Source of the DNA: an uncultured Actinomycetes bacterium
GTDB lineage: Bacteria > Actinomycetota > UBA4738 > HRBIN12
Direction: 5' to 3'
Assembly (NCBI GenBank): GCA_963704725.1
Contig: OY969934.1
Span: 800,001-864,000, forward strand
DNA: 64,000 bases
This document shows, piece after piece, positions 1 through 64,000 of this stretch. Each line of letters begins with the position of its first letter. The stretch's first letter is position 1. The notes under the pieces are model-generated. The model saw only the letters and a list, made by a program, of their open reading frames with translations, did not search any database and was not told the DNA's origin. The position numbers and the translations under genes are program-made.

Positions 1-279
1 AGTACGGCTCGCGAGTACCTGGCGCGTGTCGCGGAGCCGATGATCCTGCGACGGCTCAAGGTCCGGACGATGCTGGAGTACGGCGAACCCGCGGAGGTGA
101 TCGCGCGACTGGCGGGAGAGCTCGGCACCGATCTCGTCGTGATCGCCGCCGGCGACGGGTTCCGCCACCGCATCCCCCGGGGCGATGCCGCGCGGATCCT
201 CCGGCATTGTCCCGTCCCGCTGCTCATCGTCCCCGCCGAGGCCGCCGGGCGCTCCGAGGAAGGTCCTCGACCAGGGTAG
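1..279 (+). CDS. Universal stress protein (USP) domain, 5'-truncated by window edge
   Basis: Frame open from base 1; G-x-P-A-E-V-I ... DLVVIA ... ILRHCPVPLLIVP matches the USP C-terminal signature. Confidence 0.8.
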   Translation, partial: STAREYLARVAEPMILRRLKVRTMLEYGEPAEVIARLAGELGTDLVVIAAGDGFRHRIPRGDAARILRHCPVPLLIVPAEAAGRSEEGPRPG

Positions 280-288
280 GGTTCGGCC

Positions 289-861
289 GTGCGGCTCCGG
301 GCACGCGGTCTCGTCCTCACGCTCGTCATCCTCGGCGCGTGTGGATCCGACGGCGGCCATACGATCGTCTCGCCGAGCGCTCCGTCGGACGTGGCGACGC
401 CGTCGAGCTCGCCGTCGATCACCACAGGGACCACCGTGCAGGACGTGATCGACCTGGGCGGCCAGGAGGTGCTGGGCCTGGCGCTCACCGAGGACGCGGT
501 GTGGGCGATCGCCTATCAGACGGGCACGCTGTCCAGGTCGACCCGTCGAGCGACAAGGTGACGGGCTCGAGCGAGCTCGCTGTGGGCGGTCGACGCGGCC
601 ACCGGTGAGGTCGTCCAGACCGTGCCGCTGGAGGACTCGATGGAGGTCCTCTCGCTGGGGATCGGGTTCGGCGCGATCTGGGTGGGGATCAGGCACCCCG
701 GGTTCATCGGAGCCGTGCTGCGACTCGACCCCGACTCCGGCGCGGTCCTGGACGAGATCGACGACGTGCAGATCCCGGCCAGGATCGAGCTCGGGTTCGG
801 CTCGGTGTGGGTCACCGACTCGGGGAGCAGCTCGCTCTACCGGATCTCGCCCGGCCGCTGA
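289..861 (+). pseudogene. Lipoprotein with YncE/Vgb-like beta-propeller repeats, reading frame disrupted at ~535-580
   Basis: Lipobox ILGAC; repeats AVW...TLSR-VDP, LWAVDAATG, GFGAIWV, GFGSVWV; VDPSSDKVTG lies in another frame and frame 1 has TGA at 559-561. Confidence 0.6.
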
Positions 862-1574
862 GGCAGGCCTCGCGCCAGGGCGAACACCGCGCGGGCGAAC
901 CGTCGCGCGTCAAGAGGTCGGAGCGGGCCGCCGGGCAGCTCGACGACGAACGCGGTCGTGCCTGGGAACCGGTGGTTCTGCCACGAGGTGGCCGTGCCGT
1001 GGAGGCGTCCGAGCTGCACGAGCGGCAGGCCGACCATGCGCGCGAACCGTCGCTGCACCCGGACGTCACCCCCGGATCGGTCGACGAGCGCGAGCGGCTG
1101 GTGGAACCAGATCGTGACATCCGGCCGGATGCGCTCGACGAAACGGACCGCGATGCGGGACTCGCGCTCGGAGAGCGGGCGGCGGCCCGGGTAGTACCGG
1201 CCTCGCGGGCCGGGGCGCCACCGGAACGGGAAGTTCCGATTGAGGTCCACGCCCCGGGCGTTCTGCCGCGTGTGCGCGGCGCGGCCGTCCGGGTTCAGCG
1301 TCTTCACCACCCACAGGTCGAGGAAGCCCCTCGGCCGGCCCCGGACGAGGCGGTCGGCGATCCGGACGCCGGCGCACTCATCGCCGTGGATGCAGCCGAC
1401 GACGAGGACCCGGATCTCGTCGGGGTCGCCGGCATGGAACGCGCGGATCGGTCGCCCCTGGACGGAGGTGCCGAGCAGCTCGCGCTCGCGAACGCGCGGC
1501 GCCGCGCCCGCGCTCGCCGCGGACGCCACGACCGCCACGACGACGAGGAGGGCCGGGGCTCCGCGGAGCCTCAT
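837..1574 (-). CDS. Secreted M14 zinc carboxypeptidase / murein peptide amidase A-like
   Basis: Signal peptide; GTSVQGRPI, IHGDE (HxxE), LNPDG, RQNARGVDLNRNF, FHQ, VELP motifs; ATGA overlap with the upstream gene. Confidence 0.85.
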   Translation of the reverse strand: MRLRGAPALLVVVAVVASAASAGAAPRVRERELLGTSVQGRPIRAFHAGDPDEIRVLVVGCIHGDECAGVRIADRLVRGRPRGFLDLWVVKTLNPDGRAAHTRQNARGVDLNRNFPFRWRPGPRGRYYPGRRPLSERESRIAVRFVERIRPDVTIWFHQPLALVDRSGGDVRVQRRFARMVGLPLVQLGRLHGTATSWQNHRFPGTTAFVVELPGGPLRPLDARRFARAVFALARGLPQRPGEIR

Positions 1575-3499
1575 GCCGACGAGATCAGGAGCGCGAAGGC
1601 GAGCGGCGTGGTCGCGACGAAGTCGATCGCGGGCTCGACGGTCGGCCACGACCGGACGTTGTCCCAGTACCTCGCCCCTCGGCCGTCGAACCGGCCGAAG
1701 GCGTCGCCGCCCCCGGGCGGACAGCGGTTCGCGTCCTCGGGCAGCCCGAGGAACTCGAACTGGTCGACGGAGTTCGTCCCGTTCACCGCGGCGCCCAGGA
1801 GCAGGGGCCCCGTGCCGTCGAGGCCGCCCGACAGGTTGGCGATCTGGTGGTGGATGCACGTCGGGAAGATCGTCCCCGCTCCGACGATCCACGACGTGCC
1901 CCACGCGTTGGCGCCGAGGATCACGTCGAGCTGGTGGCGGCCGAACGACGCGTACGTTGCGTCGCCGGTCAGCCCCTCGTACAGCATCGCGGTGATCGCG
2001 AGTCCCTGGCCGTGCGACGTGCCGTCGTAGGCGGCGTACGGGTAGCCGAACCCGAACGGATCCTGGTCCGCCTGCCGGGCGGCACCGCGGAGCTGACGGA
2101 CGAGGTCGGCGACCAGCTCGTCGCGGTCGACCTCCAACCCGGCGGGCTGGGCGGCGGTCGCGATCGCATCCGCGAGCTCGGCGTGCGCGAGCGCGCCGAC
2201 GTCGTACAGGTTGAGCGTGTCGCCGAGCTCGAACCCGTCGAGGTACGCGCTCGCCCAGTGCGCCGCGAGGTCGAGGTAGTGCCCGGCGTCCGGGTGCGGC
2301 AGGTCCGGGACGGCCGGCGCGATCTCCGTGGCGAAGAAGAGCTCGGTCGCGCCGAGCTCGAGGTCGGAGTGCCACTCGGTCTCCGGGTAGAAGTCGAAGG
2401 GCGAGAACGTGACGAGCCGCCCGGGATCGGTGTCGGCCAGGTCGAACACGTGCTGGCCGGCGAGCAGGCATCGATCCGCCAGCGGGTCGTCGGTGCCTCG
2501 GAAGACCTGCGCGCACAGGCCGAACGCCGCCGCGAGGCGCCCGGCCAGGTTCGGGCTCACGGGCGATCCCGGCCGCCCCGCCCGGAACACGGGACGGTGC
2601 CGGATGAACCGGTAGTAGGGGTTGCGGCCGCCGTAGGTGTCGTCGACCTCCGGCAGGCGCCACAGGTCGTGGTCGCCGGCGAACCCATCCGTCCCGTCGC
2701 CGACGCCCACCTGATACAGGAGCGTGGCGGTCTCGTCGTCCCACATCCGCAGGAGCCAGTCGAGCTCGAACCGGACCTCGTCGGTGAGGTCGGCACTCGA
2801 TCCCGGCCCGAGGAGGTCCGGGTGGTCGCGGAGCGCCACCAGCAGCAGGGCGGCCGCGTAGCTCTCGGTCTGCACGCCCTTGATGTAGTCCCCGGCGTCG
2901 GCCCACCCGCCAGAGACGTCGGCGCGCGCCGCGCCGGGGACCGGGACCGGGTCCCTCGGCACGAGGTCCGGGGTGAAGCGGAGCTCCCGGTAGACCCTGG
3001 CCCGCCGGTCGTTCAGGTGCGAGGGCCGGCGTGCGAGCGCGCCGGCGATCACGTCCGGCCCATCTCGCTGCGCGCGATAGAAGGCGAGCGCGTTCGAAAG
3101 GAGCGGGGCGAACAGATCGCGTGGATCACCGATCGCGAACGGGGGCGAGACCGCCGGCGCGGGTCCGTCGACCTCGATCGTGTACGTGCCGGGAACGGTC
3201 ACGGCGCCGAAGTCGATCGCGTAGACGTTCGGGAACCGAGCGCTCCACCTCCCGAGCCGTTCGCCGATCGCGCCCGACGCCGCGACGGAGCCGCCCTCGG
3301 CCAGGACGGAGAACGTGGCGCCGGTCTCCGCCTCCGACGTGAGCAGGTAGGCGCGCTTGGCGCCCTCGAGCGGATACCCGACCTGGTTCACGCGGACGAA
3401 CGCCCCGGTGCCCCCGGCGCCGGACGGCGCGCCCGCGACCCCCAGGACGAGCGCGAACGCCGTCAGGGCGGCGACGCGCCCGAGGCTCCGGCCGTGCAT
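1571..3499 (-). CDS. Secreted glycoside hydrolase family 9 with N-terminal Ig-like domain
   Basis: VRVNQVGYP Ig domain; DVSGGWADAGDY catalytic motif; LGANAWG; C-terminal EPAIDF; signal peptide. Confidence 0.9.
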   Translation of the reverse strand: MHGRSLGRVAALTAFALVLGVAGAPSGAGGTGAFVRVNQVGYPLEGAKRAYLLTSEAETGATFSVLAEGGSVAASGAIGERLGRWSARFPNVYAIDFGAVTVPGTYTIEVDGPAPAVSPPFAIGDPRDLFAPLLSNALAFYRAQRDGPDVIAGALARRPSHLNDRRARVYRELRFTPDLVPRDPVPVPGAARADVSGGWADAGDYIKGVQTESYAAALLLVALRDHPDLLGPGSSADLTDEVRFELDWLLRMWDDETATLLYQVGVGDGTDGFAGDHDLWRLPEVDDTYGGRNPYYRFIRHRPVFRAGRPGSPVSPNLAGRLAAAFGLCAQVFRGTDDPLADRCLLAGQHVFDLADTDPGRLVTFSPFDFYPETEWHSDLELGATELFFATEIAPAVPDLPHPDAGHYLDLAAHWASAYLDGFELGDTLNLYDVGALAHAELADAIATAAQPAGLEVDRDELVADLVRQLRGAARQADQDPFGFGYPYAAYDGTSHGQGLAITAMLYEGLTGDATYASFGRHQLDVILGANAWGTSWIVGAGTIFPTCIHHQIANLSGGLDGTGPLLLGAAVNGTNSVDQFEFLGLPEDANRCPPGGGDAFGRFDGRGARYWDNVRSWPTVEPAIDFVATTPLAFALLISSA

Positions 3500-3631
3500 G
3501 GATCCACCCCCGATCCCGAAATAGGAAACTTTCTTACCTATTCTCCGTCGGCACCCTATCGCGCCTCGGTCGCGCGGGCAAACCGTGCCCGGGCCCGATC
3601 GCCGGGTTGCCCTGTGGTACAAGAGGAGGCC

Positions 3632-5689
3632 ATGCGGTGGGACCCGAGGGGGCGGTCCGGCCCGCTTCGGCGAGGTCGCGTCGGGATGCTCGCGCTCTCG
3701 CTCGCCCTGCTGGGGTCGCTCGCGACTCCGGCGGCGCGGGCCGCCGGCGGTCAGGGGCAGTTCGTGTTGCGCTGCCTGTACTCGCACACCCTGCCGGACG
3801 ATCCGATCGTGTTCCCCGGCCAGCCGGGCGCGTCGCACTCCCACGACTTCTTCGGCAACGTCACGACGTCGGCGTCGTCGACGATGGACAGCATGCTCGC
3901 GGGAGCCACCACCTGCCGCGTGCCGAGCGACACGGCCGGTTACTGGGCCCCGACCGCGTACCTGAACGGCGTGCCGATCCGGCCGACCGCCATGCGCATC
4001 TACTACCTGGGAACCCTGGGCCCCGGTCCGGAGACCCTCCCGCCCGGCCTGGGGATGGTGGCGGGGAACAAGGAGGCGACCTCGGGAGCCGAGAACCCCC
4101 ACGTCCGGTGGTACTGCGGCGAGACCCGAAACGTGCGAACGCCGCGCGCCACCGTTCCCTACGACTGCTCGTTCTGGGGCGACCAGTACGCGTTCGTCGA
4201 CGGGATCATCGCCATCGTCGACTTCCCGAGCTGCTGGAACGGCTCCGGTCTCACGCCCGCCGACGCGGCGTACCCGTCCGGAGGGAGCTGCCCCGGCGGC
4301 TTCCCCCACGTGCTGCCGCGGATCTCGGAGCGGATCCACTACGGGGTCATGGACCCGCTCAACCCCGACGGGACCATGGCCCTCACGCTGGCGAGCGGCG
4401 AGTACTGGACCTACCACGCGGACTTCTGGAACACGTGGCAGCAGCCCCGCCTGGATCAGCTCGTGCAGGAGTGCCTCGCGGCCAAGGTGCACTGTGGCGC
4501 GGTCGACGCGTCGGGCACGGTCGACTGGACGACCGAGTTCGGCACGCTCCGCTACGACGTCGCGTACGCCACGGCGACCGACGGCACGAGCGTGTACGTC
4601 GCCGGGTTCACGAACTTTTCCCTGCCGGGCCAGCGGTACCACCACCGGTACGACGCGTTCGTCCGCAAGTACGACCGGGACGGCGAGGTGCTCTGGACGC
4701 GGCAGTTCGGCACTTCGGGCACGGATCAGGTCCTGGGGATCGCCGCCGATCCGGACGGCGTCACGGTCGCCGGCTCCACCGACGGCCGGTTCCCGGGGCA
4801 GGAGGCCGGCGGCGGCCTCGACGCGTTCGCCGCGCGGTTCGGCGCGAGCGGCCGGCAGCAGTGGATCCGTCAGTTCGGCACGCGCGCCGACGACCGCGCG
4901 ACCGCCGTGGCCGTCTCGTCCGGCCGGACCTTCGTCGTCGGCGCGACGGGCGGTCCCCTCGGCGCCCGGCAGGGTGGCCCGACCGACGCTTTCGTGGCCG
5001 AGCTCCGGGGTGCCGGCCAGCTGGCCTGGGTCCGCCAGTTCGGCTCGGCGGGGTCGGACCAGGCGAACGGGATCGCGGTCCGTTCGGGACGCGTGTACGC
5101 CGTGGGCTCCACGACCGGCGCGGTCCGAGGGACGTACCTGGGCGGAGCCTCCGACGCGCTGGTCGCCGCGTTCGGCACCAACGGCACGCTGCTGTGGCAG
5201 CGCGCTCTCGGCTCGAGCTCGGCCGACGAGATGTCCGCGGTCGTCGCCCGGGCCGAGGGCCTGTTCGTCGTCGGATCCTCCGACGGCGTTCTCGGCGACC
5301 AGGTGCCGGCCGGCGGGATCGACGCGTTCGTGGCCAAGCTGGATCGGAGCGGGGAGCCGATGTGGTTCCGGCAGTTCGGGTCCGAGGCCGAGGACCACGC
5401 CGTCGCCGTCGCCGCCGACGCCCAGGGGATCTACGTGGCCGGCTCGACCGCCGGCGCGCTCCCCGACGGGGCGCTGCTCGGGGAGTGGGACGGGTTCGTG
5501 CGCAAGTACCTCCCCAACGGGACGCAGATCTGGACGCGGCAGCTCGGGACGGCCGACTTCGACCAGGCCTACGGCGTCTCGGTGGAGCGCACCGGGCTGT
5601 ACCTGGTCGGGACGACCCACGGGGCGTTCGAGGGCCTGTCGAACGCCGGAGACCGCGACGTGTTCGTGGTGCGGGTCGCCTTCTCCTAG
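3632..5689 (+). CDS. Secreted DUF1996-domain protein with C-terminal SBBP-like beta-propeller repeats
   Basis: RBS GAGGAGG; DDPIVFPGQPGASHSHDFFGN, DTAGYWAP, FPSCWNG, HADFWNTW; repeated DAFVxK...WxRQFG. Confidence 0.85.
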   Translation: MRWDPRGRSGPLRRGRVGMLALSLALLGSLATPAARAAGGQGQFVLRCLYSHTLPDDPIVFPGQPGASHSHDFFGNVTTSASSTMDSMLAGATTCRVPSDTAGYWAPTAYLNGVPIRPTAMRIYYLGTLGPGPETLPPGLGMVAGNKEATSGAENPHVRWYCGETRNVRTPRATVPYDCSFWGDQYAFVDGIIAIVDFPSCWNGSGLTPADAAYPSGGSCPGGFPHVLPRISERIHYGVMDPLNPDGTMALTLASGEYWTYHADFWNTWQQPRLDQLVQECLAAKVHCGAVDASGTVDWTTEFGTLRYDVAYATATDGTSVYVAGFTNFSLPGQRYHHRYDAFVRKYDRDGEVLWTRQFGTSGTDQVLGIAADPDGVTVAGSTDGRFPGQEAGGGLDAFAARFGASGRQQWIRQFGTRADDRATAVAVSSGRTFVVGATGGPLGARQGGPTDAFVAELRGAGQLAWVRQFGSAGSDQANGIAVRSGRVYAVGSTTGAVRGTYLGGASDALVAAFGTNGTLLWQRALGSSSADEMSAVVARAEGLFVVGSSDGVLGDQVPAGGIDAFVAKLDRSGEPMWFRQFGSEAEDHAVAVAADAQGIYVAGSTAGALPDGALLGEWDGFVRKYLPNGTQIWTRQLGTADFDQAYGVSVERTGLYLVGTTHGAFEGLSNAGDRDVFVVRVAFS

Positions 5690-5730
5690 GCCCTTCGACG
5701 CTCGCCGCGGGTCGTCGCCCGCGCTAGCGT

Positions 5731-6636
5731 GTGACCGTGCTCGACTCGCTCCTCGCCCTGCTCGTGATCGTGCTCGTCGTCGGGGCGGTCTCGTGGGCCC
5801 TCATGAGCCGACGCGGCGGGGGGACCGGCGCCAAGCGGCGACCGGGGACGTGGCGGCGTCGATCCCCGTGGGTCAAGCGGATCCCGGTGCTGCTCATGGT
5901 CGTGGCCCTGGCCTTCCTGGCCCTGGCCTTCACCCAGTTCCAGTTCCTGCGTTCGAACGCGGCCACGGGAACCGTCGTCCTGACGATGGACGTGTCCGAG
6001 TCGATGAGCCGGACCGACGTCGACCCGAGCCGTCTCGAGGCGGCCGTCGCGGCCGCCCGGGAGTTCCTCCACGGGCTCCCGACCGACCTGCGCGTGGGGC
6101 TCGTCTCGTTCGCCGGCGCGGCGGACGAGGTCGTCGCGCCGACCGAGGACCGGACCGCGGTCGACGGTGCGCTGGGGACGCTCAGCCGGGGCGAGGGCAC
6201 CGTGATCGGCGACGGCCTGTCCACGTCGCTCGACGCCGTCGAGGCCGTGTGGCAGCGGGACGGCGAGGCCCCGGCCGCGGTCGTGCTGTTGTCGGACGGT
6301 CGCGACACGGGGAGCTCGGTGGCCCCGGACGAGGCCGCCGCGCGCGCCGCCCGGCTCGGCGTGAGCGTGTACACCGTCGTGCTCGGCAGGACCGATCCGA
6401 CGGGAGCCGGCGGCGCGAACGCGGAGCTCCTGCGATCCGTGGCCGAGACGACCGGCGGCGCGACCTTCTCCGCGACCTCCGCCGGGGGGCTGCTCGAGGT
6501 CTACCGGACGCTGCAGACGACCCTGTCCACCGAGCTGGCGATCTCCGATTCCGGCGCACTGTTCGTCGCCATCGCGGCGATCTTCGCTCTGGCCGCCACG
6601 ATCTCCACCCTGCTCGCGCTCCGCTCCGAGTACTGA
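5731..6636 (+). CDS. Membrane-anchored VWA domain protein (BatA-like)
   Basis: MIDAS motif DVSESM, T-x-I-G-D-G, LLSDG; N- and C-terminal TM helices. Confidence 0.85.
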   Translation: MTVLDSLLALLVIVLVVGAVSWALMSRRGGGTGAKRRPGTWRRRSPWVKRIPVLLMVVALAFLALAFTQFQFLRSNAATGTVVLTMDVSESMSRTDVDPSRLEAAVAAAREFLHGLPTDLRVGLVSFAGAADEVVAPTEDRTAVDGALGTLSRGEGTVIGDGLSTSLDAVEAVWQRDGEAPAAVVLLSDGRDTGSSVAPDEAAARAARLGVSVYTVVLGRTDPTGAGGANAELLRSVAETTGGATFSATSAGGLLEVYRTLQTTLSTELAISDSGALFVAIAAIFALAATISTLLALRSEY

Positions 6637-6677
6637 GCGGGCCTCGGCTGCCCCGCGCGACGGTATCGTGCGCCTCG

Positions 6678-7376
6678 GTGAGCAGCCGGGCCGTCCCGCA
6701 CCCGATCGAGGCCGTCGTCTTCGACATGGACGGCGTCCTGATCGACTCCGAACCGTTCTGGCGCGAGGTGGAGGTGGAGGTGTTCGGGCCGCTCGGACTC
6801 GACCTCACGCCGGCCATGCTGGCCTCGACCATGGGGATGCGGACGGAGGAGGTCGCCCAGCACTGGTACCGGCACCGGCCGTGGGACGGGCCGTCGCCGG
6901 CCGAGGTCGCCGCCCGCCTCGTCGCGCGGGTGGTCGAGACGGTTCGCCGCCGGGGGGCCATCGCCGAGGGTGCTCGTGAGGCCGTCGACTACCTGGAGGG
7001 CCTGGGCCTGCGCCTCGCCCTCGCCTCCTCCTCGCCGCGGGTGATGATCGAGGCCGTGCTCGAGGTCTGCGGGCTGCTCGGGCGGTTCGAGGTCGTGCAC
7101 TCGGCGCAGGACGAGCGTCTCGGCAAGCCGAACCCGTCCGTCTACCTGACCACCGCCCGCGAGCTGGGCGTTCGGCCCGAGCGGTGCCTCGCCATCGAGG
7201 ACTCGCCGGCCGGGGTTCGCGCGGCGAAGGCGGCGGGGATGGCCTGCCTCGCCGTCCCGGCGCCCGGGGCCGAGGACGCCGTCGCGGCGGGCGGCGCCGA
7301 CCTCGTGCTCGGGTCCCTGACGGACCTCGGCGACCGCATGTGGACCGCCGCGGGCCTGGTGCCGATCGTCGGGTGA
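6678..7376 (+). CDS. HAD-superfamily phosphatase (HxpB/YniC-like)
   Basis: FDMDGVLIDSE, ASSS, GKPNP, EDSPAG motifs. Confidence 0.9.
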   Translation: MSSRAVPHPIEAVVFDMDGVLIDSEPFWREVEVEVFGPLGLDLTPAMLASTMGMRTEEVAQHWYRHRPWDGPSPAEVAARLVARVVETVRRRGAIAEGAREAVDYLEGLGLRLALASSSPRVMIEAVLEVCGLLGRFEVVHSAQDERLGKPNPSVYLTTARELGVRPERCLAIEDSPAGVRAAKAAGMACLAVPAPGAEDAVAAGGADLVLGSLTDLGDRMWTAAGLVPIVG

Positions 7377-7383
7377 GGCCGGA

Positions 7384-7411
7384 CGAGGGCGGCCCGTGTG
7401 GGCCGCCCTCG
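7384..7411. terminator. GC-rich hairpin between convergent genes
   Basis: cgagggcggccc-gtgt-gggccgccctcg, perfect 12-bp stem. Confidence 0.7.
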
Positions 7412-7429
7412 CCTGTCGTGCCGCCGGCC

Positions 7430-9673
7430 TTACGAGCCGCCGGGCTGTGTCACGCCGTTCACCGTGAGCGTGTACGGCGCGTACTGCGTCACCTGTGCGG
7501 TGGCGTCGTGGAACGTGACGATCGCCGACACCACGTCGGCGGTCGTCCCGATCGCGTCGGCGATCGCGCTGCCCGAGAGCGAGCCGTGGAAGCTCGCGTC
7601 GAGCGGGATCGAGAAGATGTGCGCCTCGGTGCTGCCGCTGTCGTACGCGACGAGCTGGACCGAGTAGCCCTCGATCTCGATCGGGTTGAACGCCGTGCCC
7701 GACTGCCAGCCATCGAGCGTGGTGCCGTCGGAGATCACGGTCCCGTCGATCGCGACGTCGTCCGCCCAGAACCCCGCGCCGTGGGTGTTCGAGTCCGAGA
7801 AGTACCGGAACGCCAAGCCCACGGTCTGCCCGGCGTACGCCGACAGGTCGCACATCTCGGGCGTGAACGCCGGGGTGTCGTTGAACCCGTTGAACCCCTG
7901 GCCGAAGCCGGGGCCGACGTTTCCGCCCGTCGCGTCGTCCTGCGTGTCGGTGCATGCGAGGCTGGTGTAGGTGTCGCCGCCGTCGGTGGTGATCTGGACG
8001 TACGCGAAATCGAACGTCGTCTCCAGGTCCCACGCCGCGTCAAACGTGAGCTGCGGCGATCCCGCGGGGATCGTCACGGTCTGCACGATGACGTCGTTAC
8101 GTCCGTCGGCGTCCGTCGAGTACAGAGCGGCATCGCCCGTCCCGAGCGCATCCGGATCGACCTCCCACGTGATCGGGAGCGCCGGGAGCGAGCTCGCCCC
8201 GTCGAACGTGATGTCGCCGACCGCGCCGGCCGACAGGTACGCGCCGCCACCGTCACGGAGCCGGACGTAGTCGCCGCCGTTCGGCGGTGCTCCCGGCGTG
8301 TCGAACGCGTCGTCCGTGTCCCAGTTGATCGAGGCGTGCAGCGTGTCCACCGAGTAGTCCGCCGCGTCGCCGCCCGTGAGCGTGGCCCCGTCGTCCAGGA
8401 CCCCGTCGAGCGCCACCGATGCCTGCCACTTGTCGACGATGTCGGAGATCGTCGTCCCGGGGTCGGCCGCGTCGAGCTGGGCCTGCAGGCCCGCGAACCC
8501 GGTCAGGTCGCTCCGGTGCAGCTCGGTCATGAACGACAGGCCGTACTGGTGGAACAGCCACTGCATCATCGTGAACGCCGCGCCGTAGTCGCAGAGGATC
8601 TCCTGCTCGTGGTCGGCGTTCTGATCACCCCACACGTTGAGGGAGTTCTCCGGGCCTCCCGGTCTGGGGTTGGGGTTGGCGGGGGTCTGGACCCCGTTGA
8701 AGCCGAGGAAGCACTGCGTGTGGCTCTCGAAGTGCACGTCCGTGACCGGCGCCGCCGGGTTGAAGTATCCGGTGATCATGCCGGCGAAGTCGGACAGGCC
8801 CTCGTTGATCCACGTCGTCTCCGACGGGTCCTCGTAGGACTCGAGCAGGTGCTGGTACTCGTGCGCGAAGACGCCCTCGTACAGGAACGGGCGCGCCGGC
8901 GCGCTGGCGCAGTTGTCGCCGGGGACCGGGTCGTCCGGCGGGTTCGCCCCGGTCCGGTGGAGCCAGTCGAAGGCGTCGATCGTCATCACGTTGCGGTTGA
9001 ACAACCCGTTCAGGCCGGAGGAGAAGAACCCCGCGATGTACGAGAACCCCTGCGTGTTGTTGAGGTCGTAGAGGTTGTCGTCCCGAACGTTGTCCACCAG
9101 GATCGCGATGTCGTCGCCGTCACCGGCGTAGTAGCCCGGCGGCAGCCCCAGCGCCGCCGCGAGCGGGGCGTCGACGCCGTTCCGGTTGGGGGCCACGCTG
9201 AAGGCGTCCGCCTCGATCGGGTAGATGTTGTCGTCGAACTGGTTGACGAGGTACTTCGCCTGGGCCAGCGTCACCGTGGTGCGATCGCCGTTGCGGCAAT
9301 CGCCGTCCTGGAAGTTCAGGTCGGTGGTGGTGAGGCCGTTGAAGGTGCGGGTTCCGGTTGCCACCCAGACCTCGCTGTGCTTGCCGCGGGCGAGCAGGGT
9401 GTAATCCTTCGTGTAGAAGCGTCCCGCGACGTCATCCAGCCCGACCCACGTACGGATGTCCCCGACGTGCGGTCGTCCCGCTTTCGGGCCGACGTGGACC
9501 GGCTTCAGGCCCGACGTGACCAGCCTGGCGTTGACGTCGGGACCGATCTCGATCGTGTCTCCCTTCACGGCGCCGATCGCCCCGCTCGGTTTCGCGAGGG
9601 CCGTCCCGGCGAGCGGCACCGTCACCGCCGCTACCATGCACGCGACGAGCGATGCCCTGAGCCACCGCCGCAT
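7430..9673 (-). CDS. Secreted zinc metallopeptidase (immune inhibitor A / M6-M30-like)
   Basis: Signal peptide; HEYQH followed by WINEGLS; C-terminal jelly-roll with DFAYVQITTDGG and FRYFSD. Confidence 0.8.
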   Translation of the reverse strand: MRRWLRASLVACMVAAVTVPLAGTALAKPSGAIGAVKGDTIEIGPDVNARLVTSGLKPVHVGPKAGRPHVGDIRTWVGLDDVAGRFYTKDYTLLARGKHSEVWVATGTRTFNGLTTTDLNFQDGDCRNGDRTTVTLAQAKYLVNQFDDNIYPIEADAFSVAPNRNGVDAPLAAALGLPPGYYAGDGDDIAILVDNVRDDNLYDLNNTQGFSYIAGFFSSGLNGLFNRNVMTIDAFDWLHRTGANPPDDPVPGDNCASAPARPFLYEGVFAHEYQHLLESYEDPSETTWINEGLSDFAGMITGYFNPAAPVTDVHFESHTQCFLGFNGVQTPANPNPRPGGPENSLNVWGDQNADHEQEILCDYGAAFTMMQWLFHQYGLSFMTELHRSDLTGFAGLQAQLDAADPGTTISDIVDKWQASVALDGVLDDGATLTGGDAADYSVDTLHASINWDTDDAFDTPGAPPNGGDYVRLRDGGGAYLSAGAVGDITFDGASSLPALPITWEVDPDALGTGDAALYSTDADGRNDVIVQTVTIPAGSPQLTFDAAWDLETTFDFAYVQITTDGGDTYTSLACTDTQDDATGGNVGPGFGQGFNGFNDTPAFTPEMCDLSAYAGQTVGLAFRYFSDSNTHGAGFWADDVAIDGTVISDGTTLDGWQSGTAFNPIEIEGYSVQLVAYDSGSTEAHIFSIPLDASFHGSLSGSAIADAIGTTADVVSAIVTFHDATAQVTQYAPYTLTVNGVTQPGGS

Positions 9674-9795
9674 AGAACCTCCCTTCGATCGTGCCTCCAC
9701 GAGCGGAGGACACCTGGACCCGGCCGCACGGCCCCTGCTCCGAGCGGGCGCGTGATCTCGCGCCGCTCAACCCTAGTGGGGTGCTTTCGCCCCGG

Positions 9796-10218
9796 TCAAT
9801 CCAAGGGGTCCTCGCCCGAGAGCCACGCGCGGAGCTCGTCGGGCATGCGGCGGACCTGGAGGCGGCCGTCGTCCAATCGGGCCACGACGCGGAGCTCGAA
9901 GCCGGTCGCCACGGTCTTCCCGGCGCGCTCGGCGAGGTGCTCGACGCGGAGCGAACGCGAGCGGACCTCGCCGACCGAGGCGGTGAGCACGAGCTCGTCG
10001 TCGGCGAACACGGGCGCGAGGAACCTCGCGCCGCACTCGGCGATCGGCACCGAGATCCCGTCCTCGCGCAGGCGCGTCATGAGGCTCCGCCCCGAGGACG
10101 CGAACAGCTCGTGCGTGGCGTGGTCGAACCACGCCAGGTACGTCGGGTAGAACACGATCCCCATCGGATCGGTCTCGCCCCATCGGACGCGGATCGACGT
10201 CCGCGCGCTGCGGGTCAC
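9796..10218 (-). CDS. Acyl-CoA thioesterase (YbgC/4HBT hot-dog family)
   Basis: IRVRWGETDPMGIVFYPTYLAWFD motif. Confidence 0.85.
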   Translation of the reverse strand: MTRSARTSIRVRWGETDPMGIVFYPTYLAWFDHATHELFASSGRSLMTRLREDGISVPIAECGARFLAPVFADDELVLTASVGEVRSRSLRVEHLAERAGKTVATGFELRVVARLDDGRLQVRRMPDELRAWLSGEDPLD

Positions 10219-10271
10219 GGCGAGGCAAGCGTGCCCCGAGGCCCCTCCCCGGCGCAAGCCGGGACCTACAC

Positions 10272-10967
10272 CTAGGGCGGAGATGCGGGTCGGTAGGTCG
10301 CCCGGAAGAAGGCGTACACGGGTGCGCCGGCGGGCGAGGTCCGCACGGCGGTTGCGCGCGTCGGCGCCCCCACGCTGAGCGAGAGCGTCACGGTGTCGTC
10401 GCCGGGACGGTTGGGATCGTACAGGCGCAGGCTGAGGTCGGTGGCGTCGAGGTCGTACCCCCACGCCAGCACCTGGTGGTTCTCCTTGAGCGCGAAGGGA
10501 TCGCTCGACCGGACCCGCACGAGTCCAAGCGGGCTCGGATGGCCCTCGTCGATGTCCCGCCGCACCTTCGGCCACTCCTCGTTCACCATGCGCCACGCCC
10601 GACCGTGGGGGGTGAGACCCAACCGGCTCAGGACGGTCTCGCCGTCCGAGAGCAGCGGGCTCATCAGCTGGAGGTATCGGGCCGGGCCAAACGGGAGGTC
10701 GAAGCTCGCGAAGAGCCGGTCGACGAGGTAGTCGAACAGGGGCCCGTCGGCGGGTGGAGTCGTTCCGGGGGGCGGGGTTCGGCCCGCCTCGAAGTAGTCG
10801 CGGGCGGCGAAAGCCATCCCGCCGCACAGCCCGTTCGACGCGTCACCGATCGGCAGGCTCACCACGCCGGGGATGCCGATCCGCCGGACCGGGACGTGGG
10901 GGAACGCGTTCGCGAACCCGAACCCGGAGGTGCTCGGCAGGAATCCCCCAACCACGCGCGTCGACAT
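10272..10967 (-). CDS. Hypothetical protein, possible papain-fold cysteine peptidase
   Basis: GLCGGM ... HQVLAWGY ... LYDPN gives Cys-His-Asp/Asn order. Confidence 0.55.
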   Translation of the reverse strand: MSTRVVGGFLPSTSGFGFANAFPHVPVRRIGIPGVVSLPIGDASNGLCGGMAFAARDYFEAGRTPPPGTTPPADGPLFDYLVDRLFASFDLPFGPARYLQLMSPLLSDGETVLSRLGLTPHGRAWRMVNEEWPKVRRDIDEGHPSPLGLVRVRSSDPFALKENHQVLAWGYDLDATDLSLRLYDPNRPGDDTVTLSLSVGAPTRATAVRTSPAGAPVYAFFRATYRPASPP

Positions 10968-11088
10968 CGCGATCTCCCTCACCGACCGGCCCTCGACCGG
11001 CAACCATGAACCCTAGCCCGTTGCGACGGCACTAGGATGAGCGCGCCGGCATCGGGGGGCCGGCGGCCGGTCACGCAACGGGAGGCGC

Positions 11089-12696
11089 ATGCGCGCTCGC
11101 ACGCTCGCCCTCGTCGGGCTGCTGGTGATCCCGATCGCCGGACTCGCGCTGCTCCTTGCGGCGCCCTCGCTGGACGTGCCGTGGGAGCATCACCCGTCGC
11201 ACTTCTGGCTCGTGCTGAGCGTCGCGCTGGCCAACGTCGTCCTCGGCGTCCTGGCCAGCGAGGCGTCGACGCGGCGAGGGGACGCCCGCCTGTTCCTCGT
11301 CTCGCTCGTGCTGCTCGCCAGCGCCGGGTTCCTCGCCCTGCATGCCCTCGCGACGCCGGGGGTGCTCCTGGAGGGTCCGAACCAGGGTTTCACGATCGCG
11401 ACGCCGATCGGGCTCCTGCTCGCCTCCGGCTTCGCCGCGGCTTCGGCGCTCGTCGGCGACGGCCGCGTGGCGATCTCGAGGTCCGCCATGCGATGGATGC
11501 GCGCGGCGCTCGGCCTCGTCATCGTGGCGTGGGCTGCGGCTTCGCTCGGCCAGGTCGGCATCCTCAACAACCCCCCGACGGTCGAGGCGCCGGTCGAGCT
11601 CCGCGTGATCGCGCCGATCGCGATCGTGCCGTACACGTTCGCCGCGATCCGGTTCCTGGCGCTGTTCCGCCGCCGCCGGCGCGCGCTCCCGCTCGCGATC
11701 GCGGTCGCCTTCGTGCTCCTCGCGGAGGCGATGGCCGCCGTCGCGTTCGGCCGGAGCTGGCACGTGACGTGGTGGGAGTGGCACGTGCTGATGGCCGTCG
11801 CGTTCGGCTCGATCCTCGTCGCCGCTCGACACGAGTACGTGCGCACGCGCTCGCTGACCGCGGCCTTCGGGGGCCTGTACCTGGAGCGGACGCTCGAGCG
11901 CGTCGACCGCCGCCAGTCCGACGCGCTGGGCGAGCTGGTCGTCGCGATCCGGGCGGACGAGCCCCTCGCGCCGGTGCTCGAACGGCTCCGCGAGGAGGGG
12001 TTCACGACCGAGGAGGCCTCGCTGCTCGAGCGGTCCGCGCGCGAGCTGGCGCGGGTGGACTCGCTCCTGCGCAGCTACGTCGGTCCTCGGCTCGCCGAGC
12101 GGCTGCGGGAGGAGCCGGCCCTGGCCGGCCTCGGCGGGCGCGAGGGCGAGGTCTCCGTCCTGTTCGCCGACCTCGCCGGGTTCACGACGTTCTCGCAGGG
12201 CCGGCCGGCCGGCGAGGTGATCCAGATGCTGAACGCCTACTGGGAGACCGTGGTGCCGGTCGTCGCCGGCACGGAGGGCGGCCTGATCGAGCGCTTCGCC
12301 GGCGACGCCGTCATGGTCGTGTTCAACGCCCTGGACGATCAATCGGACCACGCGGAGCGGGCCGGCCGGGCGGCTCTCGCCATGCGCGACGCCACCGAGG
12401 GGCTGGCGGAGGGCCATCCCGACTGGCCGAGGTTCCGTGTCGGCGTCCACACCGGGCCCGCCGCGATCGGCAACGTCGGCTCCGGTGAGCATCGGAGCTT
12501 CTCGGCGATCGGCGACACGACGAACGTTGCGGCACGACTGCAGTCGGCGGCCCGCCCGGGCCAGGTGCTCGTCAGCGCCGAGACGCGGAGGCGGATCGGC
12601 GACGCCGCGACGGCCCAGCCCCTCGGCCCGACCGCTCTGAGGGGCAAGGACGAGCCGGTCGAGGTCTTCGAGCTCGTCGGGGTCGACCGGGCGTGA
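11089..12696 (+). CDS. Membrane-bound class III adenylate/guanylate cyclase
   Basis: Multiple TM helices; VLFADLAGFT, FAGDAVM, RVGVHTG, IGDTTNVAARLQ, LRGK. Confidence 0.9.
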   Translation: MRARTLALVGLLVIPIAGLALLLAAPSLDVPWEHHPSHFWLVLSVALANVVLGVLASEASTRRGDARLFLVSLVLLASAGFLALHALATPGVLLEGPNQGFTIATPIGLLLASGFAAASALVGDGRVAISRSAMRWMRAALGLVIVAWAAASLGQVGILNNPPTVEAPVELRVIAPIAIVPYTFAAIRFLALFRRRRRALPLAIAVAFVLLAEAMAAVAFGRSWHVTWWEWHVLMAVAFGSILVAARHEYVRTRSLTAAFGGLYLERTLERVDRRQSDALGELVVAIRADEPLAPVLERLREEGFTTEEASLLERSARELARVDSLLRSYVGPRLAERLREEPALAGLGGREGEVSVLFADLAGFTTFSQGRPAGEVIQMLNAYWETVVPVVAGTEGGLIERFAGDAVMVVFNALDDQSDHAERAGRAALAMRDATEGLAEGHPDWPRFRVGVHTGPAAIGNVGSGEHRSFSAIGDTTNVAARLQSAARPGQVLVSAETRRRIGDAATAQPLGPTALRGKDEPVEVFELVGVDRA

Positions 12697-12697
12697 T

Positions 12698-12746
12698 GCG
12701 GGTTTCCCGACCGACTTCGGGGGAACCCGCGCGGGTTTCCCGACCG
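12698..12746. repeat. 16-bp direct repeat with an intervening imperfect inverted copy
   Basis: gcgggtttcccgaccg at 12698-12713 and 12731-12746; tcgggggaacccgc between them. Confidence 0.7.
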
Positions 12747-12852
12747 GTGTCGCGCAAACCCGAGCGCGCGAAGAGTGGGGCTCTCTGCATAGCCGAAATG
12801 GCCGAGTCGCTCCGATGCATCGGTGGAGATTGCGAACGAGGAGAGAAGCGCG

Positions 12853-12951
12853 ATGATGATGAATCGGACTCGGCAGCGGTGGGTCGCCTTCGCGAAGCTC
12901 GCCTCCATCACCGCGCTGTTCGCGCAGCTGGCCTACGGGCCCCGTTGGTGA
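12853..12951 (+). CDS. 32-aa hydrophobic small peptide ending GPRW (not in ORF track)
   Basis: RBS GAGGAG; MMMNRTRQRWVAFAKLASITALFAQLAYGPRW*; high-GC3 codons. Confidence 0.55.
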   Translation: MMMNRTRQRWVAFAKLASITALFAQLAYGPRW

Positions 12952-13181
12952 GCCCGACCGCATTCGCGGTGGCCTCCCTGACGGCCACCGTCACCGCATC
13001 CACCCCATCCCGAGCCGGACGTCGATCAGCTCGACCCCGCCGGCAGGACCGGCCACAGCGCCGTCGGTGGGGAAAGGGACCGAAAGGCGACCGGATTTGG
13101 GCGAAGGATGGATGGCCCGGCGCGTCCGATGCCGTACGGTCCAGGACCGTTGAAGCTTGAGCTTCGGATCGGAGTGAGCAC

Positions 13182-13580
13182 ATGAAGAAAGCGTTCGTCA
13201 CCTTTGCCGCCCTGACGTGGGTGCTCGCGCTCGGGACCGTCGCGGCGAACGCCGCAAGCCCCGTGTCGCACTGCTCGGGCCACAACGACCCCACCTTCAC
13301 CAAGGCGGAGGGCCAGGGCGCGTTCGACGTTGATGGCATCGTCGTCACGGTCGCCGGTCCCACGGTCTCGTTCGCCGACGAGCTCGGCAACCCGATCGTC
13401 GTCGAGTTCTGCGTGAAGGCCGCGCTCGGCAACAGCGGGGCGCAGGTCGGATCGTCGTTCACCGTGGATTGGCTGAACAACGGCGGACAGGTGCCCGACA
13501 TCAGCTACACGGTCGTGTACGGGGTGCACGAGCCCGATCCCTGCGAGATCGACCCGGAGTCGTGTGGGGGTCCCTCGTAA
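13182..13580 (+). CDS. Small secreted hypothetical protein
   Basis: RBS GGAG; clear Sec signal ending ANA-A; followed by a terminator. Confidence 0.75.
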   Translation: MKKAFVTFAALTWVLALGTVAANAASPVSHCSGHNDPTFTKAEGQGAFDVDGIVVTVAGPTVSFADELGNPIVVEFCVKAALGNSGAQVGSSFTVDWLNNGGQVPDISYTVVYGVHEPDPCEIDPESCGGPS

Positions 13581-13603
13581 GGCTCACGGCATCAGAGAGC
13601 AGC

Positions 13604-13634
13604 AAGGGGAGCGGCCTCGTGCCGCTCCCTTCTT
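13604..13634 (+). terminator. Intrinsic terminator
   Basis: gggagcggc-ctcgt-gccgctccc followed by ttctt. Confidence 0.75.
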
Positions 13635-13763
13635 CGTTCGGGCGTTGCGCACGGCATGTGCACGAAGCGCGTTCGCTCCGATCAGATATCCGGTGTCCGT
13701 GGTGGTCCGAACGCGTCTCGAGGCGAGATACTGCATAGCTTCGCGAGCCGGAAGGACGATCGC

Positions 13764-14798
13764 ATGCGATACGACCCCGACCGCCACGACACGCCCACCA
13801 CGAAACCATCGAGGAGCCGAGCACCCTGGCTCGTGGTCCCCGCGCTGGTCGCGCTCGTCGCGCTCGCGCAGCCGGTGGCCGCGATCCCCGGCCCCGATCC
13901 CGCGGACGCGCCACCTGCCTTCACGATCTACGTCGTGGGCAACAGCGACGGGGAGACGGAGGCACTCGAAGCCTTGGACTTCGCGCGGGCCGACAACTGG
14001 GACTTCGGCGATCGCGAGGCGTACCGCTGCGCGTACGTGGAGTACATCGTCGGCGGACAGGTCTTGTTCAAGCTCGAGCTCGAGCGGCTCGCGGTGCCTG
14101 GACAGGCGGACAACTACGTCGCGCTCAACGACGAGGGCGGCATGGAGTCCGGGGAGGGCGGGAACCCTCCGTCCCCCGGCGATCTGTGCGGCATGCCCGC
14201 CGGCGCGGGACCGCTCCAGTTCGACGGGTCCGCGTTCGTCTCCGGGGGAGCGACCTTCACCGTGACCCGGGACGGCTCGCCCCTCGCCACCTACTCGCTG
14301 CCCGCGGTCTCCCCGACCAACCCGGAGTCGTTCTGGTCCCCGGGCAACGATCCGGGCGAGGCGTACCTGTGGTACATCGCGCCGGGCGAGGCCAACGACC
14401 CCGTCCTGCGATTCACGGTCGTCCCCATGGCGTCGGGGGTCTCCGTCGACGGCCTGCCGGCTCCGTCGCCCTCGCCGACCCCCGGGCCGGTCGGCGACCA
14501 CGCGAGCGACGTGACCCTGCGGCTCAGCGGCGGGCTCCGAGCCCACGGCCACGTCCGCGTGCCGGACGGGACGACGTCGTGCAAGGCGAACCGTCTCGTG
14601 ATGGTCGAGCGGCGCAGGCCCGGCGGCTGGTCCGACGTCGGCCGTGACCTCTCGGGGGCCCTGGGCTCGTACCGCCTCCACATCCCCGAGCGCGCGGGTA
14701 CCTACCGCGCGCGGGTGCTCGACGAGACGCTCGCCACGGGCGACGTGTGCGAGAGCGCGACGTCGGGGCCGCGTCACTGGCGGAGCCGCCACCGCTGA
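13764..14798 (+). CDS. Secreted hypothetical protein with Pro/Ser/Thr linker and C-terminal beta-sandwich
   Basis: Signal-like hydrophobic stretch; PAPSPSPTPGP linker; strong coding bias. Confidence 0.7.
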   Translation: MRYDPDRHDTPTTKPSRSRAPWLVVPALVALVALAQPVAAIPGPDPADAPPAFTIYVVGNSDGETEALEALDFARADNWDFGDREAYRCAYVEYIVGGQVLFKLELERLAVPGQADNYVALNDEGGMESGEGGNPPSPGDLCGMPAGAGPLQFDGSAFVSGGATFTVTRDGSPLATYSLPAVSPTNPESFWSPGNDPGEAYLWYIAPGEANDPVLRFTVVPMASGVSVDGLPAPSPSPTPGPVGDHASDVTLRLSGGLRAHGHVRVPDGTTSCKANRLVMVERRRPGGWSDVGRDLSGALGSYRLHIPERAGTYRARVLDETLATGDVCESATSGPRHWRSRHR

Positions 14799-14829
14799 CC
14801 CCCGGGCGCAAGATCGCCCGGCCGGCCGG

Positions 14830-15513
14830 TCACTCGTAAGGGTCTTCGGGTGCCGGGATCTCGTCGACGGTGGTGGCGGCGAGCCATGGCGTGTCGCCGC
14901 TCCCGGGCTGGAACGTCCCCGTCACCGTCACCCACTGGTCCCGCGCCGGGGGGTCGCCGCTCACGCCCGTGACGTGGAGCACGACGGGCGCGGCGTCGGC
15001 GGCGCAGCACGCGATCTCGTAGCGGGCCAGCCGGAACCCGTCCTCCTCGGAGCCCGCGACGAATCCGGTGAGCCGCACGGGCCTGCCGTGGAAGCTGTTC
15101 CCCTCGTGATCGAACGCCCGCTGGCCGAACTCCAGCAGCGTCATCGGCACGGGCTCGTCGCTCTCGGGAAGTGGGTCGAAGACCGGAGCCCCCGCGCGGA
15201 CGTCCACGACGGCCCCGCGGTCGACGCCGTAGCTGCCGAGCGTCGGCGGGGCCACGAGCAGGAGCGCCGCGATCGGCGCCAGGAGGAGCCATCCGACACG
15301 GACGCCGGCGCCGTGGTCGTGCGCGTCCTCCGACGGGGTCCCTCGGAGCGCGCGCACCAGGGTGACGGCGCCGAGCGCGATCACCAGCACCGCGGCGACG
15401 GCGAGCCACGGACCCATGCCGACGCGGACGTAGCGACGGTAGGTGCCCGTGATCGTGAGCCGGAGCAGGACGGTGCCGATGAGGAGCGTGATCGTGCCGC
15501 CGGCGGCCGTCAC
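14830..15513 (-). CDS. TIGR03943/DUF1980 (YcgQ-like) membrane protein
   Basis: YRRYVR, HDH loop, LTGFV, CCAADA motif; GTGA overlap with the permease gene. Confidence 0.85.
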   Translation of the reverse strand: MTAAGGTITLLIGTVLLRLTITGTYRRYVRVGMGPWLAVAAVLVIALGAVTLVRALRGTPSEDAHDHGAGVRVGWLLLAPIAALLLVAPPTLGSYGVDRGAVVDVRAGAPVFDPLPESDEPVPMTLLEFGQRAFDHEGNSFHGRPVRLTGFVAGSEEDGFRLARYEIACCAADAAPVVLHVTGVSGDPPARDQWVTVTGTFQPGSGDTPWLAATTVDEIPAPEDPYE

Positions 15514-16541
15514 AGCAGCCACCACCCGACCAGGACGCTCGACGCGACGGCGACGACGAGGGTGAGCGGGGCGAACCGGACGGCGAAGGCGCGGCCGAAC
15601 GTTCCGGCCTGCAGTGCGACGAGCTTCACGTCGACCATGGGCCCGACGACCATGAACGCCAGCCGGGCCCCCAACGAGAACTGCGTCAGGCTGGCGGCGA
15701 CGAACGCGTCGGCTTCGGAGCAGATGGCCATGACCACGGCCAGGGCGGCGAGCGCCACGAAGGCCACCGGCCCCGCGCCGGCCACCGTGTCGAGCAGGCT
15801 CCTCGGCACGGCCGTCTGCAGGGTGGCGGCCGTCGCCGCTCCCACGATGAGGAAGCCGCCGGCGTTGAGGAGGTCGTGCTGCGCCGTGGCCACGAACACG
15901 GCCGCCGGTCGCCCCTCGTGAACGGGGCGCCGGCGCACGTGATCGAGCAGCTCGTCGCGGCCGCTGCGCGCCCAGATCAGGCCGACGACCGTCGCGGCGA
16001 GCAGGCTCGCCAGGAGCCGGGCCAGCACCACCTCCGGCCGGCCGGGGAACGCGACCGCCGTGGCCACCAGGACGACGGGGTTGATGGCCGGAGCCGACAG
16101 CAGGAACGCCAGGGCCGCCGCGGGCGGCGCCCCCCGGGCGACGAGGCGGCCGGAGATCGGGACCGACCCGCACTCGCATCCGGGGAGCGCGGCACCCGCC
16201 ACGGCGGCCACCGGGACCGCGAGCATGGGGCGCCGGGGGAGGAGCCGCGGCAGGAACCCGGCCGGGACGAGCGCGGCCACGGCCGCGCTCACGCCGACGC
16301 CCAACACGAGGAACGGCATGGCCTGCACGGCGATCGCCACGAAGATCGTGGCCCAGTGCGCGATCGCCGGCTGGTCGAGGAGCCGCTCGAGCACGGGCCG
16401 GAACGCCGCGGCGGCCACCACGACGAGTGCCACGACCGCCACGCCGGCGTCGCGAGGGCGGATCCGGGCGCGGCGGGGGTGCTCGTGCTCCGTCGCCGGG
16501 ACCCCGGTCGCGGCAGCGCCGTCGCCGACCGCTCGCACCAT
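15510..16541 (-). CDS. DUF318/ArsP-type permease (YcgR-like)
   Basis: QAMPFLVLG, PGCECGSVP, APAINP, CSEADAFVA, GPMVDVK. Confidence 0.9.
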   Translation of the reverse strand: MVRAVGDGAAATGVPATEHEHPRRARIRPRDAGVAVVALVVVAAAAFRPVLERLLDQPAIAHWATIFVAIAVQAMPFLVLGVGVSAAVAALVPAGFLPRLLPRRPMLAVPVAAVAGAALPGCECGSVPISGRLVARGAPPAAALAFLLSAPAINPVVLVATAVAFPGRPEVVLARLLASLLAATVVGLIWARSGRDELLDHVRRRPVHEGRPAAVFVATAQHDLLNAGGFLIVGAATAATLQTAVPRSLLDTVAGAGPVAFVALAALAVVMAICSEADAFVAASLTQFSLGARLAFMVVGPMVDVKLVALQAGTFGRAFAVRFAPLTLVVAVASSVLVGWWLL

Positions 16542-16692
16542 GGGCGGGGAGCATACCCCCCTTCCGGCGAGCGCCCGGGCCCTCGCGGGCACCACACCGG
16601 GGCGTTCACGGAGGGGTCATGCACGCTTCACGCAGACGTGGCAGGATTGCGCCTTCTCGTTTCGGTGGACCGTCGGCCTGGGGGAGGGCGAG

Positions 16693-18573
16693 ATGACGCG
16701 GAAGGTGCTTCGGGGCTGGGCTGGTCAGGTATCGCTGGCGATCGTCGCGGTGTGCGTGGTCCTCGCCGCGCCCCTGGCCTCACCGAATCGGGTCTCCAAC
16801 GGCGTCATCATCTCGGGCGCGAGGTCGCTGTCCGACCAGGTCCTCGTCAGCTTCGCCAAGCCCGCCTCGCAGCGCACCACGGACATCCACGTCCTCGCGT
16901 TCAACGACCTGCACGGGAACCTCGAGGCCGGCGGGCTGAACATCTACGGCCACTTCGCCGGCGGGGCCGCCTACCTGGCCAAGGCGATCGAGGACCGCCA
17001 GGCCCTGTACGGGGGTCACGAGGTGACCGTGTACGCGGGCGACAACATCGGCGCGAGCCCGCTCGCCAACGGGCTGTTCTTCGAGGAGCCGATCACGATC
17101 GCGTCGAACATGATGAACGTCGACTTCGCCTCGGTCGGCAACCACGAGTTCGACAAGGGCTCGGCCGAGCTCCTGCGGATCCAGAACGGCGGCTGCCGCC
17201 CGGTCGAGGGCTGCACCGCCGCCCCGTACCAGCTCCCGGACGGCACGACCACGGACGTCTTCCCCGGGGCCGACTTCCAGTACCTGTCCGCCAACGTCGT
17301 GGTGGACGCGACCGGGCAGACCCTGTTCCCGGCGTTCGGGATCGAGCGATTCAAGTCCGACAGCGGGACGAAGCTCTCGGTGGGCTTCATCGGCGAGGTG
17401 CTCGAGTCGACGCCGACCATCGTGACGCCGACGGGCGTGGCCGGTCTGACGTTCCAGGACGAGGCCGACGCGGCGAACCGGGCCGTGCAGCAGCTGCGGC
17501 GCCAGGGCGTCCAGACCTCGATCCTCGTGGTCCACGAGGGCGGGTTCCAGACGTCGCCCGCCTCGCTGAACGGCTGCACGGGCGCCCTCGCGGGCAGCCC
17601 GATCCTCGACATCGCGAGCCGCCTCGACCCCTCGATCAAGGTCATCGTGTCGGCGCACACCCACGCCGAGTACCGCTGCACGATCACCACCGACGGCGTG
17701 ACCCGGCTCATCACCAGCGCCTCTTCGTTCGGCCGGATCCTCACGGACCTCACGCTCACGATCAACGACAAGACCGGCAGGCTCGTCCAGGCCGGCGCCG
17801 AGAACGTGATCGTCGACAACGCTCTGAACGCGCCCGGTGCCGGCGTGGTCCGGATCCCGGACCCGTCCAAGGAGGACCCGCAGGTGGCGGCGGTCGTCGA
17901 CCAGTACGTGACCGCGTCCGCGCCGCTCGCCAACCAGGTGATCGGTCGCATCCAGGGCGATCTGACCCGGACGGGCTCGCCGCAGGGCGAGTCGGCGCTC
18001 GGCGACGTGATCGCCGACGCGCAGCTCGCCGCGACGGCGCCGGCGGGGCTCGGCGGCGCCCAGATCGCGTTCATGAACCCGGGTGGGATCCGGGGCGACA
18101 TGCACACCAGCGACATCTCCTCGGGCGGTGAGGCGATCGGCGAGGTCACGTACGGCGAGGCCTTCACGGTCCAGCCGTTCGGCAACAGCCTGGTCACGAA
18201 GACGATGACCGGCGACATGATCCGGCGACTGCTCCAGCAGCAGTTCGTCGGATGCGCGGTCCCGACCTCACCGCGGATCCTGCAGATCTCGAGCACCTTC
18301 TCGTACGAGCAGGACCCGGCGGCGGCCACCTGCGAAGGCCACATCGGCCGGATGTGGGTGAACGGCGTGGAGATCGGGCCGACCGACTCGTTCCGCGTGA
18401 CGATGAACAACTTCCTGGCGACGGGGGGCGACGGGTTCACCGTCTTCAACGAGGGGACCGACTCCCTGGGCGGCGCGCAGGACATCGACGCGCTCGTGGC
18501 CGCGTTCGGGGCGGCCGAGCCGGCCGGCATCGCGGTGCCGCCGCTCGATCGCATCGTTCCGATCGCGCCCTGA
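16693..18573 (+). CDS. Bifunctional metallophosphatase / 5'-nucleotidase
   Basis: FNDLHG, AGDNIG, GNHEFD, AHTH, NPGGIR, QPFGN, FLATGGDGF. Confidence 0.92.
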   Translation: MTRKVLRGWAGQVSLAIVAVCVVLAAPLASPNRVSNGVIISGARSLSDQVLVSFAKPASQRTTDIHVLAFNDLHGNLEAGGLNIYGHFAGGAAYLAKAIEDRQALYGGHEVTVYAGDNIGASPLANGLFFEEPITIASNMMNVDFASVGNHEFDKGSAELLRIQNGGCRPVEGCTAAPYQLPDGTTTDVFPGADFQYLSANVVVDATGQTLFPAFGIERFKSDSGTKLSVGFIGEVLESTPTIVTPTGVAGLTFQDEADAANRAVQQLRRQGVQTSILVVHEGGFQTSPASLNGCTGALAGSPILDIASRLDPSIKVIVSAHTHAEYRCTITTDGVTRLITSASSFGRILTDLTLTINDKTGRLVQAGAENVIVDNALNAPGAGVVRIPDPSKEDPQVAAVVDQYVTASAPLANQVIGRIQGDLTRTGSPQGESALGDVIADAQLAATAPAGLGGAQIAFMNPGGIRGDMHTSDISSGGEAIGEVTYGEAFTVQPFGNSLVTKTMTGDMIRRLLQQQFVGCAVPTSPRILQISSTFSYEQDPAAATCEGHIGRMWVNGVEIGPTDSFRVTMNNFLATGGDGFTVFNEGTDSLGGAQDIDALVAAFGAAEPAGIAVPPLDRIVPIAP

Positions 18574-18585
18574 TCTCGCGGGATT

Positions 18586-18614
18586 CCCGGTCCGGGCCGT
18601 CGGCCCGGACCGGG
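18586..18614. terminator. Hairpin between convergent genes
   Basis: cccggtccgggccg-t-cggcccggaccggg inverted repeat. Confidence 0.7.
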
Positions 18615-18623
18615 GCCTGCGCC

Positions 18624-19331
18624 TCAGAGCGGGTTGAGCTCCGCCGCCATGCGTCCGAGCCCGTCGCGGGTGGCGTTCAGGGCCCGGGCCAGGACCCGGC
18701 GGCCGTCCGCCGTGTCGGTCGTCTCCATGTGGATCCAGACCTCGACGCCCGCCCGGATCTCCTCAGGGGTGGCTCCCGTGACCACGGTGCGCAGGCTGAG
18801 ATGGCCGGCGATCCGGACGTCGCCGTGCGTCGCGGTGAAGGACAGATCCTGCGGCGTCCAGGTCTCCGACTCGAGCGTGAGGCGGATCGGGTCGCTCGTC
18901 CCCAGGAAGACGTCGATGTGCCCGCCGTGCGGCCGTCGGTGCACGTCCGGGAACCAGAACTCGTTGGCGGCCGGGTCCGTGAACTGACGGCGGATCTCCT
19001 CGACGGGGACGACGAACAGCTTGCGCTCGTCCCAGCCGATCACGGCACGGTCGCGGTCGCGGTGCCGTCCGGCCCGTGGGGCTCCGAGGGCCAGGGATGC
19101 CGCGCGATCGGCGGCCTCGAGGTCTCCCCGCGCCACGGCCTCGGCGAAGTGCCGACAGGCTCGGTTGGTGCGGCCCCGCCCTCCGGTTCGCCGTGGGCCG
19201 GCGATCCGTGACGGCCCGTCGGCCGCGAGAGACAGCGTCACCGCCAGGAGCATGACCCCGATCGCCACGAGCGCCGCGAGCTCCAGCCATTCGAAGGCAA
19301 CGGTCTGAGGCACCTGCATCGGGGGTCCCAT
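18624..19331 (-). CDS. Hypothetical protein, N-terminal TM helix, possible SRPBCC-like C-terminal domain
   Basis: RBS GAGGAGG; C-terminal half ...EFWFP...LGRMAAEL is SRPBCC-like (weak). Confidence 0.5.
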   Translation of the reverse strand: MGPPMQVPQTVAFEWLELAALVAIGVMLLAVTLSLAADGPSRIAGPRRTGGRGRTNRACRHFAEAVARGDLEAADRAASLALGAPRAGRHRDRDRAVIGWDERKLFVVPVEEIRRQFTDPAANEFWFPDVHRRPHGGHIDVFLGTSDPIRLTLESETWTPQDLSFTATHGDVRIAGHLSLRTVVTGATPEEIRAGVEVWIHMETTDTADGRRVLARALNATRDGLGRMAAELNPL

Positions 19332-19432
19332 GTCGCTCGACCTCCTCGCCCCAGGTCTACACCCCGCGATCCGGCCCCTTGACCGGCCGTTCGTCTCATA
19401 GATCCGGGGACGCCTGTCCCGGGCGTGGTTCC

Positions 19433-19476
19433 GTCAGGACAGATTGACAAACCAGCGGTCGTCAACGTAGACTGAC
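19433..19476 (+). promoter_or_regulatory. Leaderless sigma70-type promoter with two GTCA-N8-TGAC palindromes
   Basis: TTGACA 19444-19449, TAGACT 19468-19473, ATG 19480; palindromes at 19433-19448 and 19461-19476. Confidence 0.7.
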
Positions 19477-19479
19477 GCC

Positions 19480-19683
19480 ATGGGGACGACGCGGATCGCG
19501 GCCGACATGAGCTCCGGCGACCCGGCGGTCGGCCTCCGAGCGGCCGGCGCGCTGCACCGGCTGGCCGAGCAGGTCGAAGCGACCCACGTCCGGCTGGCCA
19601 GGGACCGCGGCTGGTCGTGGGAGCAGATCGGAGACGCCCTGGGCGTCTCACGCCAGTCCGTCCACGCGAAGTACGGGAGGTGA
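19480..19683 (+). CDS. Small helix-turn-helix protein
   Basis: ARDRGWSWEQIGDALGVSRQSVHAKY. Confidence 0.85.
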   Translation: MGTTRIAADMSSGDPAVGLRAAGALHRLAEQVEATHVRLARDRGWSWEQIGDALGVSRQSVHAKYGR

Positions 19684-19689
19684 GGAGCG

Positions 19690-20157
19690 ATGGTCACACG
19701 TCTGGATCCGGACGTCCGCAAGGCGATGCTGCGGTTCGCCGCCGAGGAGGCAGGGCGGCGAGGTGATCGCCGCATCGGCACCGATCACCTGCTGCTCGGC
19801 CTGCTGCGTGATCGCGGCTCCCTCGCGGCGGAGGTCCTGGGCGTCGATCTCGACGCCGCGCGGGAGGCGTCGGCCGCGCTCGACCGGGCCGCGCTCGCCG
19901 CGGTCGGGATCGACGTCGGCGACCCGTCCCGGTCCACGCCCGTCCCCGCCCGACGCCACGCACCGCTCACGTCCGGGGCGAGAGCCGTCTTCATCGCGAG
20001 CGTGACCAAGGCACGCGCGGCCAAGGCCCGCCGGATCGAGGCGCGGTTCGTCCTGCTCGCCCTGCTGGAGCGGGAGCGCCCGGACCCGGCGGCCGAGCTG
20101 CTCGACGCGCTCGACGTCGACGTCGACGCGGTTCGCGCCCGGCTGTCGGCGGTCTGA
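19690..20157 (+). CDS. Stand-alone Clp protease N-terminal (Clp-N repeat) domain protein
   Basis: EEAGRRGDRRIGTDHLLLGLL; second repeat IEARFVLLALL. Confidence 0.85.
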   Translation: MVTRLDPDVRKAMLRFAAEEAGRRGDRRIGTDHLLLGLLRDRGSLAAEVLGVDLDAAREASAALDRAALAAVGIDVGDPSRSTPVPARRHAPLTSGARAVFIASVTKARAAKARRIEARFVLLALLERERPDPAAELLDALDVDVDAVRARLSAV

Positions 20158-20189
20158 TCCCGCCCTCCGGCGGCTGCGGGTCCGAGGCT

Positions 20190-20414
20190 TCAGCGTTCGA
20201 AGAGCGCGAGCGCGGCGCGGGCCGCCCGTTCGGAGGCGTAGACGTGCACGTGGGGGCGGCCGGACCTGCGGAGCTCGGCCGCGGTCACCACGGAGGTCTC
20301 CACGAGGACGACGTGGGGGAGCGCCTCGACCAGGGCCACGCCGGCGTGCGAGGTGACCCGGTGGCGGGCGCCCCCGACCGCGAGCACGTAGCGTCGGTCC
20401 GACACGGGTCCCAT
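20190..20414 (-). CDS. Small hypothetical protein
   Basis: ORF with plausible composition; no motif recognised. Confidence 0.4.
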   Translation of the reverse strand: MGPVSDRRYVLAVGGARHRVTSHAGVALVEALPHVVLVETSVVTAAELRRSGRPHVHVYASERAARAALALFER

Positions 20415-20539
20415 CGCGCCCCCAGTATCCGGCGGGCGCCGGGGCGCCACATCGGTCCCTCGTCCATGGTCCGGACACCAGGACCCCTCCGGATGGGGGA
20501 GGCCGTTCGACGACCCCGCCGCTCGTGGGCGGACGCGGC

Positions 20540-20794
20540 TCAGCCCTCGGCCGGGGCCTCGGGCAGGAGGTCGCGCAGGGTGTGCAACGCCGTTGCCAGG
20601 GCGTCCGATCGGGTCATCCCCTCGGCCGAGGCCCGGCCGACGGCACTGCCGACGAGGAACGCGGCGAGCGGCGTGACCCGGCGCTCGACCCGGTGTGCCA
20701 CGTCACGGGCCACGCCGAGGAGCGATCCCGTCTCCTGTGCCGAAAGCGGATCCTCGCCGAGCGCGGTGGCGAGCTCGTCGATCCAGCCGTCCAT
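20540..20794 (-). CDS. DUF6457-like small protein
   Basis: MDGWIDELA...LLGVARDVAHRVERRVTPLAAFLVG. Confidence 0.75.
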   Translation of the reverse strand: MDGWIDELATALGEDPLSAQETGSLLGVARDVAHRVERRVTPLAAFLVGSAVGRASAEGMTRSDALATALHTLRDLLPEAPAEG

Positions 20795-20883
20795 CCATCC
20801 TCCTTCCCGGCCTGCCTCACAACCCTACCGAGGTGTCGGTGAACCCACGACGGTCGGCGGCGTGTCGCCGGCGAGACGGACGT

Positions 20884-20913
20884 CGAAGGGGCGGCCCGAA
20901 GGCCGCCCCTTCG
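20884..20913 (-). terminator. Intrinsic terminator hairpin
   Basis: cgaaggggcggcc-cgaa-ggccgccccttcg just downstream of the gene ending at 20929. Confidence 0.7.
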
Positions 20914-20928
20914 CGGGTGCGACGAACC

Positions 20929-21951
20929 TCAGACCGCGGTGCGGATCCGCTGCGAAGGAACGGGCGTCTCGGCCTGCCCCGGAGCGCGCCGGCGAACGAA
21001 CAGCGCCCCGGCACCGCCGAGGGCCGCCACGATCCCCCCGAGGATGATCGTCCACACGATCGGGACGAAGGCCACCCCGCTGATCGTGTCGTAGTCGTCC
21101 AGGTGCGCGCGGAAGGTCTCCACGACGCCCGTGAACCGTCCCATCGCGTCGGGCATCGAGCCCATCGCGGCCGACATCGACGGGAGGTTGTCCTGGAGGA
21201 ACGAACCCAGTGCGGCCTCGTCCATGCCGAGCTGCCGGCCGAGCGCGGGCAGCATCTGCTCCTGCATCTGTGTCCCCATAGCTCCCACGACCGCGAGGCC
21301 CTGGTCCGCGCCCGCGATCAGCTCGGCCGTGTACACCGGCTTCAGGTGCTCGTTCATCGTGTCGGCGTCCGACGCCTTGCCCGGAAGCGACAGGGCCAGC
21401 GGGACGACGACCAGAAGCGCACCCACGACGATCGCCGCGACCGCGACGGACCGTCCCGGCCGAACGACGATCGTGATGCCGATCGCGAGCAGCGCCACCC
21501 CGGCGACCGCGAGGCCCCACGGGATCGTCGTCGCGGGCAGCGACGCGGTGGGGATCGCGTCGGCGGACGCGAACCGCTGCTGCTCCGCATCGAGCGTCCC
21601 GACGACTCCTCGGAAGCTCTCGATGATCGCGGGGAGCTGGTCGATCCCCGTGGCCACGTCCGGGAACTGCTCGCCCATGAAGCCGACGAACTCGTCGGGC
21701 GACATCCCCAGCGCCTCCGAGAGCATCGGCACCGCGACGCCCGAGAACTCCTCGGTCACGGCCTGGAGGCCGTCCAGGTCCTGGCCCAGCGCTCCGATCG
21801 GCGCGGGCTTCATGGCCGGCCGGAAGCCGTCGGCCATACGCTCGAAGGCCGGTCCCACCGAGAAGAGACCGTTCACGATCACCGATGCGATGAATGCCAC
21901 GCCCACCGCGGCGACCACCGTTCCCGCCGTCCTGCGTTGCCACGTCTGCAT
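20929..21951 (-). CDS. Membrane hypothetical protein with internally duplicated helical extracytoplasmic domains
   Basis: RBS GAGGGAGG; four TM helices; repeats PMLSEALGMS...FPDVA and PALGRQLGMD...LPSMS. Confidence 0.7.
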   Translation of the reverse strand: MQTWQRRTAGTVVAAVGVAFIASVIVNGLFSVGPAFERMADGFRPAMKPAPIGALGQDLDGLQAVTEEFSGVAVPMLSEALGMSPDEFVGFMGEQFPDVATGIDQLPAIIESFRGVVGTLDAEQQRFASADAIPTASLPATTIPWGLAVAGVALLAIGITIVVRPGRSVAVAAIVVGALLVVVPLALSLPGKASDADTMNEHLKPVYTAELIAGADQGLAVVGAMGTQMQEQMLPALGRQLGMDEAALGSFLQDNLPSMSAAMGSMPDAMGRFTGVVETFRAHLDDYDTISGVAFVPIVWTIILGGIVAALGGAGALFVRRRAPGQAETPVPSQRIRTAV

Positions 21952-22028
21952 GTGCCCTCCCCTCGACGCCGAGCGCGCGAAAGCCGCTCGGTGGGACCAA
22001 GCCTCCGTCGGGCGGGGGGTGCGACGGA

Positions 22029-22091
22029 GGGTCGAACGGCCGCGCTCCGGGGGGGCTTCATGCCCGGCCCCGCCGGTGGGGTCGAACGGCC
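22029..22091. promoter_or_regulatory. 13-bp direct repeat resembling DosR/NarL-type operators
   Basis: gggtcgaacggcc at 22029-22041 and 22079-22091; related gggaccaa at ~21993. Confidence 0.5.
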
Positions 22092-22203
22092 CCCCGCGAG
22101 AGTCCGGGCCGGCACCCCTGGCCGGCGACCTCGTGCTCGGCGTAACGCGATCGGTCCGGTCGAGACAGAATCGCGGACGCGGCTCGGGAGACGAGGGAGG
22201 CCG

Positions 22204-24075
22204 ATGAGCACGACGCCGATCGCCGACTACGCGCTGATCTCCGACTGCCATTCGGCGGCGCTCGTGAGTCGCCTCGGGTCCGTCGACTGGCTGTGCCGGC
22301 CGCGATTCGACAGCCCCGCGCTGTTCGCGCGGATCCTCGACCGGGACGCCGGGCACTTCTCGATCACCCCGACCGGCGGATCCACGGCGACGCGGCGATA
22401 CCTCGAGCGCACCATGGTGCTCGAGACCACGTTCCGGACGGAGACGGGCGTCGCCGTGCTCGTCGACGCCATGGCGCTGGATCCGACGGAGCACGGCCAC
22501 GACCTCGGGGCGGGCGCCCCGCGCGCGCTCCTGCGCAGGATCGAGTGCACCGAGGGTCGAGTGGACGTCGAGTGCGAGTTCGCGCCGCGACCGGAGTACG
22601 GGCTGGTGGCGCCGCTCCTGCTCGCGACCGGGCACGGCGTCGCCAGTCGGGGGGGCGCCGTCCGATCGCTCCTGTCGAGCGACCGGCCGGCCACGATCGA
22701 CGGCGCGACGGCGCGGTTCTCGTTCGTCCTGCACCAGGGCGAGGCGGCCGCGTTCGCCCTCCAGTCGGGGACGTCGTCCGATCCGGACGGGCCGGTCGGG
22801 TGGACCGCGGCCGAGATCTCGACGGGCATCGAGGGGACGATCGCCGCGTGGCGGACGTGGTCGAGCGTCCATCAGGCGTACGAGGGTCCGTGGGAGGACC
22901 TCGTCTACCACTCCGGCCGGGTATTGCAGGCGCTGATGTACCAGCCGACCGGCGCCATCGTGGCCGCCCCGACCACGTCGCTGCCCGAGGAGATCGGCGG
23001 CGAACGCAACTGGGACTACCGCTACGCGTGGATCCGTGACGCCTCGTTCACGCTCGACGCCCTGTGGGTGGCGGCGTGCCCGGACGAGGCGCACAAGTTC
23101 TTCTCCTGGATGACGAGCGCGGTGGCGACGCAGCTCGGGGCCGGTGGAGACCTGCAGATCATGTTCGGGATCGGCGGCGAGCACGACCTCTCCGAGCGCA
23201 TCCTCCCGCACCTGTCCGGATGGCGGGACAGCCGACCGGTTCGGGTGGGCAACGGCGCGTGGGATCAGCGCCAGCTCGACGTGTACGGGGAGCTGCTCGA
23301 CGCGGCGTACCGGCTCCGGGACCGGCTCTCGGAGATCGACGAGGCCACGCGGGCCTTCCTCGTCCAGGTCGCCGACGCCGCCGCGGCCCGGTGGCAGGAG
23401 CGGGACCAGGGCATCTGGGAGGTGCGCGGCGAGCCACGCGACTTCCTGTACTCCAAGCTCATGTGCTGGGTCGCCCTCGACCGGGCGATCGCGATGGCCG
23501 CGCTCATCGGCGGCGAGCATCGGGTCCGGGAGTGGACCAGGACCCGCGACGCGATCCGAACGGCGATCCTCGAGCGCGGGTGGTCGGACGAGGTGAACGC
23601 CTTCACGCAGTCCTTCGGCGGAGCCGAGCTCGACGCTTCCAACCTCATGATGGCCATCGTGGGGTTCCTGCCCGCCGACGACCCCCGAATGCTCGCCACG
23701 ATCGAGGCGATCGAGCGCGACCTCACCGACGATCGGGGCCTCGTGTACCGATACCGTGCCGAGGAGGGAGTGGACGGGCTGGAGGGAACGGAGGGCACGT
23801 TCCTCCTGTGCACCTTCTGGCTGGCCGAGGCGCTGGCCCGCGCCGGGAGGCTCGAGCGCGCCGCCGCGGTCTTCGAGCGCGCCGCCGCGTTCGCCAACGA
23901 CGTCGGCCTGCTGGCCGAGGAGGTCGACGAGGAGACCGGCGAGCTGCTCGGGAACTTCCCTCAGGCGTTCAGCCACATCGGCCTGATCAACGCGGCGTGG
24001 GCCATCGCGCAGGCGGGATCGACCGGGGCGCCGGAGGCGATCGAGCGGCCGACCGAGGCCGCCGAACGGGCTTGA
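22204..24075 (+). CDS. Glycoside hydrolase family 15 (trehalase/glucoamylase-like)
   Basis: PIADYALISDC, AAPTTSLPE, RNWDYRYAWIRD, QLDVYGE, GIWEVR, LLAEE, GNFPQAFSH. Confidence 0.93.
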   Translation: MSTTPIADYALISDCHSAALVSRLGSVDWLCRPRFDSPALFARILDRDAGHFSITPTGGSTATRRYLERTMVLETTFRTETGVAVLVDAMALDPTEHGHDLGAGAPRALLRRIECTEGRVDVECEFAPRPEYGLVAPLLLATGHGVASRGGAVRSLLSSDRPATIDGATARFSFVLHQGEAAAFALQSGTSSDPDGPVGWTAAEISTGIEGTIAAWRTWSSVHQAYEGPWEDLVYHSGRVLQALMYQPTGAIVAAPTTSLPEEIGGERNWDYRYAWIRDASFTLDALWVAACPDEAHKFFSWMTSAVATQLGAGGDLQIMFGIGGEHDLSERILPHLSGWRDSRPVRVGNGAWDQRQLDVYGELLDAAYRLRDRLSEIDEATRAFLVQVADAAAARWQERDQGIWEVRGEPRDFLYSKLMCWVALDRAIAMAALIGGEHRVREWTRTRDAIRTAILERGWSDEVNAFTQSFGGAELDASNLMMAIVGFLPADDPRMLATIEAIERDLTDDRGLVYRYRAEEGVDGLEGTEGTFLLCTFWLAEALARAGRLERAAAVFERAAAFANDVGLLAEEVDEETGELLGNFPQAFSHIGLINAAWAIAQAGSTGAPEAIERPTEAAERA

Positions 24076-24076
24076 C

Positions 24077-25189
24077 ATGAAGGCCATCGTGGTCCATCCG
24101 GGGAAGGCGGGTACGGCGCACCTGGCCGACGTTCCCGAGCCCGGCCTGGACGACGTCGAGGGCGGACGCGGGGTGCTGGTGCGCGTCGTCCGCGTCGGCC
24201 TGGACGGCACGGACAAGGAGATCGACGGGGGCGAGTACGGCGCGCCGCCGCCCGGCTCCGACGTCCTGGTGCTGGGGCACGAGAGCCTCGGCGTCGTCGA
24301 GCGGGTGGGCCCGGCGGTGACCGAGCTCTCGCCCGGCGACCTGGTGGTGGCGCGCGTCCGCCGGGCCGGCTCCAGCGTGTACGACGACATCGACATGCCG
24401 GACATGACCACCGACGACGAGTACCTGGAGCACGGCATCAGCCGTGTGCACGGCTTCCTGACCGAACGCTACGTGGAGGAGCCTCGGTACCTGATCCGGG
24501 TGCCGCGGGGGCTCGCCGACGTCGCGGTCCTGCTCGAACCCACGAGCATCGTGGAGAAGGGGATCGCGCAGGCCTACGAGGTGCAGCGGCGTCTCAAGGT
24601 GTGGACCCCTCGGCGTGCCGCCGTGCTCGGTGCCGGAACGATCGGGCTGCTGGCGACGATGGCCCTTCGCACCCGAGGTCTCGAAGTCGTGACCCTGGGC
24701 CTCGATCCGGCCCCGTACCTGAACTCCGACCTCGTCGAGGCGCTCGGCGCGAGCTACGTGTCGACGAAGGACCGCACGATCGCCGACGTCGCCGAGGAGC
24801 ACGGCCGCTTCGACCTGATCTTCGAGGCGACGGGGTTCTCGCCGCTCGTGTTCGAGGCGATGTGTGTGCTGCTCGGCAAGAACGGCGTGATCGTGCTGTC
24901 CAGCGTCACGGGCGGCATGAAGCGAGTGGAGGTCCCATCCGACGCCATCAACCTGGACTTCGTGCTCGGGAACAAGGCGATGATCGGGACGGTGAACGCC
25001 AACCGCGAGCACTTCGAGGCCGGGGTCCGGGACCTGGCCATCGCGCAGGCCGAGTTCCCGGGCTGGCTTCCGCGCCTCCTGACCCATCCCGTGCAGGGCC
25101 TCGACCAGGGCACGGCGGCGCTGGGTCTCCTCGGGTCGCCCGGCGCGATCAAGGTGTTCGTGGAGGTCGCACCGCTGGACGCCTCGTGA
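24077..25189 (+). CDS. Glucose 1-dehydrogenase (Zn-dependent MDR, archaeal-type)
   Basis: GLDGTD, LGHESLG, VRR, EPTSIVEK, GAGTIG, GTVNAN; adjacent to GH15. Confidence 0.85.
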   Translation: MKAIVVHPGKAGTAHLADVPEPGLDDVEGGRGVLVRVVRVGLDGTDKEIDGGEYGAPPPGSDVLVLGHESLGVVERVGPAVTELSPGDLVVARVRRAGSSVYDDIDMPDMTTDDEYLEHGISRVHGFLTERYVEEPRYLIRVPRGLADVAVLLEPTSIVEKGIAQAYEVQRRLKVWTPRRAAVLGAGTIGLLATMALRTRGLEVVTLGLDPAPYLNSDLVEALGASYVSTKDRTIADVAEEHGRFDLIFEATGFSPLVFEAMCVLLGKNGVIVLSSVTGGMKRVEVPSDAINLDFVLGNKAMIGTVNANREHFEAGVRDLAIAQAEFPGWLPRLLTHPVQGLDQGTAALGLLGSPGAIKVFVEVAPLDAS

Positions 25190-25321
25190 GCCTTCGGCGA
25201 CCGATGAGATCCGCCATCTCGTGCCGTCTCATCAGGAGCCACAGGAGTGGATGTCGTCGGAGCGGGGGACACTCTCCCCGTGCCGTCCGGCACGGGATCG
25301 ACGGGAGAAGGAGGGAGCGAG

Positions 25322-25675
25322 ATGAACCTGAACAGCATCTTGATCGGGTCCGAGGACCCGAAGGCACTCGCGGAGTACTACACCAAGCTCTTCGGCGAGC
25401 CCGGCTGGGACGACGGCGGCTACACGGGCTGGCAGATCGGCGCGGGAGCGATCATGGTCGGGCCGCACGACCAGGTGAAGGGCAAGAACGCGCAGCCCGG
25501 CCGGGTGATCTGGAACATCGAGTCCTCGGACGTGGCGGGCGACTTCGAGAAGTTCAAGGCCGCGGGGGCGACCGTGGTCCGGGAGCCGTACAAGCCGGAC
25601 GCCAACGCCGAGATGCTCATCGCCACGTTCGCCGACCCGGACGACAACTACTTCCAGCTCGCCAGCCCGATGTAG
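25322..25675 (+). CDS. VOC/glyoxalase family protein
   Basis: RBS GGAGG; LAEYYTKLFG ... GATVVREP ... FADPDDNYFQL. Confidence 0.85.
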   Translation: MNLNSILIGSEDPKALAEYYTKLFGEPGWDDGGYTGWQIGAGAIMVGPHDQVKGKNAQPGRVIWNIESSDVAGDFEKFKAAGATVVREPYKPDANAEMLIATFADPDDNYFQLASPM

Positions 25676-25799
25676 CGGTCGTCACGGCGACCGGAACAGG
25701 GTGAGCGGCGACGAGCTCGAGGCCGAGCACGTCTCGGTACAGATGCACGGCCGCCTCGTAGTCGTCCAGGACGAACGCGAACCGGAGCTCCCGAGCCAT
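25617..25799 (-). pseudogene. N-terminal fragment of a second VOC/glyoxalase gene
   Basis: MARELRFAFVLDDYEAAVHLYRDVLGLE is a VOC first motif; similarity is lost after ~30 aa. Confidence 0.5.
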
Positions 25800-25927
25800 C
25801 GGCATGTCGTCGGCACGATAGTCGACCGGCCGCGAGCCGGCCGGTTCAGGCGCCGTCGAGGAATGGCATCGCGGCGGTCGCGAGCGCCGGCGTGACGTTG
25901 ATGTCGTCTGGTCTCGCGACGCGGAGG

Positions 25928-26686
25928 CTACTCGCCGATGCCGGTGAGCCGGAGCCGGCGGATCCGGCGCACCGCGAGCAGGAGGAACACGACGGTGAGC
26001 AGGGCGAGCCGCGCGACGGCGCTGCCTCCGGTGGGCATGCCGGCGCGCTCGAGATCGGCGGCGCTCGGACCGAGTCCCGCGTAGACCATCGTGGCCAGCC
26101 ACTGCGGCGACAGCTGTGCGACGCCGGTGAGCACGGCGCCGAGGAGACGCTCGCCGAGCAGCACGATCGCGAGCGACCACCACGCGGCCCGCCGGAAGGC
26201 GGAGCCGATGAGCACGAACAGCGCCAGGTAGGCGGCGGTCCCGGCGACGGCCGAGAGCGCGATGGGTCCTACGGCCTCGGGCGCGCCGGCGATGGCCGCC
26301 GACAGCCCGAAGGCCGGGACCAGGGCGGCGGCGGCCACGAGCCAGCCGGCCGACCAACGGGCCAGGACGATCGTGGAGAAGCGCACGGGCGACAGCCACG
26401 TGAGGCCGAACGTCCCGGCCCGCACCTCCGCGCCCAGCACGGCGTCGCCGACGACCAGGCAGGCCAGGGGCAGGATCAGCCCGAAGTGCGCGCCGCTGAT
26501 GTCGTTGAACCGCAGGGCGGGCGAGGGCTCGTCGACGGTGCGGGCGAGGAGACCGAAGAGCAGGGCGCCCACGCACGGCAGCGCCAGCAGCGCGGCCCGC
26601 TTGGGCGGCACGCAGATCCGCACCGCGTACCCGAAGGCGGCGACGAAGGGCCGGGGGAGGGCGCGCCCGGCCACGGGAGCGGTCAC
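25928..26686 (-). CDS. ABC-2 type transporter permease
   Basis: Multi-TM; EVRAGTFGLTWLSPV motif; coupled to the ATPase gene. Confidence 0.85.
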   Translation of the reverse strand: MTAPVAGRALPRPFVAAFGYAVRICVPPKRAALLALPCVGALLFGLLARTVDEPSPALRFNDISGAHFGLILPLACLVVGDAVLGAEVRAGTFGLTWLSPVRFSTIVLARWSAGWLVAAAALVPAFGLSAAIAGAPEAVGPIALSAVAGTAAYLALFVLIGSAFRRAAWWSLAIVLLGERLLGAVLTGVAQLSPQWLATMVYAGLGPSAADLERAGMPTGGSAVARLALLTVVFLLLAVRRIRRLRLTGIGE

Positions 26687-27642
26687 CGGACCAGCTCCCG
26701 GAAGGCCGACTCCAGCGAGTCGTCGAGCGGGCGCACCTCGAGGAGGCGGACGCCGGCCCGCCGGGCCAGCCCCGGCAGCGCATGGGCCAGATCGAGGGCG
26801 CGCAGCGACGAGACGACGACGTCGCCACCGTCGATGCCGACGCCGCTCACCGCCTCGATCCCCACGAGGGAGGCGGCCAGGCGGCGGGGATCCGACGAGC
26901 GCAGGAGCACCCGCCGGGGGCGGTCGGCGATCGCGCTCCGGATGGCGTGATGATCGCCGGCCGCGGCGAGCCGGCCGCGCACGAGCACGATCTGGCGGCG
27001 GGCCAGGCGTTCGACCTCGTGCAGGATGTGGGAGCTGACGATCACCGTGCGACCCTCGCCGCCCAGGCGGTGGAAGAGCTCGATGAGCGCCACGCGCTGG
27101 ACGGGGTCGGCGCCGTTGAGGGGCTCGTCGAGCACGAGGATGGTGGGGTCGCTCACGAGGGCGGCCGCGACCCTCGCGCGCTGCCGCATCCCCTTGCTGA
27201 ACCCGCCGACCTTGCGATCGGCCGCATCGAGGAGGTCGACGGCCGCCAGCGCTCGCTCGGGCGCGGCGCGATCGCGCACCCCGTGGAGCGCGGCGGCGTA
27301 GCGAACCAGCTGCCGGGCCGAGATCACGCCGGGGCTGGCGTCCTCCTCCGGGACCAGGGCCAGGGCGCTCTGGGCCTCCCGCTGGGTCCGGGGATCGAGC
27401 CCATCGACCCGCACGGTGCCGACGTTGAGTGGCAGCATCCCGCAGATGGCCCGCATGAGCGTCGTCTTGCCCGCGCCGTTCGGGCCGAGCAGGCCCGTCA
27501 CGCCGGGACCGAAGGAGCAGGACACCTCGTTGAGCGCGACGTTGGGCCCGAACCACACCGACGCGTCGCCGACGACGACGGTCGCGTCGGCCGCGTAGGC
27601 GGGGTCGTCCGGGGCCGAGGGCGGTGGAGGAAGGGCGCTCAC
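26683..27642 (-). CDS. ABC transporter ATP-binding protein
   Basis: GPNGAGKT, FSKGMRQ, LDEP, SSH. Confidence 0.92.
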   Translation of the reverse strand: MSALPPPPSAPDDPAYAADATVVVGDASVWFGPNVALNEVSCSFGPGVTGLLGPNGAGKTTLMRAICGMLPLNVGTVRVDGLDPRTQREAQSALALVPEEDASPGVISARQLVRYAAALHGVRDRAAPERALAAVDLLDAADRKVGGFSKGMRQRARVAAALVSDPTILVLDEPLNGADPVQRVALIELFHRLGGEGRTVIVSSHILHEVERLARRQIVLVRGRLAAAGDHHAIRSAIADRPRRVLLRSSDPRRLAASLVGIEAVSGVGIDGGDVVVSSLRALDLAHALPGLARRAGVRLLEVRPLDDSLESAFRELVR

Positions 27643-28565
27643 TGGACCCGCCGGTACCGGTAGACGAGGTAGCCGAGGGAGCCGGCGACGACGGCGACGT
27701 AGGCCAGGCCCACGCCGATCCCGGCCCCTTCGGCCCCGCCGACGAGCGACGTGGGATCGACGTGGCCGAGGAAGACGAGGTCGCTGATCCGCAGCGGGAG
27801 GTCGATCGCGCTGAGGAGCCCCCACAGGCTGCCGTTGTTGAAGAGGCGCTCGGTGTCGACGCCGCCGGCGGAGGCGGAGACGAGGATCGATGACACCGCC
27901 CCCGACACGAGGACGGTGGCGAGCAGCGTCACGCCGCCGACGACCCGGCGCGTGGTCGTCGCCGAGATGGCCAGGGCCAGGGATGCCCAGTACAGGGAGA
28001 ACAGCGCGACGGCCGCCGGCACCTGCCACAGGACCTCGGCGTTCTGGGTGAGGAAGTCGAGCGGACCCTCCTTGACCACGAGCATCTGGCCGACGAACAG
28101 CACGACCTGGGGCAGGAAGCTGAAGCCGAACAGGATGGCGGTGAGGGCCCCGACCTTGGCGAGCACGTAGTCGGCCCCCGTGAGCGGGCGGGCGAAGATC
28201 AGCGGCAGGACGCGGTTGCGGCGGTCGGGGCACACCGAGTCCGGTGCCGTGATCGCCACGAAGAGCAGCAGCGTGGTGGACACGCCCACGTACTCGCGGA
28301 AGGTGATCAGGTTGAAGTCGGAGGCCGGCGTGTTCCGGGTGACGTACTTCACGCCGACGTTCACCACGGCCGGGATCGCGGCGATCGCGAGCAGCGACCA
28401 CGGCAGGACCTTCTGGCGCCACGACCGGCGCAGGCCGAGGGCTCGGCGGATCGAGAGTCGCACGAGGGCGGCGCGGGCGGCGCCCCGGCCTCCCAGCTCG
28501 CCCTCGTAGGGCCGGTAGCCACGGTCGTAGACGGCGCCGGTGGGAGGCAGCAGCGACGAGCTCAT
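27639..28565 (-). CDS. ABC-2 type transporter permease
   Basis: YDRGYRPYEG N-terminus; DRRNRVLPLIFARPL...DYVLAK. Confidence 0.85.
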   Translation of the reverse strand: MSSSLLPPTGAVYDRGYRPYEGELGGRGAARAALVRLSIRRALGLRRSWRQKVLPWSLLAIAAIPAVVNVGVKYVTRNTPASDFNLITFREYVGVSTTLLLFVAITAPDSVCPDRRNRVLPLIFARPLTGADYVLAKVGALTAILFGFSFLPQVVLFVGQMLVVKEGPLDFLTQNAEVLWQVPAAVALFSLYWASLALAISATTTRRVVGGVTLLATVLVSGAVSSILVSASAGGVDTERLFNNGSLWGLLSAIDLPLRISDLVFLGHVDPTSLVGGAEGAGIGVGLAYVAVVAGSLGYLVYRYRRVQ

Positions 28566-29479
28566 TGGGGTTGATCCACGAACAGCTCGTCGAGGGAGGT
28601 GCGCCGCGTGGTCAGCGCATGCAGGGCGAGGCCGAGGTCGTCCGCCCCGTCGCGGATGAGGTCGAGGACGTGACCGCCCTCGCCGTCGACCCGCACGTCG
28701 AGCGTCGCGTCGTCGACCACGGTGACGGCGACGCCGGCGGTGCCGAGGAGCTCGGCCAGGCGCGCCGCGCCGTCGTTCACCTCGACCCGCACGGCGCCGG
28801 TGCGGTGGAGGAGGGCGTCGGTGGCGCCGGCATGGCGCAGCTTCCCGCCGTCGATCATGACGACCTGGTCGCACACGAGCTGCACGTCGTCGAGGAGGTG
28901 GGTGGCCACGAGCGCCGAGATGCCGAAGCCGGAGAGCCGGCCCACGAGGGCGAGCATCTCCTCGCGGCCGATCGGGTCGAGGCCGGCGGTGGGCTCGTCG
29001 AGCAGCACCACCTCCGGGTCGGCGACGATGGCCTGGGCCAGCTTCGTGCGCTGACGCATACCGGTGGAGAAGCCGCCGATCGGCCGGAACCGAGCCTCGT
29101 CCAGGCCGACGAGATCGAGCACCTCCGAGGCGCGCTGGCGGGCGGCGCGAGGCGGCAGTCCGGCCAGCTCGCCGAGGGAGGCGACGACGTCGGCCGCGGT
29201 CTGGTCGGGAGGGAGGCAGTCGTGCTCGGGCATGAAGCCGATGTGCGACCGCACCCCGATCGGATCCTCGGCCACGGCCCGCCCCACGACCTCGATCGTG
29301 CCCGCGGTGGGGCGCAGCTGGCCGAGCGCCAGGCGCAGCAGCGTCGTCTTGCCGGCGCCGTTGGCCCCGACCAACCCGACGGAGCCGCGGGGGACGTCGA
29401 CGGTCAGCGCATCGAGCGCGAGGGTGCCGCCCGGGTATCGGAGCGAGAGCCCCTGGGTGCGAAGCAGATCGTCGGCCAT
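28562..29479 (-). CDS. ABC transporter ATP-binding protein
   Basis: GANGAGKT, FSTGMRQ, LDEPTAGLDP. Confidence 0.92.
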   Translation of the reverse strand: MADDLLRTQGLSLRYPGGTLALDALTVDVPRGSVGLVGANGAGKTTLLRLALGQLRPTAGTIEVVGRAVAEDPIGVRSHIGFMPEHDCLPPDQTAADVVASLGELAGLPPRAARQRASEVLDLVGLDEARFRPIGGFSTGMRQRTKLAQAIVADPEVVLLDEPTAGLDPIGREEMLALVGRLSGFGISALVATHLLDDVQLVCDQVVMIDGGKLRHAGATDALLHRTGAVRVEVNDGAARLAELLGTAGVAVTVVDDATLDVRVDGEGGHVLDLIRDGADDLGLALHALTTRRTSLDELFVDQPQ

Positions 29480-29519
29480 GTCGGTAATCCCGGGTGATGC
29501 TACACGTGCGTTCCGGAGC

Positions 29520-31199
29520 TCAGGCTTGATGGACCGAGAGCAGGCTCTGGGTGGAGAAGGCGTTGAACAGGCCCTGGCTCGATTCGACGAAGCCCTCCCA
29601 CCTCGGCGACCAGGCATCGAGGCGCTTGTCGTACGTGAGGACGATGTACGGCCGATCGTTGTAGACGAGCTCCTGCATCTCGTACACGATCCGCTGTCGC
29701 TCCCTCGGATCGATCGCGGCCTGTTGCTCCGTGTAGAGCCGGTCGTATTCGGCGCTGCAGTAGCCCGAGTCGTTCCACGAGCCGTACTGGTCGCACGTCA
29801 TCGCCTGGAGCAGGAAGTCGGGGTCCAGCGCCGGGAACCAGTCCCACATCGCGAGGTCGAAATCCAGGTACGTGTAGTCGGGCGCCCCGATGGCGTCGAA
29901 CGCGGCCCCGTTGTCCATCTTCTTCTGGATCAGCTGCACGCCGATCTGGTCGAGCCCGTTCTGGATGATCTGGAACGCGCGGTCGCCCGCGCCCGCCTCG
30001 TCGTTCGGGAAGATCACCTCGTAGCTCATGGGATGGTCCTCCGCGACCCGGATCCCGTCGGAGCCCCTCGCATAGCCCAGCGAGTCGAGGATCTCGTTCG
30101 CCCTGTCGATGTCGAACGGCAGCGGCTGGATGCTCGGGTTGTGCCAGTCGATGCCCTCGCTGATGTCACCCTCCGGGATGAGCACGGATCCCGGGCTGGC
30201 GTGTCCGAGCCAGGCCGTCTGCACGATCTGGTCGCGGTCGACGGCGTACTCGAACGCCTCGCGAACCTTCGGGTCAAGCAGCTCACGATGCTCGGGCTTG
30301 TCGGGGTTCGAGTTGATGATGAGGTCGCGCAGCGCGAGCGCCGGGCCTTCGAACACCTGCAAGCCGGCCGCCTGGAGCGTGTCCACGCTGGTCGGCGGGA
30401 TCTCGTTGATCGCGTCCAGCTGACCCGTCTTCAAGGCGGTGATCATCGCGTCCTCGTTCGCGAAGAACTGCAGGCCGAACCCGTCGATGTGCGGCTTCGT
30501 CCCGTAGAAGCTGGGGTTCATCTGGAACAGGGCGATGTCGTTCTTCCGGTACTCGGTCAGGACGAACGGGCCGCCGGACGTGAGCGGCTGCCCGCCCTCG
30601 GGCACGTTCTCGAAGGACTTCAGGGCCTTCCCGTCGCCGGTCGCGTACCGCTGCCATACCTGCGGCGGCAGGATCGGGATCCCGCCCAGGCCGGACAGGG
30701 CGGTGGAGCTCGGCTGCGTGTAGGTCGCCACCAGCGTGGTGTCGTCCGTGGCGCGCACCCGCTTCAGGAAGCCGACGCTGCCCTCCCAGGCGCCCGCCGG
30801 CCCTCGGGCGTACTTCAAGATGGTGTCGATGGTCCAGGCGGCATCCTCGGCCGTGAGCGGTTCCCCGTCGGACCACGTCGCACCGGCCACCGTGTGCCAC
30901 GTCACCGTCAGGCCGTCGTCCGAGACGTCCCAGCTCTGCGCGAAGTTTGGGGCGAACTCGCCCGTCGTGGTGTCGGCCTGTAGGAGGCTGGGGTAGATGT
31001 ACATCCACACCGCGTAGTCGTCCTGGTTGAAACCGACGAACGGGTTCATGGACGAGATCCCGGAGCTCGTTCCGATCCGGAGCGTCCCTCCCTCCCTGGC
31101 CCCGCCGGTCCCCTGATCCCCCTGGGAGCCACTGGTGCAGCCGGCCGCGATCACCGCCAGGGCGATCGTCAACGCCGCGAGCGTGCGTCCCCTCTTCAT
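29520..31199 (-). CDS. Peptide ABC transporter substrate-binding lipoprotein (family 5, OppA/DppA-like)
   Basis: Lipobox IAAGC; WSDGEPLTAED; VREAFEYAVDR. Confidence 0.9.
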   Translation of the reverse strand: MKRGRTLAALTIALAVIAAGCTSGSQGDQGTGGAREGGTLRIGTSSGISSMNPFVGFNQDDYAVWMYIYPSLLQADTTTGEFAPNFAQSWDVSDDGLTVTWHTVAGATWSDGEPLTAEDAAWTIDTILKYARGPAGAWEGSVGFLKRVRATDDTTLVATYTQPSSTALSGLGGIPILPPQVWQRYATGDGKALKSFENVPEGGQPLTSGGPFVLTEYRKNDIALFQMNPSFYGTKPHIDGFGLQFFANEDAMITALKTGQLDAINEIPPTSVDTLQAAGLQVFEGPALALRDLIINSNPDKPEHRELLDPKVREAFEYAVDRDQIVQTAWLGHASPGSVLIPEGDISEGIDWHNPSIQPLPFDIDRANEILDSLGYARGSDGIRVAEDHPMSYEVIFPNDEAGAGDRAFQIIQNGLDQIGVQLIQKKMDNGAAFDAIGAPDYTYLDFDLAMWDWFPALDPDFLLQAMTCDQYGSWNDSGYCSAEYDRLYTEQQAAIDPRERQRIVYEMQELVYNDRPYIVLTYDKRLDAWSPRWEGFVESSQGLFNAFSTQSLLSVHQA

Positions 31200-31285
31200 G
31201 GCTCTCCCCTCGTCTCGTGTCATTGGTGCGCGTCCTCCACATCTACGCATGCGTCCCGGGGTTCGCGCGAACGCCGCATCCATCG

Positions 31286-32287
31286 TCAGGCCAGGATGCA
31301 GGCAGCCTCGTGGTCCGGCGAGGTGCCCTCGGGAACGTGCAGCTCGGGGTCGATCTCACGACACCGATCCTCCGCCACCGGACATCGGGGCTGGAACCGG
31401 CACCCGCGCGGGATCTCGATGGGGTCCGGTGTCTCTCCCTCGAGGATCTGCGCCGTCGTCCGGTCCCGCGGGTCGCGTTTGGGAACCACGGAGAGCAGCG
31501 CGCGCGTGTACGGATGCCGCGGGTTCCGGACGATCTCGCTCGCCGGACCCTGCTCCACGACACGGCCGAGGTACATCACCGCGATCCGGTCGGCGAAGTG
31601 CGCCGCCGTCGAGAGGTCGTGGGTGATCATGAGGATGGCCATGTCGCGGTCGCGGCGGAGGCGGTTGAGCAGCCCGAGCAGGCCGGCGCGCACGGAGACG
31701 TCCAGCATCGAAACGGGCTCGTCGGCCACGAGCAGCTCGGGATCGAGCACCAGGCTGGCCGCGATCGCCGCGCGCTGACGCTGCCCTCCGGAGAGCTCGT
31801 GGGGGTAGCGGTCCGCGTACAGCTCGGGAGGTGAGAGCTCCACGCTCTCGAGCGCGTGGATCACGCGTTCCCGACGGCCGGCGCCGCCGTCTCCGACGTG
31901 GTGCACGAGGAGGGGCTCCTCGACGGCCTGGTGAACGCGGAACCGCGGGTCGAGCGACTCGTAGGGGTCCTGATAGATCATCTGCATCCGCCGGCGGATC
32001 GGCTGGAGCTCGCGCTGGGACAACGTCGTGATGTCCCTGCCGTCGAGCGCCACGCGCCCGGACACGGCCGGCACGAGCCGCAGGATCGTCTGCGCCGTCG
32101 TTGTCTTCCCGCAGCCGGACTCGCCGACCAGCGCGAGCATCTCCCCCTTGCGGAGCGAGAACGATACGCCGTCGACGGCGTGGACGACCCGTCGAGGCCG
32201 GCGAAGCAACGCCGCAACGATCCCGCGCCGTACGGGGTAGGTGGCGACGAGGTCGTCGACCTCCAACAGGGGCCGACCCTCGCTCAT
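31286..32287 (-). CDS. Oligopeptide/dipeptide ABC ATPase (OppF/DppF-like)
   Basis: GESGCGKT, YPHELSGGQRQR, HPYTRALL, GCRFQPRCP. Confidence 0.92.
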   Translation of the reverse strand: MSEGRPLLEVDDLVATYPVRRGIVAALLRRPRRVVHAVDGVSFSLRKGEMLALVGESGCGKTTTAQTILRLVPAVSGRVALDGRDITTLSQRELQPIRRRMQMIYQDPYESLDPRFRVHQAVEEPLLVHHVGDGGAGRRERVIHALESVELSPPELYADRYPHELSGGQRQRAAIAASLVLDPELLVADEPVSMLDVSVRAGLLGLLNRLRRDRDMAILMITHDLSTAAHFADRIAVMYLGRVVEQGPASEIVRNPRHPYTRALLSVVPKRDPRDRTTAQILEGETPDPIEIPRGCRFQPRCPVAEDRCREIDPELHVPEGTSPDHEAACILA

Positions 32288-33264
32288 GGGGTGGGACTCC
32301 CCGCTGTGGCTCTCGAGTCGTTCAGGTGGCAGGCGGCCGCGTGTCCGGTCTGCACGGGGATCAGCTCGGGCCGTTCCGAGAGGCACCGATCGAAGGCGCG
32401 GTCGCAGCGCGGCTGGAAGGGGCATCCCACGATGCCGCGGTCGAGCCGTGGTGGCGCGCCCGAGATCGACAGGACCTCGTCCTCGCCGTAGAGGTCGGGC
32501 GTGGCGGCGAACAGCATCCGCGTGTACGGGTGCCGCGGCACGTGGAAGAGGTCGTCGATCGGGCCGGCCTCGACGATCTCGCCCGCGTACATGACGGCCG
32601 CACGCTCGCAGACCTGCGCGACCACGGGCAGGTCGTGCGTGACCAGCACGAGGGCCAGGTTCATCTCGCCGGCCAGGCCGGCGAGCAGCTCGAGGATCTG
32701 CGCCTGAACCATCACGTCGAGGGCCGTCGTGGGCTCGTCGGCGAGCAGGACCTTCGGCCGGCAGCTGAGCGCCATCGCGAGGGCGGCTCGCTGGCGCATC
32801 CCTCCGGAGAACTCGTGTGGATACCGCGCGCCGGAGGCCGCCGAGATCCCCACCATCTCCAGGAGCTCCCCGGCGGCTCGGCTGGCCTCCGCGCCCTCCG
32901 CCACGCCGTGGAACTCCATCGGCTCCACGATCTGGGCCTCAACGGTCTTGACGGGGTTCAGCGCGTTCATAGCCCCCTGGAAGACCATCGCGATGTCCTT
33001 CCAGCGGTGGGGCTGCACGCTCGGCTCGCCGCCGGCCAGGATGTTCTCGCCCTCGAACAGGATCTCCCCGGCGACGGAGGCCGAGGGCGGGAGCAGCCCC
33101 ATGAGGGCCAGGATCGTCGTGGTCTTGCCGCAGCCGGACTCGCCGACGAGACCCATGCGGTCCCCGCCGTTGAGGTCGAAGCCGACCCCCTGAACGGCGT
33201 GGAGCTCCTGTCCGTGACCGAGGTCGAACCAGACGTGGAGGTCCCGGACCTGCAGGAGGGTCAT
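32284..33264 (-). CDS. Oligopeptide/dipeptide ABC ATPase (OppD/DppD-like)
   Basis: GESGCGKT, YPHEFSGGMRQR, DEPTTALDV, GCPFQPRC. Confidence 0.92.
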   Translation of the reverse strand: MTLLQVRDLHVWFDLGHGQELHAVQGVGFDLNGGDRMGLVGESGCGKTTTILALMGLLPPSASVAGEILFEGENILAGGEPSVQPHRWKDIAMVFQGAMNALNPVKTVEAQIVEPMEFHGVAEGAEASRAAGELLEMVGISAASGARYPHEFSGGMRQRAALAMALSCRPKVLLADEPTTALDVMVQAQILELLAGLAGEMNLALVLVTHDLPVVAQVCERAAVMYAGEIVEAGPIDDLFHVPRHPYTRMLFAATPDLYGEDEVLSISGAPPRLDRGIVGCPFQPRCDRAFDRCLSERPELIPVQTGHAAACHLNDSRATAGSPTP

Positions 33265-34223
33265 CGGGGATCGGCCTCTCGCGGCGGGAGCGGACGGATC
33301 CGGAACGCCCGAGGGGAGAGGTAGGAGACCTTCAACCGCGGGTTGAGCGCGTCCTCGATCGCCTGGCCGAGCCAGTAGCAGCCCATGATGACCAGGGCGA
33401 CGCAGAGCCCGGCCGGGATGATGGCCCACCACGCGCCGGAGGAGATCGCGGTTCGCAGGAACGCGAACTCGATGATGGTGCCCCAGGTGACCTTGCTGTG
33501 ATCGCCGAGTCCCAGGAACGACAGGGCGGTCTCGTCGAAGATCGCGATCGCGACGGTGAGCACGGTGTTCGCGATCAACAACGGGGCGATCTGGGGCAGC
33601 ACGTGCCGGAAGACGATCCTCGCGTCTCCCGCCCCGATCGAGCGCGCGCGTTTGACGTAGACGCGCTCGCGCACGCTCTTGACCTGCGCGCGGATGATCC
33701 GCGCGGTCGTCGTCCAGAGCAGCAGCGCGATCACGAAGATCAGGTGGGTGAGGCTCGCGCCCCACACCGCCGCCACGACGATCGCGAGCGGCAGGTCGGG
33801 GATCACCAGGAAGTAGTCCGTGATCCGCATGAGAACGGTGTCGACCCAGCCGCCGAAGTAGCCGGCCAGGATGCCGATCCCGCCGCCGATGATCATCGCG
33901 ACGAACGTGGCGGCGAATCCGACGATGAGGGACACCCGTCCCCCATGGATCAGCAACGAGAGCATGTCGATCCCGCCGTCATCCAGACCGAGGGGATGCC
34001 TCAAGGATGGAGGACCGTACACGGGCCCGACCCGCGTGTGGATGTCGTAGGGCGCGATCCAGGGAGCCAGGACCGCGACGAGGGCGAAGAACCCCAGGAC
34101 GCCGAGGCCGATCTTCGCCTGCCGGCTTTCGGCGATCACCTGGATGAGCCAGTTCCGGCGTTGGTGCGAGATCGACACGGTGGCGGCCGCGCGCTCCTCG
34201 GTCATGTCGGGGCGGACGGCCAT
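33261..34223 (-). CDS. Peptide ABC permease (OppC/DppC-like)
   Basis: HPLGLDDGG, EAA loop YVKRARSIGA, LSFLGLG. Confidence 0.9.
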   Translation of the reverse strand: MAVRPDMTEERAAATVSISHQRRNWLIQVIAESRQAKIGLGVLGFFALVAVLAPWIAPYDIHTRVGPVYGPPSLRHPLGLDDGGIDMLSLLIHGGRVSLIVGFAATFVAMIIGGGIGILAGYFGGWVDTVLMRITDYFLVIPDLPLAIVVAAVWGASLTHLIFVIALLLWTTTARIIRAQVKSVRERVYVKRARSIGAGDARIVFRHVLPQIAPLLIANTVLTVAIAIFDETALSFLGLGDHSKVTWGTIIEFAFLRTAISSGAWWAIIPAGLCVALVIMGCYWLGQAIEDALNPRLKVSYLSPRAFRIRPLPPREADPR

Positions 34224-34225
34224 CG

Positions 34226-35188
34226 CTACTCCGTGATCCTCGGGTCGAGCCTGAAGTACAGGAGGTCGGCGAGGAAGTTGCAGACCACGACCGTCACGGT
34301 GAGCACGAGGAAGGCTCCCTGGAGCATCGGGTAGTCGCGTTCCGTGACGGCCTGGTACACGGCGTTGCCGATGCCGGGCCACGAGAAGACGGTCTCGATG
34401 AGGATCGCGCCGGCCACGATGTAGCCGAGCGACAGCGCGATGAGCGTCGTCGTCGGCAGCATCGCGTTGCGAAGGGCGTGCCGCCGCACGATCGTGCGCT
34501 GGGGCAGCCCCTTCGCCCGGGCGGTGAGCACGTAGTCCTCGCCGAGCGTCTCGAGCATGGCGGAGCGGACGATCAGCGTGTACTCGCCATACAGCGTGAG
34601 TGCGAACGTGAGCGAGGGCAGGGTCATGTGGAGCAGGACGTCCTTGACGTGCTCCCAGGGGGTCGGGTCGAGGAGGAAGTCGTTCTGCATCCCGTGGCTC
34701 GGCAGGACGGTGGAGAGGTAGATCAGGAGCACCAGAGCCAACCACTGCGTCGGGAACGCGTAGAACGCGATCGCGGTGTTCGTGCTGACCTGGTCGAGCT
34801 TCGTCCCGCGACGCCAGGCCGACAGGACGCCCGTGAAGGTCCCGATCGCGATCGCGACGACCGTGCCGAGGGCGGCCATCGGGATCGTGTTCGCGAGGTC
34901 GGTGCGCAGGTTGTCCCAGACCGGCTGCTGGTTCGTGTAGGACACACCCATGTTGCCGCCCGCCAGTTGCCGGAGGTAGATCACGTACTGCTCCCACTTG
35001 GGCTTGTCGAGCCCGAATTGCTGCTCGAGCGAGTGACGAAGAGCCGCGGTCGCGTGCGGCACCCGCGCCATGCTGCTGACCGCGCTCCCCGGAAGTACCC
35101 GGAACAGGAAGAAGTTGAGCGTGATGGCGACGAAGATCGTCGCGACGGCGAACAACGACCGCTTGATGACGTAGTCGGCCCTGCGCAC
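34226..35188 (-). CDS. Peptide ABC permease (OppB/DppB-like)
   Basis: FGLDKP, DYVLTARAKGL, ETVFSWPGIG, RDYPMLQG. Confidence 0.9.
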   Translation of the reverse strand: MRRADYVIKRSLFAVATIFVAITLNFFLFRVLPGSAVSSMARVPHATAALRHSLEQQFGLDKPKWEQYVIYLRQLAGGNMGVSYTNQQPVWDNLRTDLANTIPMAALGTVVAIAIGTFTGVLSAWRRGTKLDQVSTNTAIAFYAFPTQWLALVLLIYLSTVLPSHGMQNDFLLDPTPWEHVKDVLLHMTLPSLTFALTLYGEYTLIVRSAMLETLGEDYVLTARAKGLPQRTIVRRHALRNAMLPTTTLIALSLGYIVAGAILIETVFSWPGIGNAVYQAVTERDYPMLQGAFLVLTVTVVVCNFLADLLYFRLDPRITE

Positions 35189-35331
35189 CGCGCCGTCTCC
35201 CCGCTGGCCTGCGTCGAGCTCTGCGTCCCGGAACCCTGGGCCGGACCGCCGAGGGAATCCTCCCTTCCACGACGGGGCGCGGCAAGTCTTCGAACTCAGA
35301 CGGTGGGCGACGGGGCCGTAGCATCCGATCC

Positions 35332-36435
35332 ATGAGCCTCGAGGACCGGCTTCAAGCGCTCGTCGCCGCCGACCTGGCCGCGTGGCCCACGATGCCCGCA
35401 CGACTGCTGCATGTGCTCGCACCCGGCCTCGAGGTGGACGTCGAGGTGGCGGCCGGGGTGGCAGACCTCGCGACCGGCGAGTCGCTTCGGCCCGGGTCTC
35501 GGTGCCGCATCGCGAGCGTGACGAAGTCGTTCGTCGCCGCGGCCGCACTCCGGCTGGTCGAGGACGGACGCTTCTCGCTCGACAGCACGGTCGCGACCCT
35601 TCTTGCGGGCGAGTACGACGAGCTGCTGCGCTCGGGCGGCTACGCCACCGAGACGATCACGCTCCGGCACCTGCTCACGCACACGAGCGGCATCTACGAC
35701 TTCGCGGCCGACGCGTACGACGCGAACATCGTCGACGGCTTCGAGGCCCACGTGGAGCGTGACCCCCGGCGCCGCTGGACGCGGTTCGAGCAGATCGAGT
35801 TCGCGGTCTCCCACGGGCACCCGTACGCTCCGCCCGGCACCGTGTTCGGCTACTCGGACACCGGGGCGTGCCTCGTCGGGGAGATCCTCGAACGGGTGAC
35901 CGGCACGACGATGGGCGCGGCGATCCGCGAGCTGGCCGGCTACGAGCGGCTCGGGCTCGCGCACACGTGGCAGGAGTCGATCGAGCCGGAGCCGCGTGAC
36001 CTGCCGCCGCTCTCGCATCAGTACGAGGGCGAGATCGACGTCGCCGACATGGACGCCTCCGTCGATCTCTACGGCGGAGGCGGGCTGATGTCGACCTGCC
36101 GCGACCTCGCCCGGTTCTTCCGGGCGCTCCTTCGTGGTGAGATCTTTCGCGATCCGACGACGCTCACCACGATGACGACGACGCTCGAGGGCATCCCGCT
36201 CACCGAGGAGGCGGGCTGGCCCGAGGATCCCTCGACCCAGGGGATGTTCCTGTACCGGCGCGAGATCGTGGGCGAGACCTGGTGGGGTCACGACGGCTAC
36301 TGGGGGACGACTGCGTTCACCTGCCCGGCGCGCGACGTGACGATCGTGGCGGGACACCAGCGCTCGAACATGCCCGAGGCCTTCGACCGCCTGGAGATCG
36401 TCGCTGAGGCCTTCGCGGCGCTCGGGGTCGCCTAG
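35332..36435 (+). CDS. Serine hydrolase, beta-lactamase/D-Ala-D-Ala carboxypeptidase family
   Basis: SVTK (SxxK), LLTHTSG, YSD, GHDG motifs. Confidence 0.9.
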   Translation: MSLEDRLQALVAADLAAWPTMPARLLHVLAPGLEVDVEVAAGVADLATGESLRPGSRCRIASVTKSFVAAAALRLVEDGRFSLDSTVATLLAGEYDELLRSGGYATETITLRHLLTHTSGIYDFAADAYDANIVDGFEAHVERDPRRRWTRFEQIEFAVSHGHPYAPPGTVFGYSDTGACLVGEILERVTGTTMGAAIRELAGYERLGLAHTWQESIEPEPRDLPPLSHQYEGEIDVADMDASVDLYGGGGLMSTCRDLARFFRALLRGEIFRDPTTLTTMTTTLEGIPLTEEAGWPEDPSTQGMFLYRREIVGETWWGHDGYWGTTAFTCPARDVTIVAGHQRSNMPEAFDRLEIVAEAFAALGVA

Positions 36436-36545
36436 CTGTGCGTTGTGCCTTGTTGGTCCGATCTTGGAGGCGACTGGCCAGGCCCCGGATCGGAGGTGGA
36501 ACGTGGGTCGATCCGTGCCGCTCCCGGGCAGCGTAGCCTTCGCAC

Positions 36546-37133
36546 ATGGTGGACCTTCGCACGGCCACGCTGGAGGATCTTGCAGTCATCGTCGACACGG
36601 CGGCTCGCTCGCTCGATGCCGAGGCCATGCTCCGCTGGTCGTTCGGCGAGGAGCGGTTCGAGGAGAGGATCCGGCGGCACTTCACGCACTACGACGGTGA
36701 GAACGCGCGGCGAGGCTGGATCCGACTCGCCGCCGACGGAATGGGGATGGCGGTGTGGATCCCCCCGGATGCCCGCGAGGAGCACGAGGCGATCGGGCCG
36801 GCCCCACCGGGCGCCGAGAACGAGATCCTCGGCGATCACGCCGACCACCATGCCGCGTTCTGGGGATGGATCGAGGAGCATCAGCCGGAGGAGCCTTTGA
36901 GCTACCTGAGCCACATCTGTGTGGCACCCGAGCGGCAAGGTGAGGGTCTCGGGAGCGCGCTGATGCATGAGGGCCTGGCACGCGCCGACCGCGAAGGGGT
37001 CCCCATCTGGCTGGAGACGTCCAAGGCCACGAACGCGGCCTACTACGAAGGCTTCGGATTCCGCACCGTGGTCGACGAGGACACCCCCGGCGGCGGCCCA
37101 CACATCTGGTTCATGCGCCGCGATCCGAAGTGA
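36546..37133 (+). CDS. GNAT family N-acetyltransferase
   Basis: VAPERQGEGLGSALM, LETS, NAAYYEGFGF. Confidence 0.9.
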   Translation: MVDLRTATLEDLAVIVDTAARSLDAEAMLRWSFGEERFEERIRRHFTHYDGENARRGWIRLAADGMGMAVWIPPDAREEHEAIGPAPPGAENEILGDHADHHAAFWGWIEEHQPEEPLSYLSHICVAPERQGEGLGSALMHEGLARADREGVPIWLETSKATNAAYYEGFGFRTVVDEDTPGGGPHIWFMRRDPK

Positions 37134-37345
37134 GCCCCATCTGCGGTCGTTCCACGGCATCCTCCGGGCGAATGGGCAAAGGTCGAAGGTTGGAGAGCGC
37201 CCGCGCTGACCGGGTCGGCGGGTCCAGGGGGATCAAGTCCTCGAGCTCATTCGGTCCGTTGAGCGATCGTGCCAGCGGTGGTCCGCCGGACGTTTACGTC
37301 AAGGTACAGCTTGCTAGAACGCTCCCGAGGGGTTACGCTGAGGAT

Positions 37346-37582
37346 GTGCCTCGACCTCGACGGGACCTGACGACGGCCGAGAGGCGGCACCTGCACTCGC
37401 TCGAGGGCCGCATGGCGCGGCTTGAAGCCGAGCTGCAGGCCACGCGCCTCGAGTGGGCCGAACTGGTCAAGGAAGCAGGCCAGGCGACCGTGGCGCGAGA
37501 GCTCAGCGTGTCCCGCCAGGCAGTCGCGGATCGCCTGCGCCGGATCCGAGCGAACCACGAGAGGCGGAGCGGGCAACGGTGA
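37346..37582 (+). CDS. Small HTH DNA-binding protein (probably leaderless)
   Basis: QATVARELSVSRQAVADRL HTH; TTGCTA 37311 and TACGCT 37334 upstream, GTG 6 nt after the -10. Confidence 0.65.
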   Translation: MPRPRRDLTTAERRHLHSLEGRMARLEAELQATRLEWAELVKEAGQATVARELSVSRQAVADRLRRIRANHERRSGQR

Positions 37583-37584
37583 AA

Positions 37585-37627
37585 GCGCAAGGGAAACCTT
37601 GCGCGTTGCTGCAGCCGGGTGTATCGT
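37585..37627 (+). promoter_or_regulatory. Promoter TTGCGC-N17-TATCGT overlapped by a perfect palindrome
   Basis: gcgcaagg-gaaa-ccttgcgc 37585-37604; -10 at 37622-37627. Confidence 0.55.
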
Positions 37628-37632
37628 GTGGT

Positions 37633-37855
37633 TGGGAACTGGAGCGGCGCGAGTCGGTACAGCATCAGCGGTCAGAGCCCACTTACGGGCATACGTCAGC
37701 ACCAAAGAGCTGCCGCCGGCCCAGAACCCCGCGAAGTCCCCGGACGGGGAGCGCGACATAGTGTGGCCGGTCGGAAGGCCGGCCGAAGAGGTCGGTGTCT
37801 TCAGAAACGATGACCTCTGAGGGGGCGGCCCCGAAGGACCGCCCTCCCCTTTTCT
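37633..37855 (+). ncRNA. Candidate structured non-coding RNA (~220 nt)
   Basis: Lies between a promoter and a terminator, has several stems and no credible ORF; family not identified. Confidence 0.4.
37821..37855 (+). terminator. Intrinsic terminator
   Basis: gggggcgg...gaag...ccgccctccc hairpin followed by tttt. Confidence 0.65.
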
Positions 37856-37943
37856 CTCGGAGCGCGGGGACATGTCTTCTGCGGATGCCTTGCCTGGCGG
37901 TCTCCGGAGGGGTCCGGCCAGGCCCTGGCAGACGCAGCCACGT

Positions 37944-38132
37944 TCAGCCGGCTCTGACCCTGGGCGGCTCGGCGGCGAGGTTCGCGTAGGCCTCGGCGAG
38001 GTGAAGGACGATCTGCGCGTCCGCGTCCTTCTCGACGCTCGGAGCGAGCTTCCCGATCCTCTCGGCGATGGCCTGACGAGCCTTCGCCGCCTTCTGCGCT
38101 GCGCCGACCTGCAGGTCGGTCTTCTCCACCAT
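37944..38132 (-). CDS. Small helical hypothetical protein
   Basis: Strong RBS GGGAGGTG; MVEKTDLQ...LHLAEAYANL; high GC3. Confidence 0.65.
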   Translation of the reverse strand: MVEKTDLQVGAAQKAAKARQAIAERIGKLAPSVEKDADAQIVLHLAEAYANLAAEPPRVRAG

Positions 38133-38349
38133 GCTGTTCACCTCCCGGCCGATACTAGGCCCAAGACGCGACGAGCCTGCCTCCGCCCGCGGGGACTGGT
38201 GTCAGTCGAGTGACCGAACCGCGGCCCCGAAACGGAGGCGGTGACACGCTCATACGGCAGGTTCGCTGGTGCCTCATTGCTGGGAGGCCCTTGAAGGATG
38301 TAGTCAGTGGAGCAAGGCAGGACTAACCGCGGAGTTCGGGAGGTGAACC

Positions 38350-38820
38350 GTGCCGGCGAAGAAGGCCACGGCGAAGAAGGCCACGGCGAAGAAGGCCACG
38401 GCGAAGAAGGCCACGGCGAAGAAGGCCACGGCGAAGAAGGCCACGGCGAAGAAGGCCACGGCGAAGAAGGCCACGGCGAAGAAGGCCACGGCGAAGAAGG
38501 CCACGGCGAAGAAGGCCACTCCTCGAGGCTCGTCTCGGAGTGCGCCTCAGCGAAGGACGACACCTGCGCGTCGGGCTGCATCGCCGTCCGGGCGCGCAGC
38601 GATGCCGGCCAGTCGCGGGCCCGCGCCGGCAATGGCGGGCGATGTCATCATCATCGACTCTGTTCAGGTCGGGTCCACGGCACGTACGGGTGAAGTCGTG
38701 GAGGTCGTCCATGGTGCGGCAGGCGACAGCTACTGGGTCCGGTGGACGGATGGGCATCAGAGCCTGATCTCACCGAAGGGCGGCACCGCCCGCATCGTCC
38801 GGGCATCGGATAGGGCCTGA
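38350..38820 (+). CDS. Histone H1-like (AKKAT)11 repeat fused to a DUF1918-like domain
   Basis: RBS GGGAGGTG; C-terminus AGDVIII...RTGEVVEV...[15 protein letters not shown] resembles DUF1918. Confidence 0.75.
38356..38520 (+). repeat. Tandem repeat, 11 x 15 bp
   Basis: gcgaagaaggccacg repeated 11 times; only the last base of the last unit differs. Confidence 0.97.
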
Positions 38821-39246
38821 GTCGCGCGGTCCTCGTCTTGTCGACACGTGGCGAGCCGCAGTTCCGGTGAACCTCTCATGTTCCTCGCCCGCTCGCGCTA
38901 GGGGCGAGTCTCTGGCCCGTCGGTACGGGTCACGCCGGGCACATGGAGATTCGTCGACGCGGGGACGTAAGTCCTGGCAGTCTCCTTACGCGTAGGTCGC
39001 CGAGATCTCGTGAAGCACCTCTGGCGCGAAGCGGTCGGGAGCACGGCGTAGTGCAGCGGTCTGGGCAACCGCTGTAGACGAATCACGAGCGATCTGACCC
39101 GTGGTGCTCTTACAGTATTCCGCGTGGCCGGCGTAGACACCGTTCGCGGTCTGATGAAGGATTCGCAGACTTCGACGATCGCCACCGAGCAGCGGATCAG
39201 CCGCCCTGCGCTTCGCCGGTGCGGCCCGCTTGGCTCCACCCTTAGG

Positions 39247-39627
39247 TCAATCCGGCCCTTCGACGTTGATCGTGGACTCCCCGCGACCGGCGCGGACTCC
39301 GACCAGATCGGCGGGCTCCGTGGCGGGATTGCTCTCTCGGTGCACCACGCCCTTCGGCACGTAGACAAAGTCGCCTGGACCGGCCTCAACGGTATTCGAG
39401 CCACCCGGACCGAACTCCATGTGCAGCGCACCGGCCAGGACGTAGATCATGGTCTCGTACTCGCCGTGATGGTGCCAGCCCGACACCATGCCGGCCACAG
39501 TGCGAACCAACCCGGCCCACAGTTCGTCCGTAGCGAAGGCCTGCTGCCGATCCATCCCCGGCGTTGGCGGCCCCTTTGTCCTTTCGTCCGGACGAACGAC
39601 CCGGATCTGGGCTTGCCTCAAGTCCAT
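39247..39627 (-). CDS. Cupin domain protein
   Basis: SGWHHHGEYET ... PGDFVYVPKGVVHRESNP. Confidence 0.88.
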   Translation of the reverse strand: MDLRQAQIRVVRPDERTKGPPTPGMDRQQAFATDELWAGLVRTVAGMVSGWHHHGEYETMIYVLAGALHMEFGPGGSNTVEAGPGDFVYVPKGVVHRESNPATEPADLVGVRAGRGESTINVEGPD

Positions 39628-39833
39628 GCGGACCTCCCCTCGGGTGCCGAACTCACATTTGACTCTCCCTCCGGGCGGCGGTTCGCGCAACCGTCCCTCA
39701 AGCCCATCCGCCACCGGTCGCGGCCCGCGCGGCTTGATGCCCTATTGGCCTGCTCCCCCTGAACGAATCCACCTGATATGAGAGTCACGACCGCCCCGCA
39801 GGGGCAGGAGGTGACTCTTGAAGGGACGACGTC

Positions 39834-40476
39834 TGAACCGCCCTGGGTTCCGTAGAGACCTTCAGGCTTGGATTCGCTCCTCGATCTCCGAAGCGTAGAA
39901 CACCTCCTCGAACTCCGCCGGCGGGACGTGGCCGATCTCTCCGTGCAGCCTTCGGAAGTTGAACCAGTCGATGTACTCAAGCGTGGCGATCTCGACCTGA
40001 TCGGGGCTCGGCCAGGGCCCACGGCGGCGGATCAGCTCGGTCTTGTAGAGCCCGATCGCCGACTCGGCCATGGCGTTGTCGAAGGAGTCGCCCACGGAGC
40101 CGACCGAGGGGACGATGCCGTGCTCTGCCAGGCGCTCGGAGTAGGCCACCGATACGTATTGACCTCCGGCGTCGGAGTGATGAACGAGACCCTCGACGGA
40201 GACCCCTCGACGCCACACCGCCATCTCGAGCGCCTCGGTGGCGAGTGAGGTCCGAAGGTGCGTGGCGATCGACCAGCCGACGATCATGCGGGAGAAGACG
40301 TCCTGCACGAACGCCACGTAGCAGAACCCGGACCAGGTACGGACGTAGGTGATGTCCGCGAGCCACAGCGCGTTGGGCCGAGCTGCCGTGAAGTCCCGCT
40401 CCACGAGATCCGGCGGTCGGGCTGCCTTCTCGTCGCGACGGGTGGTGAACGTCTTCTTCCCTCGCCGGACTCCGTC
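39834..40476 (-). mobile_element. Truncated IS3-family element (3' part of orfB plus right IR)
   Basis: IR tgaaccgccctgggtt at 39834; integrase core WLADITY...HHSDAG...DNAMAES; cut at ~40476 by the second copy. Confidence 0.9.
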
Positions 40477-40530
40477 TGAACCGCCCTGGGTTTGATGGAG
40501 ACTCCGAACCTTGGAAACGGAGGAGGATCC

Positions 40531-40863
40531 ATGGCCCAGCAGAAGCACCCGTCGTCCAGGCGGTACCCGCCTGAGGTGAAGGATCGAGCGGTCCAGCTCG
40601 TCCTCACCACGATGCAGCAAAGCGGTGAGCGTCACGGCGTCGTCACGCGGATCGCCCGCAAGCTCGACATCGGCCCGGAGACGCTCCGCAACTGGGTCCG
40701 CCAGGCCGAGATCGACAACGGGACGCGACCAGGCCTCAGCACCGACGAGCGTGCCCGGATCGCCGAGCTCGAGAAGGAGAACCGCGAGCTCCGCCGCGCC
40801 AACCAGATCCTGAAGGAGGCGAGCGTGTTTTTCGCCCAGGAGCTCGATCGGCCCCGGAGATGA
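40531..40863 (+). CDS. IS3 transposase OrfA
   Basis: RYPPEVKDRAV, HTH ETLRNWVRQAE, leucine zipper ELEKENRELRRANQILK. Confidence 0.92.
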   Translation: MAQQKHPSSRRYPPEVKDRAVQLVLTTMQQSGERHGVVTRIARKLDIGPETLRNWVRQAEIDNGTRPGLSTDERARIAELEKENRELRRANQILKEASVFFAQELDRPRR

Positions 40864-41747
40864 CCCGCTTCATCGAGACCAGGCGGGATCGTTTCGAGGT
40901 CGAGCTCCTGTGCCGGACCCTGGGGGCATCGCCGTCGACCTACTACGCCCGCAGAAGCCGTCCCCCGTCGGCGAGAGCGATCACCGACGCCTGGCTGCAC
41001 GAGGAGATCGAACGGGTCTTCAAGGCCAACTACTCGGTCTACGGCGCCAGGAAGGTGTGGCACCAGCTGCACCGCGAAGGCATCGCGATCGGGCGCGACC
41101 GGGTGGCCCGCCTGATGCGCCAGGCTGGCCTGCACGGAGTCCGGCGAGGGAAGAAGACGTTCACCACCCGTCGCGACGAGAAGGCAGCCCGACCGCCGGA
41201 TCTCGTGGAGCGGGACTTCACGGCAGCTCGGCCCAACGCGCTGTGGCTCGCGGACATCACGTACGTCCGTACCTGGTCCGGGTTCTGCTACGTCGCCTTC
41301 GTCGAGGACGTCTTCTCCCGCATGATCGTTGGCTGGTCGATCGCCACGCACCTTCGGACCTCGCTCGCCACCGAGGCGCTCGAGATGGCCGTGTGGCGTC
41401 GAGGCGTGAGCGTGCAGGGGCTCATCCATCACAGCGATGCCGGCGGTCAATACACGTCCGTGGCCTACTCCGAACGGCTCGCCTCCCACGGGATCGCCCC
41501 CTCCGTCGGCTCCGTCGGAGACTCGTTTGACAACGCCATGGCCGAGTCGGCGATCGGCCTCTACAAGACCGAGCTGATCCGCCGCCGGGGGCCCTGGCCG
41601 AGCCCCGATCAGGTGGAGATCGCCACGCTCGAGTACATCGACTGGTTCAACTTCCGCAGGCTGCACGGCGAGATCGGCCACGTTCCGCCGGCGGAGTTTG
41701 AGGAGGTGTTCTACGCTTCGGAGATCGAGGAGCAAATCCAAGCCTGA
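40860..41747 (+). CDS. IS3 transposase OrfB (DDE integrase core)
   Basis: YGARKVW, WLADITY, HHSDAG, DNAMAES, RLHGEIG. Confidence 0.95.
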   Translation: MTRFIETRRDRFEVELLCRTLGASPSTYYARRSRPPSARAITDAWLHEEIERVFKANYSVYGARKVWHQLHREGIAIGRDRVARLMRQAGLHGVRRGKKTFTTRRDEKAARPPDLVERDFTAARPNALWLADITYVRTWSGFCYVAFVEDVFSRMIVGWSIATHLRTSLATEALEMAVWRRGVSVQGLIHHSDAGGQYTSVAYSERLASHGIAPSVGSVGDSFDNAMAESAIGLYKTELIRRRGPWPSPDQVEIATLEYIDWFNFRRLHGEIGHVPPAEFEEVFYASEIEEQIQA

Positions 41748-41955
41748 AACTCTCTACCGAACCCAGGGCGGTTCAATGCGCCCTCCGGGTGCGGACCACG
41801 ACCGGTACCGATCGAAGCTCCCGAACTTCGGACGACCGCACTTCTGGCACGTCAACGAGTGGGTCCAGGGCACGGTTCAAGAATCGCACAGCCATGGCGG
41901 CGCGCCGATGGGTTGTGGAACGATGGCCTTCGGGGCCAAGGGGGGGACTTCAGGC

Positions 41956-42612
41956 ATGCCCACACCAACACGTGACCCGTGGGAGCTGGCCTCGGGGATT
42001 AGTCGGCGGCTGCGGCGGGCGAATGTCCCAAGCCGCCCCCAAGCCGACCCCCTTCTCGCATGGGCCGCCTGGAACCTGAAGTCCGCCCAGCTCGGCTGGG
42101 ACGTGCTTGAGCGGGCGCGCCCAGGTGGCGACGACAACCTGACCGGCCATCCACTCTGGCTGGTGGAGTTGGCCGCGATGAACCTTGTCTTCCGAGGCGT
42201 CGTTTCGGCGATGGATCAGTGCGCGGCGGCTATCTTCAGGCTGACGGGGGAGCCGTATCGAGCAGACCGCGAGCACAGCGTCGGGTGGTGGTTCGACCCG
42301 GGGAGACATCAGCCGTGGGCTCTCGTACCTGCTCCCCTTGCAGAGTGGCTACGCGGGTTCGATGGCAGTAGGACGTGGGCGTTGGCGAAGGAAGTCCGCG
42401 ACGGGTTCACGCATCGCACTGTTCAGCGACGTGTCACGCTCGGTATCAGTGGCAGCGATCAGAGGGGGTTCGTTGAACTGGCGATCGGCGGCGTCCACTA
42501 CGAGACGGATGCCGTGATGCGGCGACTCCTCCCCTTCGGGAATCGCCGCTACTCCGCGTTCGAGCGAGCATTGACGCGTTCGTATCCGCTCCGCGGTGGA
42601 CGTACAAGCTGA
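41956..42612 (+). CDS. HEPN-domain protein (Cthe_2314-like)
   Basis: Helical; SAMDQCA then Rx4H motif RDGFTH. Confidence 0.55.
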   Translation: MPTPTRDPWELASGISRRLRRANVPSRPQADPLLAWAAWNLKSAQLGWDVLERARPGGDDNLTGHPLWLVELAAMNLVFRGVVSAMDQCAAAIFRLTGEPYRADREHSVGWWFDPGRHQPWALVPAPLAEWLRGFDGSRTWALAKEVRDGFTHRTVQRRVTLGISGSDQRGFVELAIGGVHYETDAVMRRLLPFGNRRYSAFERALTRSYPLRGGRTS

Positions 42613-42760
42613 GGCCGGTCCCCGGAGCGCGATCACCCCGACACGCAGGCGGGGCGCGCTTGCCCGCTGCCCCTTGCGGCGGGTTCCCCCATCTTCGAGG
42701 GGTGGGGATCGGCCCCCTAAGCACGAGCCCCGGGCTGCGCGTTTGCCCCCCGTCAGCGAA

Positions 42761-42774
42761 CGGACGTATGTTCG
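42761..42774. promoter_or_regulatory. Possible LexA (SOS) box
   Basis: cggac-gtat-gttcg, one mismatch to CGAAC-N4-GTTCG. Confidence 0.4.
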
Positions 42775-42838
42775 TAAGCAGGAGGTCCCACACCTAGCGG
42801 CCGGACGCCCAGGTCGCCCGGCGGGAAGGCGGTGTGGC

Positions 42839-43171
42839 ATGCGACCTCTTCACGACCAGTTGCCGGAAGGCTGGTGTCCCCTGCACGGGGAAGTTCCCGG
42901 GGTAGTCGTCACCGACGATGCTCCATGCCCGCTCCCTCACACGGTGGCGGTGTGCCCTGTCTGCTCCGTGGCGTGGGCCGCGCCCGACGCCGCGACGACG
43001 GTGTTCTGCGTGGTTGCGTGGCACGTCATCGAGGCGCACCCGGAATCGCCGCAGGCGGCGGACATCCGCACCTTCTCAGAGGAGCAGACCGGGTCTGCGA
43101 ACCCGAACGACTGGTGTCACCACGACCCCGCAGCGCATCGCCACGTCGTCGTGATGGAGCCCGCCGAGTAG
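42839..43171 (+). CDS. Small Cys/His-rich hypothetical protein
   Basis: WCPLH, CPVC...HVIEAH (C2H2-like spacing). Confidence 0.5.
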   Translation: MRPLHDQLPEGWCPLHGEVPGVVVTDDAPCPLPHTVAVCPVCSVAWAAPDAATTVFCVVAWHVIEAHPESPQAADIRTFSEEQTGSANPNDWCHHDPAAHRHVVVMEPAE

Positions 43172-43200
43172 GCGCACCCGCGCCGAGGAGGTAGTCGTCC

Positions 43201-43434
43201 ATGCCCACGTCCACTTCGTCCACAGACGCCGCCCGCGAGTCACGGGTGCGTCGGCTCGCTCGTCGGCAGGGGTTCTTGCTTCGCAAGGATCGTGCGCGGT
43301 CGTTCAGCCTCAACCACCAGGGCGGGTTCATGGTCGTCGATTCGAACAGGAATGCCATCGTGGCGGGGGAGCGGTTCGACCTTGACCTCGGGGCTGTCGA
43401 GGCGTGGCTCGCGGAGGACGAATCGGCTGTCTAA
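43201..43434 (+). CDS. Small hypothetical protein of the kind seen in mobile elements
   Basis: RBS GAGGAGG; RVRRLARRQGFLLRK...GGFMVVD...AGERFDL. Confidence 0.7.
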   Translation: MPTSTSSTDAARESRVRRLARRQGFLLRKDRARSFSLNHQGGFMVVDSNRNAIVAGERFDLDLGAVEAWLAEDESAV

Positions 43435-43442
43435 TGGGGGGC

Positions 43443-44311
43443 CTACTGTTCAAGCTCGAAGGCGACCCCCATCTTGCTCATCATCTCGATGCAGACCGCC
43501 ACGTGGACGGCCATTCCTGCGTTGAGGAACTGCTGCTCGACGAAGCGGCGGCCCCCCTGGTTGACCTCAGGGCTGAAACCCAGTGGGTAGTGCATCGTGG
43601 TGCTCTGGATGCCCCACACGGTCCCGTTCACATCGAACAGCGGGCCCCCGCTTTGCCCCCGAAGGCCCGGACTGGACGTTTCGATGAACCTCACCGGCAC
43701 GTCGCCGCTTCGGTCTCCGATTGCCTCACGGGTGAAGATGCCTTCGATGGAGAACAACGGCGGGGGGACCGCGCCCGCCGGGAACCGGAAGGCTTTGGGC
43801 GTGGCCTGTTCGTCGTACACGGCGTCGATGACGTGGAACGGGTACCCGAGGCGACAGAGACTCCGCCCGGGCTTCATCGTCGTCGCCGGGTCCTTGAACC
43901 TGGGGAAACTGGGACGCCGGACATGTCCAAGCCGTTGAGCTTCACGACCGCGATGTCGGCGGCCTCGACCCGCGCCGCTTCTGACAAGCTGACACCATCC
44001 TGCCCCCACCAGTACGAGTAGTCCTTGACGGCGTCGGGCGCGGGCCGCAGTTTGCGCTTCCGTCGCGCTTTCCTTGGTGGTGGTGGGGTCGTGGTTGATG
44101 GGTGGCGTCGTTCGGCCGCCCGGACCCGCACGACCTCATCGCGAAGGGCCTCGTGAGGGGCCACGAGGTGCGACGCCGTGAGGACCCAACCTTCGGCGTT
44201 CACGATGACGAACGCCCCAAGACTGCACTCGACCTTACCGTCGACCCGGCATTGCGACAGCGCCACTGGTCGAGTGAACCCCGCCGCGACTTCCCAAGCT
44301 TTCGCGAACAT
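43443..44311 (-). CDS. Trypsin-like (S1) serine protease, frameshift at ~43910
   Basis: LTASH (His) and ADIAV (Asp) in 43874..44311; GQSGGP (Ser) in 43443..44009; no signal peptide. Confidence 0.8.
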
Positions 44312-44516
44312 CCCACCTCACCGCACCCTTCGACTGGGACCGGCGGGGAAGGCTGAGGCGCCGGTCGCTCGGCAACTGCCTCCACGGGGAAGCTAGCAGC
44401 GGGGAATGACACGCTTGAAACCCGCTATCGGGCCGCGCCCCACAGCCCGTCGAGGGTTCGGTGACCGTTTCGGTGACCGACCCCCCGTCAGGGGTCGCGG
44501 GAAGACCTGTTTTCGC

Positions 44517-44592
44517 TGGTGCCCCCGGCAGGAATCGAACCTGCGACACGCGGTTTAGGAAACCGCTGCTCTATCCACTGAGCTACGAGGGC
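44517..44592 (-). tRNA. tRNA-Arg (anticodon CCT)
   Basis: gccctcgtagctcagtggatagagcagcggtttcctaaaccgcgtgtcgcaggttcgattcctgccgggggcacca: cloverleaf, TTCGA T-loop, encoded CCA. Confidence 0.97.
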
Positions 44593-44598
44593 GGAGCT

Positions 44599-44620
44599 GG
44601 CAAGTAATGCGGCAAGTAAT
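44599..44620. repeat. 10-bp direct repeat abutting the tRNA 5' end
   Basis: ggcaagtaat at 44599-44608 and 44611-44620. Confidence 0.75.
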
Positions 44621-44649
44621 CCCAGCACCCGTCCGACTCGTCAACCGGT

Positions 44650-46242
44650 TCAGAGAGTCTGAGTGGTAGGGACCGGGCTTCCATCGACTCTCGGGGGCTC
44701 TGGAAGGGGCAGTGGGCGGAGTCCACCCAGGCTTGTTGAGCGGATCCGTCCGAGCTGGAAGCTTACGCAGCGAGATCCAAGCTGCTGCCTCGCCCGGACG
44801 CGAGCGAGGGTGATGGCGTTGACGAACGCGCTCGTAGCCGAGGAGGTCAACCATCTGGCCACGCCAGCCCTTGGCGGAAGCCTTCTTCTTCCACAGGGCC
44901 TCCTCGATGGAGTTGTTGATCGACTCCGAATCGGGGCGCAGCGCCCAGAGCCGCTCGAAGTCCTTGGAGCCCTCCGGGATGGCCCGGAGGTTCTCGGTGC
45001 GGTTCAGTCCCCGGCGGCCGTCCTCGCGCGTCGTGTCCAACCTGAGGCAGATCTCGATTCCGCCGTACTCCTCGGGGAGCCGGGAGAAGCCGTACCAGCG
45101 GTGCCGCTTCTTGGTCTTGTGCGGCTGGATGCGCGTGCAGGTGAGGGGCTCATAGTGCGGATCACCGGTGTCGGTCAGCGTCTTGACGCACGCCCACCCG
45201 TCCTTGGCGGCGATGTGGACGATCTCCTTGCTCCCGTCCGGCATCACCACGGTGATGTCGTCGATGTCGGCAGTCTTCGGGACGTACTCGCCCTTCTTGC
45301 GCCCCTTGCCCCGTTTCGGGTTCGCCTTCGCGTGAACCTGGACCACCGGAACCAGGCCGAGCACGGTGAGGATCTCCTGGAGGTGCTCACCCCGCAAGGC
45401 CATGTCCCAGACGACGGACTGCGCCCCCGGAGCGTACCGGCGGATGCGAGCCAGCAAGACGAGCGCCATGGCGGCCTCGTCGTTCTCGACGTGCTCGGCG
45501 CCGAGCATGAACCTGCCCTCGTCACAGCGGACGCTCGCGGTGGCGAAGTTGAGGCCCCAGACCCTATCCCCACCGCCCTCGACGTGCCAGGCGGCGTCGG
45601 GATCGAAGCGCACCTCCCGTCTTTCGCCCGTCTCCGGGTCGACCCTCTTGGTTCCGGGCTTCGCGCCGTAGAGCGCCTCGATCTTCTTCCCGTCGCCGAA
45701 GATCGATCGCGTGATCTCAGGATGGGTGGGGCTCCCGCCTCCTTCGGGGGCTCAAGAAGGCCCGCGGTCCGGGCTTGACGGACGGCGAACTCGGTGTGGA
45801 TCTCGAGCGAGCGCTCGATCGCGGCGTCCGTGGCGAGGTACCTGTCGCGCATATACGCATGCGCCTGTCTGGTCGGGGGCTTCCGGGGCAGCTCGGGGAG
45901 CTCGGGGTGGAGCCGCTTCATTTCGCGCCGGATGTACCTCCACCATCCGCCCTTCCTGAGCTCGCGCACCGCCATCGTGAGGGAGGGGAAGATCGCCCAC
46001 AGCTCCGGCATCAGCGTCCACACGAACTCGGGGTAGATCCGACTCCTGCCGACCGAACCGGCCGGCTTCGGCGGGATCACTTCGGCGGCCGCGAACTTGG
46101 CGTCGTCACGAAGAAGGACATCGATGCGCTCCCGGATTGAGAGTGCCCCGTCCTCGACCGGCAGGACGCGCGACTGGGGCTCGGGGCAAGCCCGCGGGGG
46201 CCGGCGTTGCCAGCGCCTGGCTCGGGAGGATGCCGCCCTCAT
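44650..46242 (-). CDS. DDE transposase-like protein (IS4/IS5/IS1380-type fold), frameshifts at ~45750 and ~44830; 3' end approximate
   Basis: Joined frames give IFGDGK (D1), VVWDMAL (D2), W-x2-R-x3-E-S-I-N (YREK-like E); ATGA overlap with the upstream gene. Confidence 0.65.
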
Positions 46243-47189
46243 CGGCCGTTACCCGCGCGCCAGTCGAACCCGATGAGCTTGACGGTCTCGTCCAGGGATC
46301 GCATGCCGAGCAGGAGGGCGACCTCGTGAAGGGGCGTGCCCTCATCGAGCGCCTTTCGGCCGGCCCACGAAACGATCGAGCGCGGCCTGATGCCGGGGGC
46401 AGTGAGTCCGGCAGCGCGTAGCGTCTCCTTGACGGCCTGGGCGCATGCGGCCCGCAGTGTGCGCGGCGTCGTGCGCCACACGATCAGTGATGCGTCGGGG
46501 TCGCTCACCGACCGGAGGCGCCGTTTCACCTGGATGAGTCCCCAGTCGGTCAGTTGGCCCCAGCGCGCATCGACGGTGGGCGATCCCGGAAGCCACACTC
46601 GCGCGAGCTCCACCTCGACGTCGCGCACGCGGACCCGGCCCATCTCGGAGGTCCGAGCGGTCGCCTCGCTCAGCGCCCAGGTGATCGAGCGGCGATGGTC
46701 GACGGGCGAAGGGACCGCCCGTGATTGCCCTCGCTCATGCTCCTCGTCCGTCAGTGGGCGGGTCAGCAGGACTCCGCGCTCGGGGACCGGGATCCCTAGC
46801 GTGGGATCGTGGTCCATCAGCCCGAGGCGGATCGCCTCCTGACTCATGGTGCGAAACGCGAAGAGCCGCGAGCGCTCGGTCAACTCAGTCGGCCTGCGGC
46901 CCTTAGAGGAGCGGGCCTCCATGCGAGCAAGGACGTGCTCGTTCGTGATGTCAGCCGGATCCGTGATGCCGCAGCCGTTTCGCAGGAACCGCGCGGATCG
47001 CTCCAGGTCATCTGCCCTGAATGCGGCCGTTTCCGACTTGTAGCGACCCGTCTCGAGCAGGCTCGTCAGCACGGCGCTGGCCACTTCTTCGACTGAAAGG
47101 CAGAGGTCGTGACCGCGTGAGGCGGTGGCGCCATCTGCGCCCGATTCCTGACCGTTTCGCCCTCGATCACTCTCGTGTCCGGATCCCAC
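46239..47189 (-). CDS. Tyrosine-recombinase-fold protein lacking HxxR and the catalytic Tyr
   Basis: SAM-like N-domain ending DHDPT; box I ATARTSE...RVRDV; box II IRPRSI...LLGMRSLDETVKLIG. Confidence 0.7.
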   Translation of the reverse strand: MGSGHESDRGRNGQESGADGATASRGHDLCLSVEEVASAVLTSLLETGRYKSETAAFRADDLERSARFLRNGCGITDPADITNEHVLARMEARSSKGRRPTELTERSRLFAFRTMSQEAIRLGLMDHDPTLGIPVPERGVLLTRPLTDEEHERGQSRAVPSPVDHRRSITWALSEATARTSEMGRVRVRDVEVELARVWLPGSPTVDARWGQLTDWGLIQVKRRLRSVSDPDASLIVWRTTPRTLRAACAQAVKETLRAAGLTAPGIRPRSIVSWAGRKALDEGTPLHEVALLLGMRSLDETVKLIGFDWRAGNGR

Positions 47190-47307
47190 CGCGCATGCCT
47201 CCTACTGCTGACGGCGGGTCTGAATCCACGGAAGGCACCACGGGCCGCGAATACACCATCGGTCGAGGAGGTTTCTTCGGCTCCTTGCGGGACGGGCTCT
47301 CGCGCGG

Positions 47308-48252
47308 TCATCGTTCGACTCGCTCGCGCAGGTCACGCGCGTCGCGCCAGTCCCAGCCGATGAACTCGGCCGTTCGGTCAAGGCTCCGGATGCCGAGCAT
47401 CGAGGCGATGCCATTGATTGGGACGCCCCCGGCGAACGCCCGCGCGCCCGCCCAGGCCGCGACCGAGGCCGGACGCACGTCCGGCTCGCGCGCGAGCCCG
47501 GCCCGGCGAAGCGTGGTCGCGATGGCGATAGAGGCCGACGACGTGGCGCTCACGCTGCTCCTGGCCGTGGCGCAGACGAGCGGGGTAGTTGGGTGAACGT
47601 CTCCGAGCGCACGCACTCGGCGCTCGAGTTGGACGGTTCCCCAGTCGGACACCACGCCCCACCTCGGGTCCGTCTTTGAGCTGCCGGCGATCCAGACACG
47701 GGCAGCGCCAAGGTCGAGGTCGCACACACGTACACGCGCGAGCTCGCCGCTCTTGGCTGTTGCCTCGGCGACCGCCCATGCGGCCGCCGCGCGCGTCTCG
47801 ACGAGCGTGTGGATCGAGTAGGAGCGACAGAGCGTCACCTCGTCGTCGGTCAACGGACGCGCGCGAAGCGAGGACCGGGGCGGAAGGACAATGTCCAGGG
47901 TCGGATCATGGTCGACGAGGCCCAGCCGACGGCCCTCGAGGAACTCCAGGCGCACGGCGGAGCGACGGAAGTGCATCGTCCCGACCGCGGGCGGTGTCCC
48001 CTTCTTCGACCTCGCTCTCACGAACCCCTCGGCGACGTCACGCGTCACCTCCGAGGCGAGGCCGATGCCGCACCCGCGCTCGGCATAGCTGGAGAACCTG
48101 CGCATCAGATCGGAGAGGCGATCGACGCTGTCGAGCGACAGCCCCCGTTCGGCCATCGCCGCCACGGCGGCGGCGTGTAGTTCGCGGAGTGTGGTCGGTG
48201 AGTCGGTATCACCTGAGGGAGTGGTCGCCTGGTGAGATCGAGCCGAGGACAC
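47308..48252 (-). CDS. Second, paralogous tyrosine-recombinase-fold protein, also degenerate
   Basis: DHDPT, RPLTDDE, ATAKSGE, VRPASV, MLGIRSLDRTAEFIGWDW; start uncertain. Confidence 0.7.
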   Translation of the reverse strand: MSSARSHQATTPSGDTDSPTTLRELHAAAVAAMAERGLSLDSVDRLSDLMRRFSSYAERGCGIGLASEVTRDVAEGFVRARSKKGTPPAVGTMHFRRSAVRLEFLEGRRLGLVDHDPTLDIVLPPRSSLRARPLTDDEVTLCRSYSIHTLVETRAAAAWAVAEATAKSGELARVRVCDLDLGAARVWIAGSSKTDPRWGVVSDWGTVQLERRVRALGDVHPTTPLVCATARSSVSATSSASIAIATTLRRAGLAREPDVRPASVAAWAGARAFAGGVPINGIASMLGIRSLDRTAEFIGWDWRDARDLRERVER

Positions 48253-48258
48253 GGCGGG

Positions 48259-49068
48259 CTACCCCCTTCGAGGGCGCACGGGCGGCAGGTTGGCCTCGGT
48301 CGGATCGACCACGAGCTCAAGATGAGGATGCGGCTTGCGTCGACGTCCGCTCGGCGGAACAGGTTCTTCGCCCTCAGATCCGAGCCACGTTCCGAGGATC
48401 GCCGTCACGCCGTCGGCCAAATACGAACAGAAGGAGCAGGCGGCCGTTGCCTCTGGAGGCGTGGGGCGATCGAGCAGATCGGCAACGCTGCCCAGGAAGG
48501 CCATGAACTCGCCGTCGCGGCGCGTGACCTCGATCCAGTGCGTCTCGCCCCGGTAGGCGGCTCCTCCGCGGGTCGCCGTCATCCGAGTGGGCTCGAAGCA
48601 TAGGAGACCGAGCCGGGTGACGGGCTTCAGCATCAGGCTCCCGGGAGCAGGCGTCTCTGCTGCAAGCGCATAGGCGTGGAGCTGCCGCCCATACAGAGCT
48701 GCATGGTGCGGTTTGGGGACGGTCGTCTTGTAGTCGACGATCGCGAAGGAGCCGTCGTCGAACCCGATCGCCGAGTCGATTCGACCGACGATGAACAAGC
48801 GGCGGTCGTGCCCGGGGACGTGGATCGGCATCGAGCGAAGCCGCCGGTCGCCGTGGACGATCCGTCCCGGCGGCAGGTCCGGCGAGATCCGCTCGCTCCG
48901 CTTGCCATCGAAGAACGCCTTGGCCTGCAGATCCAGCAGGGTGAAGACCCTCGGGAAAGGCGTCCTCGGGCGCGGGAAGTTCCCCGCCACCTTCAGCCAG
49001 AAGCAGCGAGGGCACTCCTCGAACAGGAACGTGAGGTCGGACGGGCTCAGCTTCCAGGCTGCGCCCAC
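48259..49068 (-). CDS. PD-(D/E)XK nuclease, Cas4/RecB-like
   Basis: LSPS...CPRC, GRID, VDYKT, QLHAY, CSFC. Confidence 0.85.
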   Translation of the reverse strand: MGAAWKLSPSDLTFLFEECPRCFWLKVAGNFPRPRTPFPRVFTLLDLQAKAFFDGKRSERISPDLPPGRIVHGDRRLRSMPIHVPGHDRRLFIVGRIDSAIGFDDGSFAIVDYKTTVPKPHHAALYGRQLHAYALAAETPAPGSLMLKPVTRLGLLCFEPTRMTATRGGAAYRGETHWIEVTRRDGEFMAFLGSVADLLDRPTPPEATAACSFCSYLADGVTAILGTWLGSEGEEPVPPSGRRRKPHPHLELVVDPTEANLPPVRPRRG

Positions 49069-49152
49069 ATGTAGGCTAGACACGTCGGGACCCCCAATCC
49101 GGGCTCCGGCCAAGCCCCGGGGCGTTCCACCGCCGCCGGGGCTCTGCCTTAT

Positions 49153-49200
49153 CCGTTGACAGGCGCAATAATAACCAAAAACAATAGCGTGCGTCAATGG
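49153..49200. promoter_or_regulatory. Overlapping divergent promoters in an AT-rich patch
   Basis: TTGACA 49156 (+) and TTGACG 49197 (-) form an imperfect inverted repeat around aataataaccaaaaacaata. Confidence 0.55.
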
Positions 49201-49219
49201 TTGCGGTAGGATTCCGCCT

Positions 49220-49426
49220 ATGAGTCGGCACCTGGTGGGTGTAACCGAGATCGCTGAAATGCTCGGCGTCTCGAGGCAGCGGGCAGATCAAATCACGCGG
49301 CAGTACAGCGACTTCCCACAGCCGGAGGTGACCCTAGCCACCGGGCGGGTCTGGCGCCGGGCAGCAGTGGAGGGATGGCATAAGCGCCACCCGGATCGGC
49401 GACCAGGTCGACCCCGCTCGACCTGA
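49220..49426 (+). CDS. AlpA/excisionase-like HTH regulator
   Basis: LVGVTEIAEMLGVSRQR...DFPQP...GRVWRRAAVEGW. Confidence 0.85.
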   Translation: MSRHLVGVTEIAEMLGVSRQRADQITRQYSDFPQPEVTLATGRVWRRAAVEGWHKRHPDRRPGRPRST

Positions 49427-49718
49427 TCGTCGCCTACGGAGCGGCTGCCATCCAGCAGCGGGGGAGAGGCAATCCGGGTTCGGCTCCTGTGGCGGCTACG
49501 CCATTAAGCGGTTGCCGGACCTGGTCGATAACGAAAGTCCGATCGAGCATCTGCTTCCACACGGGCAACGATCCGATGGTAGAACCGAGGCCCAGGAGCC
49601 GTAGATGATGCGGAGATCATTCCATGATCCGTGCAGTGTGCGCTGGCCGGTTTGTGGCGAGAGGTCGCGCGACAGGGCCGGCCGCCACGCCGGGGGCCCA
49701 AGGGGCCTCGCATAGACG

Positions 49719-51773
49719 ATGACGTACTTGCAGTGGAACGACGCGTTGGCTCGCCACTTCTTCCACCCTGAGCAGGCGGGGCAGCAAGTGTGGCTGTATG
49801 TCACGGATACTCTTGTTGGCGAGTTGGGTTCCCAGGCCGGCGATGGTGATGTCTCTGGTTTCGTTGCAGCCGTACGCGAGGGTCCTCCATGGTGTGCTGC
49901 CTCGCATCTGTGCAGGCGTGCATTAGAGGCATGGGATGGCTGGCGTGATCGAGGAATCGAGTACCCGCCGTATGTCGGGTACCTGAGCCTGTTCGTGCTT
50001 GCGGCTGGCCTTGAAGGGGACTTCGCAAGACATGCCTACTACCCGCGCCTCCGCGCCCTGCTGCGAGAGGGCGGGGAAGGAGCGCTTCCTTCCTTCTCGC
50101 GGATGCTTGAACTGTGGGACGACTTGGAGCGCTGGTCGGTTCATGATCGCGACGGCAAGCTTGGGCTGTTCGAAGCTCGGATTGTCGGCGGCCACATACA
50201 CGTAGGCCTCCCAATCGCGCAGACCATCCTCTCTGAAGACGAACGCCGAGCTCTCCCGCGGATGTTCGCGGTCGCGGGCCTGGATCCAACATCGCCCCCT
50301 CCAGATGACGAGCTGGCGCGGATGCTGAGAGCTCAGGGCGGAACGGTCCTTCGTCCCCGAACCCGCAAACTCGTCCGCACGAGGCGAGACGCCGAGAGCT
50401 TCGCCGTGCTGGTGGACACGGTGGCGGAGGAGCTCGCTGAGTGGGACGGAACCTACGAGGATGATGATCTTGCGGATGCAGGCACCCCGGTCCGTGGCCG
50501 CAGCTACGGCAGCATTCGCCTCTGTGTTGAGGTCGACAGGACAGCTGAGCGGGTGTCCTCGTCACTTCGCTGCCGCCTCAGGCGGGAGTTCCCAGCCGGG
50601 ACCCTTCATCTGAACGGCCAGGGTCTGCCGCTGCTGGCCTGTTCGGAGAGCGGGCTTCCCGGATGGTCGTCACCCCTGGTGAACGCGGCAACGCAGGAGT
50701 TCTTTGATGCGTCTGCAGTGGATTGGGTCAATGGAGTCTGGCTCGCGGAAGAACGACTCGGGTGGCGCTTTGCACTCCCAGCGCGTCAGGTCCGAGTCCT
50801 TGTGGCGGGGCGCGGAGAGGGGTTGCCTGGCCTTGTCGAGGTGCGGCAGGTCCCCCGTGGGCAACCCGTCTACTTCCTATACCGCCGCGAGGACTGGGAA
50901 GCACTCGCAGGCTGGGCAGAGGCGGAGTGCACCAGGTTCGAGCAGCTACCCGTTCGGGATGGGATCCCTCCAGGATGGCGGCTTGCAGCATGCCTTGAAG
51001 TCAGGGGCGATCGTCAGGTGCGTTCGGCCTTCCCCGAGTTGGCTCTCTCAGAGCGGGCGCGACTGGCCCTCGTAGGAGGTGTTAGGAGCGGTCCGGGACT
51101 GAGCTTCTTCCCGTTCGCTCCGCCCAGCCTCTTGCTTGAGGGAGGCGATGGCCGGGAGTCGGTGCTCTGCAACGGGCAGACGCTGGCCGCAGGTGACGTC
51201 GCCCGGTCGTTTGAGATCCCTTATGGACTGCCGGTGGAGACCAGAATCACGCTTGAAGTGAAGCGCGGAGGAGAGCCGCTCAAGAGCCGGTCCATCTACC
51301 TGAGGGGCCAGTCTGAATGGCGCCTCACGACACCCCAGCAAGTGGTCGACCGGCTCGGTCATCCAGCAGAAGACCCCAAGACCGGAGTGGCCGGAGCGCT
51401 GCCGATCGGTCTCCCCTCGACGGAAGGGTTCAGCCCTTCGCTGATGTTGACCCCTGGCGTGAAGCCGGGTGCGGCCAGGGTGTTGTTCATCGGCCGCGTT
51501 CCAGGGGAGATCTACTCATGGCCGAGCGAGTCCGGCCCGCCCGGGTGGTCGCCAGTCTGGGCAGTGCCGATGGGCCGGCGCGGCCAAGCCGTCTACTGCG
51601 GAACAAGCGTGGAGACGGACATTCCGGCCCCGGACGAACGCAAGGGCGATTGCGACCGCGTGAAGTTCTGGAGGCTCGTGATGTGGCATCGGCGGAAACG
51701 GATCAGAGAGCCCGAAGAGCCCGAGCTCGCGGTTCTCTGGCGCTCGTATGTCGAGGCCGCTCGCCATGTATGA
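49719..51773 (+). CDS. Druantia-associated protein (DruC-like by size and position)
   Basis: 684 aa with no housekeeping motif; first of coupled genes ahead of a giant DUF1998 helicase; assignment inferred. Confidence 0.55.
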   Translation: MTYLQWNDALARHFFHPEQAGQQVWLYVTDTLVGELGSQAGDGDVSGFVAAVREGPPWCAASHLCRRALEAWDGWRDRGIEYPPYVGYLSLFVLAAGLEGDFARHAYYPRLRALLREGGEGALPSFSRMLELWDDLERWSVHDRDGKLGLFEARIVGGHIHVGLPIAQTILSEDERRALPRMFAVAGLDPTSPPPDDELARMLRAQGGTVLRPRTRKLVRTRRDAESFAVLVDTVAEELAEWDGTYEDDDLADAGTPVRGRSYGSIRLCVEVDRTAERVSSSLRCRLRREFPAGTLHLNGQGLPLLACSESGLPGWSSPLVNAATQEFFDASAVDWVNGVWLAEERLGWRFALPARQVRVLVAGRGEGLPGLVEVRQVPRGQPVYFLYRREDWEALAGWAEAECTRFEQLPVRDGIPPGWRLAACLEVRGDRQVRSAFPELALSERARLALVGGVRSGPGLSFFPFAPPSLLLEGGDGRESVLCNGQTLAAGDVARSFEIPYGLPVETRITLEVKRGGEPLKSRSIYLRGQSEWRLTTPQQVVDRLGHPAEDPKTGVAGALPIGLPSTEGFSPSLMLTPGVKPGAARVLFIGRVPGEIYSWPSESGPPGWSPVWAVPMGRRGQAVYCGTSVETDIPAPDERKGDCDRVKFWRLVMWHRRKRIREPEEPELAVLWRSYVEAARHV

Positions 51774-52767
51774 GTTCGGCGATGCTCTCTTGTTCACTCT
51801 GTCGGCTTGGCGGCACTGCACTTGGCGGCAATTCCGGCGCGCCTTTGACGATCTTCACGCTCGGTTCCTTGCGACCGGAGGTGCGGTCGCCACAGACGAT
51901 GACGCCTATGTTCGATCGAATACCGCTCGCCTGTTGGACTCTCTCGGACATTGCGACTCCCTCTTCGATCCTGGCGGAGGCGGGAGCGTGCTCGTGGCGC
52001 CCAGCGTGCTCGCACGGCTACCCGTGGCGGGGCTGCCTCGCGCAGTCCTCTGCGGCTCACGATCGCCTGAGACCCTTGAAGCGTTCCAGCGTGCCAAGGA
52101 GCGCGCTGGCGGCTCGGTGCAGGTGCGTGATGGATCGCAGGGATCGCTGAACGCCTTCGCACCGACTCGGATCGAGGTTCAAGCGGTGTCTGATGCGGCA
52201 ATGGGCAAGCTCTCGGCTGATGTGGGCGTGATCTACGTCTCAGAGCCCCCCGCGTGGTCTCTTGCGCAGTTCAGCGGATCGCTGGAGAGCTTCCTTGGAT
52301 TGCTGAGATGGCGGACCCGTCCAGATCTGACCTGGGCACGCGCTGACTTCGATCCTGCTGGGCTGCGGTTCGCCGGCGAACGAGACTCCGAGGCGCTCAT
52401 CCTCAGCCGCTACCAGGATCCTGTCAGCGGCCGCTGGAGCTTCTGGTTGCGGCGAGGGGACGAGTGCGCAGAAATCGACGACCCGTCCTGGGGTCGCTAC
52501 GCGGTCTTGGCTGAGCACCGGCGCAGGGTGCTTCAGTTTGACGCAGCAACGGGAGAGCTCGCCGTCCCGGCGAGCTCTCCTCTTCCGCGGCTGATCGCCA
52601 GAGCCGCCACCCTCGCCTCTGGATATGCTCCGAGAACGGTTGTTAGCGTGGATGGCGAGTCGGGGCTGCGACGCAGACTCCTCGTGTACGGGAGGGTGCC
52701 AGTCGACGTTTGGGAAAGGCTCGCGATGAGGGTGGGGCAACTCTCAGTTGGAGGCGGGGATCGATGA
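51766..52767 (+). CDS. Druantia-associated protein (DruD-like by size and position)
   Basis: ~333 aa, overlaps both neighbours, directly precedes the helicase; assignment inferred. Confidence 0.55.
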   Translation: MYEFGDALLFTLSAWRHCTWRQFRRAFDDLHARFLATGGAVATDDDAYVRSNTARLLDSLGHCDSLFDPGGGGSVLVAPSVLARLPVAGLPRAVLCGSRSPETLEAFQRAKERAGGSVQVRDGSQGSLNAFAPTRIEVQAVSDAAMGKLSADVGVIYVSEPPAWSLAQFSGSLESFLGLLRWRTRPDLTWARADFDPAGLRFAGERDSEALILSRYQDPVSGRWSFWLRRGDECAEIDDPSWGRYAVLAEHRRRVLQFDAATGELAVPASSPLPRLIARAATLASGYAPRTVVSVDGESGLRRRLLVYGRVPVDVWERLAMRVGQLSVGGGDR

Positions 52768-55700
52768 CGGAATCCATGAGCGATCCCTCGGGTGCCTTCG
52801 CGAAGGTACGCGAGAGCCTGATTCTGTACATCAAGACCGCCTTCGGAACCCAGTTCCCCAGTTTCGAGCAGGAACGGGAGGACCTGCTGAGGCGGTCCGC
52901 CGTCCTCTGCCAGGAGCCGTGGATCGAACCGCTGCCCCGATACCAGGGCTCAGGGAAACGGATCGCCGACCTGACCACGGCAGACGTGCCCGGGCTCGCA
53001 GGAGAGGCGGTCGAGGACTTCAAGACCATGTCCGCATGCGGGCTCGTCGGTTCGTACGAGCTTCGACGCCATCAGCTCGAGATGCTTGGCCGGGCCCTCT
53101 CAAGCGAGCACTGCGTTGTCACCGCGGGTACCGGGTCCGGCAAGACGGAGGCGTTCCTGCTGCCGCTGTTCGCGTATCTAGCGGACGAGTCACGAAGCTG
53201 GGCACAACCGGGCGCTACCTCTGCCCACCACGGCGACTGGTGGGCGAACGGGGATTGGCGGGAGCAGTGCCTGCGGCGGACCGCCAAGCAGACAAGGATG
53301 ATCCGGTCCCTGCGCGTGCCTCAGCGGCAGCATGAGAGTCGCCCGGCGGCGGTCCGCGCGCTCATCGTCTACCCGATGAATGCCCTTGTAGAGGACCAGC
53401 TAAGCCGGCTGAGGAAGGCACTTGACTCCCCGGAAGCACACGACTGGTTTGCCGAGCATCGAAGCGGAAACCGCGTGTACTTCGGACGGTACAACGGGGC
53501 ATCTCCAGTGCCTGGGCATGAGTACAACCCGTTGAACAAGCAGGGGAAGCAGAGCCCGAACCGAAAGAAGGTCGAAGAACTCGCGACCGCGTTGGAGCAG
53601 GCGGATAGGGCCGCCGCCGCGGCAGCAAATCATGCGCAGCAAAGCGGGGATCCGGATGTTCGGTACTTCTTCCCGCGGCTAGATGGCGCTGAGATGCGAT
53701 CGAGATGGGACATGCAGGATGCTCCACCGGACATCCTCATAACGAACTTCAGCATGCTCGGCATCATGCTCATGCGCGATGCCGACAGGCGCATCTTCGA
53801 CGCGACTCGTGACTGGCTGCTCGAGGATGGGAGCATCTTCCATCTCATCGTCGACGAGCTCCACCTCTATCGGGGAACTGCAGGCACTGAGGTTGCCTAC
53901 CTCATGCGGCTACTCCTCGAGCGACTTGGGCTGGAACCAGGACACCCGAAACTGAGGGTTCTCGCCTCAAGCGCTTCGCTGGAACCTGATGATCCGGACA
54001 GCGCGAAGTACCTATCTGACTTCTTTGGGACAGAGTGGGCGAGCGAGCAGATTATTCCAGGCTACCCAGCACCCGCCCCGGCACTGGCGGCATCCTCCGC
54101 CCTGCCTGCAGACGCCTTGGCGAATATGGGGCATGCGCTTGAGGTCGACAGTGATGAGCTCGCTGCTGTGGGCGCCGACGTTGCTGCCGAGCTTGATGGT
54201 GGCGCTGGGGCAAGTTGGGAAGATGCTCTCGCCCAAGCGCTGGAGGGTGAGGAGCTCCAACTCGGCTCACGGATGCTGCAGGCGTGCGAGGTGGACGGTG
54301 TGACTCGGGCCGTACCCCTGACCACATTCGGGCGACGGCTCTTCGGAAGTGGGGTCAGCGATGAGCGGAGCGCCGACGCGGTGCGGGGGCTCCTATTCGC
54401 CCGCACCCTCTGCGATCCGGTCAAAAGCAACCTGCCGACGTTCAGGCTGCACTGGTTCTTCCGCAACTTCGAAGGGTTATGGGGATGCACAGCACCCAGG
54501 TGCCCGGCCGCCTCCGCAGCTGCGGATGATGGGCGCACGTCGGGGCAGCTGTATTCGGATTCGAGGATCCTGTGCCAGAACCCGACCGAGCGCCACCGCG
54601 TCCTTGAGCTTCTCTACTGCGAGCAGTGTGGCACCACCTTCTTCGGTGGCAGCCGAATGGAAATCTCTGACAACGGCGGATGGGAACTGCTGACGGCGGA
54701 CCCAGACATCGAGGGGATTCCCGATCGCCAGGCTGCGCGGTTCGTGGAGCGACGCACGTACGGCGATTTCGCACTGTTCTGGCCCCAGGGGGATGCTGAC
54801 CTGAGCCAGAACGCGATGGCTTGGCACCAGCCGACACTCGACGGCACTCCTTCCTCCAGCGCTCGGTGGGTTCCGTCGGCGCTGGATACTCGGAGCGGGC
54901 GGCTCGTGCTCGGCAAGGGAGGTCAGCCGTATCCGCAGGGCCCGTGGGTCTCTGGTTACAAGTATCTCCTCGACCAGGCGACTGACCCCCAGAGTGTGAG
55001 TGCGCTGCCCGCCGTCTGTCCGAGATGTGCGGGGGACTACACGCGGCGAAAGTTCCGGCGGTCCCCAGTGCGGGGTTTCAGGACTGGTTTCTCGAAGGTC
55101 ACCCAACTCCTCTCGAAGGAGCTGTTCCACTTCCTCCCAGAGGAGTCTCGGAAGGTCGTTGTGTTCTCCGACAGCCGTGAGGAAGCGGCCGGTCTGTCAA
55201 ACGGAATCGAGCGATCGCACTATCTCGATTTGGTTCGAGAGGCAATGTACGACGAGCTCCACCAGCTAGCGGTCGATGAACCACGATTGCTGAAGGAGCT
55301 TCAGCATGGTTCATCAGGGCTATCTAAGACAGCTGTGCAGTTCGCGGCCCTAAACCCAGGCATCAGGGAACATTTCGAGCGCCAGATCCTCGCCGCTTCT
55401 GCGCCCATACCCGACGTGAACGATCCGGGCCAGCGAGCTGTGTTGGAAGCCTATAGATCGGGCGCCCAAGCAGAACTGGATGCGGTGGTGGATCGGGGTG
55501 CCACGCGCACGGTGGCGCTCCGCCTACTCTTCGAGGCCAAGGACAGTTCTGACGCGTGGACCGGGCCGGGGGCACTCATACAACGGCTTAAGACACTGGG
55601 TGTGAACCCGGGAGGGAACGACGTCCTGTACCAGGACTACAGTTACGAAGGCCACTACAACCGATGGACCAAGCTCTTCGACTTCTCCAATCCGATGGGT

Positions 55701-58596
55701 GGGTGGCTGCCCGGGCTGACCGGCGAGGCTGTGGATGCCCGCGAGAAGTTACGGGACAAGGTCGCTTCGGAAGTCTGCAGCGTGTTGTTCAGCCGCCTGT
55801 ACTTTGGTTTCGAGTCGGCGGGTCTGGGGTTCGCCCGTCTTGATCTCCCGTGGGAGTCGATCGAGCAGCGCGCGGCGGAGTGCGGGAGCAGACGCGGGTC
55901 TCTTCGGCAGGATCTGCGACGCCACGGTGCGAGTAATGGGGGAGCTCTATCGGTACCACCAGGAGCCCGCGGAGTATCCGCTGGACAGCTGGCCCGACTG
56001 GAACTCGGCTCGCGCGAAGCTCCGCAATTTCGTCAAGGCCGTCGCGGCCGCGAACTCACTCAACGAAGCTGATTTGCTGCGGTCGGTCCGCGAGGCGATA
56101 TGCGCAGACGGCGGGCACCATGATTTCATCCTCGACCCGCGTCACCTGCTCGTCAGGATCGCCCTTCCGGAGAATCCCGCATGGGTTTGCGGCGAGTGCC
56201 GTCGGGCGCACCTGCATACTGCAGGCGTCTGTACCAACTGCCTGGAGCGGCTGGATGATGCGCCGTCAACAGCGTGCTCGGAGCTACATGGCCACAATTA
56301 CTACGCGAAGGAGGCAGTTGAAGGGCGGCAGCCTTTGAGGCTGCACTGCGAGGAACTGACGGCACAGACGGACGATCAGCCTGAGCGGCAGCGCCTCTTC
56401 CGGGACATCACGGTTGACCTCCGTGAGGATCCGAGGCATCCAGTCGTTGACGGAGTTGATGAGATCGACGTACTAAGCGTCACCACCACGATGGAGGTGG
56501 GCGTCGACATCGGAAGCCTGCAAGCAGTGGTCCTCGGCAACATGCCGCCTATGCGCTTCAACTATCAGCAAAGGTCCGGCCGGGCAGGCCGTAGAGGTCA
56601 GCCGTTCGCGATTGTGCAGACCCTCTGCCGTGGGCGCAGCCACGACGACTTCTACTTCAGGAATCCTGAGCGAATCACGGGCGACCGACCACCCGTGCCC
56701 TTCCTCTCCATGGCGCGCCCAGAGATCGTACAGCGCCTTGCGTCCAAGGAGGCGCTGCGGCGGGCGTTCCTCGCAGCAGGAGTTGGGTGGGACGAGAGCC
56801 CTGTACCTCCTGACAGCCACGGAGAGTTTGGCCTCGCTGCTACGTGGAACAGCGATGAGGGTCGGCGCGCTGCGGTCAATGGGTGGCTTGCTTCTTCGCC
56901 CGATGTGAACGGCGTCATTGGAGCGCTCACTTCTGGAATCAAGGAAGGGGTGGACCTGGCCAGGCTCGAAGCCTTCATTCGGAACGAACTGTTCCAGCGA
57001 GTGTGCGATGCGGCGGTGAACCCTGAGCTCACCGGTGATGGGTTGGCGGAGCGCCTGGCGGAGGCTGCCATCCTCCCCATGTATGGCATGCCATCTCGCA
57101 GCAGGCTCCTCTACCACCAGCTTCGCGGCGCGAAGCCGAGCACCATTGATCGGGATCTCGACTTAGCCGTGACGGAGTTCGCTCCTGGGTCGCAGCGCAC
57201 AAAGGACAAACGCATCCATCAGGCGATCGGCTTCACGGCGCCGCTCATGTACAGGAGCGGAAGATGGGAGCCCCGACTGAGCCTGACCCGCTTCCGGGAC
57301 GGCGATGGATGCTCCGCTGCGAGCGGTGTCACTACACGGGGACTGCGGACCACGAGCCGGCCGATGTCTTCTGCCCGGAGTGCGGATGTGCCAAGGACGA
57401 ACCGGTACCGTTTCGCGTCTACGAGTTCGCGGTTCCCCTTGCGTTCCGGACAAGTCTCGGCCCGGGAGGCGATGCAAAGGATGTGGATGAGTTTCTGGCT
57501 GTTGGTGCGGCCGCTGTGGCGGAGTCTGACCAAGAGCCCTGCAAGCAGGTTCCGGGCACTAACAGCGCTCTCGCGTTCTCCGCAGCCGGCCGCGTGTACC
57601 GAGTGAATGATCGGCGAGGCCTGCTCTTCAATGGGAAGCTTGGCGAAACGCTACGCCGCAACCAGCGCCTCAAGACTCAGTGGATCGATGAACGTTTCAG
57701 TGATGCGGATGGAATCACGTTTACGACGACCACCTCGGCCCAGTCCGTAGCTATCGCGGCTCCAAAGACGACGGACGTGCTCCGCATCCGTCCAGACGCT
57801 AACCCTCCGGGTCTATCGCTTGACCCCCTCGCGATCGATCCCGTTATCTCCCGCGGTGGGGTGATGGCCCGAGTCAGGGCGGGGGTGAAGGCTGCCTACT
57901 ACTCGGCTGCGTTCATTCTGCGGTCGGTCGCTGCTGAGGCTCTTGATACGGATCCCGAGGAGTTCGATGTCAGCAACGTCAGGCAGGTGGAGCTCGATGG
58001 GAGATGTGCGAGCTGGGGAGATCGTGCTGAGCGACCACCTCGCCAATGGCGCTGGGTTTGTCAGATGGGTCAGCGATCACTGGGGCGAGATTCTCTCAAG
58101 CATCGTGCGGCTGGACGCCCCCGCGAAGACTTTCATCGGCGACATGACGTCCGAGAAGCACCGAGTTGAGTGCGACTCGGCCGGCTACGACTGCCTCCGC
58201 CAGTATCGCAACATGAGCTACCACGGGCTGCTGGACTGGCGGCTCGGACTCTCCCTCCTCCGTTGCCTGCACTCCGTCGAGTTCGCGGCTGGGGCCGATG
58301 GGCAGTTTGCGACTCCCGACCTCGACGGGTGGCTGGACCTGGCCAGACAGCGACGAGACTCCTTTTGTTCGACGTTCGACTGCTTGCCAGCGGACTTCGG
58401 GCCCCTGCCAGGCTTTGAAGTCGGCGCCAAGCAGGTGATCGTCGTGCATCCGTTGTGGAACACGTATCAGCCTTCCGGCCTCCTGGCGGAGGCTCGGGCT
58501 CAGACTGGATCCGCAGGGGCGGATGCGATCCGTTACGTGGACACTTTCAACCTTATGCGGCGGGAAAGCTGGACCTACCAGCGTCTCGGGGAATGA
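52764..58596 (+). CDS. druE: Large DEAD/DEAH helicase with DUF1998 (DruE-like, ~1940 aa), frameshifts at ~55885, ~57270, ~58000
   Basis: [58 protein letters not shown], several CxxC, C-terminal D...NGAGF...YDCL..YRN..H..LDWR. Confidence 0.8.
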
Positions 58597-59789
58597 CCCG
58601 CTCAATACAACCCGGGCTTCTTACGTTCCGGCCTCTGCTGGCTCCGCTTAAGAGCATCTCGCCGACGAGTTACGTGGGGCTTCGCCAATGCGCGCTGCGC
58701 GGGGTGTGGGCTTCGGCTAGAACCTCAGAGCTCCTTCCCTCCGTTCCGGCCGCTCGAGTGGGAAGTGTCATCCACCGCCTCCTTGAAGCGGCTGGAAGCG
58801 GGACCTTCCTCCGGGGGGACGCTTCGGCAGTGGACCGTTCTTGGCAGGAGCTTATTGCTGCTGTTGAGGAGCGGATGCGCTCTAGCTGGTTGGAGGAGCA
58901 TCTGGTGCCGCTCAGCCATTCGGTGCCGGACTTCGAAGTGAGGCGGATCCAGGCCCGGAGCAGAGCGCTCGATCTTGCCGACGCGGTGGCCCGCACTTCG
59001 GACCGACGGGCTACCAGCGGCGGCGGCTCGCTAGCGCTACAAGGATGTGAGGTGGCAGTCTCCACTTCGGATGGCCGCGTGCGGGGACGCATCGACGCGA
59101 TCGTCATCGATAGCGGGGGGCCCGTTGTTCGCGACTACAAGTCGGGTGTCATCTTCGACATCGGAGCCGGGAAGGGGCACGTCCTCAAGGAGGCTTACCG
59201 GATCCAGCTCCGTATGTACGCGGCTCTATACGCGGAGACCGCCGGGAGGTGGCCGGTTCGGCTTGAGGTTGTCCCGATCCGCGGAACCCCGGAGGGCGTC
59301 GCATTCGATCCCGATTCCTGTAATGCGCTTGTTGAAGCTGCAAGTGCGCTACTGGAGACCGTGAACGAAGCCATTCGCCAGGAATCCACCGCGGGACACA
59401 TTCAAGAGATGTTGGCCCGGCCGCAACCGGAGACCTGCGCGCACTGCCCGTTTCGGCCCGGATGCCGGCCATATCGAACCGCGCGAGCTGCAGGCGGCGA
59501 GGGATGGCCGCATGACGTGTGGGGACGGCTAACAAGCATCGTGACCCTTGGTCGGGGCGGGGCGATGATAGAGGTGGACTCCGGCGACGGCGTAATCCGA
59601 ATCCGGGGTCTGGGTCAGGCCGGGCGGCATCCTGCCCTGAGGATCCTGGAGCGGGGAGACGCGGTTGCCGTCTTCAACGCACGCCCCACAGGGTCGCAAG
59701 CGATGTTCGCCGAGTCCTCACATACGGTGATCTACAAGCTTGAACAGCCTTCCGCATCGACCCAGGTAGAGGGGTGGAGCGGGCCCTAG
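58593..59789 (+). CDS. PD-(D/E)XK nuclease with Fe-S staple cysteines (Cas4/AddB-like)
   Basis: ISPTS...QC, GSVIH, GRID, DYKSG, QLRMYA, CAHCPFRPGC; ATGA overlap with the helicase. Confidence 0.85.
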   Translation: MTRSIQPGLLTFRPLLAPLKSISPTSYVGLRQCALRGVWASARTSELLPSVPAARVGSVIHRLLEAAGSGTFLRGDASAVDRSWQELIAAVEERMRSSWLEEHLVPLSHSVPDFEVRRIQARSRALDLADAVARTSDRRATSGGGSLALQGCEVAVSTSDGRVRGRIDAIVIDSGGPVVRDYKSGVIFDIGAGKGHVLKEAYRIQLRMYAALYAETAGRWPVRLEVVPIRGTPEGVAFDPDSCNALVEAASALLETVNEAIRQESTAGHIQEMLARPQPETCAHCPFRPGCRPYRTARAAGGEGWPHDVWGRLTSIVTLGRGGAMIEVDSGDGVIRIRGLGQAGRHPALRILERGDAVAVFNARPTGSQAMFAESSHTVIYKLEQPSASTQVEGWSGP

Positions 59790-60001
59790 GCCACCGAGGC
59801 TTGAGCCAGTTGGGCGGACCTCTACACTACTGTCGATGCGAACCTCAAGTGGTGGAGGCGAGATCCGGAGCACAAGGACTGCCCACTGCTTCCATCGCCG
59901 CCCCACGCAACGCAGCGACAGGTCGCCGCTTGGGAAGGGAGCAGGATCCATCGGGACGGAGCGGTAGGCAGACCTCGAGACGTCCGGGGACGCAGCAGCA
60001 C

Positions 60002-61729
60002 ATGGCCGGTGCGCTCGAAAGGATCGATGAGCTGCTTGAGGTGACTTATCGCTCAGCGGATCTGGGGAACGTTGAGACCCGCTCTCCGAAACCGTGTACA
60101 TCCTCCTCGCCAAACAGACGCGAGAGACCGTGTACCGCCCGATGTTCAAGCGCCTACACGAGCGGTTCCCCCGGTGGATTGACATCTTGGAGGCATCCCC
60201 GTCTGAGGTCGAGGACGTCCTCCGTTCGGGCGGCTTCCAAAGGCAACGCACCGCGCAACTGAGGGCGCTCCTCAAGGCCATCCTGCAAGAGAACCTAACG
60301 CGTGATACGGGACCGGCGAAGGGGGAGGATCTCACACTCGGGTACCTGCGTGAGTTAGGAGACGCCGAAGTGGAGCGGTCTCTTCTTCGGCTCCCTGGAA
60401 TAGGCCCCAAGTCAGCGCGGTGCGTGATGTCCTACGCCCTTGGCAGGCACCGGTTTGCCGTGGACACTCACGTTCACCGGATCTTCCAGCGTCTCGGGTT
60501 GCGTCCGTCCAAGGGCCGGAAGAACGATCATGATCCATTCGAGGCGATCGTCCCTGAGAAGATGCGCAAGCGTCTGCACGTGAATCTGGTCCATCACGGG
60601 CGCGCCGATCTGCCGTACAACGAAACCACGTTGCGGTGATTGTGTCCTCGTGTCGTTCTGCCATGAAGGCGTTGCTCGACTTCGCAAGGGACAGGACACG
60701 AGGCCACGCGCTGTCGATCTGTTTGCGGGAGCCGGGGGCATGGGGCTGGGATTCCGGCAAGCTGGCTACCGTATCGTGGCAGCCGTTGAGCAGGATCGCC
60801 ACGCTGCCCAGACTTATCGAGCGAACAATCCAGGAGTGCCGGTGATTGAAGCAGATGTGACGAGACTCAGCGGTAGGGATCTCAGCAAGTACGTGCCGGG
60901 GCGAGGCGGTCTGGAGGTTCTCCTTGCCGGGCCACCTTGCCAGGGATACTCAGCCGCGGGAGCGCGTCAGCCGGAGGACCCACGCAATCAGATGTTCCGC
61001 CATGTCAGTAGGCTCGCGAGCGAACTCAGGGCGAGGGTCGTAATCTTCGAGAACGTCCCCGGTCTGCGGCGGGTCAATGGCACGGGGTTCCTGCCCAGCA
61101 TCCTTAGTTCCCTGCGAGCCCGGCGGTACCGTGCCAGAGCGCATCTGGTGACGGCGTCGGACTTCGGCGTGCCGCAGAACAGGAGGCGCTACTTCATACT
61201 TGCGCGGCAGGCCGATGCTGGCGGTCCTCTCCCGCCACCGCCAGCAACACACCGTCTTCCAGGCGGCATGGGATCTGAAGGCCTACCTGTAACGCCCACC
61301 GTGCTTGAGACTCTCCGTAGTCTTCCCGCATTCGGACCCGGCGAGCAGGCCGAGTGGCGAACGCTCCCGGACGGATCCGAGCTCCTGAACGCGTCGACCA
61401 TGGATCATTCGGATGCGGTGATAGCGAAGATCAGGAGGATCAAACCGGGCGGCGGTCCGATCTCGTACCGCCGGCTTGAAGGCGATCTAGCGCGAACTCT
61501 GGTCGCGGGGCACCGTGCCTTGCCGGTCCATCCGACGGTCGATAGGACAATGTCCGTCCGCGAGGCCGCCCGGCTCCAGGGGTTCCCCGACAACTACGTG
61601 TTCTGCGGGCCGAGAGCGGATCAACCGCTGCAGGTCGCCAACGCCGTGCCGCCTCCAGTCGCGCGAGCGCTAGGTCAGCACCTTCTCCCTCATGTGGCGG
61701 CTCGGAAGGCTCTCGCTTCGCGATCGTGA
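60002..61729 (+). CDS. HhH-GPD/EndoIII glycosylase - DNA cytosine-5 methyltransferase fusion (frameshifts ~60077, ~60607)
   Basis: LPGIGPKSA, VDTHV; CRTTKPRCGDCVLVSFC runs in frame into DLFAGAGG, PPCQ, ENV, QNRRR, REAARLQGFP, NAVPP. Confidence 0.8.
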
Positions 61730-62042
61730 ACGGCGCTCGAGTCTGACTGAGAGTTCCTTGTTGTACCTATCATGCTTGCCATTGCCCGCTCCGCCACGAA
61801 TCCACGAGCATCGAGCGTCAGCCGCCGTGTCCCCCCTCCCGGCGGTGGCGTCGTGTCGGGTGGGTCTCCAGCTCGAGGAACGTACGCCCTCTTGACGGTC
61901 ATGACATCCTGATCAGATGGCGATCGTCCGCGTGCGCGCGCGCCGCTTGATTGGCTCGGCCCTCGATCACTCAGTGCCGTGTCTCATTCCTCTCGCTACA
62001 ACAGATCCGATCCGCACGGACAGCTGCGCAGTGCCTTGGGAC

Positions 62043-63299
62043 TGCCCCAGAGTTTGGTTGACTCCTGAGCTGGGAGGATGACCCTCCCGGGAAGGAGACT
62101 CCACATGCCCCAGGTGTACCCCCTGGAGTTCCGCTGGGACGTCGTCGCCGTGGCCAGGCGCAGAGAAGCCCCGCTCACCCAGATCGCCAAGGACTTCGGC
62201 GTCTCCCCGACGTGTCTGCACCGCTGGTTGAAGCGGGCAGAGATCGAAGACGGCGTCCGTGACGGCCTGCATGCTCGCCGAGGAGGCCGAGATCCGTGGG
62301 CTTCCGCAAGCGCAACCGGCTGCTCGAGCAGGAGAACGAGGTCCTTCGCCGGGCCGCCATCTACCTGGGCCAGGGTGTCCTCCCAAAATGATGTACCCGC
62401 TGGTCCGCGAGCTGGCCGTCGACGGCATCCCCGTCACGGTGACCTGCCGGGTGCTCGGGTTCTCCACCCAGGCCTAGCTACAAGTGGCGCTCGAACCCGG
62501 TCTCGGATCGGGGACTGGTCCGACGCCCACCTCGTCGACGCCGCCCTGCGGACGTCCACGCCGACGACCCCGCCTTCGGCTACCGGTTCATCGCCGACGA
62601 GCTGGCCGCGGAGCACGGGATCACCGCGAGCGAGAACCGGGTGCACCGTCTGTGCAGCGCACACGGCATCTTCTCCGCGCTCGCCCACAAGGCCGGCCGG
62701 CGCCCCAGGCCCGGAGAAGCGGTGGCGGACGACCTGGTCCGCCGGGTCTTCGCCGCCGACGTTCCCAACGCCCTCTGGTACACCGACATCACGGAGCACC
62801 GCACGGACGAGGGCAAGCTCTACCTGTGCTGCGCTGAAGGACGCCTGCTCGGGTCGCATCGTGGGCTACTCGATGGACCTCGAGGATGAAGGCCTCCCTC
62901 GCGGTGGCGGCCGTCCGCAACGCCATCGAGCTTCGCCGGGCCCGTGCTTATACTGTGCTGCACTCCGACAGGGGCAGCCAATTCCGCTCCAAGAAGTTCG
63001 TCCGGCTGCTCCGCAACCACGGCCTCCTCGGGTCGATGGGCCGCACCGGCACCTGCGCCGACAACGCCGCCATGGAGTCGTTCTTCGCCCTGCTGCAGCA
63101 CAACGGGCTGGACCGGGGGCGCTGGCAGACCAGGGAGGAGCTCCGCCTGGCGATCGTCACCTGGATCGAACGCACCACCACCGCCGGCGCCGTCAGCGGG
63201 CCCTCGGTAAGCTCACCCCGATCGAGTTCGAGGCCGTGCACGAGGTCGCTTAAGCGGCCTGAAAGCCGTCAACCCCGCGAGTCAACCAAACCTGGGGCA
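62043..63299 (+). mobile_element. IS3-family element with multiply frameshifted transposase
   Basis: IRs tgccccag..tttggttgactc / gagtcaaccaaa..ctggggca; 3-bp target duplication GAC; WYTDITEH, HSDRGSQF, DNAAMESFF. Confidence 0.9.
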
Positions 63300-63375
63300 G
63301 ACCCACCCGAGGTTGACCGGATGTCGGCGGACTCCAACCAGGAGGGGGAAGTGGGAAGTGATGGGCACGGTGAGG

Positions 63376-64000
63376 CTACCCAGCGCATAGCAGATCGGCA
63401 GTCGCATGAACTAGGTCGGCGATCAAGGCCATGGCTGTGTCGCATTGCTTGACCACATTCGCGGGTGCCCGATGGTTGCGTTGGACGCTCGGGGAGGACG
63501 GGTTGGCGTAGTCCAGCTGATGCGCGATGTCGTTGCGGGCCTTGAAGAAGCCGTCGAGCGCGGAGAACCGCCTAGACGGGAGCCTTAGGTTCGTGATGCC
63601 GAGCACATCCCTTACCCGTTCCTTGAGGTCACTGCTGCCCTGGAAGCTCGCTTTGGTCATGGCGCCCATATAGCGCTCGATGAGCTGGGACCTCGGATCT
63701 GCGGCGGCGATCGCATCGAGCAGTCCATCGGGTGGCTTTGGCTCGTAGAGTTGGCTCTTCAGGTACTCGCGGAATCGGACTTCTGCGGTACCTCCGCGAT
63801 GCAACAGTACTGGTAGGGCGTCGCGGATCAGCTGTTGACAGCACGCGTCGATTCCACTGGACGTGAAGACCAGGGCGGCACGAAGCAGGTTCACCTGATC
63901 CCGGCTCAACCGGCCCTTTGTACTGCCCTTCGCTTGGCTGGCAACCTCTCGGATGCGCGAGAAGCTGTCGAGCAGGCCGGTGACGCTCTCGTGGGTGGCC
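63376..64000 (-). CDS. HEPN-domain protein (RiboL-PSP-HEPN-like), 5' end beyond the window
   Basis: LLRAALVFTSSGID, SFQ, RNDIAH (Rx4H); frame open to the window edge. Confidence 0.75.
   Translation of the reverse strand, partial: ATHESVTGLLDSFSRIREVASQAKGSTKGRLSRDQVNLLRAALVFTSSGIDACCQQLIRDALPVLLHRGGTAEVRFREYLKSQLYEPKPPDGLLDAIAAADPRSQLIERYMGAMTKASFQGSSDLKERVRDVLGITNLRLPSRRFSALDGFFKARNDIAHQLDYANPSSPSVQRNHRAPANVVKQCDTAMALIADLVHATADLLCAG

Follow-up and report, generated by a model that had tools for sequence, protein, structure and literature searches.

Druantia type II is reportedly composed of DruM-DruF-DruG-DruE. In the available text of Payne 2021 (PMC8565338), DruM and DruG are called 'requisite' for type II, while type IV is given as DruE+DruF+DruL, with 168 instances in 11 phyla, and is worded as being without DruM; the same portion of that article holds no occurrence of DruK, which is present as a profile in PADLOC-DB. 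According to the accessible part of a 2026 preprint (10.64898/2026.05.13.724313), type IV is one of four DruE clades and type III, DruH-DruE, follows an exonuclease-plus-helicase logic; in the accessible part of either this preprint or a second one (10.64898/2026.05.12.722862), type III is described as working without host methylation. The literature we searched contained no paper text describing a make-up with both DruK and a C5 methylase.

Here, we analysed a locus on the + strand of the window, by which we mean the whole stretch of 64,000 nucleotides, whose ORF listing contains five co-oriented genes at 49719-61729 (Table 1). The evidence laid out below makes it quite probable that these genes form a Druantia anti-phage operon acquired by horizontal transfer, comprising a druF-druL-druE core of type IV, druK and a DruM-like C5 methylase with an EndoIII-like glycosylase N-terminus. 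The chaining of these genes by overlapping stop and start codons, noticed already in a preliminary description of the sequence, is plainly visible: the druF stop (51771-51773) falls within the start region of druL, and ATGA overlaps join druL to druE (52764-52767) and druE to druK (58593-58596). In the latter overlap the druK ATG meets the druE stop, and druK is translationally coupled to druE.

Table 1. Genes of the Druantia locus, in window coordinates.
Gene	Position	Strand	Product	Profile matches
druF	49719..51773	+	684 aa	PADLOC DruF4, full length
druL	51748..52767	+	339 aa, or 333 aa from ATG 51766	PADLOC DruL4
druE	52764..58596	+	~1943-aa predicted SF2 (DEAD/Helicase_C) helicase, four frame pieces	PADLOC DruE2/DruE4
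druK	58593..59789	+	398 aa, predicted Cas4/AddB-type Fe-S PD-(D/E)XK nuclease	PDDEXK_1, PADLOC DruK
Predicted EndoIII-like HhH-GPD glycosylase / C5 cytosine methyltransferase fusion (DruM-like)	59774..61729	+		HhH-GPD, DNA_methylase

For each of the three core proteins, the match to a type IV profile spans the full length, and the order agrees as well. DruF aligns over residues 1-684 with positions 1-678/678 of DruF4 (7e-168, 558 bits vs 504 bits and 1.5e-151 for DruF2) and has no Pfam family at E<=0.01. Its AlphaFold model (pLDDT 86) is helical over residues 1-241 and beta-rich thereafter, so modelled DruF would comprise an N-terminal helical domain and beta-sandwich domains, among which no catalytic fold was recognised. 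DruL aligns over residues 12-331 with positions 3-317/330 of DruL4 (1.4e-55) and hits, in addition, the C-terminal third of PADLOC profiles of ~1011-1030 positions named 'DruF2'; in two relatives (L012 and L061), DruF and DruL are a single fused protein. Structure comparisons of DruF and DruL gave no informative match. For residues 446-532 of DruF, only an Ig/FN3-like match was obtained (Z 8.2, rmsd 2.7, 83 aligned), and the N-terminal ~120 residues of DruL (model pLDDT 92.9) are winged-helix-like (MukF with Z 6.7, rmsd 2.9 and 78 aligned; MarR-type with Z 5-6).

The helicase gene of ~1940 aa announced in the preliminary description holds in its size, given an intact homologue of 1943 aa (P0001), and fails as one open frame. 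Using tblastn, this homologue was placed on four consecutive window pieces in alternating frames (52764-55889, 55891-57273, 57273-58001 and 58000-58593) with 77-87% identity and no in-frame stop; between the pieces, the frame is broken by a single base at three points, near 55890, 57273 and 58000. They cover parts 1-1009, 1016-1481, 1484-1717 and 1722-1924 of the PADLOC DruE2/DruE4 profiles in order, with E = 2e-288 and 3.5e-286 for the first piece. The first piece thereby reaches about 950 bits, with 958.6 bits against DruE2 and 951.2 bits against DruE4, compared with 350 bits against DruE1 and a weak 148 bits against DruE3. Pfam matches were found to DEAD (3.2e-14) and Helicase_C (6.1e-07), and the translations contain a Walker A GSGKT, DELH and one further 10-residue motif. 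DUF1998 had no Pfam match in the window pieces (E<=0.01) or in the intact homologue (E<=0.05); the region is covered by the PADLOC DruE profiles. Residues 1513-1542 of the homologue give a weak Zn-ribbon match in Pfam. Judged by these profiles, druE is predicted to encode a helicase from the clade of type II and type IV DruE, and the proposal of a Druantia operon around such a helicase stands.

The nuclease and the glycosylase-fused C5 methylase that the preliminary description placed after the helicase are likewise borne out. The druK product matches Pfam PDDEXK_1 at about 1.1e-19 to 1.5e-19 and, in PADLOC, DruK at 2.6e-27 and Cas4 at 2.8e-05. It holds the D...D/ExK and QxxxY nuclease motifs (D168, D181-x-K183, Q205 and Y209) as well as one N-terminal (C33) and three C-terminal cysteines (CxxCx5C; C282, C285 and C291) of a predicted Fe-S site, all intact. 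In an alignment of 29 sequences, C33, H61, E153, D168, D181, K183, Q205, Y209, C282, C285 and C291 are invariant, and the window protein keeps each of them. These features identify it as a predicted Cas4/AddB-type PD-(D/E)XK nuclease with a putative iron-sulfur cluster, a family already modelled in PADLOC under the name DruK.

The last gene starts at GTG 59774 or ATG 60002, the choice being uncertain, and comprises a glycosylase part (~59954-60640) and a methylase part (60650-61729). It lies in three frame pieces (59954-60076, 60076-60603 and 60599-61729), being interrupted near 60076 and 60600, so that reading from the glycosylase part into the methylase requires crossing a frameshift. Seven close relatives carry a single fused ORF, which measures 587-645 codons from stop to stop, and two others (L021 and L024) the fusion in opposite order. 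The fusion in locus L040, which has the order E-K-glycosylase/methylase of the window with abutting genes, aligns to the pieces in frames +1/+3/+1, at 66-67% identity for the two long ones and 59% for the 41-residue N-terminal one. Pfam detects HhH-GPD (4.4e-12) and DNA_methylase (PF00145; 3.9e-58 over profile positions 3-321/324). The methylase translation shows DLFAGAGG, PPCQGYS, ENVPG and QNRRR, corresponding to the C5 motifs FxGxG, PCQ, ENV and QxRxR. The glycosylase pieces, aligned to L040, carry LPGIGPKSA, VDTHVHR and CRTTKPRCGDCVLVSFC, and thereby the HhH motif, the catalytic Asp and Lys and the Cx6Cx2Cx5C Fe-S loop of Endonuclease III type. The L040 domain is closest among solved structures to Endonuclease III (8a5f; 1.2e-25, full length), vs 9.2e-07 for the Mig-type 1kea. 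We therefore regard the glycosylase part as EndoIII-like HhH-GPD, predicted from its Lys and Asp to be bifunctional. Dcm with Vsr and M.MthTI with Mig are known pairs of a C5 methylase with a T:G mismatch repair enzyme. The window methylase resembles them in being physically linked to an enzyme that could repair the damage left by 5mC deamination, and differs in that the repair module is EndoIII-like HhH-GPD and forms a single fused polypeptide with the methylase.

Is this make-up a peculiarity of the window? To answer this, we surveyed the best 80 of 582 relatives, taking ratios over loci with enough flank. Among these best 80, F and L precede DruE in 66/71 loci, DruK directly follows DruE in 35/72, and a C5 methylase lies nearby in 36/47 large-flank loci from many phyla. 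The 47 comprise 23 loci with both DruK and methylase, none with DruK and no methylase, 13 with methylase and no DruK, and 11 with neither. By these counts among the best 80, including a methylase in 23/23 DruK-bearing loci, both genes are conserved companions of the helicase clade, contrary to the refuting condition named in the preliminary description, and the F-L-E make-up with K and M is common rather than unique. The pattern that K never occurs without M may not exceed what shared ancestry could give: K changes 8 times and M 4 times on the tree, and the independent-pairs test was without power (6 pairs, median p 1).

Besides its core, the locus shares with type IV the coupling of genes by overlapping stops and starts and a wide, patchy phylogenetic spread. 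It differs by its C5 methylase, present also in 36/47 well-flanked relatives (best 80 of 582) whereas type IV is without DruM in the published text available, by the addition of DruK and by two frameshifted genes. Since the methylase is so frequent among these relatives, the 'lacks DruM' criterion does not describe the clade; going by its profile matches, we file the locus as having a type IV core rather than as one that agrees strictly with the definition in print. With type II it has a C5 methylase, DruF and DruE in common, and the scores lie close (DruE2 vs DruE4 and DruF2 vs DruF4, above), but no operon ORF matches DruG in PADLOC (E<=0.01), DruL standing in its place, the methylase carries an EndoIII-like glycosylase, and DruK follows DruE. 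As in type III, judging from the available preprint text, a large DruE helicase would work on DNA with a separately encoded nuclease-type partner; in contrast to type III, the locus has no DruH, only the weak DruE3 match and a methylase as conserved companion, with a nuclease predicted to be Cas4/AddB-type Fe-S. From type I it is set apart by the absence of DruA-D matches at E<=0.01 and by its low DruE1 score.

The locus is foreign, in line with horizontal acquisition: its GC content is 62-65% against a genome value of 71.3%, and a search of 40 relatives, including 13 from the same genus, yielded no DruE orthologue. A genome-trained codon model called 53867-62545 non-coding, and IS3-type remnants flank the locus.

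As assembled, two of the five genes are interrupted, druE by three breaks and the glycosylase-methylase by two. Because native genes (hypF, relA/spoT) are frameshifted as well and DruE is broken elsewhere in a sister contig, we lean, by a modest degree, towards indel errors of the assembly, in which case the system would be intact and probably active. Five native frame-switch candidates were sampled: in two (hypF and ECF sigma/DUF6596) a single Pfam domain is split into parts that match consecutive profile positions, and one splits relA/spoT. The second contig (27.5 kb) carries the same DruE, 99.4-99.6% identical and broken at three other sites, which indicates that the underlying data are indel-prone. 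The competing explanation, somewhat less probable but a serious one, is a decayed relic, in which real single-base indels after acquisition inactivated druE and the glycosylase-methylase and defence was lost. The five breaks fall within ~7.6 kb, the neighbouring foreign operon has another same-strand frame switch at ~45718, and a broken IS3-like transposase lies downstream; such clustering, with more breaks in neighbouring foreign genes, is the pattern expected of a decaying island. Between 1 and 36 kb of the window, no native gene was flagged for a frame switch, rpoB and rpoC are intact, which counts against assembly error, and native genes hold at most ~123 frame-switch candidates in 3.45 Mb vs the five here, although the methods differ and the rates are not strictly comparable. 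Joint loss of helicase and self-marking methylase could also plausibly leave a harmless remnant. Against decay, each of the five defects is a +/-1-base indel, nonsense codons and larger deletions being absent, all catalytic motifs are intact, and DruF, DruL and DruK (~4.3 kb) are without a break.

Could the glycosylase-methylase be separate from Druantia, as a solitary methylase, or what is left of a restriction-modification module, that brings its own mismatch-repair domain and is parked in the same defence island? Its position among the 55 methylase-bearing loci varies (downstream on the same strand in 28, upstream same in 16, downstream opposite in 10, upstream opposite in 1; best 80 of 582), as could be the case for an independent module, and 11/47 well-flanked loci of the same sample have no C5 methylase. 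The window copy scores better against the generic MTase_II profile (4.5e-78) than against DruM2 (4.4e-67, the best among the DruM2 profiles), and the PADLOC 'type II nicking endonuclease' profile matches the L024 glycosylase domain at 8.8e-29 and the window piece weakly at 1.8e-05. We nevertheless consider this unlikely, given the recurrence of the methylase in 36/47 well-flanked and 23/23 DruK-bearing loci (best 80 of 582) and the L040 arrangement. Moreover, the methylases of 9/10 sampled relatives have DruM2 (PDLC00030, 253-506 bits) as their best PADLOC match, and the gene is the only PF00145 match in the 3.45-Mb genome, which makes its chance adjacency to Druantia genes improbable.

A type I-like DruC-DruD-DruE core of an undescribed subtype, as first proposed from gene sizes and order and from the lack of DruA/B upstream, can practically be dismissed: the lack of DruA/B was upheld, but DruA-D had no PADLOC match among the operon ORFs or 10 upstream ORFs (E<=0.01), the 684-aa and 339-aa proteins, tried as DruC and DruD, match DruF4 and DruL4 in full instead, and the helicase pieces reach ~950 bits against DruE2/DruE4 vs 350 bits against DruE1. 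The profile check thus found both upstream proteins matching a described subtype in full, an outcome that the preliminary description had itself named as refuting it. With F-L-E published as type IV in the available text of PMC8565338, DruK already in PADLOC and relatives' methylases hitting DruM2, the locus belongs, by its predicted families, to a type IV kind already catalogued.

How might a Druantia operon of this make-up work? The literature searched contained no experiment on Druantia of either type II or type IV, so the following scheme is drawn entirely by analogy. We infer that the methylase would mark host DNA at its target motif. DruF-DruL may form one adaptor or sensor unit, because the two are fused in some genomes and DruL has a winged-helix N-terminus, and could guide DruE to invading DNA that is unmarked or aberrant in structure. 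The helicase would then unwind this DNA and DruK degrade the exposed strand, in parallel to type III, where DruE is paired with a separate nuclease-type partner, DruH. The fused glycosylase most likely repairs T:G or oxidised-pyrimidine damage, its predicted substrates, arising from 5-methylcytosine, as Vsr does for Dcm.

The operon is a further case of the known Druantia type IV kind, in a copy that is either misassembled or decaying. Five co-oriented genes lie between 49719 and 61729, where ORFs and Pfam agree: DEAD, Helicase_C, PDDEXK_1, HhH-GPD and DNA_methylase fall where the preliminary description had placed these domains. Stop/start overlaps link the first four genes (ATGA at 52764-52767 and 58593-58596), and scans for promoters and terminators gave results no better than chance. 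The core had been read as DruC-DruD-DruE without DruA or DruB, and a comparison with PADLOC profiles had been proposed. This comparison returned DruF, DruL, DruE and DruK: the 684-aa protein matches DruF4 over the entire profile (7e-168), the 339-aa protein DruL4 (1.4e-55), the first helicase piece DruE2/DruE4 with ~950 bits, the later pieces cover positions 1016-1481, 1484-1717 and 1722-1924 of that profile in order, and the 398-aa protein matches DruK (2.6e-27). Among the operon ORFs and ten upstream ORFs, no match to a DruA, B, C, D or G profile was found at E ≤ 0.01. DruA and DruB are thus absent upstream, as had been said, but the core is DruF-DruL-DruE. Nor is this an undescribed subtype, since the core is the catalogued type IV, PADLOC has a profile for each part and dozens of genomes share the layout.

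Features of the operon, of nearby IS3-type genes and of split native genes of the same genome (G000)
Feature	Position	Strand	Basis or remark
druF, 684 aa	49719-51773	+	ORF
druL, 339 aa (333 aa if started at ATG 51766)	51748-52767	+	ORF
druE, very large helicase	52764-58596	+	Alignment to P0001 (intact 1943-aa DruE homologue), four frame pieces
druK, 398 aa	58593-59789	+	ORF
Glycosylase/C5-methyltransferase, 3' end 61729	59954-60076, 60076-60603, 60599-61729	+	Pieces in split frames
Two IS3-family transposase copies, inverted	39834-40475 and 41134-41775		642-nt arms, 92% complementary
Degraded IS3-like gene, 3' of the methylase	62078-63452		HTH, then rve second half only, other frame
hypF, split in two frames (locus L091)	G000:C1:278958-281274		HypF_C_2 1-96 / 98-241
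ECF sigma factor with DUF6596, split (locus L092)	G000:C1:367458-368646		DUF6596 1-21 / 24-100
relA/spoT, split (locus L088)	G000:C1:2131850-2133179		Between AH-RIS and ACT domains

In the portions consulted of Payne et al. 2021 (PMC8565338), type IV is given as DruF-DruL-DruE, with DruL in the place of DruG and "lacking DruM", and is counted at 168 instances in 11 phyla; a 2026 preprint (10.64898/2026.05.13.724313), likewise consulted in part, counts type IV among four clades of DruE. In the literature searched, we found no experiment that tests Druantia of type II or type IV. In contrast to the published definition, the window operon and most of its surveyed relatives carry a C5 methylase.

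Are the nuclease and the methylase regular neighbours of this helicase? The neighbourhood survey of helicase homologues, proposed in the preliminary description, found that both recur. A degenerate-pattern scan with one genome per species gave 582 relatives of the window DruE. The window proteins served as tblastn queries against the best 80 of these loci; as the queries were single sequences, the counts are lower bounds. Each count covers those of the best 80 of 582 loci that have enough flank. Where 3.2 kb or more is available upstream (71 loci), DruF and DruL both lie 5' of DruE in 66; where 1.3 kb or more is available downstream (72 loci), DruK starts no more than 400 nt past DruE in 35; and where the flanks reach 6 kb or more upstream plus 4 kb or more downstream (47 loci), a C5 methylase is present in 36. 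The conserved association of nuclease and methylase with this DruE clade is thereby borne out. The window genome holds a single PF00145 gene in 3.45 Mb, so that the adjacency of methylase and DruE is far from chance. The same 47 well-flanked loci divide into 23 with DruK and methylase, 13 with methylase only and 11 with neither, and DruK never occurs among them without a methylase.

A FastTree phylogeny from the N-terminal ~1040 residues of DruE (74 rows; seven loci left out because the best HSP was short or contained stops) unites the window and the surveyed loci L027 and L086 with an SH-like support of 95. All three are nested in an 11-row clade (support 100) from Actinomycetota, Chloroflexota, Thermomicrobiota and Myxococcota in which every locus has a methylase; most cyanobacterial and Bdellovibrionota loci have the bare DruF-DruL-DruE core. 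On this tree, DruK changes state 8 times and the methylase 4 times. An independent-pairs test of the two had no power, so that the lack of DruK without methylase may reflect ancestry; Fisher's p = 2e-4 takes no account of how the loci are related, and we do not count it as evidence. This clade is ill described by the "no DruM" wording published for type IV, and this is the outcome that generalises.

The preliminary description had also called the 398-aa product an Fe-S PD-(D/E)XK nuclease, and this call was correct. We aligned it with 28 homologues encoded directly 3' of DruE in related loci; invariant throughout are a single N-terminal cysteine, the cluster CxxCx5C, D168, D181-x-K183 and QxxxY. 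The window protein has all of them, and by this pattern DruK is a predicted nuclease of the Cas4/AddB Fe-S PD-(D/E)XK type.

The glycosylase match adjoins the methylase in 14 of the best 80 of 582 loci. In seven loci (L008, L010, L040, L056, L072, L080 and L086), HhH-GPD and C5 methylase share a single ORF of 587-645 codons, and the HhH-GPD domain retains a Cx6Cx2Cx5C loop. Against the L040 fusion, the window copy aligns in three frames, as two long pieces of 66-67% identity and a short N-terminal piece of 59%. The reverse order, methylase first, occurs at L021:15839-17587 (-) and L024:16847-18721 (-), and the glycosylase part of the latter matches the PADLOC "type II nicking endonuclease" profile (8.8e-29). 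The two orders argue for a tight functional link between glycosylase and methylase, and the opposite arrangement in L021 and L024 suggests repeated origin of the fusion. The solved structure nearest to the glycosylase domain of L040 is Endonuclease III (8a5f, 1.2e-25, full length), well ahead of the Mig-type entry 1kea (9.2e-07); the lysine of HhH and the aspartate of VDTH are kept. The simplest reading of its role would be Vsr-like repair of 5-methylcytosine damage. Judged by profile scores, the window methylase belongs to a C5 subfamily other than the DruM2 type of the sampled relatives: it matches MTase_II (4.5e-78) better than the best DruM2 profile (4.4e-67), whereas PADLOC DruM2 (PDLC00030) is the best match for 9 of 10 sampled methylases of relatives (253-506 bits) and second-best for the tenth.

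DruF and DruL form a single protein of ~1005 aa in two cyanobacterial loci (L012:6940-9960 and L061:6946-9960), which is Rosetta-stone evidence that the pair works as one unit. Consistent with this fusion, DruL matches the C-terminus of the PADLOC "DruF2" profiles of ~1011-1030 positions. The DruL model (pLDDT 92.9) has a winged-helix-like N-terminus (MukF, Z 6.7; MarR-type, Z 5-6), and in the DruF model (pLDDT 86) beta-sandwich domains come after a predicted helical domain; the matches of residues 446-532 are Ig/FN3-like only (Z ≤ 8.2). In the wide VIA search, both the winged-helix (Z ≤ 6.7) and the Ig/FN3-like (Z ≤ 8.2) matches are generic and within the common score range. Foldseek against the PDB gave no match for DruL at E ≤ 0.001 and two for DruF, both to the S-layer protein SbsC with TM-scores of only 0.11, which are not meaningful. 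No catalytic fold is apparent in either model from these structure searches. A McrB/CnuB-like fold is mentioned for Druantia I/II partners in the consulted part of PMC12458937; it is absent from the DruF and DruL matches in the Foldseek PDB and wide VIA searches, which is not evidence of absence.

The helicase gene aligns to P0001 as four consecutive pieces in alternating frames (77-87% identity, no in-frame stop), with junctions near 55890, 57273 and 58000. We consider the five frameshifts of the operon to be probably an assembly artefact. All five are +/-1-base indels, of which a C4 run, a GG pair and a GC-rich stretch hold one each while the remaining two lie elsewhere, and neither druE nor the glycosylase-methylase gene has a nonsense codon or has lost a catalytic motif. 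A second contig of 27.5 kb carries the same DruE (P0008 and P0122, 99.4-99.6% identical); its breaks, near 54899, 55065-55090 and 55571, fall at sites that are unbroken in the window. The assembly also breaks native genes. A random draw of six from the 40 strong same-strand frame-switch candidates of the genome supplied five for a Pfam scan: two each split one Pfam domain between consecutive positions of its profile, one splits RelA/SpoT, one is plausible and one has no match. The split hypF, ECF sigma factor and relA/spoT point to residual indel errors throughout the genome. Real decay, in which the operon indels are genuine, is the somewhat less probable explanation. It is favoured by unbroken rpoB and rpoC and by at least 7 breaks in the foreign 44-63 kb against at most 123 native candidates in 3.45 Mb, rates that come from different methods; the absence of nonsense codons, the broken native genes and the different break sites in the near-identical DruE speak against it.

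The operon is horizontally acquired. Its locus has a GC content of 62-65% against 71.3% for the genome, and a codon model built from long ORFs of the genome labelled 53867-62545 as non-coding, for which reason frameshift scoring was limited to native genes. A search of 40 relatives with the window DruE (13 of the same genus; many genomes incomplete) gave no DruE orthologue; one family member had a weak match to an unrelated helicase. IS3-type transposase genes flank the locus, at ~39.8-41.8 kb and, in broken form, at 62078-63452. A repeat search over 36-64 kb found no direct repeats bounding the island, and the remnant at ~62-63 kb did not resemble the IS3 copies at ~40-42 kb in DNA sequence. 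A tRNA-Arg(CCT) gene (44517-44592, -) within the low-GC stretch of 38-64 kb shares bases with the 3' end of ORF 44555-45613; the island could have integrated at this tRNA gene, and a flanking direct repeat was not found there.

Immediately upstream of druF lies a divergent operon of five ORFs (44555-49197, -), which may be a second, uncatalogued defence module of the island. It encodes a Cas4-like PD-(D/E)XK nuclease (48259-49197; PDDEXK_1 1.6e-10, PADLOC Cas4 2.8e-06) and four proteins of ~315-350 aa without Pfam or PADLOC match, with an apparent same-strand frame switch near 45718. Further upstream, a perfect 15-nt tandem repeat at 38324-38549 (about 11 copies of 76 nt that overlap, spaced 15 nt apart) gives rise to a pentapeptide repeat rich in alanine and lysine within ORF 38350-38820 (+), whose product matches histone H1-like HC2 (7.6e-11) and DUF1918 (1.9e-12).

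How might the parts work together? By analogy with the helicase and separate nuclease of type III, as outlined in the part consulted of 10.64898/2026.05.13.724313, we infer a scheme in which the methylase would mark self DNA, DruF-DruL would act as one adaptor or sensor, DruE would unwind unmarked or aberrant DNA, and DruK, translationally coupled to DruE, would degrade the exposed strand; the fused glycosylase would lower the mutational cost of 5mC. Methyltransferase modules are described for types I and II, and type III as working without host methylation, in the part consulted of 10.64898/2026.05.12.722862. We regard it as unlikely that types II and IV, together the F-L-E branch of Druantia, are one methylation-gated helicase-nuclease restriction system, with DruK as executor and the EndoIII-like domain opening the DNA. 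DruK would then be tolerated only with self-marking by a DruM-type methylase, as 23 of 23 DruK-bearing loci have one, and in the window's subclade the EndoIII-like domain fused to the methylase would be, beyond any repair role, a base-flipping reader or nicking module that gives DruE entry on unmethylated foreign DNA.

For the scheme of marking, unwinding and cutting, the window copy itself adds little, because it is misassembled or decaying. The survey adds to the published definition of type IV that most loci of the clade come with a C5 methylase, that about half encode a Cas4-type Fe-S nuclease after DruE, in each case together with a methylase, and that one subclade has its methylase fused to an EndoIII-like glycosylase, with both domain orders known. 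It yields a concrete, testable model and intact relatives fit for cloning.
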